Shown: positions 1 to 64,000, counted from the first letter of the stretch. The stretch is 64,000 nt of DNA from an uncultured Pelagibacteraceae bacterium (GCA_902590345.1 CACIWK010000002.1:30625-94624), one strand, 5' to 3'. Numbers and translations: made by a program. Notes: generated by a model from the sequence alone, not told the origin.

Positions 1-19
1 TCAACATTTACTTTTTATT

Positions 20-457
20 TTGTTTTTTATATTTTTTGCAATTTTCATACTTATTCCGATCATTGAAATTAGCTTATTTATTGAAATTGGGAGCATTATT
101 GGTTCCTTTTATACAATTATGCTAATATTTCTTACAGCTATAGTTGGTGTATTCTTTGTCCGCCAGCAAGGTATTAGTACATTTCAGAAATTAGCCTCTC
201 AATTGCAAAACCTTGAGGCACCTGTTCAAACAATGTTTGAAGGGCTTGTTATCCTTATTTCTGGAATTCTGTTAATTACTCCTGGGTTCTTCTCAGACTC
301 TATAGGTTTTCTTGGTTTAATACCTGTTACAAGGGTGATTTTTATAAAGTTAGTAGCAAGTTACATTCTTTCTCGATATGGTGTGAAACAAAATCACGAA
401 GATAATACCTTAGAGGGTGACTTCGTCGAATTGGATGATGAGGACAAAATAAAATAA
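20..457 (+). CDS. fxsA: FxsA family membrane protein
   Basis: IPIIEI, G..LL..PGF.SD..G motifs and a C-terminal LEGDF; lies directly upstream of secB as in alphaproteobacteria. TTG start uncertain. Confidence 0.9.
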   Translation: MFFIFFAIFILIPIIEISLFIEIGSIIGSFYTIMLIFLTAIVGVFFVRQQGISTFQKLASQLQNLEAPVQTMFEGLVILISGILLITPGFFSDSIGFLGLIPVTRVIFIKLVASYILSRYGVKQNHEDNTLEGDFVELDDEDKIK

Positions 458-879
458 TGGATGTAAAAGCGAAAATTATTACTCAATTTATTAGAGATTT
501 ATCATTTGAAAATCCACATGGACTTGAGTCTTTTAAGCCAGGTAGCGATCGCCCCATGATCAATGCTAATGTTGATGTAAAAGCAAAAAATAGAAAAGAT
601 ACTGAAATTTATGAGGTAGAATTAAACATCAGTGTCAATGCTATTCGAGATGAAAAGAATTTATATATAATTGATCTCAAGTATATAGGAATTTTTGAAT
701 TAAAAAATTTAACTGATGATGTTAAGGAGCCATATCTTTTAGTTGAATGTCCAAGGCAATTATTTCCATTTGCAAGAAGAATTATTTATGACATGCACTC
801 GGATGGAGGGCTTCCGCCTTTAATGTTGGATCCAGTAAATTTTGCTGACTTATATGAAAAAAGAAAAAAACAAAATTAA
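457..879 (+). CDS. secB: Protein export chaperone SecB
   Basis: QFIRDLSFENP and VECPRQLFPFARRII..GG.PPLMLDPVNF motifs. Confidence 0.95.
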   Translation: MDVKAKIITQFIRDLSFENPHGLESFKPGSDRPMINANVDVKAKNRKDTEIYEVELNISVNAIRDEKNLYIIDLKYIGIFELKNLTDDVKEPYLLVECPRQLFPFARRIIYDMHSDGGLPPLMLDPVNFADLYEKRKKQN

Positions 880-1688
880 TAACTAATAAATTTTGCCTCT
901 CCATTTACCATTTCAAATATTGGCTCAACCTTAGGAATTGCATCTTTTGTTTTATTATTCATATCATCAAGAAGAACTGATGTATTTGTATACTCACTTA
1001 TCATTTCTAGATTTTTAATTGTTGGCATTATCATTGGAAACTTTCCATTTTTAGACTTTAATAAAGCATCTTTAGGATTAATCCATTTACTTTCTACACC
1101 TTCAGTACCATCGTGGATTGCTTCTTGCGCTGTAGTGCGTGCGATAAAAAATCTGGTGCTATATCTTCTTTTCTCAATTTTTGGAGTTATCCAATGAGAA
1201 ATGTAAGCGAGTTCACTAGTAGCAAGTTCTAAATTTAATTTATTAATCATTTCGTAAAAAATATTTTCACCTTTTTGAAGTCTATTTTTGTAATGGTTTA
1301 TGATTTTAAGATCCTCGTTTTTAAAAACTGTATTTTTCAAATTTTCTCCCTTTTTATTCGCAAGAAGTATTCCACTCTCTTCGAAGCACTCTCTTATACA
1401 TGCAATCCAATATGACAATCCGTTTTTATCTATGCCGAGTCTAGCTGAAGCTAAACAATCGTCTAATTGAGGACTATATTTTGAATAATTATTTGAAATA
1501 TCCTCATTATCTATCTTGCCTCCTGGAAATACCCATGCACCCCCAAAATTGGTTTTCATAGATCTTTTGATCATAAAAACCTCTAATTGATTATTTGTGT
1601 CTCGTATGAGTAAAACTGAAGCAGCAGGTGTTGGAACTTTCTGATAATTGTCGCCATCGCTGAGTGTATGATTGATTTGATTACTCAC
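876..1688 (-). CDS. NUDIX hydrolase, NUDT19-like (acyl-CoA diphosphatase-like)
   Basis: Split Nudix box WVFPGG...ACIRECFEESGILLA, plus HWITP...RRYSTRFF. Confidence 0.8.
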   Translation of the reverse strand: MSNQINHTLSDGDNYQKVPTPAASVLLIRDTNNQLEVFMIKRSMKTNFGGAWVFPGGKIDNEDISNNYSKYSPQLDDCLASARLGIDKNGLSYWIACIRECFEESGILLANKKGENLKNTVFKNEDLKIINHYKNRLQKGENIFYEMINKLNLELATSELAYISHWITPKIEKRRYSTRFFIARTTAQEAIHDGTEGVESKWINPKDALLKSKNGKFPMIMPTIKNLEMISEYTNTSVLLDDMNNKTKDAIPKVEPIFEMVNGEAKFISY

Positions 1689-2376
1689 TAGATTGACTAA
1701 TTTTATTCCAGATAGAGTTCTTGCCTAGCGTTTGTATAAACGACTGATGCAACTCTTTTTCTTTTTCTGAAAGTCGAGGAGGTAGATTCCTATTTTTAAT
1801 TTTTTCAGTATTAAAAGTCACGGGCGAATTTTTTACTTCAACCGAATTATTTAGATCTAGACTTAACTCTCTAGCATCCATCAATTCTATGTATACTCGT
1901 GCTAAAAGTTCAGTATCTACTGTTGCTGAATGCTTTTCTCTTTGTGTATTATCTATTGCAAATCTCTTACAAAGGGCATCTAAGGAAACACTTTGACCTG
2001 GAAACTTTTCCCTTGCTATTGCAACAGTATCAATTTTCTCATTCTTTAGAGACTCCTTGCCGCATGTGTTGAGTTCATAATTTAGAAACCCAACATCAAA
2101 ATCAACATTGTGAGCTATGATAGGGTCATTACCCACAAATTCTAAAAATTTATTTATAACATTTTCAAACAAGGGTTTGTCTTTCAAAAACTCATAATTC
2201 AAGCCATGGACTTTGAAGGATGACTCAGGCACATCCCTTTGCGGATTAATATATTGCTGATATGTATTTCCAGTGGGCAAATAATCCACTATTTCAATTG
2301 CAGCAATTTCTATGACACGGTGACCCTCTGATGGTCTTAACCCTGTAGTTTCTGTATCAAGAACAATTTGCCTCAT
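1681..2376 (-). CDS. dnaQ: DNA polymerase III epsilon subunit
   Basis: VLDTETTG, AHN..FD and SLDALCKRF..H.A..D DEDDh exonuclease motifs. Confidence 0.96.
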   Translation of the reverse strand: MRQIVLDTETTGLRPSEGHRVIEIAAIEIVDYLPTGNTYQQYINPQRDVPESSFKVHGLNYEFLKDKPLFENVINKFLEFVGNDPIIAHNVDFDVGFLNYELNTCGKESLKNEKIDTVAIAREKFPGQSVSLDALCKRFAIDNTQREKHSATVDTELLARVYIELMDARELSLDLNNSVEVKNSPVTFNTEKIKNRNLPPRLSEKEKELHQSFIQTLGKNSIWNKISQSSE

Positions 2377-2996
2377 TTATTAAAAAAGGTATTCCAAGCT
2401 TTTGGATTAATCAATTTAATTTTTGCGGCAACTTCTTTAACCTCCGACTTTGTTTTCTCAATCTCACTGTCTGTAGAGATGATGTAATCAGCTTTCTTTA
2501 ATTTTTCTCTGTCTGGCATTTGTTGACCCTTGATTGCATTAAAAATCTCTAAAGGAACCTTTCTTTCCGAAACGACCCTGGACTGCTGAGTTTCCTCAGA
2601 GGCAGTAACTACAACTGAAACATCTACATATTTTTCTCCACCTGTCTCAAAAAGCAATGGTATATCCAAAACGCAGCCTGTCTTTCCCTCCTCAATTAAT
2701 TTATTTATATACATAATCTGATAATTCCTTGTAACAGGATGAACAATTTGCTCTAGGTCTCTAAATTTTTTTGGATCTTTGTTTAAAATATCCCTTAATG
2801 CAATTCGGTCTACAGCCCCATCTTTAGTAGAACCTGGAAACTTAGCTTCAACTTTTGCAATCACTTCTTCATCTTTTTCATAAATATAATGCACCGTATC
2901 GTCTGCGTTATAAACACCGTAACCGTGCTCTTTAAACATCTGGGCGACGGTTGATTTTCCCATTCCAATAGACCCCGTTACACCAACCAACAGCAT
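2373..2996 (-). CDS. coaE: Dephospho-CoA kinase
   Basis: GVTGSIGMGKST P-loop, DIPLLFE and LEQIVHP. Confidence 0.96.
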   Translation of the reverse strand: MLLVGVTGSIGMGKSTVAQMFKEHGYGVYNADDTVHYIYEKDEEVIAKVEAKFPGSTKDGAVDRIALRDILNKDPKKFRDLEQIVHPVTRNYQIMYINKLIEEGKTGCVLDIPLLFETGGEKYVDVSVVVTASEETQQSRVVSERKVPLEIFNAIKGQQMPDREKLKKADYIISTDSEIEKTKSEVKEVAAKIKLINPKAWNTFFNK

Positions 2997-3811
2997 TATT
3001 TTACTCCTAATGCCAGCATTAAGTCCTTATCTATTGCAGGAATTTTGTTATGCCACAAATTAAAAGATTGCGCAGCCTGGTTAATTAGCATTTCTAATCC
3101 ATTTTGAACCGTACAACCATTTTTTTCAGCACGTTGTAAGAAGGTTGTTTTGCTTGGATTATATATCAAGTCATAAACATGTGTAGAAGGTTTAAGGTTA
3201 TTAAAGTTTATAAGGTTGTTTGCTTCATTTTTTTGCTGACCAAGGCTTGTCGTATTAACAACCAAACTTGAAGATCCAACAAACTCATTTAGTGATGACT
3301 CCGTTAATATTGTTGCTTCTACACCTAGGTCATCACAAAGAAGTTCTACCTTCTCTCTTGTTCTATTAAATATTCCAATTTCACACCTCATTTGCTTTAA
3401 CGCAAACACAACTGCCCTTGCCGATCCTCCAGCACCAAGCACCAAGCACTGTTTGCTGCCTAGGTTTCTGTTTACAATTGATTTTTGGAAACCGGCTGGG
3501 TCGGTGTTTTCACCGTAAACACCATCTTCGTTTACGATCAGTGTGTTAACCGCTTTAAGTGTCCCAGCAACAACTGATGTCTTATGACAATATTTATAAG
3601 CATCTTCTTTTAGTGGAACAGTTACATTTAAGCCGCTATAGCCCTCTTCTATTAAACGACCAACGTCTTCATCAAAATTTTCTTTCTTAACGTTTATTTT
3701 TTGATAAGTATCAGAGTCGACACCTTCGCGTTCAATCCAGTGATTATGTATCTTGGGTGAGAGACTGTGATCAATAGGATCTCCTATAACTGCTGTTTTT
3801 TTATGTTTCAT
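2996..3811 (-). CDS. aroE: Shikimate dehydrogenase
   Basis: IGDPIDHSLSP, NVTVPLK, AVNT, GENTD, GAGGSARA and DLIYNP motifs. Start chosen at the second Met (alternative 3820). Confidence 0.95.
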   Translation of the reverse strand: MKHKKTAVIGDPIDHSLSPKIHNHWIEREGVDSDTYQKINVKKENFDEDVGRLIEEGYSGLNVTVPLKEDAYKYCHKTSVVAGTLKAVNTLIVNEDGVYGENTDPAGFQKSIVNRNLGSKQCLVLGAGGSARAVVFALKQMRCEIGIFNRTREKVELLCDDLGVEATILTESSLNEFVGSSSLVVNTTSLGQQKNEANNLINFNNLKPSTHVYDLIYNPSKTTFLQRAEKNGCTVQNGLEMLINQAAQSFNLWHNKIPAIDKDLMLALGVK

Positions 3812-4406
3812 TGTTCTCAAACAAAAGATTGTTTTCCCAAAGGAATTGAGTTAATTGAATTATTGATATTCCCTGTATAGAGAAAAGATCACTTCCGATG
3901 CTTTCAAAAAGTTTTATTCCCTCTTTTTCGATTGCATAAACTCCTACAAGGCCAAGAATATTATCGTCGACTTTGTCAAGGTATTCTGTTATTTGGTCAT
4001 CTTTTAAATTTCGCATTAACATTTTAGATCTGTCAACATGTTTCCAAATAATATTATTATTTAGAGCAACTGTTGTCGCGGTTATAAGTGTGTGGGTAGA
4101 TCCACTCATTTTCTTCAACTGCTCTTTTGCTTCATTTTTGTCTCGAGCTTTACTAATCAGTTCGCCTTTTAAGTCTAAGCCTTGATCTGACCCAATAACA
4201 AGTGCGTCATTGTCTGACATTGAGGGCTTTAGGGCTTTCATTTCAGCGAGTTTAACCACGACTTCTTCTGGTGTTTTTTTACTCATCGATAACTTTACCT
4301 CATTCTCATCTACGCCGTGAGCGACTGTTTCAAAGCTTATGCCGGCATTGCGCAACAATTTAGCTCTTGTTTCACTCTTGGATGCTAAAATAATATCTCT
4401 GTTCAT
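3801..4406 (-). CDS. maf: Maf family nucleoside triphosphate pyrophosphatase
   Basis: IILASKS..R, VIGSDQ and VGVYAIE motifs; conserved maf-aroE-coaE-dnaQ order. Confidence 0.92.
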   Translation of the reverse strand: MNRDIILASKSETRAKLLRNAGISFETVAHGVDENEVKLSMSKKTPEEVVVKLAEMKALKPSMSDNDALVIGSDQGLDLKGELISKARDKNEAKEQLKKMSGSTHTLITATTVALNNNIIWKHVDRSKMLMRNLKDDQITEYLDKVDDNILGLVGVYAIEKEGIKLFESIGSDLFSIQGISIIQLTQFLWENNLLFENNET

Positions 4407-4679
4407 AAATTTGTATAAACACCCCGGGGCTTGTGGTTATTTTCTCTATCTTTGCTCATCTTTAATTTTTAAACTATTTTTCTATCTTTATTGAGAATTT
4501 TTGCAAACTTTGTTCACCTGTTGAAAGTGTTGTAGTTTTCTTCCACGGCGGTGAATAAGGCTAAAACCCATATAATTCAAAGCGATTGCTCTGTGTATCG
4601 AATTGTGGGCAAAAAGTGACTTTTTATATATACACAATTCCACAGGGACATAAACAACTACAATTATATATATATTATA
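4407..4679. other. Probable chromosomal replication origin (oriC)
   Basis: Intergenic region between divergent maf and hemE, the usual alphaproteobacterial oriC position. DnaA-box-like 9-mers: TGTGGTTAT 4432, TTGTTCACC 4510, GGTGAATAA 4550, TGTGTATCG 4592, TGTGGGCAA 4604, ATATACACA 4628, AATTCCACA 4636. AT-only tract 4662-4680. mnmE-mnmG-parAB and parS lie nearby. Confidence 0.85.
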
Positions 4680-5666
4680 ATGAGTATATTTATAGATACA
4701 CTTAGAGGACAAAAAACAAAAACAACTCCAGTTTGGTTAATGAGACAGGCGGGTAGACATCTGCCTGAATATATAAATATCAGAAAACAGTTCGTTGACT
4801 TAATGGATATGTTTTTAGATTCCTCTACTATACTTGAAATATCAATGCAACCTGTAAAAAGGTACAACATGGACGCTTGCATTGTGTTTTCAGATATTTT
4901 AATAACCCCATTTGCTGCGGGCTCAAGCGTTAAGTTTGTGGAGGGACAAGGCCCGATAATAAAGTTTAACGAGAACATGAATTATGCCCACGAAAGAACA
5001 CTACCTCTTGCATCAGGAATAAAAAAGATAAAAGAAAATACAGACATTCCTCTAATAGGTTTTGCTGGCGGAGTATGGACAACCTTATTTTACTGTTTAT
5101 TCGGAAAAAACGAACGCCAGAAATTAAAACCTCAAGATATTTCAAAAAAAACTTCGCAGATAGATAACTTAATAGAGCGCATGACACACGCGACCATTCA
5201 GCACGCCGTAATGCAAATCAATTGTGGGATTGACGCGTTTCAAATATTTGAGTCAGCGGCAGGATATCTAAACAATGAACAATTTGATAAATGGTGTGTT
5301 CAGCCTACAAAAATAATTATTGAAAATATAAAGAAAACAAAAGACATTCCCGTAATAGGCTTTCCAAGAAACACGAATCTTGAGTGTTATAAAAAATATT
5401 CAAAGATAGATAAGTTGGACTGTGTTACGCTAGATTATAACTTTCCTTTAGATAAAATTAATGAGCTAAACGATAAAATTGTTTTTCAAGGAAACCTGGA
5501 CCCTAAACACCTATTAAAGGACTCTCAAAATCTTAGTCAGAAAATTGAAGAAATATTGTTTGCTTTTAGAGAAAGACCACATATTTTTAATTTAGGACAC
5601 GGAGTTTTACCCGATACATCAATTGAGAAGGTTGAGCAAATGCTCTTACAGATAAGATTAAAATGA
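4680..5666 (+). CDS. hemE: Uroporphyrinogen decarboxylase
   Basis: PVWLMRQAGR, FSDIL, LIGFAG, QGNLDP and HIFNLGHGV motifs. Confidence 0.96.
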   Translation: MSIFIDTLRGQKTKTTPVWLMRQAGRHLPEYINIRKQFVDLMDMFLDSSTILEISMQPVKRYNMDACIVFSDILITPFAAGSSVKFVEGQGPIIKFNENMNYAHERTLPLASGIKKIKENTDIPLIGFAGGVWTTLFYCLFGKNERQKLKPQDISKKTSQIDNLIERMTHATIQHAVMQINCGIDAFQIFESAAGYLNNEQFDKWCVQPTKIIIENIKKTKDIPVIGFPRNTNLECYKKYSKIDKLDCVTLDYNFPLDKINELNDKIVFQGNLDPKHLLKDSQNLSQKIEEILFAFRERPHIFNLGHGVLPDTSIEKVEQMLLQIRLK

Positions 5667-6682
5667 AAACAGCGGTTATTTTATTTAACTTGGGCGGACC
5701 AGATAAACAAGAAAGCGTCAAACCTTTTTTATTTAATCTGTTTAATGATCCCAATATATTTAGACTTCCAAATCCCTTCAGGTATTTACTGGCAAAACTT
5801 ATATCTTCCCGTCGCACCAAAGAGGCCACTGAAATTTATGCTGAAATAGGCGGAAAATCGCCCATTCTTGAGATTACTAACTCTCAAGCAGAGGCCCTTC
5901 AGAAAGATTTAAGAAACAAAGGTATCGAGAACAAGGTATTTGTTTGTATGAGATATTGGCACCCAATGACAGCAGAGGTCGTTGCGAAAGTAAAAGACTA
6001 TAACCCAGATAAAATATTTTTACTGCCCCTGTATCCACAATACTCCACCACAACAACAAAGTCTTCTCTGGACGCCTGGTTCAAAGAGGCACAAAACCAG
6101 GAATTAAATGCAAAAACAAAATATGCTTGTTGTTATCCATATGACGCAAAACTAATAAAAGCCCATCAGAAACTGATCCAAGATAAAATAAACCACATCA
6201 AAGATAAAAAAGTAAGAGTTCTGTTTTCCGCTCACAGTTTACCTGTATCAATAATTAAAAAAGGTGATCCATATCAGTGGCAAGTGGAGCAAACAGTAAA
6301 GGCGGTCATGCAGGGCATACATGGTTATGAAGATCATGTTTTGGCTTACCAAAGTAAAGTTACCCCAGTTAAATGGCTTGAACCAACAACACCAAGTGAA
6401 ATTGAAAATGCAATTAACGAAGATAGGGCGCTGGTTATTGTCCCAATTGCGTTTGTTTCAGATCACTCTGAAACACTTGTTGAATTAGATATCGAGTACC
6501 AAGAACTTGCAAGCGAACTAGGCTGTAAGCATTATTATAGATCTGAGTCATTAAATATTGATCAAACATTTATAGAAAGCTTATCTGAAATAGTTAGTGA
6601 GTCTGAGAAAGTTGAGAGCGGTAATATAAGGCAAAAAATATGTCCAGCAACTTTTAAACAATGTGATCAAGAATTAAGATGA
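5663..6682 (+). CDS. hemH: Ferrochelatase
   Basis: NLGGP, IGGKSP, MRYWHP, PLYPQYS, FSAHSLP and FVSDHSETLVELD motifs. Confidence 0.97.
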   Translation: MKTAVILFNLGGPDKQESVKPFLFNLFNDPNIFRLPNPFRYLLAKLISSRRTKEATEIYAEIGGKSPILEITNSQAEALQKDLRNKGIENKVFVCMRYWHPMTAEVVAKVKDYNPDKIFLLPLYPQYSTTTTKSSLDAWFKEAQNQELNAKTKYACCYPYDAKLIKAHQKLIQDKINHIKDKKVRVLFSAHSLPVSIIKKGDPYQWQVEQTVKAVMQGIHGYEDHVLAYQSKVTPVKWLEPTTPSEIENAINEDRALVIVPIAFVSDHSETLVELDIEYQELASELGCKHYYRSESLNIDQTFIESLSEIVSESEKVESGNIRQKICPATFKQCDQELR

Positions 6683-7122
6683 GCTCAATTTTTTTATATA
6701 ATTTATTTCTTAGTTTACACATCATCAGCGTTATAGCTTGGATGGCCGGTTTATTATATTTACCAAGATTATTTGTGTATCATTGGAGTAAAGAGGTGGG
6801 GTCTGACTCGTCAGAGACTTTTAAATTAATGGAATTACGTTTATTTAAAATTATTATGAATCCAGCAATGATATTTTCATGGTTGTTTGGTTTAGCGTTG
6901 ATATCAAATTTGGGCTTTGATGCTCTGTTTCAACTATGGCTTCAATTAAAAATCATATTTGTGATCCTCTTATCTGGAGTTCATGGGTATTTCTCAAAAT
7001 TAACAAGAGAGTTTCAAGAGGATAAAAGGCCAAAATCAGAGCGTTTTTTTAGAATTATCAATGAATTTCCAACTGTTTTAATGATAACTGTCGTATTTCT
7101 CGTTATTTTTAAACCAATATAA
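6679..7122 (+). CDS. hemJ: Protoporphyrinogen oxidase HemJ
   Basis: LHIISVIAWMAGLLYLPRLFVYH and NEFPT...KP motifs. Confidence 0.96.
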   Translation: MSSIFLYNLFLSLHIISVIAWMAGLLYLPRLFVYHWSKEVGSDSSETFKLMELRLFKIIMNPAMIFSWLFGLALISNLGFDALFQLWLQLKIIFVILLSGVHGYFSKLTREFQEDKRPKSERFFRIINEFPTVLMITVVFLVIFKPI

Positions 7123-7199
7123 AACTTGCTATATTTAACGATTACGGTTAGAAAGCAGCTTCCAAACTATTTTCCACATTATCATCATCATTAAAACGA

Positions 7200-8465
7200 A
7201 TGGCTAAAAACTTAAAATTAAGAGACCTTAAGAAAAAAACTCCACAAGAACTTCTTGTTTATGCAGAGGAACTTGGCGTTGAAAATGCTAGTTCAATGCG
7301 TACACAAGATATGCTGTTTGAAATATTGAAAACTCTTGCAAGTGACAGCAAAGACATTGATGGTGAAGGTGTTTTAGAAGTTTTACAGGATGGGTTTGGT
7401 TTTTTAAGATCAATGGAGGCCAATTATCTTCCAGGTCCTGATGATATTTATGTAAGCCCAAGTCAAATCAAAAGATTTGGATTAAGATCAGGAGACACCG
7501 TTGAAGGTCCAATAAGAGCACCAAAGGACGGTGAGCGTTATTTTGCATTATTAAAAATTGATACAATCAATTACGAGGCAACCGAAAAAAGTAGAAACAA
7601 AATCAATTTTGATAACTTGACACCTCTTTATCCTGATGAGCAAATCAGATTAGAAACCGAAAAACCAGCAAGCGATCAAAGCTCAAGAGTAATTGATTTG
7701 GTTGCACCAATTGGTAAAGGTCAAAGAGCTCTAATTGTTTCACCGCCAAGAACTGGTAAAACGGTATTACTGCAAAATATTGCACATTCAATTACTGATA
7801 ATCATCCAGAATGTTATTTGATGGTTCTATTGATCGATGAAAGACCAGAGGAAGTTACTGATATGCAACGTTCTGTAAAAGGTGAGGTTGTGAGTTCAAC
7901 TTTTGATGAGCCTGCATCACGTCACGTACAGGTTGCTGAAATGGTTATCAATAAAGCAAAAAGATTAGTAGAGCATAAAAAAGATGTCGTTATTCTTTTA
8001 GACTCCATTACAAGATTGGGCCGTGCTTACAATACGGTTGTTCCAAGTTCAGGAAAAGTATTAACTGGTGGTGTTGATGCAAACGCATTACAAAGACCAA
8101 AGAGATTTTTTGGTGCAGCTAGAAATATTGAAGATGGCGGTTCACTAACTATTATTTCAACTGCTCTGATTGATACAGGAAGTAGAATGGATGAGGTAAT
8201 TTTTGAGGAATTTAAAGGTACCGGTAACTCAGAAATTATATTGGACAGAAAAGTTGCTGATAAAAGAATATATCCTGCAATTGATATTACTAAGTCCGGT
8301 ACTCGAAAAGAAGAGATACTGCTTGATAAAGACGAACTTCAAAAAATGTACGTTCTTAGACGTATTCTTAACCCAATGGGGACTATGGACTCTATTGAGT
8401 TCTTGCTAGGTAAACTGAAAGAAACAAAAGATAACGCAGATTTCTTCCAGTCCATGAATAAGTAA
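7200..8465 (+). CDS. rho: Transcription termination factor Rho
   Basis: [35 protein letters not shown] and EEFKGTGN motifs. Confidence 0.99.
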
Positions 8466-8477
8466 CTTAAACATCAG

Positions 8478-9017
8478 TTACCCTTCAGCCTCTAAAATCG
8501 AAGACAGTTTAAATTTCTTTACTAATTTTTGCGAACCACCAACATTTTTCAGATCGATTATAAAATAAAATTCGATGTTTTTTACTTTACATTTGGAGAT
8601 AAGTTTTGCTGAAGCTAAAGCGGTACCACCTGTTGCAATTAGGTCATCAATTATTAAAATCCTATCTCGTGAAGTGATCGAATTACTATGAATTTGAATT
8701 TCGTCGTTGCCATACTCAAGAGAATATTTTTGCCGCGTAACCTTTCCAGGAAGCTTTCCTTTTTTTCTAATCGGAACAAAAGGAAGACCCAGTTTAAAAG
8801 CTACTGCAGCGCCAAAGATGAAACCCCTTGCTTCAACACCTGCAATTTTAGTAAATTTCTGCTTGCTAGCATATTTTGAAATTTCGTTAATAACTTGTTT
8901 GAAGAGCAATTTATTGTCTGTAATAGACGTTATGTCCTGAAACATAATTCCTTTTTTTGGGAAATCAGGGACCACTCTGATTGTTTTCTTGAGTTTATTT
9001 TTTAGTATTTTGTTCAA
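8478..9017 (-). CDS. apt: Adenine phosphoribosyltransferase
   Basis: PDFPKKGIMFQDIT, EARGFIFG, LEYG and IIDDLIATGGT motifs. Confidence 0.96.
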   Translation of the reverse strand: MNKILKNKLKKTIRVVPDFPKKGIMFQDITSITDNKLLFKQVINEISKYASKQKFTKIAGVEARGFIFGAAVAFKLGLPFVPIRKKGKLPGKVTRQKYSLEYGNDEIQIHSNSITSRDRILIIDDLIATGGTALASAKLISKCKVKNIEFYFIIDLKNVGGSQKLVKKFKLSSILEAEG

Positions 9018-9450
9018 TGTTCAGTAAATTTCTTTTGGTACTTAACCCGCCCACTGATGTAAATCCAGTGAGTTTGCCATCACTGCCCACGACCCTATGA
9101 CATGGAACTGTCATCATCAGATTGTTTCTTCCTAAGGCTCCCCCAACAGCTCGGGGCGAAGTTCTTAATTTCCTTGCAATGTCCCCATAAGTTGTTGTTC
9201 TACCATAAGGTATTCTTTGTAAATAATTCCAAACACGGTTTTGAAATTTTGTACCCATTTGTCTTGTTGGAAAATTAAGGGATCGCCTTTTGCGCGCAAG
9301 ATACATTTTAATTTGAAGCGCAGATCTTTTTAGAAGCTTATCCTCTGTTTTGTTGGGCTTTTTCCTTGTTCTATGAACTGCAATTATTCTATTTTTGCTT
9401 GAGATAAGCTCAATATTGCCAATGATTGATTTGAAAACGTAGCTGCTCAT
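8995..9450 (-). CDS. ogt: Methylated-DNA-protein-cysteine methyltransferase
   Basis: GTKFQ..VW..L..IPYG, RAVG.A and the PCHRV active site. Confidence 0.93.
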   Translation of the reverse strand: MSSYVFKSIIGNIELISSKNRIIAVHRTRKKPNKTEDKLLKRSALQIKMYLARKRRSLNFPTRQMGTKFQNRVWNYLQRIPYGRTTTYGDIARKLRTSPRAVGGALGRNNLMMTVPCHRVVGSDGKLTGFTSVGGLSTKRNLLNIEQNTKK

Positions 9451-9480
9451 ATATATAAGATATTATAATTTTCTGACCTA

Positions 9481-9801
9481 ATGACTAACAAATTTTTTGA
9501 AAGACACGTATTTTTTTGTACAAACCAAAGACCCGATGGTCATCCAAAAGGTTGTTGTGCCTCTAAAAATTCCACAGTGCTGCGAGCCTATATGAAGAAA
9601 AAAACAAAAGAATTGGTCTCCGATAAGAAAATAAGAATAAATGCATCAGGCTGTTTGGATCATTGTGAATTTGGTCCTACACTTGTTGTTTATCCAGATA
9701 ATGTTTGGTACTCGTGTAAAACAGAAGAAGAGGTGGATCAAGTAATCAATGAACATCTTATTAATGACCGTATCGCTGAAAACCTCCAAATAAAAAAATG
9801 A
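9481..9801 (+). CDS. Thioredoxin-like [2Fe-2S] ferredoxin
   Basis: HVFFCTN..GCC and SGCLDHCEFGP.LVVYPD.VWY motifs. Confidence 0.88.
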   Translation: MTNKFFERHVFFCTNQRPDGHPKGCCASKNSTVLRAYMKKKTKELVSDKKIRINASGCLDHCEFGPTLVVYPDNVWYSCKTEEEVDQVINEHLINDRIAENLQIKK

Positions 9802-11093
9802 CAATTTTTGCACTATCAACTGCCAGCGGTGTTGCGGGGTTAGCGGTTGTAAGAGTCTCAGGACATCTAGCGCTCACCGCTCTTAAAATAATTTCTAGAA
9901 AGAGTCACTTCGATCCAAACGTCCTAACAAAATCAGAATTTTATGATCCAGAAAGCGGCAACTTAATTGACAAAGGTCTTGCTGTATTTTTCTCAAAACC
10001 CAAAAGTTTCACAGGTGAAGATGTTGTTGAGTTTCATGTTCATGGCGGCCATACAACTGTTCAGCTTTTACTCAAATCACTTTCTAACATTGATCAGCTG
10101 AGACTTGCTCAACCTGGTGAATTTTCAAAAAGAGCATTTGTGAACAACAAAATGGATCTTACAGCAATTGAAGCCATGGGCGATCTAATTAATGCGCAAA
10201 CTGAAATTCAACATAATCAAGCACTGTCCCAGATGAATGGCTCACTGAATAAATTATATTTATCATGGAGAAAGTCTCTAATAGAGTTAGTTGCCTATCT
10301 CGAAGCGGATATAGATTTTGCAGATGAAGATATTCCTGAAAATGTTCTTAACAATATCAATTCAAAAATTGAAAAACTTTTAGACGAAATGAATGAACAC
10401 TTAAAACAACGTAATCAAGGAGAAATATTAAGAGACGGTTATAAAGTGGCCATCATTGGATCCCCAAATGTTGGTAAATCAAGTTTGATAAATTCACTTG
10501 CTAATCGTGATGTTGCCATTGTGTCTGATAGGGAGGGTACGACTAGAGACGCGATTGAAGTAAGGCTAAATATTGCTGGATTTCCAGTCATTTTTACAGA
10601 CACTGCGGGCCTAAGAGATACTGAAGACGAGATTGAAAAAAAAGGAATTGAGATAACCCAAAGTAAAATTAAAGAAGCAAATTTAGTTTTAGAATTATTT
10701 GATGATCCTAATAATGTTGAGTTACATGAGGATCGACTTACAGTTCTAAATAAATGTGACTTACATAATAATTATAAACAAGAAGGTTGTATCAATATTT
10801 CGGTTTCAAATGGAAGCGGTATTGATAATTTAATCAATAAAATTGCTGAGCATGTATCAAACAAATTCATAAGTTACACCGATACCATACCAACAAAGAC
10901 TCGATATATCTTAGGTGTTCAAAATTCTGTACAAAGTTTACTAAGTGCAAAAAGTATAGATTTAAAAGTTAATTCTGAACTTATGGTCGAGGAGTTAAGA
11001 TTAGCCATTCAAGAAATCGGAAAAATAACAGGTCATGTTGATGTAGAAGAATATTTAGAAGTTATTTTTAAAGATTTTTGCATCGGTAAATAA
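9798..11093 (+). CDS. mnmE: tRNA modification GTPase MnmE
   Basis: TIFALST, SFTGED..E..HGG, GSPNVGKSS, GTTRD, DTAG, NKCD and C-terminal FCIGK. Confidence 0.98.
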   Translation: MTIFALSTASGVAGLAVVRVSGHLALTALKIISRKSHFDPNVLTKSEFYDPESGNLIDKGLAVFFSKPKSFTGEDVVEFHVHGGHTTVQLLLKSLSNIDQLRLAQPGEFSKRAFVNNKMDLTAIEAMGDLINAQTEIQHNQALSQMNGSLNKLYLSWRKSLIELVAYLEADIDFADEDIPENVLNNINSKIEKLLDEMNEHLKQRNQGEILRDGYKVAIIGSPNVGKSSLINSLANRDVAIVSDREGTTRDAIEVRLNIAGFPVIFTDTAGLRDTEDEIEKKGIEITQSKIKEANLVLELFDDPNNVELHEDRLTVLNKCDLHNNYKQEGCINISVSNGSGIDNLINKIAEHVSNKFISYTDTIPTKTRYILGVQNSVQSLLSAKSIDLKVNSELMVEELRLAIQEIGKITGHVDVEEYLEVIFKDFCIGK

Positions 11094-11115
11094 AAAAATA
11101 ATTGATTGCAATTAG

Positions 11116-11138
11116 TCTAAGTTAATTTAATTAACTTA
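11116..11138. repeat. AT-rich palindrome TAAGTTAATT-T-AATTAACTTA, copy 1
   Basis: 10-bp perfect arms at 11118-11138; 17-nt identity (TCTAAGTTAATTTAATT) with 22803-22819. Confidence 0.6.
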
Positions 11139-11141
11139 TTC

Positions 11142-13010
11142 ATGACTAGTTATGACGTTGTAGTAGTTGGAGGAGGGCATGCCGGCTGTGAAGCCGCAAC
11201 CACATCCGCGCGTGTTGGTGCAAAAACCCTCTTAATCAGCCATAAATTTGATACTATTGGGGAAATGTCCTGTAATCCTGCTATTGGTGGTCTTGGCAAA
11301 GGTCACTTAGTAAGGGAAATCGATGCATTGGACGGAATAATGGGGCGTATAGCTGATTTATCAAGTATTCAATATAGGTTACTCAATAGAACAAAAGGCC
11401 CTGCAGTAAGAGGACCAAGAGCTCAATCGGATAGAAAGCTCTATAAAAAACACATGCAGGAGGTGATTGAAAATACAGAAAATTTAGAACTCTTGTTTGA
11501 CCCTGTAGAAGATTTAATTTTTGATGGTAACAAACAAATTGCTGGTGTGATTTGCGCAAGTGGTAAAAAAATATCCACCAAAAAAGTTATCATTACAACT
11601 GGTACATTTTTGAATGGCTTAATCCACTTAGGTGAAAAAACTATTCCGGCTGGAAGACATGGCGATTCTCCCTCAATAGGACTTGCAGACTCACTCTATA
11701 AAACTGGCTTTAATATTGGACGTTTAAAAACAGGGACACCTGCAAGACTGGATAAAAATACAATAGACTTTTCTAAACTTGAAAAACAGGAAGCTGACGA
11801 TGAGCACTCTTACTTTTCATTTTTAACCGCAAAAACTCATAATGAACAATTACCGTGCCACATGACGTATACAAATGAGGCCGTTCACAATATAATTCAA
11901 AAAAATATAACAAAATCAGCTATTTACTCAGGTCAAATCAGTGGTACAGGGCCAAGATATTGCCCTTCTGTAGAAGATAAAGTTGTAAAATTTGCAGATA
12001 AATTGAGGCATCAAATTTTCTTAGAACCAGAAGGACTTGATAGTGATTTAATATATCCAAATGGCATCTCAACTTCACTCCCACCAGATGTACAGGACGA
12101 ATTCATAAGTAAAATCAATGGTTTAGAGAATGCTAAAATAGTAAGGCACGGTTATGCAATTGAATATGATTTTATTGATCCACAAGAACTTTACCAAACA
12201 TTGGAAACAAAAAAAATAAAAGGTCTTTATCTTGCTGGTCAAATAAACGGCACAACAGGTTATGAGGAAGCTGCTGCGCAAGGGCTCGTAGCAGGTTTAA
12301 ATGCTGCAATCTCCCTAAGTAATAAAGAACATGTTTTTTCAAGAAATGACTCATACATTGGTGTAATGATTGACGACTTAACTCTAAAAGGAGTTACTGA
12401 GCCCTACAGAATGTTCACTTCTAGGGCAGAATACAGATTGTTATTAAGAGCAGATAATGCAGATTTAAGATTAACAGAGGTTGGCTACAATTTAGGGTTA
12501 GTTGAAGCTGGCAGATATGAAAAGTATTCAGCTAAAAAAATTGAACTTGAAAAAGTCAATAAAATTATTAAAAATCAATATGTTACACCTAATGCACTTT
12601 TAAAGATTGGAGTTCAAATTAATCAAGATGGCAAAAAAAGATCAGCTTTTGACTTATTAGCTTATCCTAATATCGATATTGATAAAATAGATGAGATCTT
12701 TGACTTAAATCTAAAGCAATATAGTAATGAAATTCTTGATCAAATAACAACAGAGGCTCATTACAAAGGCTATCTTAAGAAGCAAGAAAGTGAGATCATT
12801 TCACTTACTAAAGAGGAAAAAGTTGAAATTCCCACTAATCTGAATTACGAATTAATTCCCAGTTTATCAACAGAAATCGTTGAAAAATTGACAAAAATTA
12901 AGCCTAAAAACTTATCTCAAGCATCAAGAATTGATGGAGTTACGCCTGCAGCTCTCAGTGTTATTTTATCATATATAAAAAGCAAAGCTAAATCTCAAAA
13001 ATTAGCTTAA
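11142..13010 (+). CDS. mnmG: tRNA uridine 5-carboxymethylaminomethyl modification enzyme MnmG/GidA
   Basis: GGGHAGCEAA, MSCNPAIGG, GPRYCPS, AGQINGTTGYEEAAAQG and YRMFTSRAEYRL motifs. Confidence 0.99.
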   Translation: MTSYDVVVVGGGHAGCEAATTSARVGAKTLLISHKFDTIGEMSCNPAIGGLGKGHLVREIDALDGIMGRIADLSSIQYRLLNRTKGPAVRGPRAQSDRKLYKKHMQEVIENTENLELLFDPVEDLIFDGNKQIAGVICASGKKISTKKVIITTGTFLNGLIHLGEKTIPAGRHGDSPSIGLADSLYKTGFNIGRLKTGTPARLDKNTIDFSKLEKQEADDEHSYFSFLTAKTHNEQLPCHMTYTNEAVHNIIQKNITKSAIYSGQISGTGPRYCPSVEDKVVKFADKLRHQIFLEPEGLDSDLIYPNGISTSLPPDVQDEFISKINGLENAKIVRHGYAIEYDFIDPQELYQTLETKKIKGLYLAGQINGTTGYEEAAAQGLVAGLNAAISLSNKEHVFSRNDSYIGVMIDDLTLKGVTEPYRMFTSRAEYRLLLRADNADLRLTEVGYNLGLVEAGRYEKYSAKKIELEKVNKIIKNQYVTPNALLKIGVQINQDGKKRSAFDLLAYPNIDIDKIDEIFDLNLKQYSNEILDQITTEAHYKGYLKKQESEIISLTKEEKVEIPTNLNYELIPSLSTEIVEKLTKIKPKNLSQASRIDGVTPAALSVILSYIKSKAKSQKLA

Positions 13011-13020
13011 TATCAAAATA

Positions 13021-13644
13021 ATGATTGATTCGCCTGATGCTCTAAAAGAGCTCTTGCCAAATGTTTCACGTGAAACAATAGAAAAATTGGCAGAATTCAG
13101 GGAAATGATTTTAGCAGAAGACCAAAACTTAATATCAAAGAATGATAAAAATTATATCTGGATAAGACACTTCTATGATTCTTTAAGATTAGCTCAGTTT
13201 ATAACTAGCAATGGAAATGATATCATTGATATTGGCAGTGGCGCTGGCCTTCCAGGTATACCAGTTTCGATAATATTTGGCTCAAAAAATAAGGTTTTTT
13301 TATGTGAAAATAGACCTAAAAGAGTTTCGTTTCTTAACAAATGTATTGTTAACTTAGATCTTAAAAACACTGAAGTGATTCCCATTAAAGCAGAAAAAAT
13401 TGAAAATAAAAAATTTGATATCATTTTAGCAAGAGCTGTTAGCCAATTAAATCATTTATTATCAATTAGTTATAATATATGCAAAAAAAACACTACATTG
13501 CTTTTGCATAAAGGTGTACATATAGAAGAAGAGATCGTGCAAGCTACTAAATGTTGGGATTTTACTTATGTATTGCATGAAAATGAAAGAGAAAAGGGTT
13601 CTTTTATTTTGGAATTAAAAAATATAATAAAATCAATAACTTAA
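13021..13644 (+). CDS. rsmG: 16S rRNA m7G527 methyltransferase RsmG/GidB
   Basis: NLIS, RHFYDS, DIGSGAGLPG and ARAV motifs; lies between mnmG and parA. Confidence 0.95.
   Translation: MIDSPDALKELLPNVSRETIEKLAEFREMILAEDQNLISKNDKNYIWIRHFYDSLRLAQFITSNGNDIIDIGSGAGLPGIPVSIIFGSKNKVFLCENRPKRVSFLNKCIVNLDLKNTEVIPIKAEKIENKKFDIILARAVSQLNHLLSISYNICKKNTTLLLHKGVHIEEEIVQATKCWDFTYVLHENEREKGSFILELKNIIKSIT
13062..13077. promoter_or_regulatory. parS centromere site (ParB binding) inside rsmG
   Basis: Perfect consensus palindrome TGTTTCACGTGAAACA, about 570 bp upstream of parA. Confidence 0.95.
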
Positions 13645-14432
13645 TGAAAAATAAAATTATAGCTATCTCGAATCAGAAAGGTGGAGTGGGAAAAACTACA
13701 ACAGCAATAAACTTATCCACAGCCTTAGCCGCTATTGGGGAAAAAGTTTTAATTATTGATCTCGACCCTCAAGGAAATGCTAGCACTGGCTTAGGCATAG
13801 ATTATCAAAAGAGATCAAACTCAATTTATGAAGTTCTGGCATCTCAAAGCAATTTATATGATGCAATTCAAAATACTGAAATAGAAAATTTAAAAATAAT
13901 TCCATCCACTGTGGATCTATCAGGCATTGAACCTGAACTTGCTGAAGTAAATGATAGAGCTTTTACACTTAAAAAAATTTTAACAGACCAAAACTCATTA
14001 AATGATTTTAGTTTTGTTTTTATTGATTGCCCACCAGCTTTAAGTCTTCTCACTGTCATGGCAATGACCGCAGCTGATTCTGTCATAGTCCCACTTCAAT
14101 GCGAATTTTTTGCTTTAGAAGGTCTTAGTCAATTAATAAAAACAATTGATAGGGTTAAACAAAATCTAAATCAAAATCTAACAATCGATGGAATAGTTTT
14201 AACAATGTTTGATGGAAGAAATAAACTTTCTTCACAAGTTGCTGACGATGTTAAAAAACATTTAAGTCAACAAGTTTATGAAACCATCATACCCCGTAAC
14301 GTAAGAGTTTCAGAAGCTCCTTCATTTGGTATGCCTGCATTAATTTATGATCAAAAGGCTGCTGGTAGTCAGGCATATTTAAGATTAGCGGATGAGATCA
14401 TAAGACAAAACAAAGAACAGGAAGCAGCTTAA
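13644..14432 (+). CDS. parA: Chromosome partitioning ATPase ParA
   Basis: NQKGGVGKTTT, DLDPQGNAS, IDCPP, QCEFFALEG and PRNVRVSEAPS motifs. Confidence 0.97.
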   Translation: MKNKIIAISNQKGGVGKTTTAINLSTALAAIGEKVLIIDLDPQGNASTGLGIDYQKRSNSIYEVLASQSNLYDAIQNTEIENLKIIPSTVDLSGIEPELAEVNDRAFTLKKILTDQNSLNDFSFVFIDCPPALSLLTVMAMTAADSVIVPLQCEFFALEGLSQLIKTIDRVKQNLNQNLTIDGIVLTMFDGRNKLSSQVADDVKKHLSQQVYETIIPRNVRVSEAPSFGMPALIYDQKAAGSQAYLRLADEIIRQNKEQEAA

Positions 14433-15292
14433 TGAGTTCATCAATTTCAAAAAAAGGTTTGGGTCGTGGACTTTCATCACTTATGGGTGATACTAAAGAT
14501 GTCTCAATTCAAAATGAAAGTTCGAATCAAGAAACAAAAATTTCTATTTCAAATTTAAAACCAAGTCCGTCACAGCCTCGAAGATTATTTGATAAAAACA
14601 GTATTAATGAATTAGCTGAATCCATAAAATCTAAAGGGCTTGTTCAACCAATATTAGTTAGACCCTCACCAACAGAGTCTGGAACATACGAAATTATTGC
14701 AGGTGAGAGAAGATGGCGAGCAGCCCAAATTGCACAACTTCACGAAATTCCTGCAGTTGTTAGAAAACTAGATGATGTAGAAGCGTTAGAAATCGCAATT
14801 ATAGAAAATGTACAACGTTCTGATCTATCACCAATTGAAGAAGCCGCGGGATATAAAAGATTAATTGAAAACCATGGCCATACTCAAGATGCACTTGCAG
14901 AAATTGTTGGCAAAAGCAGAAGCCACATTGCAAATATTATAAGACTTCTTGGATTACCTCAGTCGATTCAAGACATGATTACAGAAGGAAAAATTTCAGC
15001 AGGTCACGCGCGAGCAATAATGAACAGTGCTTTTCCTGAAAAATTGGCAGAAAAAATTGTAAATGAAAACCTTAGCGTTAGAGCTGCGGAAAACCTTGCA
15101 AAACAAAGAAAATCAGGTGTAAAAAAAGTTAGATTAAAAGACCCGGATACTGTTGATCTGGAAAATAATTTAACTGCAAAATTAGGACTTAGTGTTTCCA
15201 TCGATCATAAAGGGAAAAAAGGTGGTTCAATTAAAATAGAATATAAAACTCTTGATCAATTAGAAATGGTGACTGCTAAATTAAAAAATTAA
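14432..15292 (+). CDS. parB: Chromosome partitioning protein ParB
   Basis: GLGRGL, QPR, IIAGERRWRA, ENVQR.DL and the HTH GKSRSHIAN..RLL. Confidence 0.97.
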   Translation: MSSSISKKGLGRGLSSLMGDTKDVSIQNESSNQETKISISNLKPSPSQPRRLFDKNSINELAESIKSKGLVQPILVRPSPTESGTYEIIAGERRWRAAQIAQLHEIPAVVRKLDDVEALEIAIIENVQRSDLSPIEEAAGYKRLIENHGHTQDALAEIVGKSRSHIANIIRLLGLPQSIQDMITEGKISAGHARAIMNSAFPEKLAEKIVNENLSVRAAENLAKQRKSGVKKVRLKDPDTVDLENNLTAKLGLSVSIDHKGKKGGSIKIEYKTLDQLEMVTAKLKN

Positions 15293-16314
15293 GTTTTAAA
15301 ATATTGTTTTCCACGGTCTGCAATTAATAATATTGATTTTTCACAATTTAAACTTGCTAATTTACTGTTTAATTTACATGAAATTTCAGCCTCCATAAGT
15401 TTACTGAGGTTTGACTCAATACTTTGTAAAGGCCATTTTAAACAATGACTTTGAAAATTTTCCTTATCTTTCCAAAATAAAGGCGGTTTAAGAGTTTGTA
15501 TCGCGCTATCAAAATTATTACCCTTTTTCATTTCAATTTTAGTTTTCTGTATTCTGATCAGATAATTCATTAGACTTCTTACCAAGCTTATTGGACTGGA
15601 GCCCTCAGATAAGAGTTTGTGAATTATTTTTGAACTTTTTAATGTATTACCATTCATCACATTTTCATTCATTCTGTTTAAGTTTTGTGAGCTTGAGTCA
15701 TTGAGCAGAAATTTTGCTTCAGCTAGAGTAAGTTCTTTTTCAGAGTTAGCAATATAAAGACTTATTTTTTCAAGTTCATTATTGTTAATCATACGATCAT
15801 TACTCAGACTTTGTATTAGATAATTTTTTACATCTCTTCTTATTTGTAAATTATATTTTAAAATAAAACTTTCTAGATTTTGTATAAGTGATTTTCTATC
15901 GTCTTCATAACAAGCAAGTGCATAACATAATTTATGATTTTCAAAAAATTTTCTTATCTTGGAGGATTTAGTCAAGTTTTCAGATTTAATAATAAGTACA
16001 GATTGATCAGGTATATCCTCTATAACTTGTTCGATGATCGGTAAATGTTTGTCTCTAATTGTTTCAAGCACAAGTATTTTGCCTTTGTAAAACATCGATA
16101 CTGTTTTTAAAGATGTATCAATTGCACAGTCGTCCTCATCTATTTCTTTTCCACTCAAACTTATAGGTTCAAAATCATGTTTTGAATTAATGTGCTTAAT
16201 GATTTTATTTATTTGTTCTCTTATTAGTCCCTCATTGGGACCGTAGAGCAAGAGGCATAAAAAATTGTTATTCTCTGAGATAATTTTATTTAATTGAAAA
16301 TCTTTAATTATCAT
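15289..16314 (-). CDS. holA: DNA polymerase III delta subunit
   Basis: LLYGPNEGL, L.KSSKIRKFFE, ACYED, ELEKI and PPLFWK motifs; leuS-lptE-holA order. Start chosen at MIIK (alternative 16326). Confidence 0.9.
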   Translation of the reverse strand: MIIKDFQLNKIISENNNFLCLLLYGPNEGLIREQINKIIKHINSKHDFEPISLSGKEIDEDDCAIDTSLKTVSMFYKGKILVLETIRDKHLPIIEQVIEDIPDQSVLIIKSENLTKSSKIRKFFENHKLCYALACYEDDRKSLIQNLESFILKYNLQIRRDVKNYLIQSLSNDRMINNNELEKISLYIANSEKELTLAEAKFLLNDSSSQNLNRMNENVMNGNTLKSSKIIHKLLSEGSSPISLVRSLMNYLIRIQKTKIEMKKGNNFDSAIQTLKPPLFWKDKENFQSHCLKWPLQSIESNLSKLMEAEISCKLNSKLASLNCEKSILLIADRGKQYFKT

Positions 16315-16792
16315 TTGATCTTGCAATACTGCTCTCTACTTTTGAAATCATGATTTGAAGAGCATTTTTTGTTGCATTTCTTGTCATACTTTTTTTCATA
16401 TCTTCGTTATTGAATTCTGACTCACCAACATCGTATTGTGCAAAGCCTCTGGTTATTCCAGTTGACAAAATATTTTCCGTGCTTGTTTCAATAATTTCAA
16501 AATTTATTGATATCTCAATTCTGTATTTTGCTACTGTACCATTTGTATTAATGATTAAGGGTGTTTGTTCTTCTTGGATTTGAAGAAAAACTTCATACGC
16601 AAGATTATCTTTTGAGTGAATAGTTTTCTCAACTTCGTCTTGTATTTCTCTTGAAACCTTATTAACCAACTTTAAGCTGTAGTTTCTAATATCTAGATTA
16701 TCATTTGTAATTTTATAGATTGGACTGAAACCACAACTGATTAATAAAAAATACGCCCCTAATATAACAAGAACTGGTTTTGCTTTAATCAT
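16304..16792 (-). CDS. lptE: LPS assembly lipoprotein LptE
   Basis: Lipobox LISCGFSPIY; position between leuS and holA. Confidence 0.8.
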   Translation of the reverse strand: MIKAKPVLVILGAYFLLISCGFSPIYKITNDNLDIRNYSLKLVNKVSREIQDEVEKTIHSKDNLAYEVFLQIQEEQTPLIINTNGTVAKYRIEISINFEIIETSTENILSTGITRGFAQYDVGESEFNNEDMKKSMTRNATKNALQIMISKVESSIARSNDN

Positions 16793-18521
16793 TACTTAAT
16801 ATTTCTGTCATCTCTTTTAAATATGGCCCATAGCTCTCCCAAGCACCAATGGACTTTTTATTTATTGGTTGCCTAACTTGCTCAAGACTTGCAGTTCTTA
16901 CCTGTCTTTTATTTTTATAAAACTTCATACATCTCTCTTCCCATTTTAAACCACAAAAGTTCAGTAATTCAACCGTAACTTTTTTTTGATCATTCACCAA
17001 TTCTTCGTTATCAAGAATAAAAATATCTTCTTTAAATCTTTCCAGCCATACATGCATTAATTTTTCGTGTAAGAGATAGTAATCGGCGAGGGTTCTTTGA
17101 TTATAACAGTAAAGATGCCTTCCCTCCACAAACCTTTGGGTCAATAGAGAAAAACAATTATCTTCAGGTTTCCTCTTGCAGTAAATTATTTTTGACTCAG
17201 GTAAAATACATTTAATGAGATCTATTAAAAGAAAGTTGTGGGGCATTTTATCGCAAATAAATTTTTCACTATTTCTGTTAATACCTTCTAATAATTCTAG
17301 ATATTTTTCTCTTACAGATAAGAGAGTTTCTTTGTTTACTATATTTTCAAAATATTTATTAATATTATCGTTTTCTGGATTATTCATGACCTCTTGCAAA
17401 TTTGTTAGTTGTAATAGATAACGTAACTCCCCTGCTCCATATACTTCACTATGTGCGGACAAGATCTGCTCACATAAAGTTGTACCTGACCGCGGCATCC
17501 CACAAATGAATATAGGTACTAAAGAACTTTCTTTTTTTTGTATGGAAGGATAATCTCTGTGCTTACTAAGCTTTTCAAATAAAACTTGTTCCTTTTTAAA
17601 GTCATAGTCTTGGACTTCCAAACATAATTCATTCATTGTTTTAAGATATTCGTATGATTTTTTATAATTACCAACATTTCTGAAATACTCAAAAAATCCC
17701 TTAACCAGTGTAATTCTTTGATCCAAACTCAAGTCTGGATTATTAAGTCTAAGAGAAAAGAATTCAATCTCTTGATCATTTAATACATTTTCTCTATCGC
17801 TTGCATATTGAGCAAAAAATTGAATGAGATTTTTCACAGGCTCGTTTCTCATACGTTTACTAAATAAATTTTTAAATCCGTCGTTAACAATCTTTTTGGA
17901 TTTGTTAAAATCACCTGCTTCTCGATAAGCAGTAGCTAAATTAATTTGAAACTCTTCATTATCTGGGTAATCTTTAATAAGCCCTTCCATTAAATGAATA
18001 GCTTTTTCAATGTTATGATTTAAAACAAGCGCTTTAGCATGAGTGCTTATGGTTTTTGGGTTATTCGCATCAATTTTCATTAAAACTTCAGAAAATTTCA
18101 GTGAATTTTCACCATCACCCCTACGAGCATATAAATCAGCTAGATTGTTCACTGCTGGATAATATTCATTTGATATTGATAGTGATTTGTTAAAACATTT
18201 TACCGCTAGTTCATAATCCTTCACTAAAACGTATGAGGTGCCCATATTGTTATAAGCTTCATAGCCATTGGGATTTCTTTTTATACATTTTACAAAAAAA
18301 TCAAAAGACCTCTCAACTTTTCCCGTATCCTGATAAAGTATGCCTAAATGTCGATTTAATTCGTAGCTTTCGGGATGAGTAACAAGAAGTTTTTTATAGA
18401 TATTTTCAGCCTCGACAAATTTTCTTTTTTTGTGAATTTCTATTGCATTTACTAAAATATTAAAAAATTTTTTATCTTCTATACCTTTTCCCTTATTTTT
18501 TCTTCGCTCGTGTCTATTCAT
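16785..18521 (-). CDS. TPR repeat-containing sulfotransferase family protein
   Basis: N-terminal TPR-like repeats (AYNNMG, AVNNLA, INLATAY); PAPS-binding [21 protein letters not shown] and RTAS..QVRQPI motifs. Confidence 0.88.
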
Positions 18522-21090
18522 TTTTTGATATCACAATATTTAGAATTTTATTAGGGACAAATATTTTTTTAATTATAGTTGAGTGCTCGATTTGATCATT
18601 TACACTTTTGATATTTTTAATCTCAGCCATGACCTGCTCTTCGTTTGCTCCAACCTGGGTCTCAACTTCTGCTCTTCTTTTGCCATTAACTTGAATAACA
18701 ACTTTTGTTGTTTCTTCTATGAGATAACTTTCATCAACATTAGGCCAAGGCTCTGATGAAAGAGATGTTTTATTCCCACATAAACTCCAGCATTCCTCTG
18801 CTAAATGAGGAATCATTGGTTCAATTATACGAATTAGAATTTTAAGAGAAATTTTTAACGCAGATTTTTCAGTTTTATCTGCAACCTCAAATTTTGAAAT
18901 GTGATTTATTAATTCATAAATTTTTGCAACACCTACATTCATCTGGAAACTTTCAATACTTTTTGTAACAGCGTCTAGTGATTGGTAGGTTCTTTGTAGA
19001 AGGGTTTTTGCATTTGCTGTCTGATTTTCTTGCTCATCATTGATGTTTGTATCAATTAATATGTCAATATTTGAGGTAATAGTTGTCCAAATTTTTTGAC
19101 AAAACCTCCAAGAACCGTGAATACCAGCATCTGACCAATTAATATCTCGGTCGGGTGGGCTGTCAGATAACATAAACCATCTAGCAGAGTCAGAACCGTA
19201 ATTTTTAATTATTTCTTCTGGATCAATTACGTTTTTTTTAGATTTAGACATCGATTCATTTGCACCAATCGTCACATCTAACCCACTGGATACTTGATAA
19301 AATTTTCCATCTTTTTCTTCTACATCACTTGGAAATACCCATGCGCCATTTTTATTTTTATAGGTCGCGTGACACACCATACCTTGTGTGAAAAGTGATT
19401 TAAACGGTTCATTAACTTTTTTTATCTTCAAGGCTTTTGTAAAAAACCGTGAGTATAACAAATGTAATATTGCGTGCTCAATTCCACCTACATATTGGTC
19501 TACAGGCATCCAATAATCTATTTCGTTTTCATCAAAAGGAGTTTCACTTTTAGGTGAACAAAATCTCAAGAAATACCATGCTGAGTCAACGAATGTATCA
19601 AGAGTGTCAGTTTCTCTAATGGCTTTCATGCCTGTGTGAGGGCATGTCGTATATTTCCATTCCGGATGGTTTTCAAGTGGATTGCCTGATTGGTTTAAAT
19701 CAATTTCATCGGGCAATTTTACAGGCAAGTTTTTTTCAGGAACAGTAATTATTTCACCATCTTCACGGTACATTATTGGTATGGGACAACCCCAATAACG
19801 TTGTCTTGATATACCCCAATCTCTTAACCGATAATTGATTGATTTTTTACCAATATGCATTTTTTCTATTTCATTAATTATTCTATCTTTAGCATCATCA
19901 ATGTTTAAGCCATTCAAAAATGAAGAGTTGATCAGAGTTCCTTGTCCTGTATAAGCTTCGTCTTCCATGGAAGTATCTGAGTCTTGTGGCTTGATGACTT
20001 CAATAATTTCAAGATCATATTTTTTTGCAAAATCAAAATCCCTCTGATCATGAGCAGGACAACCGTAGATTGCGCCAGTTCCATAATCCATAAGAATAAA
20101 GTTTGCAATAAACAACGGCAATTTCTTACCCTTTATGAATGGATGTAAAATTCTTAGTGCTGTAGGAATTCCGATTTTTTCATTTTTTGATATAGTTTCT
20201 TCATTTAATTTTAATGATCGTAGTTTTTTTATTTCTTCGGCAGTGTCTGAGTCACATTTAAGTATTTGATCAACGAATGGATGAAAGGGTGAGATCGCAA
20301 TAAAAGTTGCTCCAAATATAGTATCGGGTCTTGTGGTGAAAATTTCTAATTTTTCGGGCTTATACTGACTATAATCAGACTCAATCTCAAAATGTATCTC
20401 ACATCCAATTGATCGACCAATCCAATTTTTTTGCATAGTCTTAACTTTTTCTGGCCAGCCGGGCATTTCGTCTAAACTCTCAAGGAGTTTGTTTGCATGA
20501 GAGGTTATTTTAAAAAACCACTGAGATAATTTTTTTTGCTCTACGTCAGCGCCCGATCTCCATCCTTTTCCATCAATAACCTGTTCATTTGCCAAGACAG
20601 TATTCTCAACAGGATCCCAATTGACAAGAGACTCTTTTTTGTAAATCAAATTTTGTTTATAAAATTGTAAAAATAATTTTTGTTGCTGATGATAATATTC
20701 TTTATCACACGTAGCCAATTCGCGATTCCAATCTATTGATAGACCCATTGATTTCAGTTGAGATCTCATAGTATTAATATTTTCGTAAGTCCATTTACTC
20801 GGAGAAATATTATTTTCAATAGCTGCATTTTCTGCAGGTAGGCCAAAAGCATCCCAACCCATTGGATGCATTACATTGAAACCTCTGGCTCTTTTGTATC
20901 TTGCTATAACATCACCAAGTGTATAATTCCTTACGTGCCCCATGTGAATCTTACCCGAAGGATAAGGGAACATTTCTAAAATATAATATTTCTCTTTTTC
21001 TTTATTTAGCTCGCTTTTGAAAGTTTTATTCTCTTGCCAGTAGGATTGCCACTTTGACTCAATTGATCTTGGGTTATACTTTTCAGACAT
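18514..21090 (-). CDS. leuS: Leucine-tRNA ligase
   Basis: [46 protein letters not shown] and SMSKS motifs. Confidence 0.99.
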
Positions 21091-21111
21091 TTAAATAAAC
21101 TAAGTTATTTA

Positions 21112-21666
21112 CTATGATAAGTCGACAGCGGTTTTGAGTGCGCGAGCCTCAGCTAAAATACTTTCTTTAATTTTAGTTGCTTTCTCTTCATCCATACCTT
21201 GATCAATCCACATTGAACCATCAAATTTTTGCGTAAACATTTGAACAGAAATTGAGTCATTAGTTAATTCACCGTCTAACAAACGGACATTAATTTTAAT
21301 TCTTAATTCATTTTCTTCAACTGCATACCAATCTGTAATGACAATACCTGACGCAGAGTCAACTGACGCTAATGGCATAAAACTTAGTTTGTCTAAAATT
21401 ACATTAAAAGTTAAACTATCGACTGCGATAGCTAATGACGCCGCATCATCTCCTAATACCATTTCCCTTAAGGACAAACCTTGGCCTTCCTCAAAAATAT
21501 TAGTATGTCTGGCTTGGCCTGGAGTCATGTTGCCTTTAACATGGTCTTCATGTGTAGTTTCATTACGCTCAATATCCAACTGAGCACAGCTATAAATAAA
21601 GAATAAAGTGAAAAATAGAAAAATATTATTTAAGGTGCCAATCTTCTTTACGAGCTTTGTAATCAT
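21112..21666 (-). CDS. DUF3576 family putative lipoprotein
   Basis: LSFMPLASVDSASGIVITDWY motif; lipobox-like IYSC; upstream of leuS and divergent from the porin. Confidence 0.8.
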   Translation of the reverse strand: MITKLVKKIGTLNNIFLFFTLFFIYSCAQLDIERNETTHEDHVKGNMTPGQARHTNIFEEGQGLSLREMVLGDDAASLAIAVDSLTFNVILDKLSFMPLASVDSASGIVITDWYAVEENELRIKINVRLLDGELTNDSISVQMFTQKFDGSMWIDQGMDEEKATKIKESILAEARALKTAVDLS

Positions 21667-21754
21667 AGGAATTTAAGATATTTCGCCCAATATAACAAAA
21701 AAGAGCATTACATCAAATTTTATAATAAAAACTGCAGTTTTCCAATAAATTTTC

Positions 21755-21795
21755 ATATGTGGTATTATTGCAACATATAAACACAAAAATTGTGT
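21755..21795. promoter_or_regulatory. Inverted repeats in the porin/DUF3576 divergent promoter region
   Basis: ATATGT-N12-ACATAT at 21755-21778 and ACACAA-N3-TTGTGT at 21781-21795. Confidence 0.45.
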
Positions 21796-21892
21796 CATAT
21801 ATACAAATACATTAATTTTTTATGAGTTTTTATATATATTATCGCTCAGTTAAATTTAACTATGATCAACTATCATAATGAAAGGAAAATTT

Positions 21893-22807
21893 ATGAATAG
21901 ATCAAAAATCTTAAGCGCATCTGCGTTGGCATCTTTGATGGCAGCTGGTGCAGCTCAAGCAGAAATGGCAGTAAGTGGTTATCTACTTGGTGCATTTTAC
22001 GATAGTGATGGTGGCGGACTAGCTAATGCTCACACATCAGAAACTGTTACAGTATCATACTCTGACAGTCTAAATAACGGTATGGGTCTTAGCGTTGCTA
22101 TGGACATTACTGATACACTAGCTACAAACGTATCAATCGACACTGGCATGGGAACAATTGGTTTCTCTGCTGATGGTAAACAAGATTCAGCTCTTGATAA
22201 AGTTGATGGATCAACAGCGTGTTTTGGATTGTACTATTGTTCAAATGCTTACAGCACAGTTAGTGGCGGTGGAACATACAATGATGGTGATTCACTATCT
22301 GGTAATTCAATCGGATACATATCTCCTTCAATCAACGGCTTTACAATTAGAGCTACTCATGGTCTAGAGACTTCTGGATCAGTTCTAGGTGTTGATTCAA
22401 TCGGAGTAACTGGATCAATCATGGGTGTTACTGTTAAAGCTGGTATGGCTGACATTAACTATGACCAAGCTGGTGGTAGCACAGGAACTGACAATACGCC
22501 TTCTATGTATGCGCTCGGTTACTCAATTGCTGGCTTAGATCTAGGTTATGCATTCTATGACTCTGATGACACTGCAAGTTCTGAGGAAACTCAGTACGGT
22601 GTAGGTACATCTGTAATGGGAATGTATGTTGGTGCTCAGTTTGGTGCACATGACACAACTGGAAACGACACAGACTACATGACTTTATCTGCGATCAAAG
22701 ACATGGGTGCTGCATCGTTCTCATACGAGTACATTGAGACAGATCAAGCTGGTGGCACTACAAACGATAGTGATGCACACTACTTTGCTTACTCAATTGG
22801 TTTCTAA
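21893..22807 (+). CDS. Major outer-membrane porin (alphaproteobacterial Porin_4-like)
   Basis: Signal peptide ending AAQA; G/D/S/T-rich beta-strands; IGYISPSINGFTI; C-terminal AYSIGF. High-expression codon choice, AAGGA SD before 21893 and a strong terminator. Confidence 0.88.
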   Translation: MNRSKILSASALASLMAAGAAQAEMAVSGYLLGAFYDSDGGGLANAHTSETVTVSYSDSLNNGMGLSVAMDITDTLATNVSIDTGMGTIGFSADGKQDSALDKVDGSTACFGLYYCSNAYSTVSGGGTYNDGDSLSGNSIGYISPSINGFTIRATHGLETSGSVLGVDSIGVTGSIMGVTVKAGMADINYDQAGGSTGTDNTPSMYALGYSIAGLDLGYAFYDSDDTASSEETQYGVGTSVMGMYVGAQFGAHDTTGNDTDYMTLSAIKDMGAASFSYEYIETDQAGGTTNDSDAHYFAYSIGF

Positions 22808-22826
22808 GTTAATTTAATTTAACTTA
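22803..22826. repeat. AT-rich palindrome TAAGTTAA-N6-TTAACTTA, copy 2
   Basis: Near-identical to 11116-11138 (one extra T); overlaps the porin stop codon. Confidence 0.55.
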
Positions 22827-22835
22827 AAAATTATT

Positions 22836-22873
22836 AAAACACCCTGCGCAGTTATTGCGTAGGGTGTTTTTTT
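22836..22873 (+). terminator. Intrinsic terminator of the porin gene
   Basis: AAAACACCCTGCGCA-GTTAT-TGCGTAGGGTGTTTT hairpin running into a T-tract. Confidence 0.92.
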
Positions 22874-22884
22874 ATGTTTAGACT

Positions 22885-23538
22885 ATGATAATGTACGAAA
22901 ACTTTCTGGCCGAATTTAATAAAGCTGTATTAGAATCTGGGCGTGACATAGAGGAAATAGAACTGATTGCTGTAAGCAAAAAAAAACCACTAGATGCTAT
23001 TCGAAAAGTTTTTGATGCAGGACATCTTTCTTTTGGAGAAAATCAAATTCAAGAAATTGAAAGTAAATGGATTGATTTTAAAAAAGAAAATACGAACCTA
23101 ATTCTACATTACGTAGGCTCAATTCAAAGTCGCAAAACTAGTTCAATACTGGAACATTGCGATGTGATTCATTCTGTTGATAGATTGAAAGTTATAAAGT
23201 TAATAAAAGAGTTTGAAAATAGTACAGGTATTCAAAGAAAATATTTTCTTCAAATCAATACTGGAAATGAACCACAAAAATCTGGAATATTGCTAAATGA
23301 AGCTGAAAGTTTCATTGAAGATTGTAAGAATGTTCATAATTTCGATGTCTTTGGTTTAATGTGTCTACCACCAATTGATGAAGACCCTTCTAGACACTTC
23401 AATATATTGAGAGGACTTGCCAAAAATCATAAATTATCTTCGTTAAGCATGGGAATGTCGCATGATTTTAAAACTGCAATAAAATGCGGAGCAACACACA
23501 TTCGTATTGGCACTTCTATTTTTGGTGAAAGAGTCTAA
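22885..23538 (+). CDS. yggS: Pyridoxal phosphate homeostasis protein YggS/PipY
   Basis: LIAVSK, FGENQIQE, HSVDR, GLMCLPP, LSMGMS.D and RIGTSIFG motifs. Confidence 0.95.
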   Translation: MIMYENFLAEFNKAVLESGRDIEEIELIAVSKKKPLDAIRKVFDAGHLSFGENQIQEIESKWIDFKKENTNLILHYVGSIQSRKTSSILEHCDVIHSVDRLKVIKLIKEFENSTGIQRKYFLQINTGNEPQKSGILLNEAESFIEDCKNVHNFDVFGLMCLPPIDEDPSRHFNILRGLAKNHKLSSLSMGMSHDFKTAIKCGATHIRIGTSIFGERV

Positions 23539-24029
23539 TTTTTAATTTCAATTACTGTATCGTTATTTATTTGATTCACGATTTTCAACAAATCTTCCTT
23601 ACTTAGCGCGACACAACCCAAAGTACCTCGATAGTCTGCATGAGCGATATGCAAAAAAATTGCACTTCCCTTACCGGGCACAGTAGGACTTATATTATAA
23701 TTTATTACACATACAATGTCATACAAATCATCGTCTCGATATAACTTTTCAGCGCTATGAGCAAATGGGAATTTGATAAACTGATTATAAAATTCACTAT
23801 CTGGATCATCACACCAGCCATCATTTTTTGAAATTTTCAATGCATTCTTATTAAAAATAATAGATTCTAACTTGTCGGCTCGATAATAAATTTCATTGAA
23901 TTTGTATACACCAGCCGGTGTACGGCCATCGCCTTCCTTTTTATTTTCGGTTATTCCATTCTTCCCAACTGCACATGGGAATTTAAGATTGTTAAAATAT
24001 AAAAAGTTTTTTTGTAATATAAATTTCAT
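23535..24029 (-). CDS. L,D-transpeptidase (YkuD-like) family protein
   Basis: KKEGDGRTPAG, WCDDP and catalytic GSAIFLH...TLGCVA motifs. Confidence 0.88.
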   Translation of the reverse strand: MKFILQKNFLYFNNLKFPCAVGKNGITENKKEGDGRTPAGVYKFNEIYYRADKLESIIFNKNALKISKNDGWCDDPDSEFYNQFIKFPFAHSAEKLYRDDDLYDIVCVINYNISPTVPGKGSAIFLHIAHADYRGTLGCVALSKEDLLKIVNQINNDTVIEIKN

Positions 24030-24052
24030 CCGATATTATATTATCTAATAAA

Positions 24053-24700
24053 ATGAAAACTATATCTATAATTGTTGCTGAAAAAGTATTAAAAAATATA
24101 TTTATAGAAGTTATTGGTGAGATTAATAAGGATTTTACTTACAATTACGAAATTCATGAGGAATATTCTGAAAACAATCAAAGTTCTGTTGCAATTATAT
24201 TAGATATTGAAAGTTTCAAAAATATATCAAATCCAGAACTTATAAATAATCAATTATTTATAATTAAAGATGGTTACCCAATTTCATTTAATCAAAATAT
24301 CAACCCAGTTTTAATCGATAGGCCATTTAAAATATTTGATCTGTTTTCCACCGTTGAAAGTAATTTAATTCAAACTAATAAACTGGATCAAAAAAAAATA
24401 AAGTTTAAAAGCCATATTTTTGATCCTCAAACAAGAATAATAAAAAAAGATAAAAAATCTGTAAGACTCACTGAGAAAGAAAGTGAAATTTTTATTGCTT
24501 TAGTTAAGAGTAAAAACATGTATTTAAGTAAAAAATTTTTATTACATAAAGTATGGCAATATAGCAATGAGGTAGATACTCACACACTAGAAACACACTT
24601 ATATTCCTTAAGAAAGAAAATTGATAAAAGTCTAGGAACTAAAAATTTAATAATTTATGAAGAAAAAAAAGGGTATTTAATCAATAAAAACTTATTATAG
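24053..24700 (+). CDS. OmpR-family winged-helix regulator, CenR-like, with a degenerate receiver domain
   Basis: LTEKE and VW.Y...VDTHTLETHLYSLRKKI wHTH motifs; N-terminal domain only weakly receiver-like. Confidence 0.8.
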   Translation: MKTISIIVAEKVLKNIFIEVIGEINKDFTYNYEIHEEYSENNQSSVAIILDIESFKNISNPELINNQLFIIKDGYPISFNQNINPVLIDRPFKIFDLFSTVESNLIQTNKLDQKKIKFKSHIFDPQTRIIKKDKKSVRLTEKESEIFIALVKSKNMYLSKKFLLHKVWQYSNEVDTHTLETHLYSLRKKIDKSLGTKNLIIYEEKKGYLINKNLL

Positions 24701-24703
24701 TTT

Positions 24704-26062
24704 TTACACATTTAATAGCAGATGTTCACGCTCCCATGCACTTATAACATTTTGATAAGCATCGTGCTCTGTTTGTTTTATTTCAGTGAACAGAGTGACA
24801 AATTCCTTCCCCAGTGTTTCAGATAATTCATTGCTTACTTTTAATCTCTTTAAAGCATCAGGCAAGTATTTCGGTATGTTATGTCTTCTCTCAAAAGCAT
24901 CACCCGCTATAGGTTTCTCAGGCTCAAGTTTTTCTCTGATACCTAGTAGTCCACACGCCAACGAAGCAGCAATAGCGAGATAAGGATTTGTATCAGCACC
25001 AGGTATTCTATTTTCAATTCTCCTTGAGTTGCTTTGAGAAGTAGGAACTCGAAATGCAACTGTTCTATTTTCAATACCCCAGTGGGTATTAATAGGTGCT
25101 GAAGCATCGATAACAAATCTTCGATAAGAATTTACATAAGGCGCAAATACAAGCATTGCGTCTGGGAGGTAAGTCTGAAGTCCCCCAATGTAATGTAAAA
25201 ATTCTTTAGAATTATTTCCATCTTTATCACAAAAAAGATTTTTATTTTCTTTTATAGAAACAAGGTTCTGATGAATGTGCATAGAGCTTCCGGGTTGACC
25301 TTGATACGGCTTTGCCATGAAAGTTGCATGAATGCCATGCTTTAAAGCCACTTGTCTCACTGCACGTTTAAACATAAATGCTTGGTCAGCTAAAGCAAGT
25401 GGATCACCGTGATTCAAATTTATTTCTATTTGAGACGGGCCAGACTCATGAACTAAAGTATCAACTCCAATTTCCATTAACTCACAGTAATCATAAATAT
25501 CATCTGTAAGCGTATCAAATTCATTTACGGCATCAATACCAAAGACTCTACTTCCAGTTTCTCGTCTTCCTGATTTACCAATTGGTGTTTTTAGCGGTAG
25601 ATCAGGGTCTAAACTTTGTTCACATAAATAAAACTCTAATTCAGGCGCAACCACTGCACGCAAATTTTCTTTTTTTAATTGATTTATAATGTTGACCAAT
25701 ACTTGTCGTGGAGCAATTTCAGACGGTTCTCCTGAACCATAATTTAAATCACAAATAATTTGTGCAGTCGGCTCTTTATTCCAAGGAATCTTTCTGATTG
25801 TAGATAAGTCAGGTGTCATGAAAAGATCTTCTTCGACGTAGTCAATGACTTCACTTTCATAAACCCATTTACCTGAGACAGTCTGGCCGAACACTGAGTC
25901 AGCAAGTTTTAAGCTTTGATCCTCTATTGATTTTACAAAACGTTGTACAGGCAATATTTTTCCTTTGGAAGACCCTGCCATGTCTGGAAAGATGCACTCT
26001 ACTTCTGATATTTTATTTGACTCAAGCCATTGCTTAAGCTCATTAATTGAACTAACAGTCAT
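24704..26062 (-). CDS. Glutamine synthetase family protein (gamma-glutamylamine ligase, PuuA-like)
   Basis: PELEFYL, HESGPSQIEIN, ATFMAKPY..QPGSSMHIH, RIENRIPGADTNPYL and C-terminal WEREHLLLNV. Confidence 0.88.
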   Translation of the reverse strand: MTVSSINELKQWLESNKISEVECIFPDMAGSSKGKILPVQRFVKSIEDQSLKLADSVFGQTVSGKWVYESEVIDYVEEDLFMTPDLSTIRKIPWNKEPTAQIICDLNYGSGEPSEIAPRQVLVNIINQLKKENLRAVVAPELEFYLCEQSLDPDLPLKTPIGKSGRRETGSRVFGIDAVNEFDTLTDDIYDYCELMEIGVDTLVHESGPSQIEINLNHGDPLALADQAFMFKRAVRQVALKHGIHATFMAKPYQGQPGSSMHIHQNLVSIKENKNLFCDKDGNNSKEFLHYIGGLQTYLPDAMLVFAPYVNSYRRFVIDASAPINTHWGIENRTVAFRVPTSQSNSRRIENRIPGADTNPYLAIAASLACGLLGIREKLEPEKPIAGDAFERRHNIPKYLPDALKRLKVSNELSETLGKEFVTLFTEIKQTEHDAYQNVISAWEREHLLLNV

Positions 26063-26106
26063 ATTATGTAAGAAATTTTTTTTATTTACCTGCCTGTGGC
26101 TTAATA

Positions 26107-26676
26107 TTATTTATATTTAACCACGAATAAATTCTCGCTAATAAATATATTTTTTTTAATCTTTGTAAACTCTAAAACTGTTTTATCACCGAATTCGTCG
26201 AAAATATGCCATTTTTTTAAATCCAATGAATCTAAATCAAAGAAGACATTCACCCTATTATCAGAGCTGTCATTTCTAATTTTTAATTGAAGCTGATGAT
26301 GTTTCTCATCAGTTTCAAGTTTGATTAAATCAAATTCCTCACTAATTATGACTTCGTTTGATAAAAGCTTTTTTAAGATATTATCTCTTATAGCATAACT
26401 CTCAATCTTGTAGCCTTCTTGATCCACGATGATTAATAAACTTTCGTTTGTTACAATGTTTTCTTTTTTGTCAGTATAAACAAATTTTGATTTATAAGGC
26501 TTTAAAAAATAAAATTTTCCATACAGTATACTTCCATCTCTATCTGTCTGTTGAAATTGACCAGACATCGTTGTAATTTGATTCCAACTTTCTTCAATTT
26601 TAGGAATTATTTCACTTGAAAGCCCTTGAATACTGAAGCACAGATATAGGACAATGCCTAAGGCAATTCTTTTCAT
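26107..26676 (-). CDS. lolA: Outer-membrane lipoprotein carrier LolA
   Basis: Signal peptide; MSGQFQQ..G.FY..KP and W...D..G..T motifs; directly downstream of ftsK. Confidence 0.82.
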   Translation of the reverse strand: MKRIALGIVLYLCFSIQGLSSEIIPKIEESWNQITTMSGQFQQTDRDGSILYGKFYFLKPYKSKFVYTDKKENIVTNESLLIIVDQEGYKIESYAIRDNILKKLLSNEVIISEEFDLIKLETDEKHHQLQLKIRNDSSDNRVNVFFDLDSLDLKKWHIFDEFGDKTVLEFTKIKKNIFISENLFVVKYK

Positions 26677-28952
26677 TAGCTATTAAACTTTTCAAAATTA
26701 ATTTCTCTTTTGCCAACATGGTTTGCTGCGCTGATAAATCCTTGTTCTTCAAGTTGATCAATAATTCTTGCAGCTCGATTATAGCCAATTTGAAGTTTTC
26801 TTTGCAGAAGGCTTGTAGATGCCTTACCTTCCTTTTTAATAATTTCTAAGCTGTCTCTAAACAAGCTATCTTGTTCACCATCTGATATAATGCCAAATTC
26901 GTTGTCCTCTATTTCCTCTTTTAATATTTCATCGTCATATTCAGGATGACCTTGCTTTTGTAAGGATTTGACAATATTTTCTATTTCCTGATCTGATATG
27001 AAAGGCCCATGTATCCTTGTGGTCATTCCTCCAGCAGTCATCATCAACATATCTCCCTTACCCAAAAGTCTTTCGGCACCTTCGTCGCCTAAAATTGTTC
27101 TACTGTCAAATTTAGAGCTAACTTGAAAACTAATTCTACTTGGAAAGTTAGCTTTAATTGTTCCTGTGATGACGTCGACACTTGGTCTTTGTGTAGCCAT
27201 GATTAAGTGAATTCCGGCCGCTCGTGCCATTTGTGATAACCTTTGGATCGCGTGTTCAATTTCTTTTCCCGCAACCATCATTAGGTCAGCCATTTCATCA
27301 ACAACAACTACTATGAAAGGCATTTTTTTATTTTCAATTTCAATTTGTTTTGTTGTTGGCTGGCCTGTTTCTGGGTTAATTCCAGATGGTACTGACCTTA
27401 CTATTCTTTCAGACTTATTAATTGCCTCAATTATTCTTTGATTATAGTTTTCAATATTTCTAACTCCCAGCAAAGACATTTTCTTGTATCTAGATTCCAT
27501 TTCTCTGACTACCCATTTAAGCGCGACTATTGCTTTTTTTGGATCAGTTACCACTGGAGTGATTAGGTGAGGAACTCCTTCATAAACTGATAGTTCAAGC
27601 ATTTTTGGGTCAATCAATATGAATTTGCAATCTTCAGGGGAATGTTTGTAAAGGATCGATGTTATCATTACATTTATTCCAACTGACTTTCCAGAACCAG
27701 TAGTTCCAGCAATGAGGAGATGAGGCATATTTTCTAGATTTGCAAATTTAGCGTTACCACTAATATCTTTACCAAGAGCTAAAATTAAATTTTTTTCATT
27801 GTTTACAAACTGTTCATTTTTAAATAATTCGCTCAAATAAACCGGATTCTTAATTGAATTAGGTATTTCAATTCCAATAACATTTTTACCTGGAATTATT
27901 GCAACACGAGCGGACATTGCACTCATATTCCTCGCGATATCATCTGATAATGAGATGATTTTTGAAGCTTTAATTCCAGGCGCAGGTTGTAATTCATACA
28001 TAGTAACGATAGGACCGGGAGATACTTTGATAATTTCACCCTCAATTTTAAAATCAATTAAAACATTCTTTAGTTTTTCTGCATTTAAGTTTAATTCGTC
28101 CTGATTAATAGTATTTCCTTTATTAAGTTCAGGCCTTGATAAATAATTTATATCTGGAGCTTTGTATGAGCTTTCCTCAAAGATAATCTCGTCTTGTTGA
28201 TTTATTAATTCTTGCTTTTCTTTACTGTGACCATAAGTGGAAACTGGCTCATTTTTTAACGAGTCGAAATCAAATTTGGGCTCTAGATTTTTATTTTCTA
28301 CAGTTCTTTCATAAGCCACTCTATGTGTTGGATCTCTTACAAAATAGGATTTTAATAGTTGAACTAATTTTTTGATAAATAAGAAACTGACTTTTCTGAA
28401 TCGCCATACAATTTTAAATAAACTATTCCATTCATTTAACTTTAGTCCCATCGTAAAATAAAATGAAACTAGAAAAAAAATAAGTACTAAAGTTATGAAT
28501 GAGTAATTGAAGTAATTATTTGATATTATATTTGTTTCATTTATAAAAATTAATGTCTCCATTGCTATGAAGCCATTCGAAATTGGTAAATTTATCGCCT
28601 CAAAAAATAAAGCAAGTAAATAAACTGTTATAGGTAATAAAAAAAAGTTAAGTGCAAAAAATTCTAAATTTTTTGCAAAAAAAAGTTTGTATCCCCAGCT
28701 TGTTAGAATAATACAAATAAGAACACTACTATAACCAAAAAATTGTAACAATATTTCAGATGTACTTGCTCCAAGATAACCCCCTATATTTTTTACTTCA
28801 TAACTATTTATATTTAAGATGCTGGGATCAAAATTTGAATAGCTGACAACAGATATCAATATAAATAAGCCCAATATAATTGAGGTAATGCCGCTTATTT
28901 CAAGCAATCGGTTGACTATAAAAAGTTTAATGGAGTCAGGTAAAAGCTTCAT
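26676..28952 (-). CDS. ftsK: DNA translocase FtsK
   Basis: N-terminal TM region; MPHLLIAGTTGSGKS, VVDEMADLM, ATQRPSVDV and the gamma domain STSLLQRKLQIGYNRAAR. Confidence 0.98.
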   Translation of the reverse strand: MKLLPDSIKLFIVNRLLEISGITSIILGLFILISVVSYSNFDPSILNINSYEVKNIGGYLGASTSEILLQFFGYSSVLICIILTSWGYKLFFAKNLEFFALNFFLLPITVYLLALFFEAINLPISNGFIAMETLIFINETNIISNNYFNYSFITLVLIFFLVSFYFTMGLKLNEWNSLFKIVWRFRKVSFLFIKKLVQLLKSYFVRDPTHRVAYERTVENKNLEPKFDFDSLKNEPVSTYGHSKEKQELINQQDEIIFEESSYKAPDINYLSRPELNKGNTINQDELNLNAEKLKNVLIDFKIEGEIIKVSPGPIVTMYELQPAPGIKASKIISLSDDIARNMSAMSARVAIIPGKNVIGIEIPNSIKNPVYLSELFKNEQFVNNEKNLILALGKDISGNAKFANLENMPHLLIAGTTGSGKSVGINVMITSILYKHSPEDCKFILIDPKMLELSVYEGVPHLITPVVTDPKKAIVALKWVVREMESRYKKMSLLGVRNIENYNQRIIEAINKSERIVRSVPSGINPETGQPTTKQIEIENKKMPFIVVVVDEMADLMMVAGKEIEHAIQRLSQMARAAGIHLIMATQRPSVDVITGTIKANFPSRISFQVSSKFDSRTILGDEGAERLLGKGDMLMMTAGGMTTRIHGPFISDQEIENIVKSLQKQGHPEYDDEILKEEIEDNEFGIISDGEQDSLFRDSLEIIKKEGKASTSLLQRKLQIGYNRAARIIDQLEEQGFISAANHVGKREINFEKFNS

Positions 28953-29058
28953 TATTTAACCAATACAATAAAAATATTCAGATTCTATTAGTATTTGATT
29001 CATCTTGTCATTATATAGCCACTTATAGAATTAACTGACTAAATTATTCAGATTATAA

Positions 29059-30231
29059 ATGAAAAATGAATTTACAGTATTTGGATCAGGCATTTCAGCC
29101 AAAATAACATCCTATCTGCTAGCAAAAAATGGTTTTAACTTATGTTTAATTTCGGACAAAGATAAAAATCAAGAACCATCTGATACGAACCTTGTTACCT
29201 TTTTATCATCAGGTTCACTAAATTATCTTTCATTGATGTTTCCAAATCTGCAACTTTTGATGGAACATCCTCCTATTGAAACAGTTCAATGTCAATTGAA
29301 TAGTCTAAGTAAAAGAAAATCCCAAACTATTGAATTTAACGATGAAGAAAAAGGCACTTTAGGAAAAATTGTAAACAACTCAGATTTAGAAAAATATTTA
29401 GATGAAGAGATAAATAAATTAGGAAATATAAATCGTATTGGCTTCGATCAGCTTAAAAAAGTTGAAAATACTTCAGAAGGAGTTGATCTAAAACTTAGAA
29501 ATGGTGAAAACATAATGTCTGAATTATTTATTTTGTCATCAACAAAAAAGAATATTGCTGAACAAATTAAGATCAAATTAATAGAAAAAGACTTAAAGCA
29601 AGAGGCTTTATCAATAAGTATAAAGGGTGAAATTAAAAACGAAAATTGTGCATTTCAAAAATTTACACCAGATGGACCAATTGCGCTTCTGCCTTATGCT
29701 AAAGATAAGGCCTCTGTTGTGTGGTCGCTGAAAACTAATTCAAAAATATTATTGAAACAAAAAGAAGAGCTTACTGAAATAGTCCAAAAACATTTAAAAG
29801 AATATATCACTGAAGTAAAAATAGTAAGCATTGAAAAACATAAACTTAAATTTGTTTACTCTAAAAACCTTTTTTATAAAAATACAGTATTGATTGGCAA
29901 TGTAGCTCATAATATACACCCTATTGCAGGACAAGGACTAAATTTAAGTATTAAAGATATAGCCTTGTTTGTAAAACAGGTAACTAAATACAAGTCTTTG
30001 GGATATAAACTGAACGATCCAATGATATTGGAAGAATTTGAAACAAACAGAAAAGTAGATAACGCTATTTATTCTTTCGGTACATTTGCATTAAATGGCA
30101 TCCTGTCTAGTGATAACAAGTTTGTCAACCTTACAACTCGTAAAGGTTTAGGTTTAATTGAAAAGAGCAAGCATCTTAAACAATTTTTTGTAAGAAGTGC
30201 TACAGGAAGGGAATTTTTTAGATTATTTTAA
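29059..30231 (+). CDS. UbiH/UbiF/UbiL/COQ6-family FAD-dependent hydroxylase
   Basis: AFQKFTPDGPIALLP and AH.IHPIAGQGLNL motifs; divergent from ftsK as in alphaproteobacteria; FAD motifs diverged. Confidence 0.82.
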   Translation: MKNEFTVFGSGISAKITSYLLAKNGFNLCLISDKDKNQEPSDTNLVTFLSSGSLNYLSLMFPNLQLLMEHPPIETVQCQLNSLSKRKSQTIEFNDEEKGTLGKIVNNSDLEKYLDEEINKLGNINRIGFDQLKKVENTSEGVDLKLRNGENIMSELFILSSTKKNIAEQIKIKLIEKDLKQEALSISIKGEIKNENCAFQKFTPDGPIALLPYAKDKASVVWSLKTNSKILLKQKEELTEIVQKHLKEYITEVKIVSIEKHKLKFVYSKNLFYKNTVLIGNVAHNIHPIAGQGLNLSIKDIALFVKQVTKYKSLGYKLNDPMILEEFETNRKVDNAIYSFGTFALNGILSSDNKFVNLTTRKGLGLIEKSKHLKQFFVRSATGREFFRLF

Positions 30232-30884
30232 TGAAGCTGGTCGCTCTTTTCACCAGATAGATCAAATATATAAGATTGATACAATGCCTCTAGTGCGTGA
30301 CCTCTTGTAATTAATGTTTTAGCTTCAAGAAGAAGCTGCTTTTCTTCAGGAGTGAATGGTACAAGTATTCCCGAATAATTTATCAATTGCTCAGTTGGAG
30401 TTTGTTTAATAATCTCCCAATCAGCCAGAATTTTTCTATGCTCAAGATATCTTTTAACCAAAGCCAGAAGTTTCGATCGATCAATACCATCGCTATTTTG
30501 GCCTTCAGTATCAAACTTATAATTATCATAGTTAGCAAGAACTTGTCTGTAAGGTGTAGTTACATCCAATTCCTCATCAACTTCAAATCTTACAACCCCT
30601 GATAATGTAATAAGGTACCTGTTGTCCTCAGCTTCGTTAAATGAAGAAATACGACCAACACATCCAACTTTTTTAAGAGATTTATTTCCAGCTTCTTGAC
30701 TTTGTGAGGCCGGTTGTATCATTCCTAGTAATCTGCCGTGACTAGCCAATGCGTCATCAATCATTTGAACGTAACGAGGCTCGAAAATATTCAAAGGAAG
30801 CTGAGTCCCTGGAAAAAGTACGGCCCCTGTAAGAGGAAATATGGGGATTTTTCTGGAAAGATCCTGAATGTTAATTTTTTTCAT
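30228..30884 (-). CDS. Lon protease N-terminal (substrate-binding) domain protein
   Basis: IPIFPLTGAVLFPGTQLPLNIFEPRY, VGCVGRI and EKQLLLEA motifs. Start chosen at MKKI (ORF extends to 30947). Confidence 0.9.
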   Translation of the reverse strand: MKKINIQDLSRKIPIFPLTGAVLFPGTQLPLNIFEPRYVQMIDDALASHGRLLGMIQPASQSQEAGNKSLKKVGCVGRISSFNEAEDNRYLITLSGVVRFEVDEELDVTTPYRQVLANYDNYKFDTEGQNSDGIDRSKLLALVKRYLEHRKILADWEIIKQTPTEQLINYSGILVPFTPEEKQLLLEAKTLITRGHALEALYQSYIFDLSGEKSDQLH

Positions 30885-30977
30885 TACTTTATTAATAATA
30901 CAATAATTATCCTTGATATTAAATAATCCACTTATCTTGAAAAACAAGGGATTTTCTATTAGAAGCTTCTCTATTGT

Positions 30978-31052
30978 GCGAGTGTAGCTCAGTGGTAGAG
31001 CGAAACGTTGCCAACGTTTAGGTCGAGGGTTCGACTCCCTTCACTCGCTCCA
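30978..31052 (+). tRNA. tRNA-Gly (GCC)
   Basis: GCGAGTG/CACTCGC acceptor stem, TAGCTCAGTGGTAGAGC D-arm, AAACG-TTGCCAA-CGTTT anticodon arm, GAGGG-TTCGACT-CCCTT T-arm and an encoded CCA. Confidence 0.98.
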
Positions 31053-31092
31053 ACTGTTTGCTAGTTACTTCTATTTATAAGATACTATCTTT

Positions 31093-31908
31093 ATGAGATC
31101 AGTTTTAGTTGTCTTACATAAAATTAGTTTTTTTAAGAGAATAATTCCTTCTCTTTTAAGGCGTTTACCTTTTGTAAATTCTCTAAATGTAAAAATTGAA
31201 AACTTTAAGATTAATTTAAATTTAAGATCTACAATTGACAGATATATATTTTTAAATGGTTTCTATGATAAAGATAAAATCAGCTATCTTGAAAACCAAA
31301 TTGATTTGTCTGAATACGATTACTTTTTGGATATTGGTTCAAATATTGGTTTTTATTCTTTGTATCTTGCATCTAAATATAAAAATTTAGACATCTTTGC
31401 ATTTGAACCGATCCAAGAAAATTACTCTCAAATTGAAATAAGTAAAAATATTAATAACTTTAAAAAAATAAATATTCAAAAATATGCTCTTTCTAACAAA
31501 AAAGATGCAGTTACAATGTGGGTAACAGACTTAAATAAAAAAGGTGGATTTTCGATTAAAGATGAGAAAGATTTTAACAATGAAATAAATGTCAATAATT
31601 ACAATAAAGACAAAATACACAAACGCATTATTGAGTCAGAAATCTTTGATCAAAATTTTAGATTTGAAAATAAAAAAATATTTATCAAAATTGATGTCGA
31701 AAGACACGAGTTTCAGTGCCTAAATGGAATGGTATCCTTACTGAATGAAAATAATAACAAAATTTTTATTCAAATTGAAATCACAGACAGATATAAGGAG
31801 CTGGTACTAGGTTTCCTAGAAAAAATGCAATTTAAAGTAATTAAGACTTTAAAGGCCGATGGTAAGAACATTAGTTACGGTCACGATTATTATTTGAGTA
31901 ACTTTTAA
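31093..31908 (+). CDS. FkbM family methyltransferase
   Basis: FLDIGSNIGFYS, AFEP, YALS and IKIDVE motifs. Confidence 0.9.
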   Translation: MRSVLVVLHKISFFKRIIPSLLRRLPFVNSLNVKIENFKINLNLRSTIDRYIFLNGFYDKDKISYLENQIDLSEYDYFLDIGSNIGFYSLYLASKYKNLDIFAFEPIQENYSQIEISKNINNFKKINIQKYALSNKKDAVTMWVTDLNKKGGFSIKDEKDFNNEINVNNYNKDKIHKRIIESEIFDQNFRFENKKIFIKIDVERHEFQCLNGMVSLLNENNNKIFIQIEITDRYKELVLGFLEKMQFKVIKTLKADGKNISYGHDYYLSNF

Positions 31909-31962
31909 AATATAAATTTATTTTCAAATCTAAAATTTTGATCAAAGATTCTCTAGAAACAA

Positions 31963-32529
31963 TTAAACTTTTTGTAATATTATTTGGTAATTAGATTCAA
32001 ATTTTACTTCCCAAGCATTTTCAATAAAAAAAGTAAGAGATAATTCTGTTTTTTGCCCCTTATCATCTAACATTATCAAACCATTTGGATTCATTTTATT
32101 TATAGAAATTTGAGCTTCTTTCAGTTGGTGTTCATTTGCTCCTGGCATCTGACCATCTAACGAGTCAAGATATAAAATATCAATATTTTTCTCAAAAACG
32201 TCTAAAAATTCTATGCTGTCTGCAACTACAAGATTTGCTTCTAGATTATATTCTTTCAAAAATCTTGATGCGTTTTTGATGTTCTTTTGATCAATATCAC
32301 ATGACCAAAACTCCCCTTTCATAACTTTTGAATAATGTGCAAACATGATTGTACTCATTCCATCATCCCAATTTAATTTTGGTCTCAAGTAATAAAACTT
32401 TTCTTTACCTCTTGCTGTGCCAGTTTCAACTATATTTTTAAGTCCTCTTTCAGTAGCAGTTTTAAATAGTAATTCAAATGTATCTAATCTAACACCGAGT
32501 TTATCTCTATAAATATCAAACCACTTCAT
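31963..32529 (-). CDS. Class I SAM-dependent methyltransferase (Methyltransf_24-like)
   Basis: IVETGT, SCDID, DSIEFL, IDILYLDS and MLDD motifs. Confidence 0.72.
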   Translation of the reverse strand: MKWFDIYRDKLGVRLDTFELLFKTATERGLKNIVETGTARGKEKFYYLRPKLNWDDGMSTIMFAHYSKVMKGEFWSCDIDQKNIKNASRFLKEYNLEANLVVADSIEFLDVFEKNIDILYLDSLDGQMPGANEHQLKEAQISINKMNPNGLIMLDDKGQKTELSLTFFIENAWEVKFESNYQIILQKV

Positions 32530-32616
32530 AAAATTATCTTTTCATCATTCGGATTATTGTCAAATAAATTTAAAATGTATAATGCATGATTTAAATTTAA
32601 GTGTAAGCTTCATTAT

Positions 32617-33960
32617 ATGAGAGCTTCAAAACTAGGACGATATTCATGGACAATGTTTGATTGGGCTAATCAGCCTTTTTACACTTTGATTATGACTTTT
32701 GTATTTTCTGTCTACTTCACTGATGTTTTTATTGTTGGTGAAGATGGTGCTCAAAAATTAACGCTCACCCAGACAATTTCAGGACTGGCCATTGCTCTTT
32801 TGAGTCCAATTCTTGGATCCATTACAGATATAAAAGGAAATCGAAAACTTTTAATGGGAATAACATCAGCCTTGTTTGTACTTGGCATGGCGTTACTTTG
32901 GTATTCACCTCCAGGCGCTCCTGATGGTATTTGGCTTGTCATGTTTGGATTAATACTTGCATCTGCAATGGTTGGATTTTCCGAGGTCTTCAATAATTCA
33001 GTTCTAGCAACGATCGAAACTCCTGAGAACTCTGGTTGGTTAAGCGGCATGGGGTATGGTGTGGGATATATTGCTGGTCTCATTGCATTAATATTATTTT
33101 TAATAATATTAGTATGGCCCGGCGGTGAGACGGATAATTTGTATGGATTAAACACAAGTGAATATGAACATATCAGAATTGTCGGACCCCTTTGTGCAAT
33201 TTGGTATGCGGTGTTTATTGTTCCATTGTTTCTATTTACACCTGATCTCAAAAAAAAAGAAGTTACAGTTATAAATTCAATTAAAATTGGACTTACTAAT
33301 TTCATCAACACTTTCAAAGAAGCTAGAAAATATAAAAATATATTTACTTTTTTGATTACGAGAATGTTTTATCAAGATGCCCTTAATGCTTTATTTGTAG
33401 TTGGTGGTGTTTACGCAAGTCTTGTCGTTGGCATGTCACTCACACAGGTTTTAATACTTGGCATTATTTTAAATATCTTGTCAGGGCCAAGTTCAATTTA
33501 TGGCGGCTATTTAAATGATCTTATCGGTTCTAAAAATGTGATAAACTTATCTCTTTGGGGTTTGTTGGTTTCTGGACTATTAGGGCTTTCAATTGACAAG
33601 GATACGATATTTTATTTTTTTACAGTTAACGAATATTCGGCTGGAGTAGAAGAATTTACATTAGGAATATTTAATTCTGTAAGTCAAGTAACATATATTT
33701 GTGTTGTTATTGGTATCTCAATTTTTTATGGTCCCGCTCAAACTGCTTCACGAGCATTAATGGTAAAGCTTTCACCTCAGGAAAAGATGACCGAATTTTT
33801 TGGTCTTTATGCTTTTGCTGGAAAATCAACTGCATGGCTAGTTCCTGGATTGATGTCAATAATTCTAGCTTTCACTGGAAGTCTTCAATATGCAATGATT
33901 TCAATAGTTCTATTTAATTTAATTGGTATCTTAGGAATGTATTTTGTTTCGGAACAATGA
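32617..33960 (+). CDS. MFS transporter, UMF1/Atg22-like family
   Basis: SWTMFDWANQPF, SG.GYG.GY and QTASRALM...EFFGLYAFAGK motifs; about 12 TM segments. Confidence 0.9.
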   Translation: MRASKLGRYSWTMFDWANQPFYTLIMTFVFSVYFTDVFIVGEDGAQKLTLTQTISGLAIALLSPILGSITDIKGNRKLLMGITSALFVLGMALLWYSPPGAPDGIWLVMFGLILASAMVGFSEVFNNSVLATIETPENSGWLSGMGYGVGYIAGLIALILFLIILVWPGGETDNLYGLNTSEYEHIRIVGPLCAIWYAVFIVPLFLFTPDLKKKEVTVINSIKIGLTNFINTFKEARKYKNIFTFLITRMFYQDALNALFVVGGVYASLVVGMSLTQVLILGIILNILSGPSSIYGGYLNDLIGSKNVINLSLWGLLVSGLLGLSIDKDTIFYFFTVNEYSAGVEEFTLGIFNSVSQVTYICVVIGISIFYGPAQTASRALMVKLSPQEKMTEFFGLYAFAGKSTAWLVPGLMSIILAFTGSLQYAMISIVLFNLIGILGMYFVSEQ

Positions 33961-34449
33961 TTAGCAAATATCTTCAGTTTGTATCTTCTACAAAATCTCA
34001 AATTTTCATTTTTATATTACTTAACATCTGTGGTCTTATTTTTTTTTCTACCACACAATATTTTCTCAAATATGCTTGATCTCAAGTTTTTTTACAATGA
34101 GGATATTGTTATCAAAAATTTCAATGCAATAGGTACTGACGGTCGAAGTGTTTATGTTCTTTCTTCACTTCTACTCGATACAATTTATCCCATTTTATAT
34201 ACATCATTATTTCTAGGAGCTTACGTAAAGCTATTTAAAAGTTATCAAATAATTTTATTTTTACCTTTAACAGCCTTCAGTTTTGATATTTTAGAGAATA
34301 TTCAGATTTCAATGCTAAATTTAAACTTCCCTAATATTAATGAAAATCATGTTTATTTATCAAGTATGGCTACTTCCGCTAAATGGATTGCTATTTTAGT
34401 TGCAATTCTCGCGTTATTTTATGGAATAATAAAAAGGCAAAAAAAATAG
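33957..34449 (+). CDS. Hypothetical membrane protein, probably frameshifted at a T9 run (34039-34047)
   Basis: Downstream frame (ORF 33979-34449) has LDLKFFY, GRSVY...LDTIYP and FDILEN. ATG 33957 overlaps the MFS stop and joins this frame if one T is removed. Confidence 0.65.
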
Positions 34450-34457
34450 ATTTTTAA

Positions 34458-35207
34458 ATGTTCAAAAAAAAAATTCAGAAATTAAAAAAAAGTTTTTTAA
34501 GACGGTTCTTATTCTTAATTAAAAGAGAAAAATTATTATTCAAACTGAATGATATTGAACTTAATCTTGATATAAGAGACTCGATTGACCGTGAAATTTT
34601 CTTTACGGGTTATTACGAGGAAAAACAGATTCAATACTTAATAGAAAATATAAATAAGCATAATATAAAACGCTTTATCGATGTTGGTGCGAACATAGGA
34701 GTTTATGCTCTAACAATAGCAAACAGTATTCCAAATGTAACTATTGATGCTTTTGAACCGCATAAGGGAGCTTTTGAACGAATGGAAGTGAATGTTATGC
34801 GAAACAATTTTTCGAATATTATTAAATGCCATAACCTTGCTTTATCCAATGAGAATAAAGAGGGTTATCTTTTTGCAAGTTCGAGATTTGGAGAGTATCA
34901 ATCTGGTGGTGCAAAATTAAGTTCTGAAGGAAAGATGAAAATAAAGCAAGTATGTGGAGACAATGTACTAAAGGATGTAAATGAAACAATTGCAATAAAA
35001 GTAGATGTAGAGGGACTAGAATTATTGGTTCTAGAAGGACTTGTAAACTTAATTAAAAATAATCGTATTTTTTTACAAATAGAAATTTTTGATCAAGAGT
35101 TTGTGAAAACCTCTAGTTTTCTTAAAGAACACAATTTTAAATTAATTGAAAAGGGAACATTCACTCACCAAGAAACAGTTAAGGACTATTTTTATACTAA
35201 TTTTTAG
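34458..35207 (+). CDS. FkbM family methyltransferase
   Basis: FIDVGANIGVYA, AFEP, LALSN and IKVDVEGLE motifs. Confidence 0.92.
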   Translation: MFKKKIQKLKKSFLRRFLFLIKREKLLFKLNDIELNLDIRDSIDREIFFTGYYEEKQIQYLIENINKHNIKRFIDVGANIGVYALTIANSIPNVTIDAFEPHKGAFERMEVNVMRNNFSNIIKCHNLALSNENKEGYLFASSRFGEYQSGGAKLSSEGKMKIKQVCGDNVLKDVNETIAIKVDVEGLELLVLEGLVNLIKNNRIFLQIEIFDQEFVKTSSFLKEHNFKLIEKGTFTHQETVKDYFYTNF

Positions 35208-36769
35208 TGTCTGAAGTGTCTTACCCCTGTAAATACCATTGAAATACCTGCTTTATTTGCAGCCTCAATAACCTCATCATCTTTAACAGAGCCTCCAGGT
35301 TGAATGACTGCTTTTGCTCCAGATGAAATTGTAACAAGCAGTCCATCAGCAAATGGAAAAAATGCATCCGATGCAACCACTGAATTTTCAAGCGAGTTTT
35401 CTTCAGACTTTTCCATTTCACTATTTTTTTGCGAGGCAATTTTAGCGCTATCAACTCTGCTCATCTGTCCAGCGCCAATACCAATTGTTTTTTTATTTTT
35501 GACATAAATTATAGCGTTTGATTTTACATGTTTACAAACTTTAAATGCAAACAACATATCTTCGACTTCATTTTCGCTTGGTTTTTTTTCTGTGACTACT
35601 TTTAGATCAGATTTAGTTGTATTTGCTTCGTCATTTGATTGAACTAAAATTCCTCCTTCAATACTTTTGTAGTTTTGAGAATTATTATTTTTTTGTATTG
35701 ATGATAAAGTCAAAACTCGTAAATTATTTTTCGATTTAAAAACTTCCTTAGCTTCATCACTTACATCAGGCGCTATAATAACTTCAGTAAATATTTTTAT
35801 AATCTCAGAGGCTGTTTCTTTATCGATTGTTTGGTTAAGTGCGATGATACCTCCAAATGCACTAGTTGTATCACAGGATAGTGCTTTCATATACGCTTCA
35901 CACAGTGACACCCCGCTAGCAACACCGCAAGGATTTGCATGTTTGATAATTGCAACACTAGGAGTGTCTTCATCAAATTCTTTAATTAACTGTAAAGCTG
36001 CGTCAGCATCATTAATATTATTATAACTCAACTCTTTTCCTTGAAGTAGCTTTGTATGCGGTATCCCTGATTGTTGCATTGATGACTTATAGAGACTTGC
36101 TGACTGATGAGGATTTTCACCGTAGCGAAGTGTAGAAGATAATTCCGCAGAAGCTGAAAACATTTTAATTGATTCCTCTGTATTTCTGTGAAACCAATTA
36201 CTGATTAAAGAGTCGTAATAAGCAGTGGTCGAAAATGTTTTTGCGGCAAGTTTCTTTCTTAATTTTAATGTGGTTGAACCATTGTTTTTATTGATCTCAT
36301 TAATAAGCTCATCGTAATCGCTAATATCAGTAACTACGGTGACAAATTGATGATTTTTAGCCGCTGATCGCAGCATTGCCGGGCCACCAATATCAATATT
36401 TTCTATACAAATTTCCTCATTTTTCTCTGATTTTATCGTTTCTTCGAAGGGGTAAAGATTTACAATTATTAAGTCAATGTCTTCTATGTCATGATTCTTT
36501 TGAGACTGAACATGGTCTTTGTCATCTCTTTTTGAAAGTAAACCACCGTGCACATTTGGATGTAATGTTTTTACACGTCCATCCATCATTTCTGGGAAAT
36601 TGGTTAAAGAGGATACATCCGTTACGTCAATACCCATGTCAGCAATTGATTTTGCCGTACCACCCGTTGAAACTATTTTAATATCATGTTCCTTGAGCGA
36701 TCGAACAACTTTTTCTAAACCTGATTTATCTGAAACAGATATCAGTGCAGTTTTAATTTTTATATCCAA
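35204..36769 (-). CDS. purH: Bifunctional AICAR formyltransferase/IMP cyclohydrolase
   Basis: ALISVSDK, GRVKTLHP, IDIGGP, LRYGENPHQ, ASDAFFPF and C-terminal RHFRH. Confidence 0.99.
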   Translation of the reverse strand: MDIKIKTALISVSDKSGLEKVVRSLKEHDIKIVSTGGTAKSIADMGIDVTDVSSLTNFPEMMDGRVKTLHPNVHGGLLSKRDDKDHVQSQKNHDIEDIDLIIVNLYPFEETIKSEKNEEICIENIDIGGPAMLRSAAKNHQFVTVVTDISDYDELINEINKNNGSTTLKLRKKLAAKTFSTTAYYDSLISNWFHRNTEESIKMFSASAELSSTLRYGENPHQSASLYKSSMQQSGIPHTKLLQGKELSYNNINDADAALQLIKEFDEDTPSVAIIKHANPCGVASGVSLCEAYMKALSCDTTSAFGGIIALNQTIDKETASEIIKIFTEVIIAPDVSDEAKEVFKSKNNLRVLTLSSIQKNNNSQNYKSIEGGILVQSNDEANTTKSDLKVVTEKKPSENEVEDMLFAFKVCKHVKSNAIIYVKNKKTIGIGAGQMSRVDSAKIASQKNSEMEKSEENSLENSVVASDAFFPFADGLLVTISSGAKAVIQPGGSVKDDEVIEAANKAGISMVFTGVRHFRH

Positions 36770-36770
36770 C

Positions 36771-37427
36771 TCAATGGCCTCTTAGTTTTTCAATGTTATT
36801 TGCATACTCACTCGGGCCACCTTTAAAAGTTGTGGTACCTGCCACAATCATATTGGCTCCAGCATCAATTACAGATTGCACGTTATCAAAGTTAATACCG
36901 CCATCGATTTCTAGATCAATTTCTCTACCAGACTTATTTATTTCTTCTCTAAGTTTTGATAATTTATCCAAAGCAGTTGGAATAAATTTCTGACCGCCAA
37001 AACCTGGATAAACACTCATGACTAAAATGAGATCAAGTTTGTCCATAAAAGGTCTAACAACTTCCCATTCTGTATCCGGATTAATGGCCATTCCCGCTTT
37101 CACATTTAAAGATTTAATTTTGCTTAAACATGCTTCTGTATCATCATTTGCCTCTGGGTGAACTGAAACAATGTCTGCTCCAGCTTCAACAAATTTTTCA
37201 ATATAAGGTTGTACAGGATCGATCATTAAATGAACATCGAAAGGCAATGAAGATTTATCTCTTATAGACTTAACAACATCTGGACCTATTGTGAGATTGG
37301 GTACAAAGTGTCCGTCCATTACGTCAACGTGTATATAGTCAGCTCCGGCTTGAGTGATATTAACGACTTCATCTCCTAATGATGAAAAGTCTGATGCTAG
37401 TATAGAAGGTGATATTTTAACCGACAT
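36771..37427 (-). CDS. rpe: Ribulose-phosphate 3-epimerase
   Basis: SPSILA, HVDVMDGHFVPN, DVHLM, MSV.PGFGGQKF and EIDGG motifs. Confidence 0.98.
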   Translation of the reverse strand: MSVKISPSILASDFSSLGDEVVNITQAGADYIHVDVMDGHFVPNLTIGPDVVKSIRDKSSLPFDVHLMIDPVQPYIEKFVEAGADIVSVHPEANDDTEACLSKIKSLNVKAGMAINPDTEWEVVRPFMDKLDLILVMSVYPGFGGQKFIPTALDKLSKLREEINKSGREIDLEIDGGINFDNVQSVIDAGANMIVAGTTTFKGGPSEYANNIEKLRGH

Positions 37428-37524
37428 TATTGTGAAGCATTATTTCCCTGTATAACAGAAAGGTTTCTCGTTTCCCACTATTTTCATACTTTGATTAGCG
37501 ATAAATAGAGATTACATTATATAT

Positions 37525-37680
37525 ATGAACGATAAAAAAACAGAAGCTGTCGAAAACAAACAAGTCAAGAAAACTGACTCCAAATTACCTAAAAAGAAAA
37601 AAGAAATAGGCGGTGCAGATGGTCCAGAGCCGACCCGTTTTGGAGACTGGGAAAAAAAAGGAATTACATCAGATTTTTAG
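37525..37680 (+). CDS. DUF1674 / SDHAF4-like small protein (51 aa; not in the supplied ORF track)
   Basis: Hand translation MNDKKTEAVENKQVKKTDSKLPKKKKEIGGADGPEPTRFGDWEKKGITSDF; EIGG..GPEPTR.GDWE.KG..SDF is the family signature. Confidence 0.92.
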   Translation: MNDKKTEAVENKQVKKTDSKLPKKKKEIGGADGPEPTRFGDWEKKGITSDF

Positions 37681-37758
37681 CTTTAATTGACTTATATTAT
37701 TTTAGGGTTCCCTTATATTTAACATTGCAAAATAAATTAGTTGTTTTATGGATTAATT

Positions 37759-37978
37759 ATGGAAAATTCTGAAGTTATAAAAATAATTGAAAATCTTAAA
37801 GGACGAAGGTCTTACGAAGAAAAGAGAGCGGCAAAATTAGGATTTGCTTCTCTTCATGAATATATCGAAGATAAGATTCAAAAAAAAACAATTAGCTGAA
37901 AAAAATCTTGAAGAAACCAAGTGTGAAACTTCAAAAGTTGATAGTCAATCTAACAACAAAAGTTGTGGCTGCTGCTAA
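37759..37978 (+). pseudogene. Small hypothetical protein ending in -SCGCC, frameshifted at an A9 run (37880-37888)
   Basis: As given, a 46-aa ORF stops at 37899. Removing one A gives a 72-aa ORF ending ...SQSNNKSCGCC-stop at 37978. Confidence 0.65.
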
Positions 37979-38008
37979 ATTGGTACCCTTTGATTTGTAG
38001 ATTTATAA

Positions 38009-38425
38009 TCAAAGTTTATGATTAAGTTTAGATGGCTTCCAATCTTTTGGTGCCAGTTCTAAATCTTCAAATTCAAAAGCGGGTGCGACTGTGCATCCAA
38101 TTAAGCTATACGCTCCAGTTGATTTCAAAGCAAACCAAGTTCCTTTTTCTACAGTGTATATAAAATTATTATTAGATCCTATCTCATTAATTTGGTATTC
38201 CTCACCGTCTTTTGATGTGTATACGTTTAAAGGACTGCCTGAATAAAAATGTAAAGTTTCAGTTTTTGTTATTCTGTGCCAGTGTGAGTTTTCGTGCGCT
38301 TCAAGTAAAAAATATATATGAGTGACATCATCATTTCTAAAAATCTCAACATAATGACCTCCCTCAGGATGTGGGGTCATTTTGTGTTCTTCAATTAAGG
38401 CTTTAACAATACTTCTATCACTCAC
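38009..38425 (-). CDS. Cupin_5 (DUF985) domain protein
   Basis: PHPEGGHY.E, IYFLL, SHWHR and GCTVAPAFEFEDLE motifs. Confidence 0.9.
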   Translation of the reverse strand: MSDRSIVKALIEEHKMTPHPEGGHYVEIFRNDDVTHIYFLLEAHENSHWHRITKTETLHFYSGSPLNVYTSKDGEEYQINEIGSNNNFIYTVEKGTWFALKSTGAYSLIGCTVAPAFEFEDLELAPKDWKPSKLNHKL

Positions 38426-38431
38426 AAGAAA

Positions 38432-40372
38432 CTACTTGTTCATTCGATTGTCGATCAAATCATCGACTACTGCTGGTTCGGCTAAAGTAGATGTATCGCC
38501 TAGATTGCTGTATTCATTTTCTGCAATTTTTCTTAAAATTCTTCTCATGATTTTTCCTGATCGAGTTTTTGGAAGACCCGGTGCCCACTGTATTAGATCA
38601 GGTGATGCGATTGGACCAATTTCTTTTCGAACCCATGCAACAAGTTCTTTATATAATTCATCTGAAGTTTCTTCACCTGCATTGAGCGTAACATATGCAT
38701 AGATGCCTTGTCCTTTTATATCATGAGGATAACCAACTACCGCTGCTTCACTGACTTTAGGATGAGCAACAAGAGCTGACTCAACTTCTGCTGTTCCCAT
38801 TCTGTGGCCAGATACATTTATCACATCATCCACTCTTCCAGTTATCCAGTAATAACCATCCTCATCTCTTCTACAGCCATCACCTGTAAAATATTTTCCA
38901 TCGAATTGAGAAAAATATGTTTCAATGAATCTTTTATGATCTCCGTAAACTGTTCTCATTTGTCCAGGCCAAGAGTCTGCTAAACAAAGAGAACCTTCGC
39001 AAGCGCCTTCAAGAATTTTTCCCTCTGCATCTAAAATTTCAGGTTTGACACCAAAGAAAGGCTTAGTTGCTGAGCCTGGTTTTTGTGCAATTGCACCAGG
39101 AAGAGGAGTAATTAAAATACCGCCTGTTTCAGTTTGCCACCATGTATCAACAATTGGACATTTTTTGTCACCAACAACATTATAATACCACATCCACGCT
39201 TCCGGATTTATTGGCTCTCCAACTGTCCCAAGTAATTTAAGTGACGACCTGCTTGTTTTTTTTACAGGATCTTCGCCTTCTCTCATTAGCGCCCTAATTG
39301 CAGTTGGTGCGGTATAGAAAATATTAATTTTGTGTTTATCGACCACTTCCCAAAATCTTGAGGCACTTGGATAGTTTGGAACACCTTCAAACATAACAGT
39401 GATAGCTCCATTTGCTAGCGGGCCATATACAATGTAGCTGTGTCCCGTAACCCAACCTACATCTGCTGTGCACCAATAAACATCACCCTCTTTATAATCA
39501 AAGACATATTGATGTGTCATCGAGGCATAAACCATATAACCACCAGTTGTGTGCATAACCCCTTTTGGTTTCCCAGTTGATCCGGATGTATATAATATAA
39601 AGAGAGGATCTTCTGCTGACATTTCTTCTGGGGGACAATCATCAGATTCTTTTTCAGTCAATTCGTGATACCAAACATCTCTATCGTCGACCCAGCCAAT
39701 ATCTCCACCTGTTCTTTTAACAACAATGCAATGACGTACTCCTCCTGAAATCGAAATTGCTTCATCTGTATTTTTCTTTAATGGAATTGCTTTACCACCT
39801 CTTACTCCCTCATCTGCAGTGATCACTATATCTGATTTACAATCACTAATTCTTCCGGCGAGAGAGTCTGGAGAAAACCCACCAAATACAACAGAGTGAA
39901 TAGCACCAATCCTTGTACACGCCAGCATTGCATAAGCTGCTTCTGGAATCATTGGCATATAAATAGTTACACGGTCACCTTTTTTAACTCCAAGAGATTT
40001 CATGCCGTTAGCAAGTTTTGATACTTCACTGTGTAATTCTTTATAAGTTATATGTTTTGAGTCTGCTGGATCATCGCCTTCCCAAATGATTGCAGTTTGA
40101 TCTGCTTTATCTTTTAAATGTCGATCAATACAGTTGCTTGATGCGTTGAGTGTACCGTCGTAGTACCACTTGATTGAGAAATTATCCTTATTGTAAGAAA
40201 CATCTTTTACTTTTGTATATGGTTTAATCCAATCAATTCTTTTGCCGTGTTCATTCCAAAATTCTTCATTGTTATCAAGAGAATTTTCATACCATTCATT
40301 ATATTTGTCCTTATTAATTTGAGCTTCTGCAGACCATTCACTGCTCACTTCAAACTTTTCATTTTCACTCAT
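38432..40372 (-). CDS. acs: Acetyl-CoA synthetase
   Basis: [32 protein letters not shown] and [12 protein letters not shown] motifs. Confidence 0.98.
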
Positions 40373-40384
40373 AAGAAAATTATC

Positions 40385-40801
40385 TTATTTGATACCACCG
40401 AGATTGCAAATAATTGTCCATGACTTTTTATCAATCGGCATGACTGAGAGGCGTGACTGTTTAACTAAAGCTAGGTGATTAAGTTTTGGATGATCCTTTA
40501 TCTGAGCAAGGTTAACTTTATTTTTAAGGGCTTTTACAGCCGCTACAGATACCATTCCAAAGCGTTTTGTTTTATCTGTAGGATCAGGATGATATTTCTT
40601 AACGACTTTTACTATGCCAACAATATCCCTTTCTTTTACGGAATGATAAAAAAAACAAAGATCCCCTGTCTCCATTTTTTTCATATTGTTGGATGCCTGG
40701 TAGTTCCTGACACCATCCCAGCCCTCACCTTTACTGCCAGCTTTTACTTGCTGTTCCCAAGACCATGTTTCAGGTTCTGATTTCATTAACCAGTAGTTCA
40801 T
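40385..40801 (-). CDS. EVE domain protein
   Basis: YWLMKSEP, WDGVRNYQA, FFYHS and RLSVMP motifs. Confidence 0.93.
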   Translation of the reverse strand: MNYWLMKSEPETWSWEQQVKAGSKGEGWDGVRNYQASNNMKKMETGDLCFFYHSVKERDIVGIVKVVKKYHPDPTDKTKRFGMVSVAAVKALKNKVNLAQIKDHPKLNHLALVKQSRLSVMPIDKKSWTIICNLGGIK

Positions 40802-40802
40802 T

Positions 40803-41801
40803 TTATTCCTTTGTGATTGGTCTATTTAAAAGTTCTTGAATTGTAACATCAATATTTTTCTTTCGGTACAAAACTTTATAAATGGCATCATTTATTGGTA
40901 AATCTAATTTTTTATTCATTGATAGTTTCTTCAGTGCCCTTACAGTAAATACTCCCTCAGCGACTGAGAATTTTTTTTCAATAATTTGATTTAGCGTTTT
41001 CCCTTTTGCAAGATCAATACCCAAAGAAAAATTTCTAGACTCTTTAGATGAACATGTCAGAAATAAATCTCCCATACCTGAGAGACCGGCAAGTGTACTT
41101 TTTTTTGCGTTCATCGATTGGGCTACAATTTTTATTTCTGCAAAACTTCTTGATATAATCGAAGCAACAGCATTTTCGCCATATTTTTTTCCAAAAACAA
41201 TTCCGCTAGCGATTGCGTATATATTTTTTAATGCCCCAGCTATTTGTGAACCAATAATGTCATCGGATAAATAGGGTCTCAATGTTGGAGACTTAATGAG
41301 CTGCGCAACTTTATTTGCAACGTTGTCACTTTTCGATGCAACGACGGTAGCAGCCGGTAAGCCTTTTGCAATCTCTGCCGCAAAATTTGGCCCAGAAATA
41401 ATTGCAATTTTATTTTTTGGAAAGATAGAGGATACTATTTCACTTGGCAATTTTAAGCTATTCATTTCAATACCTTTAGAACAACAAACGAATATTGTTT
41501 TTGTCTCAATAATTTTTTTAATTTTTAGTAAGTTTGTTGATAAATATTGAACAGGCGAAACTAAAAACAATATATCGCATCCAGCCACATCAAGAATTGA
41601 AGTTGTGCATTTTATTTTTTTACTTAATTTAATCTTCGGCAAATACCTCTTATTCTCAGATAATTTATTAATATTATCGCAAACACTTTTTTCTTTTGCC
41701 CATAAAATAACTTTCTCTTTTTTTGAAATGATATTTGACAGAGCAGTGCCCCACGCTCCAGCTCCAATTACACCTACTTTATATTCGGTTTTATCCTTCA
41801 A
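40803..41801 (-). CDS. gpsA: NAD(P)H-dependent glycerol-3-phosphate dehydrogenase
   Basis: GAGAWGTAL, SKGIE, SGPNFA.E, GALKN, GLSGMGDL.LTC...SRN and AEGV motifs. Confidence 0.96.
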   Translation of the reverse strand: MKDKTEYKVGVIGAGAWGTALSNIISKKEKVILWAKEKSVCDNINKLSENKRYLPKIKLSKKIKCTTSILDVAGCDILFLVSPVQYLSTNLLKIKKIIETKTIFVCCSKGIEMNSLKLPSEIVSSIFPKNKIAIISGPNFAAEIAKGLPAATVVASKSDNVANKVAQLIKSPTLRPYLSDDIIGSQIAGALKNIYAIASGIVFGKKYGENAVASIISRSFAEIKIVAQSMNAKKSTLAGLSGMGDLFLTCSSKESRNFSLGIDLAKGKTLNQIIEKKFSVAEGVFTVRALKKLSMNKKLDLPINDAIYKVLYRKKNIDVTIQELLNRPITKE

Positions 41802-42873
41802 AAGCTCTTTTACCCTTCATGAAAACAGCATTTTTATCAAGGGGCCATCTTGGCCTCGGTTTAAAATTTAATTTATTAAATTTTTTCCTTTCAAATCTCT
41901 CAATCCCTGCAAGCGCAATCATAGCTCCGTTATCAGTACAGTATTTAATTGATGGAAATAAAAACTCACAATTCTCGATAGCTTCAAGCGCTTTTAGAGA
42001 TTGACGAATACTTTTATTTGCTGCGACTCCTCCAGCAACAACTATCTTTAAACTCTTCTTAGATTTAACCACTCGTTTGTATTCACGAACTGCATTCTGA
42101 GTTTTGGTGAAAATTATTTTATTAATGGTTGCTTGAAATGATGCTGACATGTCTTTTTTAAACTTTTCTGTACATCTGTTTTTAGCGACGATATTTGCAA
42201 CTGCAGACTTTAATCCCGCAAATGAAAAATGTGCATTTTTTTCATGAATGAGTGGCATGGGCAGTTCAAACTTTTCTTCGTTGCCTAGTGCAGCATATTT
42301 TTCAATTTCGGGCCCTCCTGGATAACCCAGCTGAAGAAGTCGTGCAGTTTTATCAAAGGCCTCGCCCAAAGCATCATCTATCGTTGTGCCAATACGCTTA
42401 TAACTGTTGAAGTTTTTTATTATCGTGTATTCCGTATGCCCCCCTGAAACTAATAACAATAAATAAGGGTATTCAATTTTCCTCTCAAGCTTGATTGAAA
42501 GAGCATGTCCCTCCAAATGGTTCACCGCAATGAAAGGCTTGTTCAAATAATGAGCAAGAGTTTTTCCAGCTACGACACCGACCAAAAGTCCCCCCAGCAA
42601 TCCTGGCCCAGCAGTTGCTGATATTGCATCTATTTTTTTAAAACTTATTTTGGCGTCAGATAAAGCCTTGATTATAAGTTTATCAATGATATCCGAGTGC
42701 GCTCGAGCTGCTAATTCTGGAACGACGCCTCCATAAAACTTATGAATTTCTACTTGAGATTTTACCACGTTTGAAAGAACCTTGAATTTATTGTTCGTTT
42801 TCTCAACTATTGAAATAGAAGTTTCGTCACAACTCGACTCTATGCCTAATACTCGTATTATTTTTTTTGTCAT
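41791..42873 (-). CDS. tsaD: tRNA N6-adenosine threonylcarbamoyltransferase
   Basis: GIESSCDET, GGVVPELAARAH, HLEGH, VSGGHT, DDALGEAFDK and CTDNGAMIA motifs. Confidence 0.98.
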   Translation of the reverse strand: MTKKIIRVLGIESSCDETSISIVEKTNNKFKVLSNVVKSQVEIHKFYGGVVPELAARAHSDIIDKLIIKALSDAKISFKKIDAISATAGPGLLGGLLVGVVAGKTLAHYLNKPFIAVNHLEGHALSIKLERKIEYPYLLLLVSGGHTEYTIIKNFNSYKRIGTTIDDALGEAFDKTARLLQLGYPGGPEIEKYAALGNEEKFELPMPLIHEKNAHFSFAGLKSAVANIVAKNRCTEKFKKDMSASFQATINKIIFTKTQNAVREYKRVVKSKKSLKIVVAGGVAANKSIRQSLKALEAIENCEFLFPSIKYCTDNGAMIALAGIERFERKKFNKLNFKPRPRWPLDKNAVFMKGKRAFEG

Positions 42874-42917
42874 ATAATTTAATAATGTATCATATATACA
42901 TTTAAGAATAATTATTT

Positions 42918-43880
42918 ATGTCAAATTTAAATAAAATTTTAGTTGGAATCAGAGACAGTGAACTATCAAGGACGCAAACTAATTTACTGCTTAATCAGTT
43001 AATAAGTGTTTCTGATAATATAGACATTGAGACATTTGATATAAAAACTATAAAAACAAAAGGGGATGTTCATAACGAGCAGCGTCTTGATCAAATAGGT
43101 GGCAAAGGGTTATTTATAAAGGAAATTGAAGAACACATAAAAAGAAGTAAGGTTGATGTAGGTATTCATTCCATGAAAGATGTACCCGCCGAAGAGGACG
43201 GTAATGAACTTGAAATTATTTGTTGGTTTAAGCGTGAAAACCCATGCGAGGCCCTTCTATCTAATTCAGGTCAAAATTTTTTTGATTTATCTCCTGGATC
43301 AGTTATCGGCACAAGCTCAATCAGAAGACGCGCCCAAATTCTCAATTTGAGAAAAGATCTAAAAATAAAATTACTTAGAGGAAATGTAGATACTCGTATC
43401 AGAAAACTAAAGGAAAATAATTATGACGCAATCATACTTAGTGTAGCGGGATTAAAACGGCTTGGACTGACCGAGCGCATAACAGAGGAACTAAGTGACG
43501 AACAATTTCTTCCTGCTGCATGTCAGGGCACAATTGGAGTGCAGTCAAAATGCAACAGTAATTTAAAAAAAGTATTTGAATTGATTAATCACGATGAAAC
43601 AAAAATGGAATCAATAACCGAAAGACAAGTTTTAAAAAATATTAATGCTAATTGTAACAGCCCAGTATCTGTTTATGCAAAAATTGTAAACAATATGATT
43701 TCAGTTCAATGTGATATTTTTGATCATGATGGTAATAAGTTATTTTCAAATAAAATTTCCAAGGAGAAAGAAAATTATATCAAAATTGCAAACACACTTT
43801 CACAAGAAATTTTAAATGATCTTGGTCAAGAAAAAATAAATAAACTAAATGAACTAGATGATTTTAATTACACGCCTTAA
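42918..43880 (+). CDS. hemC: Hydroxymethylbilane synthase (porphobilinogen deaminase)
   Basis: GGKGLFIKEIE, HSMKDVP, GTSSIRR, RGNVDTR, LPAACQG and ANCNSP motifs. Confidence 0.95.
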   Translation: MSNLNKILVGIRDSELSRTQTNLLLNQLISVSDNIDIETFDIKTIKTKGDVHNEQRLDQIGGKGLFIKEIEEHIKRSKVDVGIHSMKDVPAEEDGNELEIICWFKRENPCEALLSNSGQNFFDLSPGSVIGTSSIRRRAQILNLRKDLKIKLLRGNVDTRIRKLKENNYDAIILSVAGLKRLGLTERITEELSDEQFLPAACQGTIGVQSKCNSNLKKVFELINHDETKMESITERQVLKNINANCNSPVSVYAKIVNNMISVQCDIFDHDGNKLFSNKISKEKENYIKIANTLSQEILNDLGQEKINKLNELDDFNYTP

Positions 43881-44568
43881 GGAAGATAATACAACGATCA
43901 AAAAAAAGTTAGATGCTTTTAAAATTAAAAGCTCAGCAGAACCACTTTATAAAATAGAATATCTGTCCAAGAAAATAAATCATGAAGATGAAAAAACATT
44001 TATTGTAGCCAGTAAGCAGGCAGTTAAGGTTATTCACTCAAATGTTAAGAAAGGAAATTTAAAAAAGAGTATTTTTCTTGTCATTGGGAAACAATCTTCT
44101 CTTCAACTAAAAAAATTGGGATTAAAAGTTAAGATAGTTGCACAAAATAGCCATGAGCTAATAAAAATAATAAAAAAAAATAAATTGTACGAGAAGGGTA
44201 AATTTGAATACCTCTGTGCAAATGCTTTTAACAAAGATTTTTTTTCAAGACTGTGTGACATCAATAAGAGTACAAAAAAAAACGTTCTCTATAATTTAGT
44301 TCCTAATCAGAAATTTTCAGAAAAAACGCTTAAACTTCTTAGGCAACAAAATATTACGATCGTTTTATTTTTTTCAAAATTTTCTTGTAATACTTTTTTT
44401 CAATTATGCAGATCTCATAAATTAAACAGAAAAAATCTTAATGGAATTCAATACATCACCTTAAGTAAAGAGATTGCGGATTTGCAGTGTCTTAAGGCAT
44501 ACAAGGTCAGCTGGGCTAATCGTCCTAATTTAGCTTCAATGCTTCAAAAGGTGGCATCCATTTATTAA
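43858..44568 (+). CDS. hemD: Uroporphyrinogen-III synthase
   Basis: MILITR start, SKQAV and LFFS motifs; overlaps the hemC 3' end; divergent sequence. Confidence 0.75.
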   Translation: MILITRLKEDNTTIKKKLDAFKIKSSAEPLYKIEYLSKKINHEDEKTFIVASKQAVKVIHSNVKKGNLKKSIFLVIGKQSSLQLKKLGLKVKIVAQNSHELIKIIKKNKLYEKGKFEYLCANAFNKDFFSRLCDINKSTKKNVLYNLVPNQKFSEKTLKLLRQQNITIVLFFSKFSCNTFFQLCRSHKLNRKNLNGIQYITLSKEIADLQCLKAYKVSWANRPNLASMLQKVASIY

Positions 44569-44744
44569 ATGTAGGTATATTTACATTATGTATAAGCATA
44601 TTTATCACAGCCTGCTTATTAATTTTCAGTACTTATAAGTCGTAATGAAAAAATTTTGAATTTTCCGCGGATTTGATGGGGTTTTAGGAAAAACCACTGT
44701 ATGCATTAGGAGTAAAAATTGAATATTATCGGTACTTTAATTGC

Positions 44745-44804
44745 TTGACTAAAGTCAATTTTTTAAGTTCAATAGTTCAAATTTAGCAATATTCTTATTG
44801 CTGA
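44745..44804 (+). promoter_or_regulatory. Putative promoter/operator and leader hairpin of the DUF1302 operon
   Basis: TTGACT-AA-AGTCAA dyad (44745-44758) on a CTTGAC -35-like hexamer; AGTTCAA-T-AGTTCAA direct repeat (44766-44780); AGCAATA-TTCT-TATTGCT dyad (44785-44802); strong GGGGAG SD downstream. Confidence 0.5.
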
Positions 44805-44830
44805 CTATTAATATTTTAGGGGGAGACTAA

Positions 44831-47539
44831 ATGTTAAAAAAATCAATTATGTCACTTGTGTCTACACTTTTATTTGTAGTTGCGAGTTTTACTACTTCAA
44901 ATGCGACTGAAGTTAACCTTGGAGGATTTACGGGTAACGTTTCAACAATTGTTACTCATGGATTTTCAATAAGAACAGAAAAAAATAACTGCTTTCTAGT
45001 TTATGGTGCCGCAAACGATCAAACGGATGCACAAAAAGCCTTGATTGGTGGAGCACCATATAAGGGTAATGGTGGCTGTAACTACGAGCGTGATGATAAC
45101 TTCGCTGCTACAACAACGGGTAGAGAGATTCATGTTGGTTCAGTTATGGGTGACGATGGTCGTCTTAACTTTGATAGAGGCGATGTAATTGATGCTGGTC
45201 AGTCTCTTGCATTGAGTTTTACAGGAAGCAATCCTGATGGCGTGAGATTAAACTTATCAGGTGTTGCATTAGTGAACCCAGTATTAGATATTAACGATGT
45301 AGCTTTTAAAGCTCTAACTGGTGCTGCAAAAGATCATCTTGAAAGCAATATTAAATTAGGTAACGCATTTATCTCTGCTCCTGTTTCTCCCAATATAGAT
45401 ATTACCCTTGGTAATTATGTTCAAAGTCAGGGTGTAACTGCTTTGTTCCCAATTGGTGTTAATGTAGTAAATCCAGTTTCTCTCCCAATTCTACGATCAC
45501 CTGGTGCACAATTAAAAGATGCATTACTTCCTCAAGCAATGTTAGGAGCTACCGCATATCTTGATGGCGGTGTTACCATGGATGCTTATTATCAACTCGA
45601 GCAAAAAGAAATTGAGTTAGATGCTGCTGGATCTTTCTTTGGTAGTGAAGCTGTAGGTGTTGGAAGCAACACAGGTTTTATCAGTGCAGCAAATGTTAAT
45701 GAAGGTACGGGGCCAGTAGATGGTAACTACTTTGATGTTGCTGAATGTGTTAAAGGAGTATCAAGAGTTAATTTGGCTGCCGTCGGTTCTGCTGGATTAT
45801 GTGACTCATCTAATGCAGATCACCTATGGGGTGACAATGAGGATGGTTGGTCAGTCTTTATGGGCTTACAAGATGATACCTTCGGAACTGGATACAATTC
45901 AACTGCTATAGGAATAGGACTTGCTAATCAAGTTACTGCCCTTGGCGACATAGAATCCATATTTGAGGGTGTTGCTGCTGGTGCAAGTCTTGAGTCAGCT
46001 TGGGATCTACTTCCAGGTCATGCATCAAGTGCAGACACTGATCATGATATGAGCGATACAAGAATTCGAAATGCTTTCACAAAACTATATACTCAATATC
46101 CTGGATTTGGGGATATGAGAGGTCTAGTGTACATTAGAAGAGCAAACGATGCGGAAGCCCCATCAACAGGTCAGTTCGGTTTAAATTTAACTGGCTACCT
46201 TGACAATGTAGGTACAGGACTTGAGTGGGGACTATATTATAACAACTCACACAGTAATGCTCCGAGACTGAGAATGCTCGCTATTGCTGATGGGTATGCA
46301 ACAGATATGTTTGCAATGTTAAATAATTTAACCACTGCTACTCCAAATGGTTTAGGACAATACGATCCAACAAATGGCGCAGTGACTGTGACTGAACAAG
46401 CAATCATGTCGATTGCAGCTGGTCCGTCAGTTTGTGCACTAATAAATGATGCTACAGGTGCTTTCCAAGGTGGTGCTGCAGGTGGTACTGCTACTCACTT
46501 ACACGATCCTTCACTTTGTTATAAGGCACAGGCTCAAGCTACTGCTGCAGGAGGTGAAATCGCTAATGCTGGTGGTCTCGATGCAATTTTAGGTGCAACC
46601 AACGGTGCGATTGCAACTTTAGCATTTGTAAATGGCGGAAGGTTCCAAGCATATTATCCTGAGGATATCCAGACTTTTGGTCTTTCATTATCTACAGGTC
46701 TCAATGGTTGGGCATCTAATTTAGAAATTGCTTTCAGACCTGACTATCCATTCCAGGTGGCTGGTGATGATTTAATTAGAAACTTAATTGATAGTACATA
46801 TGGTACTGCAGTACAAAGTACAGTTGCAGCTATTGCAGTGAATGATTTGTTGCCTTTAGTTGCGTCTACTAAGTGGTCTGCACAACCTAACTGTGATATC
46901 ACTTCAACAGGAGGAAAAGCTGCTCCAAACGCGGCAGGCTATGTTGCTTGTGATGGAACAGCTGAATTTGATGCGTGGACACTTAATGCAAACTTTGCAA
47001 AATCATATACAGCATCTGAGCCATTTGTAGTGAATTCGGGTGCTGACTCAGCATTTGTATTAGTTGATATTGGTGCCGTCTCGGTTCCTGATTTAAACTA
47101 TGCACAGGGTGTGGTTGCATCAGGTCAGTTCCAATCAGGATTTGACGTGCTTCAAAACGGTTGTAATAATGCGGCTGGAGCATACGCACTTTCTCAGCAA
47201 TCAAACGGACTCTTTGGAGACGATTACTGTGAGGACGATGCTGGTCCTGATAAGAACGCAATCTCATATAAATTGCGTGGTGGATTAACTTATAATAACT
47301 TCAACAACACAAAATGGTCTTTTTCACCATCACTTGGTTTTAATCATGATGTAAAAGGAAATGCACCTTCTTCTCTTGGTGGATTTGTTGAGGGTAGAAT
47401 GAGTGCTTCTGCTTCTGCAGCATTTACTTCTGGTGGCATGACTACAAGTGTTAGTTACCAAATGGAGCTAGGTGATGAACTTAATAACTCGAGTGTTGAC
47501 AAAGACTATGTCTCTGCCAACTTCTCATATGCATTTTAA
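44831..47539 (+). CDS. DUF1302 family outer-membrane beta-barrel protein (AupA-like)
   Basis: Signal peptide; DDGRLNFDRGD, LRSPGAQLKDALLP, YYQLE..ELDAAGSFF, GQFGL, YPEDIQTFGLS and NHDVKG motifs; C-terminal DKDYVSANFSYAF. Confidence 0.85.
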   Translation: MLKKSIMSLVSTLLFVVASFTTSNATEVNLGGFTGNVSTIVTHGFSIRTEKNNCFLVYGAANDQTDAQKALIGGAPYKGNGGCNYERDDNFAATTTGREIHVGSVMGDDGRLNFDRGDVIDAGQSLALSFTGSNPDGVRLNLSGVALVNPVLDINDVAFKALTGAAKDHLESNIKLGNAFISAPVSPNIDITLGNYVQSQGVTALFPIGVNVVNPVSLPILRSPGAQLKDALLPQAMLGATAYLDGGVTMDAYYQLEQKEIELDAAGSFFGSEAVGVGSNTGFISAANVNEGTGPVDGNYFDVAECVKGVSRVNLAAVGSAGLCDSSNADHLWGDNEDGWSVFMGLQDDTFGTGYNSTAIGIGLANQVTALGDIESIFEGVAAGASLESAWDLLPGHASSADTDHDMSDTRIRNAFTKLYTQYPGFGDMRGLVYIRRANDAEAPSTGQFGLNLTGYLDNVGTGLEWGLYYNNSHSNAPRLRMLAIADGYATDMFAMLNNLTTATPNGLGQYDPTNGAVTVTEQAIMSIAAGPSVCALINDATGAFQGGAAGGTATHLHDPSLCYKAQAQATAAGGEIANAGGLDAILGATNGAIATLAFVNGGRFQAYYPEDIQTFGLSLSTGLNGWASNLEIAFRPDYPFQVAGDDLIRNLIDSTYGTAVQSTVAAIAVNDLLPLVASTKWSAQPNCDITSTGGKAAPNAAGYVACDGTAEFDAWTLNANFAKSYTASEPFVVNSGADSAFVLVDIGAVSVPDLNYAQGVVASGQFQSGFDVLQNGCNNAAGAYALSQQSNGLFGDDYCEDDAGPDKNAISYKLRGGLTYNNFNNTKWSFSPSLGFNHDVKGNAPSSLGGFVEGRMSASASAAFTSGGMTTSVSYQMELGDELNNSSVDKDYVSANFSYAF

Positions 47540-47557
47540 TTTAGGGAGAGGAATAAA

Positions 47558-48775
47558 ATGAATAAATTAAATATAAGAAACTTAATTATCTCACTGGTAG
47601 CGGCTTTAGGTCTTTCGGTTACAACGGTTGTTGCTGATGGCCATAAGTACACCATTGATGGTTCTAACTACACATCTTACACAGATAAGTTGTCACCTGG
47701 ACAAATTACAATGTTCGCAGCTTATCCTGAAACATATAAGATGAACGTTTATGAAACTGGTCCTGATTGTCAACTCGCTCCATCCATTGCAGCTATATCA
47801 ACCACAAATGGTACTATGGTGAATGACAATGAGGGTATTGAAGTTCCAAACTTGGGTCAAGTTCCTTTCCCAAATCCTACTGACGCCCAACATTTTATTT
47901 GGAATATGAGAACTAATGCTGGTCATGACTCTTCAGTTTATCGTGTTGCAACCTCAACAAATGTTCAAGCTGATGGATCAATTATAATTGGTCAGCAAGA
48001 AACAAACATTACATTCCCTGCTAATCCAAATACCGTTTCAAAATATGCAGATAAAAATATCTATGCAATGTTCATGCAAAAAAACTTAGGACCACCTAGG
48101 TCTGCAGGAGTTACAACTCTCGTGCATGACTTTTTTGACGGGTATCTTGCACCTCGTAAAGCATGGCAGTATAACCCTGCCACAAGACGTGTAAGAAGAG
48201 CACCTGACATTACATATGACACGGTTCTTCTTGCTGGTGGCGGTATCGTTGTTGTTGATCAATATAATGGGTTTAATGGTGCGCAAGATAAATATGATTG
48301 GACATATGAGGGTAAGAAAACAATGGTTGTTCCATTTGACAACGATGCGCTGGCTGATAACGCTCTTGAGACAACACACTCTCAATTCCACTTGAATCCT
48401 GACTATGTTAGATTTGAAGAAAGAGATGTTCATATTGTTCACGCGCAATTAAAACCAGGACAAAGACACCTATATGCTTCACGTACTTTCTATATTATGG
48501 ATGATGATTTTTATCATTTATCAATCATGGATGCTTATGACGAAGCTGGTGAGTTAATGAGACACCAAATGGGAACTGTCATCAGATCTGTTGAAGGTAC
48601 AGATCCTACCACATGTAATGGTCAAGGTGAGTTTACTCATGACTTTGCTACAAGAACATATACTGGTAATAACCAACTTGGTGCTGCCTTCAGTACACTT
48701 CCAACTATTTATAACGGTGAAGAAAAGCCAGCAAGCTTTTACACACCTGATGGTTTAAGAAGATACGCAAGATAA
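47558..48775 (+). CDS. DUF1329 family periplasmic protein (AupB-like)
   Basis: Signal peptide; DKLSPGQ..MF..YP.TYKM, VPFPNP, AWQYNPATRRVRRAP..YD, GFNGA.D.YDW, LKPGQRHLY and YD..G.L motifs; C-terminal TPDGLRR. Confidence 0.88.
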   Translation: MNKLNIRNLIISLVAALGLSVTTVVADGHKYTIDGSNYTSYTDKLSPGQITMFAAYPETYKMNVYETGPDCQLAPSIAAISTTNGTMVNDNEGIEVPNLGQVPFPNPTDAQHFIWNMRTNAGHDSSVYRVATSTNVQADGSIIIGQQETNITFPANPNTVSKYADKNIYAMFMQKNLGPPRSAGVTTLVHDFFDGYLAPRKAWQYNPATRRVRRAPDITYDTVLLAGGGIVVVDQYNGFNGAQDKYDWTYEGKKTMVVPFDNDALADNALETTHSQFHLNPDYVRFEERDVHIVHAQLKPGQRHLYASRTFYIMDDDFYHLSIMDAYDEAGELMRHQMGTVIRSVEGTDPTTCNGQGEFTHDFATRTYTGNNQLGAAFSTLPTIYNGEEKPASFYTPDGLRRYAR

Positions 48776-48800
48776 GTCAGTATCAATAGATCTTTAATTT

Positions 48801-48839
48801 AGAACCCGACTTGAAATTTCAGAGTCGGGTTTTAGTTTT
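48801..48839 (+). terminator. Intra-operon intrinsic terminator / stabilising hairpin
   Basis: AACCCGACT-TGAAATTTCAG-AGTCGGGTT stem followed by an interrupted T-tract (TTAGTTTT). Confidence 0.8.
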
Positions 48840-48847
48840 AAGTTGTT

Positions 48848-49975
48848 ATGTATAAGATTTTCCTATTTGTACTGAGTGCAGTTTTTTTTATAAATGCTGC
48901 GATAGCTTCCCAATTTAACTACGGTTCGGAGTTTGCAGCAATTTCACCAAATGCACATAAGACAACCATTACAGCTCTTGAGAAATCTGGTGACAGAATA
49001 TTTGCTGTTGGAGTGCATGGTATTATTTTATACTCTGATGATGAAGGTGAGACATGGACTCAATCAGAGAAAGTTCCATTTAAGAAAACACTGACAGATA
49101 TTAGTTGTCCGAGCCAAAATAAATGCTGGGCAACTGGTCATGATGCAACAATATTGCACTCTTTTGATGCAGGAAAAACTTGGCAAATCCAATATCAAGA
49201 TTTTGATTTTGATGCTCCTTTACTTTCAATTCACATGTACGATGATTACGAGGGAGTTGCTCTTGGAGCTTTTGCCTTGTCACTGAGAACAGCTAACGGC
49301 GGTATAAGTTGGGATTATCTTTTTGTTGATGACGATGAATACCAACCGCATATAAATTATACTTATGGAGATAATCAGGCTTGGAGAAAATCTGCTCGAG
49401 ATGAAGGATTTGCTGTTGGTGAATTCGGAAAGTATTATGTTACTGATGATAGAGGTTTAAATTGGCTTGCAATTGAAACTGGATATATGGGATCCTATTG
49501 GTCAGGCATAAAAGTTGATGAGGGTCAGTCTCTTTTGCTTGGTATGTCGGGTAATATTACTTTAGCAACTCTTTATGAGATCAATGATGAAGTACCATCT
49601 AATAAGCTTACATCTATTGCTTGTTACGAGGCTGGTTATTTTAGAGGTGACTGCAAAGTATATGCATTTGATGACTTATTCATTGGTACTAAAAATAGCT
49701 TAACAAATGCTGATCTTTTAGAAGATGGAAGAATTGTGATGAGCGGAAACGGTGGAGTGGTAACGGTGATAGATATGGTAAGAGATAAAACAATCAAAAC
49801 TTGTGTTCGATCAGATCGTTTAAGTAATACTTCAATTATTCCACTTGGTACTGATAATTTCTTAATTGCTGGTGAACAGGGGATGCGTAAACATAGTATG
49901 GAAGAATGTTATCAAAACTTTGTTTCGGAAACTTCTACATCACAAGATACATTTTATGAAATTAATATAAATTAA
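48848..49975 (+). CDS. YCF48/BNR (Asp-box) beta-propeller protein
   Basis: AVGVHGIILYSDDEGETW, GHDATILHSFDAGKTW, GAF...RTANGG.SW and TDDRGLNW Asp-box repeats; signal peptide. Confidence 0.88.
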   Translation: MYKIFLFVLSAVFFINAAIASQFNYGSEFAAISPNAHKTTITALEKSGDRIFAVGVHGIILYSDDEGETWTQSEKVPFKKTLTDISCPSQNKCWATGHDATILHSFDAGKTWQIQYQDFDFDAPLLSIHMYDDYEGVALGAFALSLRTANGGISWDYLFVDDDEYQPHINYTYGDNQAWRKSARDEGFAVGEFGKYYVTDDRGLNWLAIETGYMGSYWSGIKVDEGQSLLLGMSGNITLATLYEINDEVPSNKLTSIACYEAGYFRGDCKVYAFDDLFIGTKNSLTNADLLEDGRIVMSGNGGVVTVIDMVRDKTIKTCVRSDRLSNTSIIPLGTDNFLIAGEQGMRKHSMEECYQNFVSETSTSQDTFYEININ

Positions 49976-50745
49976 TGTCACGTGTAGCTGGTAAGGTAGC
50001 AATAATAACTGGAGCTGCTTCAGGATTAGGTTATGCGGCCGCGGTTAAACTTCTTTCAGAAGGAGCTAAAGTGGTACTTTCAGATATTAATGAAGAAGTA
50101 ATTAATACAATGCCTGATCGATTAAGTGATTTTAGTAAAACTCAGTTCAGTACATTTGTTCATGATGTAACTAATGAGCAATCTTGGGTTGATTTAATTG
50201 AAAAAACTGAAACAGAATTTAGTCATGTAAATATACTTGTAAATAGCGCCGGTATATCTCTTGGTGCAGATGTAGTTTCCACAGAGTTTGAAATTTGGAA
50301 AAAGGTACACCAAGTAAATCTAGATAGTGTCTTTCTTGGATGTAAATATGCCGTACCAAAAATGAGTAAAGCGGGACAAGGCTCGATCATTAATATTTCT
50401 TCAATATCAGGAATTGTTGCTGGTTGGAATACGGCTGCTTATAATTCATCAAAAGCTGGAGTGCGTTTACTCAGTAAGTCAGTTGCACTATATTGTGCCA
50501 AAAAAGGCTATGATGTGAGATGTAATTCTGTTCACCCGGCATTTGTAGATACTCCTATTCTTGATCCAATTAAGCAGGCTTTTGGTGCTGAGGAAGCTGT
50601 AGCAAAGCTTGCGCGTCAAATTCCAATGAATAAGATTGGAGATACAGACGATGTATCGTATGCAATTTTGTATTTAGCATCTGATGAGAGTAAATTTATG
50701 ACAGGGACAGAAATTGTTCTTGATGGTGGATTAAGCGCAATGTAG
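49975..50745 (+). CDS. SDR oxidoreductase (3beta-hydroxysteroid/cyclopentanol dehydrogenase-like)
   Basis: TGAASGLG, NSAG, YNSSK and RCNSVHPAFVDTP motifs; TAATG overlap with the upstream gene. Confidence 0.88.
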   Translation: MSRVAGKVAIITGAASGLGYAAAVKLLSEGAKVVLSDINEEVINTMPDRLSDFSKTQFSTFVHDVTNEQSWVDLIEKTETEFSHVNILVNSAGISLGADVVSTEFEIWKKVHQVNLDSVFLGCKYAVPKMSKAGQGSIINISSISGIVAGWNTAAYNSSKAGVRLLSKSVALYCAKKGYDVRCNSVHPAFVDTPILDPIKQAFGAEEAVAKLARQIPMNKIGDTDDVSYAILYLASDESKFMTGTEIVLDGGLSAM

Positions 50746-50761
50746 TTTCATTCTTGAGACT

Positions 50762-51457
50762 ATGAAAATAAAAAAAGCATTAATGATTGTACACCAGCCT
50801 CGATCAAGTACTGGAGATGTGGGAATGAAATTACGTGAAAGAGGGTATGAACTTGACGTTCGAAGACCAGTCATAGGTGAAAAGCTACCTCAATCAATGA
50901 ACGATCATGATGTTGCAGTAATTTACGGAGGACCTCCCAGTGCTAATGACGATATAGATTATATTAAGTATGAAATTGAATGGATTTCAAAGGCATTATC
51001 TTCTAATAAGCCGTTTCTTGGTATTTGTCTGGGAGCACAAATGCTTGCAAAAAATTTGGGAGGTAGCGTTCAACGTGCAAAAGACAATCAATTTGAAATT
51101 GGTTTTTATGATATAAAGCCAACTGGAGATGGTCACAAAATATTTCAAAACCAAAAAACTTTTTTTCAATGGCATAAAGAGGGTTTCACAGTACCTAAAT
51201 CCTGTGAAATTTTAGCGTTAGGTGAAACTTTCCCTCAACAAGCATTTAGTTATAAAAATGCAGTTGGTATACAATTTCACCCCGAGGTTAATCTTAAGAT
51301 GCATTTAAGGTGGCTATATTTTGCAGGATACATGCTTCGAGAGAAGGGCGCACAAAAACGTCATTATCAAATGCAGCAACGACTTAGTCATGGAAAAAAA
51401 ATCAATATGTGGTTAGACTCCTTTATAGATAATTACTTTCTCAGAGATAAATCATGA
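50762..51457 (+). CDS. Class I glutamine amidotransferase (GMP synthase-like, stand-alone)
   Basis: GGP.SAND, GICLGAQ, QWH and QFHPE catalytic motifs. Confidence 0.88.
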   Translation: MKIKKALMIVHQPRSSTGDVGMKLRERGYELDVRRPVIGEKLPQSMNDHDVAVIYGGPPSANDDIDYIKYEIEWISKALSSNKPFLGICLGAQMLAKNLGGSVQRAKDNQFEIGFYDIKPTGDGHKIFQNQKTFFQWHKEGFTVPKSCEILALGETFPQQAFSYKNAVGIQFHPEVNLKMHLRWLYFAGYMLREKGAQKRHYQMQQRLSHGKKINMWLDSFIDNYFLRDKS

Positions 51458-51747
51458 ACTCACTCATAATTCTTGTTGATCAAATTATAAATCTTTATAC
51501 GTGGGTGTTGATTATTAATGTGATATTCAGTTGGTTAATTGCTATGAGCATATTTAATACTCAGAATAGAATTATTATTGCTATATATTTTGGAACAAAA
51601 AGATTAACGGATCCACTTCTTAACCCAATAAGAAATTTTCTTCCAAATCTAGGAGGGATTGACATATCACCAGTTGTCTTAATTCTGATACTTTACTTTA
51701 TAAGAAACTTACTTTACGAGTATTTTTATGCAGGAATTCCAATCTAA
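51454..51747 (+). CDS. yggT: YggT family membrane protein
   Basis: SWL...N and [23 protein letters not shown] motifs; upstream of folD. Confidence 0.92.
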
Positions 51748-51749
51748 AA

Positions 51750-52634
51750 ATGTCTGATACAAAAATTATTGATGGTAAAATAATTGCAGCTGATCTCAGG
51801 GCTGAAACAGCTGTAAAGGTTGAGGATTTTAAAAATAAATTTAATAAAACTCCTACCCTTGCCGTTGTACTTGTAGGTGAAGATCCAGCCAGTCAAGTTT
51901 ACGTGAATACAAAGTCTAAAATGGCCAAAGAGATAGGAATGGATGTCGAGGATCATTTTCTAGACACTACTGTATCTGAGGAAAAACTTTTGGAATTAAT
52001 TGATAAACTCAACAATGATCAAAAAGTAAATGGAATTCTTGTCCAATTACCACTTCCATCACACATTGACTCAAGGGCTATTATTGATGCAATTGATCCA
52101 GTAAAGGATGCCGACGGTTTTCATGCGATAAACGTTGGTAGAAATTCAATAGGAGGTGATTTGTTGAGTAAAACCTTTACACCTTGCACACCCCTTGGAT
52201 GTTACCTAATGCTAAAAAAAAGTATTCCTGATTTGAAAGGGATGCACGCCGTTATTATTGGGCGATCTAATATTGTTGGTAAACCAATGGCACAACTACT
52301 ACTTGAAGAGTCATGTACAGTTACAATTGTACACTCTAAAACCAAAAACATTGAGGGAATTACAAAACAAGCTGATATTGTTGTTGCTGCAGTTGGACGT
52401 CCTTTAATGGTTAAAAAAGATTGGATTAAAAAAGGAGCTGTTGTGATTGATGTTGGTATTAATCGAGTAGATCATCCAGACAAATCGGGTAAAACCAAAC
52501 TTGTTGGAGACGTAGATTACGATGACGTATTCAGTCTAGTATCAGCAATTACTCCTGTTCCAGGTGGTGTAGGTCCAATGACAATCGCGTGCTTATTAAA
52601 AAATACCGTAGATGCTGCATTTAGACAGCAGTAG
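51750..52634 (+). CDS. folD: Methylenetetrahydrofolate dehydrogenase/cyclohydrolase
   Basis: [40 protein letters not shown] and [11 protein letters not shown] motifs. Confidence 0.98.
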
Positions 52635-52635
52635 C

Positions 52636-53829
52636 TTATTTTTTTTCTCTTAATCTTAGAGCGTTTAACTTTATAAAACCTTCAGCATCTTTTTGAGAAT
52701 AAACTTGATCTGACTCAAATGTTGCAAGATTTGGATTGTACAGGCTTAACGACGACTCCCTTCCAGTGATTATAGTGTTACCTTTAAAAAGCTTAAGTCT
52801 TACTTTACCCTCCACTTTTTCTTGTGATTTATCTATCATCGATTGCATCATCTCTCTTTCAGGAGAGAACCAATAACCGTTGTAGACAAGCTCGGCATAT
52901 TTAGGCGCCAACTCATCTTTCATGTGAGCAGCCTCTTTATCGAGCGTGATACTCTCAATAGCTCTGTGTGCGTGATATAGAATGGTTCCACCAGGAGTTT
53001 CGTAAATTCCTCTAGATTTCATTCCGATATATCTATTTTCAACGAGATCAACTCGTCCAATCCCATGTTTTCCACCAAGCTCATTAAGAGATTTCAATAT
53101 TTCAAATGGTGTTAAAGTCTTTCCGTTGATTTCACAGGCATCACCTTTCTTAAATTCAATTGTTATTTCTTCTGCTTCGTCAGGCGCTTCTTCAGGTGAA
53201 ACACTTCTTGTGTAAACATAATCAGGAGCTTCAACCCATGGATCTTCAAGAACCTTTCCTTCAGCAGAAGAGTGCAAAATATTTTCATCAATGCTAAATG
53301 GCTGTTCCCCTCTTTTATCTTTTGCTATTTCAATGCCGTGCTTATCAGCATATTCAACAAGCGATGTTCTTGATGATAAATCCCACTCTCTCCAAGGACT
53401 GATTATTTTTATATCAGGCTTATGATAATAATATCCGAGCTCAAATCTAATTTGATCATTTCCTTTTCCTGTTGCGCCATGGGATACTGCATCGGCGTTA
53501 ATCTGATTTGCAATCTCTATTTGTTTTTTTGCAATCAATGGTCGAGCGATAGAAGTTCCAAGTAAATAGTAGCCTTCATAAAGAGGATTAGCTCTAAACA
53601 TGGGAAAAACATAATCACTCACAAATTCGTCTTTTAAATCTTCAATAAATATTTCTGCGGTACCTTGTTTTTCTGCTTTGGCTTTCACTAGTTCATAGTC
53701 CTCATCTTGACCTAGGTTTGCTGTAAAAGTTGCCACTTCACATTTATATGTTTCTTTTAGCCACCTTAAAATGACTGACGTATCCAAACCACCTGAGTAT
53801 GCGAGAACAACTTTATTTATTTTATCCAT
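52636..53829 (-). CDS. argG: Argininosuccinate synthase
   Basis: [30 protein letters not shown] and [14 protein letters not shown] motifs. Confidence 0.98.
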
Positions 53830-54919
53830 TTGCTATGAGTTCACTTTTTCTAATTTTTATACTGGAGGACTTTAATTGACCACATGCAGCCATAATATCC
53901 TGTCCTCTGGTTTTTCTAACTGGGCTTGCATAACCTGCATTTTTAATTATGTCACTAAATTTCTTGATTTCTTCCTTACTAGAACATTCGTAAGGCGAAT
54001 TAGGCCAAGGATTGAAAGGTATAAGATTTATTTTTGCAGGAATTCCAGAAATTAGCTTAACAAGTTCACGGGCATCTTGCGCTGTATCATTTACTCCCTT
54101 TAACATGACATATTCAAAAGTTATTCGTTTAGAATTTTTTGATCGAGGATATTCTCTACACGCCTTTATAAGATCCTTAAGAGGAAATTTCTTATTTATA
54201 GGAACAATATCATTTCTCAACTCATCGTTTGTTGCGTGCAAAGAAATTGCTAATCTTGAGTCAACTTCATGACCCCATTTAATTATTTCAGGAACGATGC
54301 CAGAAGTGCTCAGAGTAATTCTTTTTGTAGATAATTGAATGCCTTCTTTGTCTCCCATAATTTCAGCGGCATTTTTAACATTCTCATAATTATAGAGAGG
54401 CTCTCCCATACCCATAAATACAATGTTTGAAATTTTACGATCTTTTCCATTCGGCCAATCTGAAAGATTGTCCTTTGCTAGAAGAAGTTGGGAAATAATT
54501 TCACTTGAAGTTAAATTACGAACTAATTTTTGAGTTCCAGTGAAACAAAACTTACAATTAAGTGTGCAGCCTACTTGTGATGAAACACATAACGTTCCCC
54601 GATTTTCTTCAGGGATAAAAACTGTTTCAATAAGGTTGCTATCATTTAATTTCAAAAGCCATTTTTGTGTTCCATCTTTTGATATTTGATGTGATTTTAC
54701 TTTTGGTCTTCTAATAATAAAATGATCTTTTAGTTTATTTCTAAGGTCTTTTGAAATCGTTGTCATTTTATCAAAATCAGTTTCACCTCTATAATAAAGC
54801 CAATGCCAAAGTTGTTTGGATCTAAATTTTTCTTTAGCTTGTATTAAATCTTTATTAATTAAAGTTTCAGATATTTCTTTAAGACTTAATCCTATTAAGT
54901 CTAGTTTATCTTCTGTCAT
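53822..54919 (-). CDS. rlmN: Dual-specificity RNA methyltransferase RlmN
   Basis: [15 protein letters not shown] radical SAM motif, MGMGEP, ISLHA and AACGQL. Confidence 0.97.
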
Positions 54920-54925
54920 TGTATT

Positions 54926-55444
54926 TTAAGAGCAGGCTTTGTCGATTGCTGCTAATGCTTTTGTAAATCCGATTAAAGAATATGTATCTGTAATTTTTGT
55001 TCCACGGCTTGAGATACTTTTAACTTTCACGCGCGCTCCATTTTTCATATCCTTGATCAGTTGCTTGCCGTTCTCACCATCTGCTAGCCAAGCTCTTGAT
55101 TCAACTGTAAAAAATTTGTAATTACTGCTACCAATATTCACTTCGACCATACTCTTAGGTTTGAAAGTAAAACCTGTATCTACACTTGGCTCATGAAAAG
55201 TCTTATCATCTTTAAAATTCGTAATCATCAGAGCATGCTCGCCTCGATTAAGATCTGACGGGTTTGTTGCTATCGGCTCTGATATGATATAGCAAATCTT
55301 TGCTGTACCATCTTTAAACTCTTTAGCTTGCCATGCACCACTTTTGCCAAATGAACCAAGATGGACTACGTCGATAACTGCGAAAGCACTTATTGAACTC
55401 ATCAGTAAAATTGATAGAATAAGCTTGAAATTTATTAATTTCAT
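54926..55444 (-). CDS. Invasion-associated locus B (IalB)-like periplasmic protein
   Basis: Signal peptide; W...CY..S.P and MK.G....V...SSRGT...DTYSL.GFT.A...C motifs; upstream of rlmN. Confidence 0.82.
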   Translation of the reverse strand: MKLINFKLILSILLMSSISAFAVIDVVHLGSFGKSGAWQAKEFKDGTAKICYIISEPIATNPSDLNRGEHALMITNFKDDKTFHEPSVDTGFTFKPKSMVEVNIGSSNYKFFTVESRAWLADGENGKQLIKDMKNGARVKVKSISSRGTKITDTYSLIGFTKALAAIDKACS

Positions 55445-55474
55445 AACCGCTAATTTATATCGAGATTCACAATT

Positions 55475-56494
55475 ATGAAAGCAATTGTTTGTAAAGAATT
55501 TGGCCCTCCAAGCTCACTTGTCTACGAGGATGTTGATTTACCTGAACTTAAAAAGAGTCAAATTATGATAGATGTTCACTCTGCAGGAGTTAATTTTCCA
55601 GATACTTTAATCATTCAAGATAAATACCAAGTTAAACCTCCTCTTCCTTTTTCGCCAGGAGGTGAGATTTCAGGTGTCATTAGTGCTGTTGGAGAAAGTG
55701 TTATTGATTGGAAAGTTGGTGATGAGGTAGTTGCTATGATAGGTTTTGGTGGTTTTAGGGAACAAGTAATAACAAGTCCATCCAACATATTTCGAAAACC
55801 AAGCAGTATGGATTTTACTACAGCTTCTTGTTTTACATTAACTTACGGTACATCACACTACGCTCTAAAAAACCGTGGTCAACTTAAGGAGGGTGAAAAT
55901 TTACTTGTTCTAGGTGCTGCTGGTGGTGTTGGTATATCTGCTGTTGAAATTGGAAAAGCAATGGGTGCAAGAGTCATAGCTGGTGCATCTTCTGATGAAA
56001 AATTAGAAGTATGCAAAGAGTATGGAGCTGATGAAGTCATTAATTATGGAAACTATGATTTAACCAATCGAGATCATGTGAAAGAATTTAGAGCAGAAAT
56101 TTCAAAAGCAACTGGTGGCAAAGGACCAGATGTGATTTACGACCCAGTTGGGGCTGATTTCACTGAGCCTGCTTTAAGAAGTATTGCATGGAATGGACGC
56201 TTCTTGGTTATAGGTTGGGCTGCGGGTTATATTCCAAAAATACCAATGAACTTGTACTTAATCAAAGGCTGTTCTGCTGTTGGTGTATTTTGGGGTCAAT
56301 TTACAGCTTTAGAGCCACAGGAGCATTTAGCTAACATGAAACAACTTACCGGTTGGTATGAGGAGGGAAAATTAAAAGCTCCTGTCACAGAAATTCTTCC
56401 ACTTGAAAGAGGACAAGAGGCACTTGAGACAATTCTTGCTAGAAAAGCTACTGGCAAGATTGCGCTAACAACTTCTTTTTATAAATCTCAGTAA
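55475..56494 (+). CDS. NADPH:quinone oxidoreductase (MDR/zeta-crystallin family)
   Basis: GVNFPD, PPLPFSPGGE, LGAAGGVG, DVIYDPVG and VGVFWG motifs. Confidence 0.92.
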   Translation: MKAIVCKEFGPPSSLVYEDVDLPELKKSQIMIDVHSAGVNFPDTLIIQDKYQVKPPLPFSPGGEISGVISAVGESVIDWKVGDEVVAMIGFGGFREQVITSPSNIFRKPSSMDFTTASCFTLTYGTSHYALKNRGQLKEGENLLVLGAAGGVGISAVEIGKAMGARVIAGASSDEKLEVCKEYGADEVINYGNYDLTNRDHVKEFRAEISKATGGKGPDVIYDPVGADFTEPALRSIAWNGRFLVIGWAAGYIPKIPMNLYLIKGCSAVGVFWGQFTALEPQEHLANMKQLTGWYEEGKLKAPVTEILPLERGQEALETILARKATGKIALTTSFYKSQ

Positions 56495-56495
56495 T

Positions 56496-56783
56496 TTACT
56501 TACTTTTCTTATTCATTTCACTGGCCATATCCAGGTCTAGACTTGTCACTCCACCAGCATCGTGAGTTGATAAAGTAACTTCCACAGTACTATAGACGTT
56601 AAACCATTCCGGATGATGGTCTTTTTTTTCTGCATAAATTGCCATTGCCGTCATCCACCCAAAAGCTTCTTGAAAGTTATCAAATTTAAATGTTTTTGTT
56701 ATAGCACTTCGGCCTTTTACCATCTTCCATCCAGAAAATCTTTTTAATTTTTTAGTAAGTTCGGATTTAGAGATTCTTTTCAT
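56496..56783 (-). CDS. phhB: Pterin-4-alpha-carbinolamine dehydratase
   Basis: DHHPEWFNVY..V...L.THDAGG motif. Confidence 0.92.
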   Translation of the reverse strand: MKRISKSELTKKLKRFSGWKMVKGRSAITKTFKFDNFQEAFGWMTAMAIYAEKKDHHPEWFNVYSTVEVTLSTHDAGGVTSLDLDMASEMNKKSK

Positions 56784-57838
56784 TATGGTGCAGGATTTGG
56801 AATTTCTTTATGAATACTTCTTATCTCATTTATAATTTCTTTTGTTATATCAAGGTCAACACTGTCTATACATGTTTTTAACTGTTCCATTGTAGTCGCT
56901 CCAATAATTGTAGACGTAACAAAGGGTTGAATATTACAAAATTGAATCGCAAGTTGAGCGGGATCAATTTCGTATTTTTTTGCAAGATTTACATACATTT
57001 CAATTGCTTGTTGTGTCTTATCTCCTTTGTATCTCATCATTAAAGGACCGTCACCAAATAGAGCGAGTCTTGAACCTTGAGGCATCTGTCCACCTAAATA
57101 TTTTCCAGTTAATGTTCCTTGTGCTAAAGGCGAGTAAGCAAGTAAACCGACTTGTTCATGCATTGCAACTTCAGATAAACCAATTTCAAAACCTCTATTA
57201 ACAAGGTTATAAGCATTCTGTATTGATGCCACACGTGGAAGAGATTTAGTTTCAGCGAGCTCTAAATATTTCATCGTTCCCCACGGCGTTTCATTAGATA
57301 AGCCAATCTGCCTTACTTTTCCTTGCTTGACTAATTCACCAAGGGCTTCAAGAGTTTCCTCTAATGGAATTGAGTCAGATGTATCCATATGTTTGTATTC
57401 AAGTCTTCCTGAAAATGCACCAAATGGTCTGTCGGGCCAATGCACTTGGTAGAGATCAATGTAATCTGTTTGAAGTCTTTTGAGACTTTGCTCAACTGCA
57501 TAGAAAACATGTTCTTTTGATAGTCGAGGTATTTCCTCATTTTCTCTTAACCATGACATCCCGGAACGACCAGCAACTTTAGTTGCAAGTACAACTTTAT
57601 CTCTGTTGCCTCTCGCTTTGAACCAAGTGCCAATATATTTTTCAGTTAAACCCTGAGTTTCAGCTTTTGTGGGAACAGCATATATTTCAGCAGTATCAAT
57701 AAAATTTACTTCGTGGTCTAAGGAGTAATCCAACTGATCGTGAGCATCAGCTTCAGTATTCTGTTCTCCCCAAGTCATAGTGCCTAAGCATATCAAGCTT
57801 ACATCAATATCTGATCTGCCTAGTTTTCTGTATTCCAT
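56783..57838 (-). CDS. NADP(H)-dependent aldo/keto reductase (Tas-like)
   Basis: LGTMTWGEQN, DTAEIY, DYIDLYQVHWP, GLSNETPWG and AYSPLA motifs. Confidence 0.92.
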   Translation of the reverse strand: MEYRKLGRSDIDVSLICLGTMTWGEQNTEADAHDQLDYSLDHEVNFIDTAEIYAVPTKAETQGLTEKYIGTWFKARGNRDKVVLATKVAGRSGMSWLRENEEIPRLSKEHVFYAVEQSLKRLQTDYIDLYQVHWPDRPFGAFSGRLEYKHMDTSDSIPLEETLEALGELVKQGKVRQIGLSNETPWGTMKYLELAETKSLPRVASIQNAYNLVNRGFEIGLSEVAMHEQVGLLAYSPLAQGTLTGKYLGGQMPQGSRLALFGDGPLMMRYKGDKTQQAIEMYVNLAKKYEIDPAQLAIQFCNIQPFVTSTIIGATTMEQLKTCIDSVDLDITKEIINEIRSIHKEIPNPAP

Positions 57839-58848
57839 TACTTTGTAATAAGTCCAAGTTCTTCAAATTGTTTTACAGTTTGGATGATTGCCTCATCTGC
57901 ACTTTCGAAATTAAATTTTAAAATATTTTTAGCGTTTTCGGAATTAGTAAATTTTGTTTTACCAACAAAGCCTGATATTGCCCCAGCTTCTTTACTAAAT
58001 AACCCTAGAAATTTCATTAAAATATTTGGAGCCTCTATTGAAGGGGCTTTTTTATAACCATGTTCCCTTAAAAGTTTATTCATATCAGATAGCCACATAC
58101 ATTTTTCTGCAAGGATGAATCTTTTTCCACTCGCATCTGGATGTACCATTGCTTCAACATGTGCTCTTGCTGTATCTTTAACAGTAACCCAACCAAAATG
58201 AACTTTTGGTACAACAGGGTAGGAGCCATCCAACATTCTTTGAATAAATACATTTGAAGTCCCAACGTCATCAGATAATGATGGACCTATTACTAAAGTA
58301 GGGTTTATTGCAACAGCTTCCATTTTTTTATCATCATCAAGACCATTCAAGTAAGACCACATCTCTTTTTCAGCAATTGCCTTACTTTTGTTGTAGGCAC
58401 CAATATTTTGACTTGGATCAGTCCAATGACTCTCGTCATATATTTTTTCTTCATTGCCATAGCCCACAGCTGAGAATGATGAAGTCATGACAAATCTTTT
58501 AACCTTATTCTTTATTGAGCTTTTAAGTGCTCTTAAAAGACCTTCCTTGGCCGGCTTAATGATCTCATTGTCATCATCTGGAGCCTTGTCGGTTAGTGGA
58601 GATGCAACGTGCAATACATATGTACAGCCAGCAACCGCCTCATCCCATCCTTCATCCTTTAGCAGGTCTAATTTACAAAACTCTAAATTATTTTTTGCAT
58701 CAACTTCATTAGCTATTGCTTGTCTTACTTCTGCTTCACGATTTTCAGAGCGTAAAGACGTTCTAACTGAATACCCTTTTTTGAGTAATTCAGCTATGCA
58801 ATGCTGAGCAATGTAACCTGATCCTCCTGTGACTAAAACCTTCTCCAC
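57838..58848 (-). CDS. NAD-dependent epimerase/dehydratase family aldehyde reductase (DFR-like)
   Basis: VTGGSGYIA, HVASP, TSS, YNKSK..AE and INP..V.GP motifs. Confidence 0.88.
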   Translation of the reverse strand: MEKVLVTGGSGYIAQHCIAELLKKGYSVRTSLRSENREAEVRQAIANEVDAKNNLEFCKLDLLKDEGWDEAVAGCTYVLHVASPLTDKAPDDDNEIIKPAKEGLLRALKSSIKNKVKRFVMTSSFSAVGYGNEEKIYDESHWTDPSQNIGAYNKSKAIAEKEMWSYLNGLDDDKKMEAVAINPTLVIGPSLSDDVGTSNVFIQRMLDGSYPVVPKVHFGWVTVKDTARAHVEAMVHPDASGKRFILAEKCMWLSDMNKLLREHGYKKAPSIEAPNILMKFLGLFSKEAGAISGFVGKTKFTNSENAKNILKFNFESADEAIIQTVKQFEELGLITK

Positions 58849-58968
58849 TTAAACCCCTAAGTATCTGTATTAACTTAATAAAATCTTAGTAAATAATTAC
58901 TTGTATTGATTACCTTTATGATTATGTATTAAAATACATATAACAATTTTTACAAGAGGTTTTTAAAT

Positions 58969-59703
58969 ATGGATTATCAAACTAGAGCTCAATCAACGCC
59001 AGCAATCGACGAAGGTCTAAGGCAATATATGATGAGTGTTTATAATTACATGGCATCTGGTTTGGCCTTAACAGGTTTGGTTGCATATATGTTATTTCAA
59101 GCAACGGCGGTAATGGGTCCAACAGGAGAAATTGTTGGCCTCACAAACTTAGGCGTGACCCTTTATACTGGTCCAATGATGTGGGTAGTCGCATTAGCGC
59201 CTCTTGGTATTGTTATGTACATGAGTTTTGGAATAAGAGGAATGTCTGCATCCCGAGCTCAGACAATGTTCTGGGTATTTGCATTTTTAATGGGTTTATC
59301 ACTCTCAACAATCTTTTTAACTTATACAGGCGCAAGTATAGCACGAGTGTTCTTTATAACTGCAAGTACATTTGGCGCAATGAGTATATATGGTTACACA
59401 ACAAAAAGAGATTTAACTAATTTTGGATCTTTTTTATTTATGGGACTGATTGGAATCATAATTGCATCAATTGTAAATATATTCATGCAATCACCAGCAT
59501 TATATTATGGTATATCTATTTTAGGTGTTTTAATTTTTGTTGGCTTAACAGCTTATGATACTCAAAAGATTAAAAATATGTATATGGCGTATGATAGCGG
59601 AGAAGTTGCTGCTAAAAAAGCTATCATGGGAGCATTAACACTTTATCTTGATTTTATAAATCTATTTATAATGTTACTGAGACTTTTTGGTCAAAGAAGA
59701 TAA
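58969..59703 (+). CDS. Bax inhibitor-1/YccA family membrane protein
   Basis: DEGLR.YM..VY, YGYTTKRDL, TAYDTQKIK and GAL.LYLDFINLF motifs. Confidence 0.95.
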   Translation: MDYQTRAQSTPAIDEGLRQYMMSVYNYMASGLALTGLVAYMLFQATAVMGPTGEIVGLTNLGVTLYTGPMMWVVALAPLGIVMYMSFGIRGMSASRAQTMFWVFAFLMGLSLSTIFLTYTGASIARVFFITASTFGAMSIYGYTTKRDLTNFGSFLFMGLIGIIIASIVNIFMQSPALYYGISILGVLIFVGLTAYDTQKIKNMYMAYDSGEVAAKKAIMGALTLYLDFINLFIMLLRLFGQRR

Positions 59704-59705
59704 AA

Positions 59706-60059
59706 TCAGGCTATACGTTTTACTGAAACTTTAAGATATTTTGTAATATCTGATAGGTGTTTACTTTCCTTGATTTTTTTATTATTAAAATCCATTAATG
59801 TGAATGATACATGCTTTCCTTTATTTTTATTTTTAATTATTCTTAAAAAAGCATTCTCGAAAGTACTCCGATAAATTGAAAAAACAGCATTGTATTTTCC
59901 ATGATCTATTGCATAGTCTTTCCAATGTCCTTGACTGACTTTTTGAGCGTAAACAGAAAGTATGAGATTAAGTTCATTTTTATGAAAGCTAGTAAACTTA
60001 TTTTTTGATCGATTAGAGCTTTTAAAGTTTAAATTTGGACTAATGTAATGTATTGTCAT
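59706..60059 (-). CDS. DUF2794 family protein
   Basis: F.K.EL..IL..Y...V..G.WKDYAID....AVFSIYR motif. Confidence 0.82.
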   Translation of the reverse strand: MTIHYISPNLNFKSSNRSKNKFTSFHKNELNLILSVYAQKVSQGHWKDYAIDHGKYNAVFSIYRSTFENAFLRIIKNKNKGKHVSFTLMDFNNKKIKESKHLSDITKYLKVSVKRIA

Positions 60060-60139
60060 TGTTATCCTATGTTACCTTGGAAAAAGTAAAAAAAACAATG
60101 AAAATAGGGAAAAATTCACGATAACATCACCTAAATCAC

Positions 60140-60167
60140 CTTGAATTTCGATGAATACTTCCAATAT
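60140..60167 (+). promoter_or_regulatory. Putative RpoH (sigma32) promoter of htpG
   Basis: CTTGAA-N15-CCAATAT matches the alphaproteobacterial RpoH consensus CTTGAA-N15/16-CCTATAT; 20 bp upstream of a heat-shock chaperone gene. Confidence 0.7.
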
Positions 60168-60187
60168 AGTTTCTGAGAATAAAAATT

Positions 60188-62071
60188 ATGCCTAAATCAG
60201 AAAAATTAGAGTTTCAAACTGAGGTCAGTCAATTACTCAAATTGATGATAAATTCTGTCTACTCGGAAAAAGAAGTATTTATTAGAGAGCTTATATCAAA
60301 TGCTTCGGATGCATGTGATAAATTAAGATACCTATCAAATACTAAAGAAAAACTTATCAAAGATGATCCTAATTTCAAAATTCAGATAAATATTGATAAA
60401 AAAAACAATCTAATCACAATTTCCGATAACGGTATTGGAATGAATAAAAAGGATCTTGTTTCTAACCTTGGAACAATTGCACGCTCTGGTACTGCACATT
60501 TTTTAAAAGAACTGTCTGAGTCTAAAACAAAAGACCTTTCACTCATTGGTCAATTTGGTGTCGGTTTTTACTCTGCTTTTATGGTTGCTTCACAAACTAA
60601 AGTTACTACACGCAAAGCTGGAGAAAATAAACTTTGGATCTGGAAGTCTGACGGAGAAAGCAGCTTTACTATTGAGGAGAGTGAAGACTCAAATCTTCTA
60701 GAGTCGAATAGAGGAACCTCAATAGAACTTACCTTAACGAAGGAGTCTAAAGAGTATTTAGACAAAGATAGAATTGAAAATATAATTAAAAGATATTCAG
60801 ATCATATAAGTATTCCAATTTATGTGAGCGATGGCTCTGAAAAAAAAGATGAAAAAGTTGACTCTGTTAATTCTGCATCAGCTATCTGGACGCGACCTAA
60901 AAATAAAATTACTGAGGAACAATATAAAGAGTTCTATAATCACGTAGGACAGATGTTCGATGATCCTTGGATGACAGCTCATTATAAGGCTGAAGGAAAA
61001 ATTGAATATACTGTATTAAATTTTATTCCATCAACTAAACCTTTTGATCTTTATGATCCAGCAAGAGAAAACAGGCTTAAACTTTATGTTAAAAGAGTAT
61101 TTATCACAGATAATTGTCCAGAATTGATTCCTCCTTATTTTCGATTTCTAAGAGGTATCATTGATTCAGAAGACCTTCCGTTAAACATAAGTCGTGAAAT
61201 GCTTCAAAACAACCCAGTCGTTACGAAAATAAGATCATCTCTAGTTAAAAGAACAATTTCTGATCTCAAAAAAAAGATTGATAAAGACAGGGAGTCGTAT
61301 GAAAAATTCTGGGAAAATTTTGGTCCAGTACTAAAAGAGGGAATTTATGAGGATTTTGAGAGAAAAGACTCAATTCTAGAAATATCATTATTCAAGAATT
61401 CAAAATCAAAAAAACTCATTACATTAAATGAATACATAGAGTCGATGGGCAAAAAACAAAAGGATATTTATTTTATGACCGGCGATAGTTATGAAAACAT
61501 TATAAATAATCCGAGTTTAGAGGGTTATAGGTCAAGAGATATTAATGTACTTATATTGGATGACCCCGTAGATAGCTTTTGGACCTCATCAACCCCGTTA
61601 TATCAGGAGAAGAGTTTTAAATCTGTTACAAGGGGAATGGATGATCTAAATAAAATTGATGGAGAAAAGAAAGATGATAAAAATGAAAAATCTGTTGAGC
61701 CATTAATTAATCTACTAAAAGAAAAACTAAAGGAAAAAGTTAAAGACGTTAGAGTTTCCTCAAGACTTACGGATAGTCCTGTATGTCTTGTAAGCGATGA
61801 AGGGGCAATGGATCCCCAGCTTGAAAAAATACTTCAGCAGCACAATCAACTCAATCAGGGTCTTTCTCTTAAAGTTATGGAAATTAACCCTCAACATAAA
61901 CTTATCAAAAAACTTGCTAAAATGAGTAAAGATAAATCATCAATTAGTGAAGTAGAGAATATTTCAATTTTACTCTACGAACAATCCAAGATTCTTGATG
62001 GTGAAAAGCCATCCGATCCTGTTGAATTTTCAAAAAAACTTATCGAAACTATTACTTCATCGATAAATTAA
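60188..62071 (+). CDS. htpG: Chaperone HtpG (Hsp90)
   Basis: FIRELISNASDA, DNGIGM, NLGTIARSGT, LIGQFGVGFYSAF and DLPLNISRE motifs. Confidence 0.98.
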   Translation: MPKSEKLEFQTEVSQLLKLMINSVYSEKEVFIRELISNASDACDKLRYLSNTKEKLIKDDPNFKIQINIDKKNNLITISDNGIGMNKKDLVSNLGTIARSGTAHFLKELSESKTKDLSLIGQFGVGFYSAFMVASQTKVTTRKAGENKLWIWKSDGESSFTIEESEDSNLLESNRGTSIELTLTKESKEYLDKDRIENIIKRYSDHISIPIYVSDGSEKKDEKVDSVNSASAIWTRPKNKITEEQYKEFYNHVGQMFDDPWMTAHYKAEGKIEYTVLNFIPSTKPFDLYDPARENRLKLYVKRVFITDNCPELIPPYFRFLRGIIDSEDLPLNISREMLQNNPVVTKIRSSLVKRTISDLKKKIDKDRESYEKFWENFGPVLKEGIYEDFERKDSILEISLFKNSKSKKLITLNEYIESMGKKQKDIYFMTGDSYENIINNPSLEGYRSRDINVLILDDPVDSFWTSSTPLYQEKSFKSVTRGMDDLNKIDGEKKDDKNEKSVEPLINLLKEKLKEKVKDVRVSSRLTDSPVCLVSDEGAMDPQLEKILQQHNQLNQGLSLKVMEINPQHKLIKKLAKMSKDKSSISEVENISILLYEQSKILDGEKPSDPVEFSKKLIETITSSIN

Positions 62072-62141
62072 ATCTAAAATTAAGACTCCAATACTTTAAA
62101 ATAATGATTATAATCTTAAGAAAACTTTTGTGAGGTATATA

Positions 62142-62768
62142 ATGAAAACATTTATAAGGTCTTTATCTGTTGGTCTGCTAGCTGCATTTATAACTTTTAG
62201 CGCAAATTCTGTTGAGTTGAATGAAGTTGAAATTTATGAAGGTTCAATAAAAGGCGTATATAGTGTAACAAATTTACCTCTACTTCCAGGAACTTGGAAA
62301 GTTGATGATATAGAAAAATCAGGAAGTATTAACTCTGGAAATTTTTATGTTTATGTAACAATGATACCATCTGACGCGGATGATGAAACGCGGAGATATA
62401 ATGATATAATTTTCTATGCAATATTAGGATCGAAGTCTGAAGAAACAAGTTATAGGAAAACTTTTTACGGTTGTGAGGGTGGTCTTTATTCTTTAGAAGG
62501 TTCAATCATACAAATCGACTCACGTGGATCTGCAAATTTTGAAGAATATTGCAATACTTATCAAACTGAGTTTGATTCATTTAACTTTTTCTATACTGAC
62601 TGCTCCGATGTGTGCGTTGAAGTCGGTATTAATCTAGATAGTAATAATTACAAAAACGATCGTAAAAGTTTTGAAGAAATAACAGAATTACTATCCCAAA
62701 ATGTAAGAAAAATTGTAAAGTCTGGGAACGGATCCCTTGATTTTCTAAACGGTTATAGAATAAATTAA
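62142..62768 (+). CDS. Hypothetical exported protein
   Basis: GAGG SD before ATG 62142; signal peptide ending SANS; acidic, 4 Cys; no family recognised. Confidence 0.65.
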   Translation: MKTFIRSLSVGLLAAFITFSANSVELNEVEIYEGSIKGVYSVTNLPLLPGTWKVDDIEKSGSINSGNFYVYVTMIPSDADDETRRYNDIIFYAILGSKSEETSYRKTFYGCEGGLYSLEGSIIQIDSRGSANFEEYCNTYQTEFDSFNFFYTDCSDVCVEVGINLDSNNYKNDRKSFEEITELLSQNVRKIVKSGNGSLDFLNGYRIN

Positions 62769-62770
62769 TA

Positions 62771-64000
62771 TCAGCTATTAGCTATATTCTTTAAAACATA
62801 TTGAAGAATACCGCCATTTAAAAGGTATTCAACTTCTGTTGCGGTATTAACTAGTAGTTTCAGATCTATTGTAATGTTTTTACCATTTGCGTAAAAAATT
62901 TGAGCCTTATATTTTCCTTGTGGTTTTAGTTTGTTAGCTATGCTCGTGATACTTACCTTCTCTGAACCTAATAGTCTTAATGATTTACGATTGTCATTTC
63001 CTGTAAATTGAAATGGCAATACACCCATACCAACAAGATTAGACCTGTGAATACGCTCATAAGACTCTGCTATGACAGCTTTTACACCCAACAGATTTGT
63101 ACCTTTTGCTGCCCAATCTCTTGAAGACCCCATTCCATAATCTTTTCCAGCAAAAATAATTAATGGCGTTTTTGATTTTTGGTACTTAACAGAGGCATCA
63201 TAAATTGACATTTGTTTCTGTGAAGGATAGTGAATTGTATATCCACCTTCGATATTATCTAGCATTTCATTTTTAATCCTAATATTAGCAAATGTTCCTC
63301 TCATCATTACTTCATGATTTCCACGCCTTGCTCCAAATGAATTAAAATCAACTTTTTTAATATTTTTTGAGATTAGATAATCTCCTGCAGGACTGTCTTC
63401 TTTTATTGCTCCCGCAGGGCTGATATGATCTGTCGTAACAGAGTCACCGAATATTCCAAGTATATTTGCTTTATTAATTTCACTTACACTATTGGTTTCT
63501 GAATTTTTAAAAAATGGGGGATGCTGTACGTAGGTTGATTTTTTATTCCATTTATATGTAAGACCACTTGATGATTTCACTGAATTCCATTTTTTGTCGC
63601 CTTTAAAAACATTTTTATACCGTTGCTTATATAAATTTGAGTTTATTATTTTATTTATTACAACTTTTATTTCTTTAGTCTTAGGCCAGATGTCTTTTAG
63701 ATAAATTTTCTTATTATTGTGTCCAATACCAATCGGTTCATTTGATAAATTTATCTTTGTTGAGCCTGCTAAAGCATAAGCTACAACAAGAGGTGGTGAG
63801 GCAAGGAAATTTGCTTTAACAAATGGATTTATTCTACCTTCAAAATTTCTATTTCCTGATAGAACGCCGCTAACAATTAAGTCATGTTTAGAAATTGCAT
63901 CGGAAATATTTTTATCAAGAGGCCCGGAGTTTCCTATACAAGTCGTACAACCAAAACCCACAAGATTAAAACCGAGTTTGTCTAATTGCTCTTGGAGTCC
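62771..64000 (-). CDS. acnA: Aconitate hydratase AcnA (5'-truncated by the window edge)
   Basis: GFGCTTCIGNSG, SGNRNFEGR, TTDHISPAG, GSSRDWAAKG and ERIHRSNLVGMG motifs; the frame stays open to 64000. Confidence 0.97.
   Translation of the reverse strand, partial: GLQEQLDKLGFNLVGFGCTTCIGNSGPLDKNISDAISKHDLIVSGVLSGNRNFEGRINPFVKANFLASPPLVVAYALAGSTKINLSNEPIGIGHNNKKIYLKDIWPKTKEIKVVINKIINSNLYKQRYKNVFKGDKKWNSVKSSSGLTYKWNKKSTYVQHPPFFKNSETNSVSEINKANILGIFGDSVTTDHISPAGAIKEDSPAGDYLISKNIKKVDFNSFGARRGNHEVMMRGTFANIRIKNEMLDNIEGGYTIHYPSQKQMSIYDASVKYQKSKTPLIIFAGKDYGMGSSRDWAAKGTNLLGVKAVIAESYERIHRSNLVGMGVLPFQFTGNDNRKSLRLLGSEKVSITSIANKLKPQGKYKAQIFYANGKNITIDLKLLVNTATEVEYLLNGGILQYVLKNIANS

Follow-up and report, generated by a model that had tools for sequence, protein, structure and literature searches.

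Envelope transporters built from four kinds of protein are a known but poorly understood type. In Castellaniella defragrans, the AmeABCD system combines a DUF1302 protein (AmeA), a LolA-like DUF1329 protein (AmeB), a Ycf48-like protein of COG4447 (AmeC) and an RND protein of the HAE3 type (AmeD), according to the available text of its description (PMC6394551). Proteins of the DUF1302, DUF1329, BNR and RND types form a cofitness module in Shewanella, Kangiella and Pseudomonas (bioRxiv 10.1101/072470), and the P. putida counterparts are PP_0765/PP_0766 together with PP_2018/PP_2019 (bioRxiv 10.1101/2020.07.04.188060). As far as the available text of these two reports goes, P. stutzeri and P. putida have one site for the genes of barrel and carrier and a second one for those of propeller and pump, and DUF1329 paralogues are already known in the Pseudomonas module (10.1101/072470, 10.1101/2020.07.04.188060). 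AlphaFold-Multimer prediction of a DUF1302-DUF1329 pair gave an ipTM of 0.84 (PMC13499233). A further system, AupA/AupB of Marinobacter hydrocarbonoclasticus, comprises AupA, which is FadL-like (21% identity with FadL), and the inner-membrane protein AupB, with which it interacts (PMC5989066).

We analyzed a window of 64,000 nucleotides from an uncultured bacterium, which the names of two homologues (P0060 and P0151) assign to a Pelagibacterales (SAR11) family other than the Pelagibacter family. The initial annotation had described four co-oriented genes of the DUF1302, DUF1329, YCF48 and SDR families directly after hemC-hemD. Open reading frames with precisely these boundaries were found, Pfam matched all four families, and hemC and hemD were both recognized by Pfam directly upstream (hemD, uroporphyrinogen-III synthase, 43858..44568, plus strand, HEM4 67.7 bits). 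We consider it probable that the locus represents the three outer components of an AmeABCD-type system with an unlinked RND protein, in which barrel and carrier genes form a unit and enlarged barrel alleles recombine.

The first gene (44831..47539, plus strand) encodes a DUF1302 outer-membrane beta-barrel of 902 aa (Pfam 280 bits, cut-off 23.2) that starts with a signal peptide and ends in Phe. The start codon of the second gene (47558..48775, plus strand) lies 18 nt past the barrel stop. Its 405-aa product is a LolA-like periplasmic protein (295 bits for Pfam DUF1329; LolA_like also matched weakly) and the AmeB counterpart. Read by eye, its signal peptide-like N-terminus contains a single hydrophobic stretch with the appearance of a cleavable signal peptide and without a lipobox cysteine. 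A sequence search of the PDB returned no solved relative for this protein. The third gene (48848..49975, plus strand) encodes a Ycf48-like BNR/Asp-box beta-propeller of 375 aa, the counterpart of AmeC (PSII_BNR 55 bits, cut-off 27; Asp-box also matched in Pfam). The propeller has a signal peptide, matches Ycf48-like PDB chains with 47 bits in a sequence search, and had a single match in its own genome, making it the sole copy found there.

The fourth gene (49975..50745, plus strand) encodes a cytoplasmic classical SDR of 256 aa (Pfam adh_short_C2 200 bits, adh_short 163 bits), in which the TGxxxGxG motif reads TGAASGLG at residues 12-19. The NCBIfam model PRK07069 scored 332 bits, slightly below its cut-off of 339. 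The proposed likeness to hydroxysteroid and alcohol dehydrogenases agrees with the nearest solved relatives in a PDB search, R-specific alcohol dehydrogenases (213 bits) and 3alpha/20beta-hydroxysteroid dehydrogenases (203 bits). Top matches of the SDR in five genomes of the sister family were merely 31-36% identical. A class-I glutamine amidotransferase-like gene follows (50762..51457, plus strand; GATase 75.6 bits; NCBIfam PRK06490 289 bits, below cut-off) and closes a five-gene block that is family-specific at this site of the backbone. The gene order DUF1302-DUF1329-BNR-SDR-GATase-YGGT-folD was kept in 25 of 26 loci from relatives, the exception being an additional barrel copy at another place in one of the genomes. 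The two sister-family loci examined have the backbone hemC-hemD-(361-aa gene)-YGGT-folD, and Pfam identified the 361-aa gene of one of them (L078) as an MscS channel.

The initial annotation had stated that an RND gene usually follows the propeller gene in such loci, and this agrees with 13 of 20 loci sampled from 18 other genomes; in the remaining seven, the pump was absent within the stretch fetched. An RND gene was found neither in this locus nor in the 25 syntenic loci of relatives. Of the two options offered for the inner-membrane component, unlinked or missing, the first stands and the second does not. Contig C5 of the genome encodes an 893-aa RND protein (Pfam MMPL 78.9 bits, also ACR_tran and Patched), for which the best NCBIfam model was HAE3 TIGR00921 with 196 bits, under its cut-off of 351.9. 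In all five gamma/beta-proteobacterial genomes used for comparison, its top match was a single RND at 37-43% identity (E values from 1e-122 to 1e-155), and in the four whose clusters were retrieved (all but G347) this RND stands with a BNR gene inside a DUF1302 cluster. All other RNDs of these genomes were at most 29% identical to the C5 protein, with E values of 1e-9 or worse. By sequence comparison, we therefore assign the C5 protein as an orthologue of the AmeD-type RND. It carries about 110 extra residues (roughly 590-702) beyond the alignments to canonical pumps. In eight relatives, RND and barrel genes were on the same contig, 110-120 kb apart.

The distribution of the genes was surveyed in 200 genomes of the order, 59 of the host family and 141 of the sister family. 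DUF1302 and BNR were each found in 52 of the 59 host-family genomes, RND in 55 and DUF1329 in 56, mostly as two full-length copies. The sister family had no DUF1302, DUF1329 or BNR match in any of its 141 genomes, and one RND match of a mere 21% identity. RND occurred without a DUF1302 match in seven genomes (G046, G070, G089, G091, G098, G100 and G113) and DUF1302 without RND in four (G008, G011, G020 and G054), all eleven being incomplete (54-93%). Orthology and family-level co-occurrence together suggest that the RND protein is the partner of the barrel. Relatives are not independent, and the co-occurrence could stem from a single gain.

The barrel could instead be first and foremost a general porin of high abundance or a structural protein of the cell surface, with the distant RND acting independently, like HpnN, and the shared distribution being an ancestral coincidence. 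One ancestral event could indeed explain the co-occurrence, the RND gene never adjoins the barrel gene in the host family, and the Foldseek neighbours of the barrel are substrate channels and porins. However, the C5 protein is orthologous specifically to the cluster-linked pumps and not to other RNDs, all 25 syntenic loci keep carrier and propeller together with the barrel, and the genome has a separate Porin_4 protein (21878-22807). We regard this explanation as distinctly unlikely.

Conservation of the AmeD-type orthologue across the family contradicts the idea that the SDR holds the place of the RND protein. In addition, the SDR lacks a signal peptide and has a cofactor-binding motif at its start, and therefore cannot replace a membrane pump.

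The arrangement of transcription signals also bears on the unity of the four genes. By reading the sequence, we noted a putative sigma-70 promoter upstream of the barrel gene (44745..44773, plus strand; TTGACT, 17-nt spacer, TTCAAT). A scan for consensus promoters did not list it. In the last 130 nt upstream of the gene in relatives, the TTGACT box, often inside TAATTGCTTGACTAAA, was seen by eye in 17 of 26 stretches. The strong SD sequences attributed to the first two genes were confirmed as GGGGGAG and GGGAGAGG ahead of their start codons, and no SD-type motif like GGGGGAG was found ahead of the start codon of the BNR gene. A hairpin resembling an intrinsic terminator (AACCCGACT ... AGTCGGGTT), with a T-run after it, lies between the carrier and propeller genes (48803..48839, plus strand). 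Its folding energy is -20.8 kcal/mol (z -5.04), and none of 200 shuffled sequences folded equally well. The hairpin is complete in 22 of 25 intergenic stretches of relatives, and the other three end after the 5' arm because of the ORF call. The same structure is formed by a different stem sequence in other genera. One RNA-library contig (X2 record 15, 48724-48911) spans the hairpin. Because of the putative promoter upstream and the conserved terminator-like hairpin downstream, the DUF1302 and DUF1329 genes appear to form a transcription unit of their own, separate from BNR-SDR, which speaks against the single four-gene operon envisaged before.

High expression had been argued from porin-like codon usage. 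However, a codon adaptation index with S12, S7, EF-G, S10 and L3 as reference set ranked DUF1302 at percentile 44 and DUF1329 at percentile 56 among 866 ORFs, and high expression finds no backing in codon usage. The barrel and carrier genes were mostly covered by RNA-library contigs (95-100% identity) in all four seawater runs, which come from four studies; such contigs show coverage and cannot rank genes by expression.

These results can be set against the proposal of an AupAB-like, RND-less and TonB-independent uptake system, in which the SDR replaces the pump and the four genes make up one heavily expressed operon. In its favor, the locus and its 25 syntenic counterparts carry no RND gene, and the SDR is coupled to the BNR gene through TAATG, where the BNR stop overlaps the SDR start, as first described. 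TonB independence is in line with the barrel, for which Pfam reported DUF1302 alone at E values up to 0.01 and no plug domain, and with the lack of a TonB_C match in this genome (76% complete). Against it, the available text of PMC5989066 describes AupA as FadL-like, and FadL chains fit the barrel model in part only (about 485 alignment columns, target TM-scores 0.27-0.30). The FadL-like nature of AupA, the RND orthologue elsewhere in the genome and the conserved hairpin that divides the four genes largely refute this proposal, and we consider it very unlikely. Of the initial annotation, the gene calls and the notion of an envelope system that handles hydrophobic molecules and has its inner-membrane part unlinked remain; the AupAB label, the replacement of the pump and the single operon do not.

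The AlphaFold2 model of the barrel (pLDDT 88.2, pTM 0.88) is predicted to share the 18-strand-class outer-membrane channel fold of AlgE, OccK/OccAB and Campylobacter MOMP. Among its Foldseek matches, barrels of the MOMP, AlgE and Occ types gave target TM-scores of 0.47-0.58 at 5-8% sequence identity, and the same structural neighbours (AlgE/Occ/MOMP) have been reported for a Pseudomonas DUF1302 model (PMC13499233). The query TM-scores were low (0.24-0.28) because about one third of the barrel is extra helical loop material without counterpart in the solved structures. Comparison with a profile built from 19 canonical members mapped about 326 lineage-specific inserted residues, helical in nature, to four loops (66-101, 297-423, 489-583 and 677-697), and these insertions make the protein some 330 residues longer than canonical members. 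The inserted residues coincide with the least conserved segments of the barrel (conservation 0.26-0.33, compared with 0.55-0.75 in the strands). Strand parity in the predicted model would place all four loops on the cell surface. A two-chain prediction of carrier and propeller gave an ipSAE of 0.60 (best control 0.00), a value that counts as weak support by the rating of the prediction tool.

Strong differences between close relatives are a common pattern for exposed surface proteins. That the enlarged barrel varies in an extreme, mosaic fashion is a new observation, absent from the initial annotation. Over 101 genome pairs in which folD and argG both reach at least 95% identity, the barrels were 28-90% identical, with values below 45% in 75 of these pairs. 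The barrel was the least conserved among 54 orthologues in the comparison with G001 and within the three least conserved of 60 in the comparison with G006. G016 and G047 have DUF1329 proteins that are 96% identical and barrels that are 29% identical, and in G002 and G064 the relation is reversed (barrels 85.5%, DUF1329 64%). For the pair G014-G056, dS was 1.35 in the barrel gene and 0.14 in the adjacent DUF1329 gene, a roughly tenfold difference. In a protein database, the nearest non-self barrel clusters were 70% identical and the next 43-54%, and about 105 among the 120 RND matches listed were clusters at least 80% identical to the query. The range of barrel identities and the tenfold synonymous divergence indicate deeply diverged alleles shuffled by recombination.

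The adjoining hemD gene is equally variable. Its median pairwise identity in the genus is 27% (88-95% for folD, argG and rlmN), and it is 31% identical to its counterpart in G006 (median over 60 orthologues 92.8%). As the barrel alleles are exchanged independently of flanking genes, barrel and hemD constitute a divergence island in a conserved core region, with hemD on its left side. Since hemD is not a surface protein and yet as variable as the barrel, part of the signal may reflect hitchhiking or a regional property. A second variable island (15289-24700) contains an outer-membrane porin as well as housekeeping genes, among them that for LeuRS (67% identity).

Without selection on a surface protein, the barrel variability might be accounted for by relaxed constraint alone or by a mutation hot spot in this region. 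In the two least saturated pairs, dN/dS was 0.27 and 0.42 in the loops, 0.10 and 0.15 in the barrel core, and 0.035-0.07 in neighbouring genes; the loop values exceed those of core and neighbours, and with dN/dS below 1 throughout, positive selection on the barrel was not detected. These values, the variability of hemD and the housekeeping genes in the second island are compatible with this explanation, whereas the presence of a porin in that island is less so. The gene was also intact, without internal stop, in all 57 DUF1302 matches across the order. Moreover, barrel identity shows no correlation with that of the backbone (Spearman 0.14, compared with 0.77 for tsaD), and one allele class spans two genera (G016/G008 with G043, barrels 56-60% identical). 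Together with a synonymous divergence that exceeds that of the neighbouring gene when the same two genomes are compared, this argues for allele exchange and old allele lineages rather than mere fast drift, and we consider relaxed constraint alone unlikely. Frequency-dependent pressure on an exposed surface protein, from phages or grazers, in combination with recombination offers the best explanation of the allele diversity.

With regard to mechanism, we infer that the four proteins cooperate in this lineage as an AmeABCD-type system. Hydrophobic or amphiphilic molecules would traverse the DUF1302 barrel, one of the two DUF1329 carriers would ferry them over the periplasm, and carrier and RND protein would meet at the inner membrane, where the molecules would be passed on to the latter. 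Delivery of cholesterol to NPC1 by NPC2 serves as a model for such a hand-over from DUF1329 to RND. The direction could well be inward, as a harvest of such molecules, and we hold this at nearly even balance.

RND proteins are exporters as a rule, and the same four-part machine may transport outward, as proposed for AmeABCD or for the export of cell-wall components; we see this as possible, with some doubt. The direction in this lineage is a guess on our part, and published AmeABCD results point to export: deletion of ameABCD lowered monoterpene tolerance and increased Nile Red accumulation, and the HAE3 relative HpnN carries hopanoids outward (PMC6394551, available text). Price et al. proposed export of cell-wall components (bioRxiv 10.1101/072470). 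On the other hand, the P. putida homologues were required for growth on fatty esters (bioRxiv 10.1101/2020.07.04.188060). A detoxifying pump would seem of little use to a genome of about 1.3 Mb in dilute seawater. Two carrier paralogues per barrel and a co-inherited cytoplasmic SDR resembling alcohol dehydrogenases fit intake at least equally, although none of these arguments against export is decisive.

In comparison with known systems, AupAB resembles the locus as a two-gene system of an outer-membrane protein and a partner, for hydrophobic substrates, in a marine bacterium. It is set apart by its description: AupA is FadL-like, whereas the barrel here is DUF1302 only in Pfam. The earlier equation of AupA/AupB with a DUF1302/DUF1329 pair finds no backing in the available text of PMC5989066, which contains neither 'DUF' nor 'Pfam'. 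The true comparator is AmeABCD, or more generally the DUF1302-DUF1329-BNR-RND module, and the genome encodes the same four kinds of protein. The split here falls between propeller and pump, an arrangement not seen among the 20 loci sampled from other genomes; unlike in the available descriptions of Pseudomonas, the propeller stays with barrel and carrier. AmeABCD is encoded as one cassette in a catabolic island, whereas the present locus lies in a core biosynthetic context with its pump, judging from relatives, about 115 kb from the other three genes, and its barrel has 902 aa with four inserted loops, compared with 605 aa in AmeA.

Four same-strand open reading frames were found at 44831..50745, as the initial annotation had it, and Pfam agreed with the type proposed for each: a 902-aa DUF1302 barrel (280 bits), a 405-aa DUF1329 carrier (295 bits, plus a weak LolA_like match), a 375-aa PSII_BNR or Ycf48-like propeller with Asp-boxes (55 bits), and a classical 256-aa SDR (200 bits). 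G-rich ribosome-binding motifs ahead of the barrel and carrier genes bear out the strong Shine-Dalgarno sequences ascribed to these two, and the propeller stop codon overlaps the SDR start as TAATG, in line with the proposed translational coupling. By eye, the N-termini of barrel, carrier and propeller look signal-peptide-like, and the SDR opens with a cofactor motif. According to Pfam, hemC and hemD lie immediately upstream, again as described, and a glutamine amidotransferase-like (GATase) gene, a YGGT gene and folD follow downstream. A sequence search of solved structures gave no match for DUF1329, and an Rfam search of the window returned only a tRNA, the 262-nt leader region giving no match to an RNA family. 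The window belongs to contig C2 of an assembly that comprises 1.01 Mb in 28 contigs (about 33% G+C) and is rated 76% complete.

The suggestion that the four genes form a single operon was not upheld, since a conserved terminator-like hairpin parts the carrier gene from the propeller gene. It lies at 48803-48839 and is followed by a T-run (-20.8 kcal/mol, z = -5.0, none of 200 shuffles as stable). The full hairpin was present in 22 of 25 intergenic stretches from relatives; the other three end past its 5' arm because the ORF caller chose an earlier start. In other genera, the stem sequence has changed and the structure is retained. Inspection by eye showed a TTGACT box, with TTCAAT 17 nt further on, ahead of the barrel gene (44745-44773) and in 17 of the 26 upstream stretches compared. 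Both features came from reading and folding; a consensus scan of the window listed neither hairpin nor promoter-like site. We conclude that barrel and carrier probably make up a transcription unit of their own, with the propeller and SDR genes behind a putative attenuating terminator.

In twenty seawater RNA-library runs, 41-57% of the sampled words of the stretch were present. In four RNA-library runs, contigs at 95-100% identity covered the larger part of both the barrel and the carrier gene, which speaks to presence, not level, and one contig spans the hairpin. Summed contig depth was 5-150 for barrel and carrier, 0-3 for propeller and SDR, and about 0 for hemC, hemD and most flanks, but depths and uncovered parts of this kind are no basis for ranking genes, and this stretch was used to pick the runs. 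Such a pattern would be expected of two strongly expressed genes in a unit ending at the hairpin; we do not count it as evidence of expression level. The porin-like codon usage claimed for the first two genes was not borne out, as their codon adaptation indices fell at the 44th (barrel) and 56th (carrier) percentile against a small reference set of five genes.

The distribution of the module was examined in 200 genomes of the order, 59 from the SAR11 (Pelagibacterales) family of the window's organism and 141 from its sister family, the Pelagibacter family, which includes many complete genomes of 1.2-1.5 Mb. The taxon of the window was taken from two close homologues that carry Pelagibacterales names (P0060 and P0151). 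DUF1302 and the propeller were each found in 52 of 59 genomes of this family and in none of the 141. An RND protein was found in 55 of 59 and in one of 141, there only as a 21%-identity match. DUF1329, searched for in this family, was present in 56 of 59, mostly as two full-length copies. Co-occurrence was imperfect, with an RND but no barrel match in seven genomes and a barrel without RND in four, all eleven of them incomplete. As relatives are not independent, the family-level co-occurrence amounts to one pattern and not to 59 tests. In a sample of the phylum, 103 of 401 genomes (400 plus the window's own) had a DUF1302 match, and only two of the 103 were labelled as belonging to the same class as the window.

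Gene order was highly conserved. In 25 of 26 family loci the arrangement was tsaD / hemC-hemD-DUF1302-DUF1329-BNR-SDR-GATase-YGGT-folD / argG-rlmN as far as the contigs extend, the exception being a second barrel copy in one genome. Two sister-family genomes have the same backbone in the form tsaD / hemC-hemD-(361-aa gene)-YGGT-folD. These loci were anchored on hemC, YGGT and folD because the best SDR and GATase matches, just 31-36% identical in five sister-family genomes, were too weak as anchors. The comparison of backbones indicates that in this family the site is filled by five genes, the SDR and the amidotransferase-like gene among them. The SDR is apparently tied to the block by inheritance. 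In one sister-family genome (G039), the 361-aa gene holding the site of the five-gene block (L078:12431-13516) is an MscS-type mechanosensitive channel by Pfam.

Further barrel and carrier genes occur in the family. A genome of another genus (G051; locus L070, C9:22100-38100) has a second DUF1302 gene, longer still at 1144-1158 aa, whose context differs and whose neighbourhood lacks both DUF1329 and BNR genes. A second full-length DUF1329 gene is present in most genomes of the family. In the window's own genome (G000) it stands apart from any barrel gene, encodes 430 aa (340 bits; contig C4:40241-41533, L008:8242-9534, minus strand), adjoins an inositol monophosphatase-family gene, and lies a few genes from an SCP2 sterol-transfer-family gene and an alpha/beta hydrolase. 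Canonical DUF1329 proteins resemble this orphan (29-39%) more closely than they do the copy in the operon. The same genome also has one TonB-dependent-receptor-like barrel (contig C1:39918-41267, 771-aa frame), and no TonB_C match was found in the 76%-complete assembly, from which we draw no conclusion about TonB.

The inner-membrane component, which the initial annotation had considered unlinked or missing, is not missing. A profile search of the contigs (76% complete) found single DUF1302 and PSII_BNR genes, two DUF1329 genes, and MMPL matches at two places, SecDF and an 893-aa protein on contig C5. The latter matches MMPL, ACR_tran and Patched in Pfam, and its top NCBIfam model is the HAE3 family (196 bits, below the model's cut-off). 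For comparison, we took 19.8 kb around each of 20 DUF1302 loci from 18 other proteobacterial genomes. Within these stretches an RND gene adjoins the propeller gene in 13 of the 20 loci, and these cluster RNDs share 35-43% identity with the C5 protein over the first 590 residues and 39-53% over the last 190; about 110 residues of the C5 protein (roughly 590-702) fall outside the alignments to canonical pumps.

Five of those genomes were searched in full. In each, a single RND was the best match of the C5 protein (37-43% identity, E 1e-122 to 1e-155), with all remaining RNDs at 29% identity or less and E 1e-9 or worse. In the four of these genomes in which its surroundings were covered (all but G347), the best match lay inside the fetched DUF1302 cluster. 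Because one RND per genome so far outscores all others, the C5 protein is, judged by sequence, an orthologue within the lineage of AmeD, the RND component of the Castellaniella defragrans AmeABCD system.

It had been considered that the pump gene might adjoin the other genes in close relatives, in which case the separation would be a simple rearrangement. No such adjacency was found, as none of the 26 family loci contains an RND gene. In eight genomes where both genes share a contig, coordinates place the RND gene 110-120 kb from the barrel gene. Absence from all loci together with this constant distance argues that the split is old and stable and not a recent rearrangement. The pump gene has its own conserved surroundings, a triplet (G000 contig C5, L007:7867-12899) kept in all five genus genomes examined. 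A lone DrrA/GldA-like ABC ATPase gene overlaps the 3' end of the RND gene convergently. The divergent gene on the other side encodes a 399-aa protein (P0098) with two E..H motifs and neither a Pfam match nor a PDB match by sequence; as a lead only, it resembles the ferritin-like di-iron oxygenase AurF in a protein atlas (score 0.97).

The barrel is enlarged. Strong canonical DUF1302 matches in the phylum sample sit in frames of about 530-760 aa, and alignment to a profile built from 19 canonical DUF1302 proteins placed insertions in the window's protein at residues 66-101, 297-423, 489-583 and 677-697, for a total of 326 inserted residues, some shorter runs included. An AlphaFold2 model from a 75-sequence alignment (pLDDT 88.2, pTM 0.88) had Campylobacter MOMP, AlgE, OccAB/OccK and BenF-like channels as Foldseek neighbours (target TM-scores 0.47-0.58), and FadL aligned in part only. 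In the model the inserted segments are largely helical, and all of them fall in odd-to-even strand connections, the even-to-odd turns all having 2-12 residues. Outer-membrane barrels usually have their long loops outward and their short turns on the inward side. By strand parity and this rule, the inserted loops would face outward.

Carrier and propeller were also folded as a pair, using custom-built alignments, which makes the benchmark counts only a rough guide. Median ipSAE was 0.60 (runs 0.65, 0.53 and 0.60; best control 0.00), the partner had a pLDDT of 87 or higher, and 95% or more of the contacts were consistent between runs. Solved complexes reached the ipSAE mark in 116 of 157 cases and mismatched pairs in 2 of 215; values of 0.60 or below accounted for only 18 of the solved complexes that passed, and for both of the passing mismatches. 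The result was rated weak support, and we give the predicted interface little weight.

Within the genus, median pairwise identity was 27% for hemD and 32% for DUF1302 (16 barrel sequences passed the filter), compared with 57% for hemC, 65% for BNR, 67% for DUF1329, 84% for SDR, 88% for folD, 91% for argG and 95% for rlmN. Over the full set of 27 barrels, the 351 pairs had a median of 38%. Barrel identity was uncorrelated with backbone identity (Spearman 0.14, versus 0.77 for tsaD). The 101 genome pairs that share at least 95% identity in folD and argG had barrels 28-90% identical, 75 of the 101 below 45%. Against genome G001, the barrel was the least conserved of 54 window orthologues (29%; median 90.6%), and against G006, hemD (31%) and barrel (45%) ranked in the bottom three of 60 orthologues for conservation (median 92.8%). 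In a large protein database, the closest barrel clusters other than the protein itself were 70% and then 43-54% identical. About 105 of the 120 RND clusters listed were at least 80% identical. Misassembly was rejected as the cause, given the same gene order on 25 independent contigs, and so was gene decay, no match having an internal stop.

Barrel and carrier move independently, as G016 and G047 have carriers 96% identical and barrels 29%, and G002 and G064 have barrels 85.5% identical and carriers 64%. One barrel allele class is common to two genera (G016 and G008 with G043, 56-60%). For the pair G014-G056, dS was about 1.35 for the barrel, 0.14 for the adjacent carrier gene and 0.41 for folD; for G014-G084, it was 0.46-0.51, 0.25 and 0.155, respectively. 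Barrel dS above that of the flanks implies alleles older than the flanks and points to recombination among old allele lineages. In the median pair, the inserted loops were 23% identical and the rest of the barrel 47%. In the two least saturated pairs, dN/dS was 0.27 and 0.42 for the loops, 0.10 and 0.15 for the barrel core, and 0.035-0.07 for neighbouring genes; the loop values are below 1, so positive selection is not demonstrated.

Two further observations concern divergence in the window. The hemD gene (43858-44568) is as variable as the barrel and was missed by BLAST at E 1e-5 to 1e-8 in some close relatives, while Pfam recognises the window copy; it may hitchhike with barrel alleles or be under unusually weak constraint. 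At 15289-24700 lies a second divergence island, where nine neighbouring genes are 43-68% identical to G006 and G001 (window median 91-93%). They are holA, a 162-aa unknown, DUF3576, a YggS-like gene, a YkuD transpeptidase, an OmpR-type regulator, a TPR-sulfotransferase (43-45%), LeuRS (67-68%) and a Porin_4 outer-membrane porin (21878-22807; 49-50%). This island contains an outer-membrane barrel, as does the DUF1302 island.

As a tentative reading, which we consider rather unlikely to hold in full, the enlarged barrel would be the main exposed protein of this SAR11 family and its principal phage or grazer recognition target, with an old cap-loop allele polymorphism that crosses species, and in one class genera, and is moved by recombination, the same channel feeding a lipid-harvesting RND system. 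One and the same protein would then set the balance between access to nutrients and attack by viruses, and would parallel, in protein form, the hypervariable glycan regions of marine bacteria. SAR11 relatives count among the commonest marine cells, and their small genomes retain little that is unused. If the whole family does keep a four-part envelope transporter of lipid type, one that is absent from the well-studied Pelagibacter family, this would suggest that the two groups differ in the dissolved organic matter that they can use or shed. The old barrel-allele mosaic in a conserved core offers a candidate for the site by which phages or grazers recognise cells of an uncultured lineage, and it could be tracked in metagenomes. 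Its natural variation marks exposed versus constrained parts of the uncharacterised DUF1302 fold.

The initial annotation had likened the locus to AupAB. This label does not fit: AupA is described as a FadL-family protein and AupB as an inner-membrane protein with a function given as unknown, and neither DUF nor Pfam is mentioned in the text of that paper (PMC5989066). We found no paper linking DUF1302, DUF1329 or HAE3 with SAR11 in a search that left most subscription journals outside. As far as these searches reach, three features are apparently undescribed: the occurrence of the module at a conserved core position in a single SAR11-order family, a pump stably apart from the other three genes, and an enlarged barrel behaving as a recombining, deeply polymorphic surface protein. 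Closer comparators are the four-gene cofitness module of DUF1302, DUF1329, COG4447 BNR and COG1033 RND described by Price et al. (bioRxiv 10.1101/072470) and the P. putida homologues required on Tween 20 and butyl stearate (Thompson et al., bioRxiv 10.1101/2020.07.04.188060). Deletion of AmeABCD in C. defragrans lowered monoterpene tolerance and raised Nile Red accumulation (PMC6394551). A 2026 paper models a Pseudomonas DUF1302 protein as a barrel of 18 strands close to the AlgE and Occ channels, gives 0.84 as the AlphaFold-Multimer ipTM for DUF1302 with DUF1329, and states that there is no solved structure (PMC13499233). The window locus is a variant of a known, biochemically unsolved envelope module, whose proper comparator is the DUF1302/DUF1329/BNR/RND system exemplified by AmeABCD.
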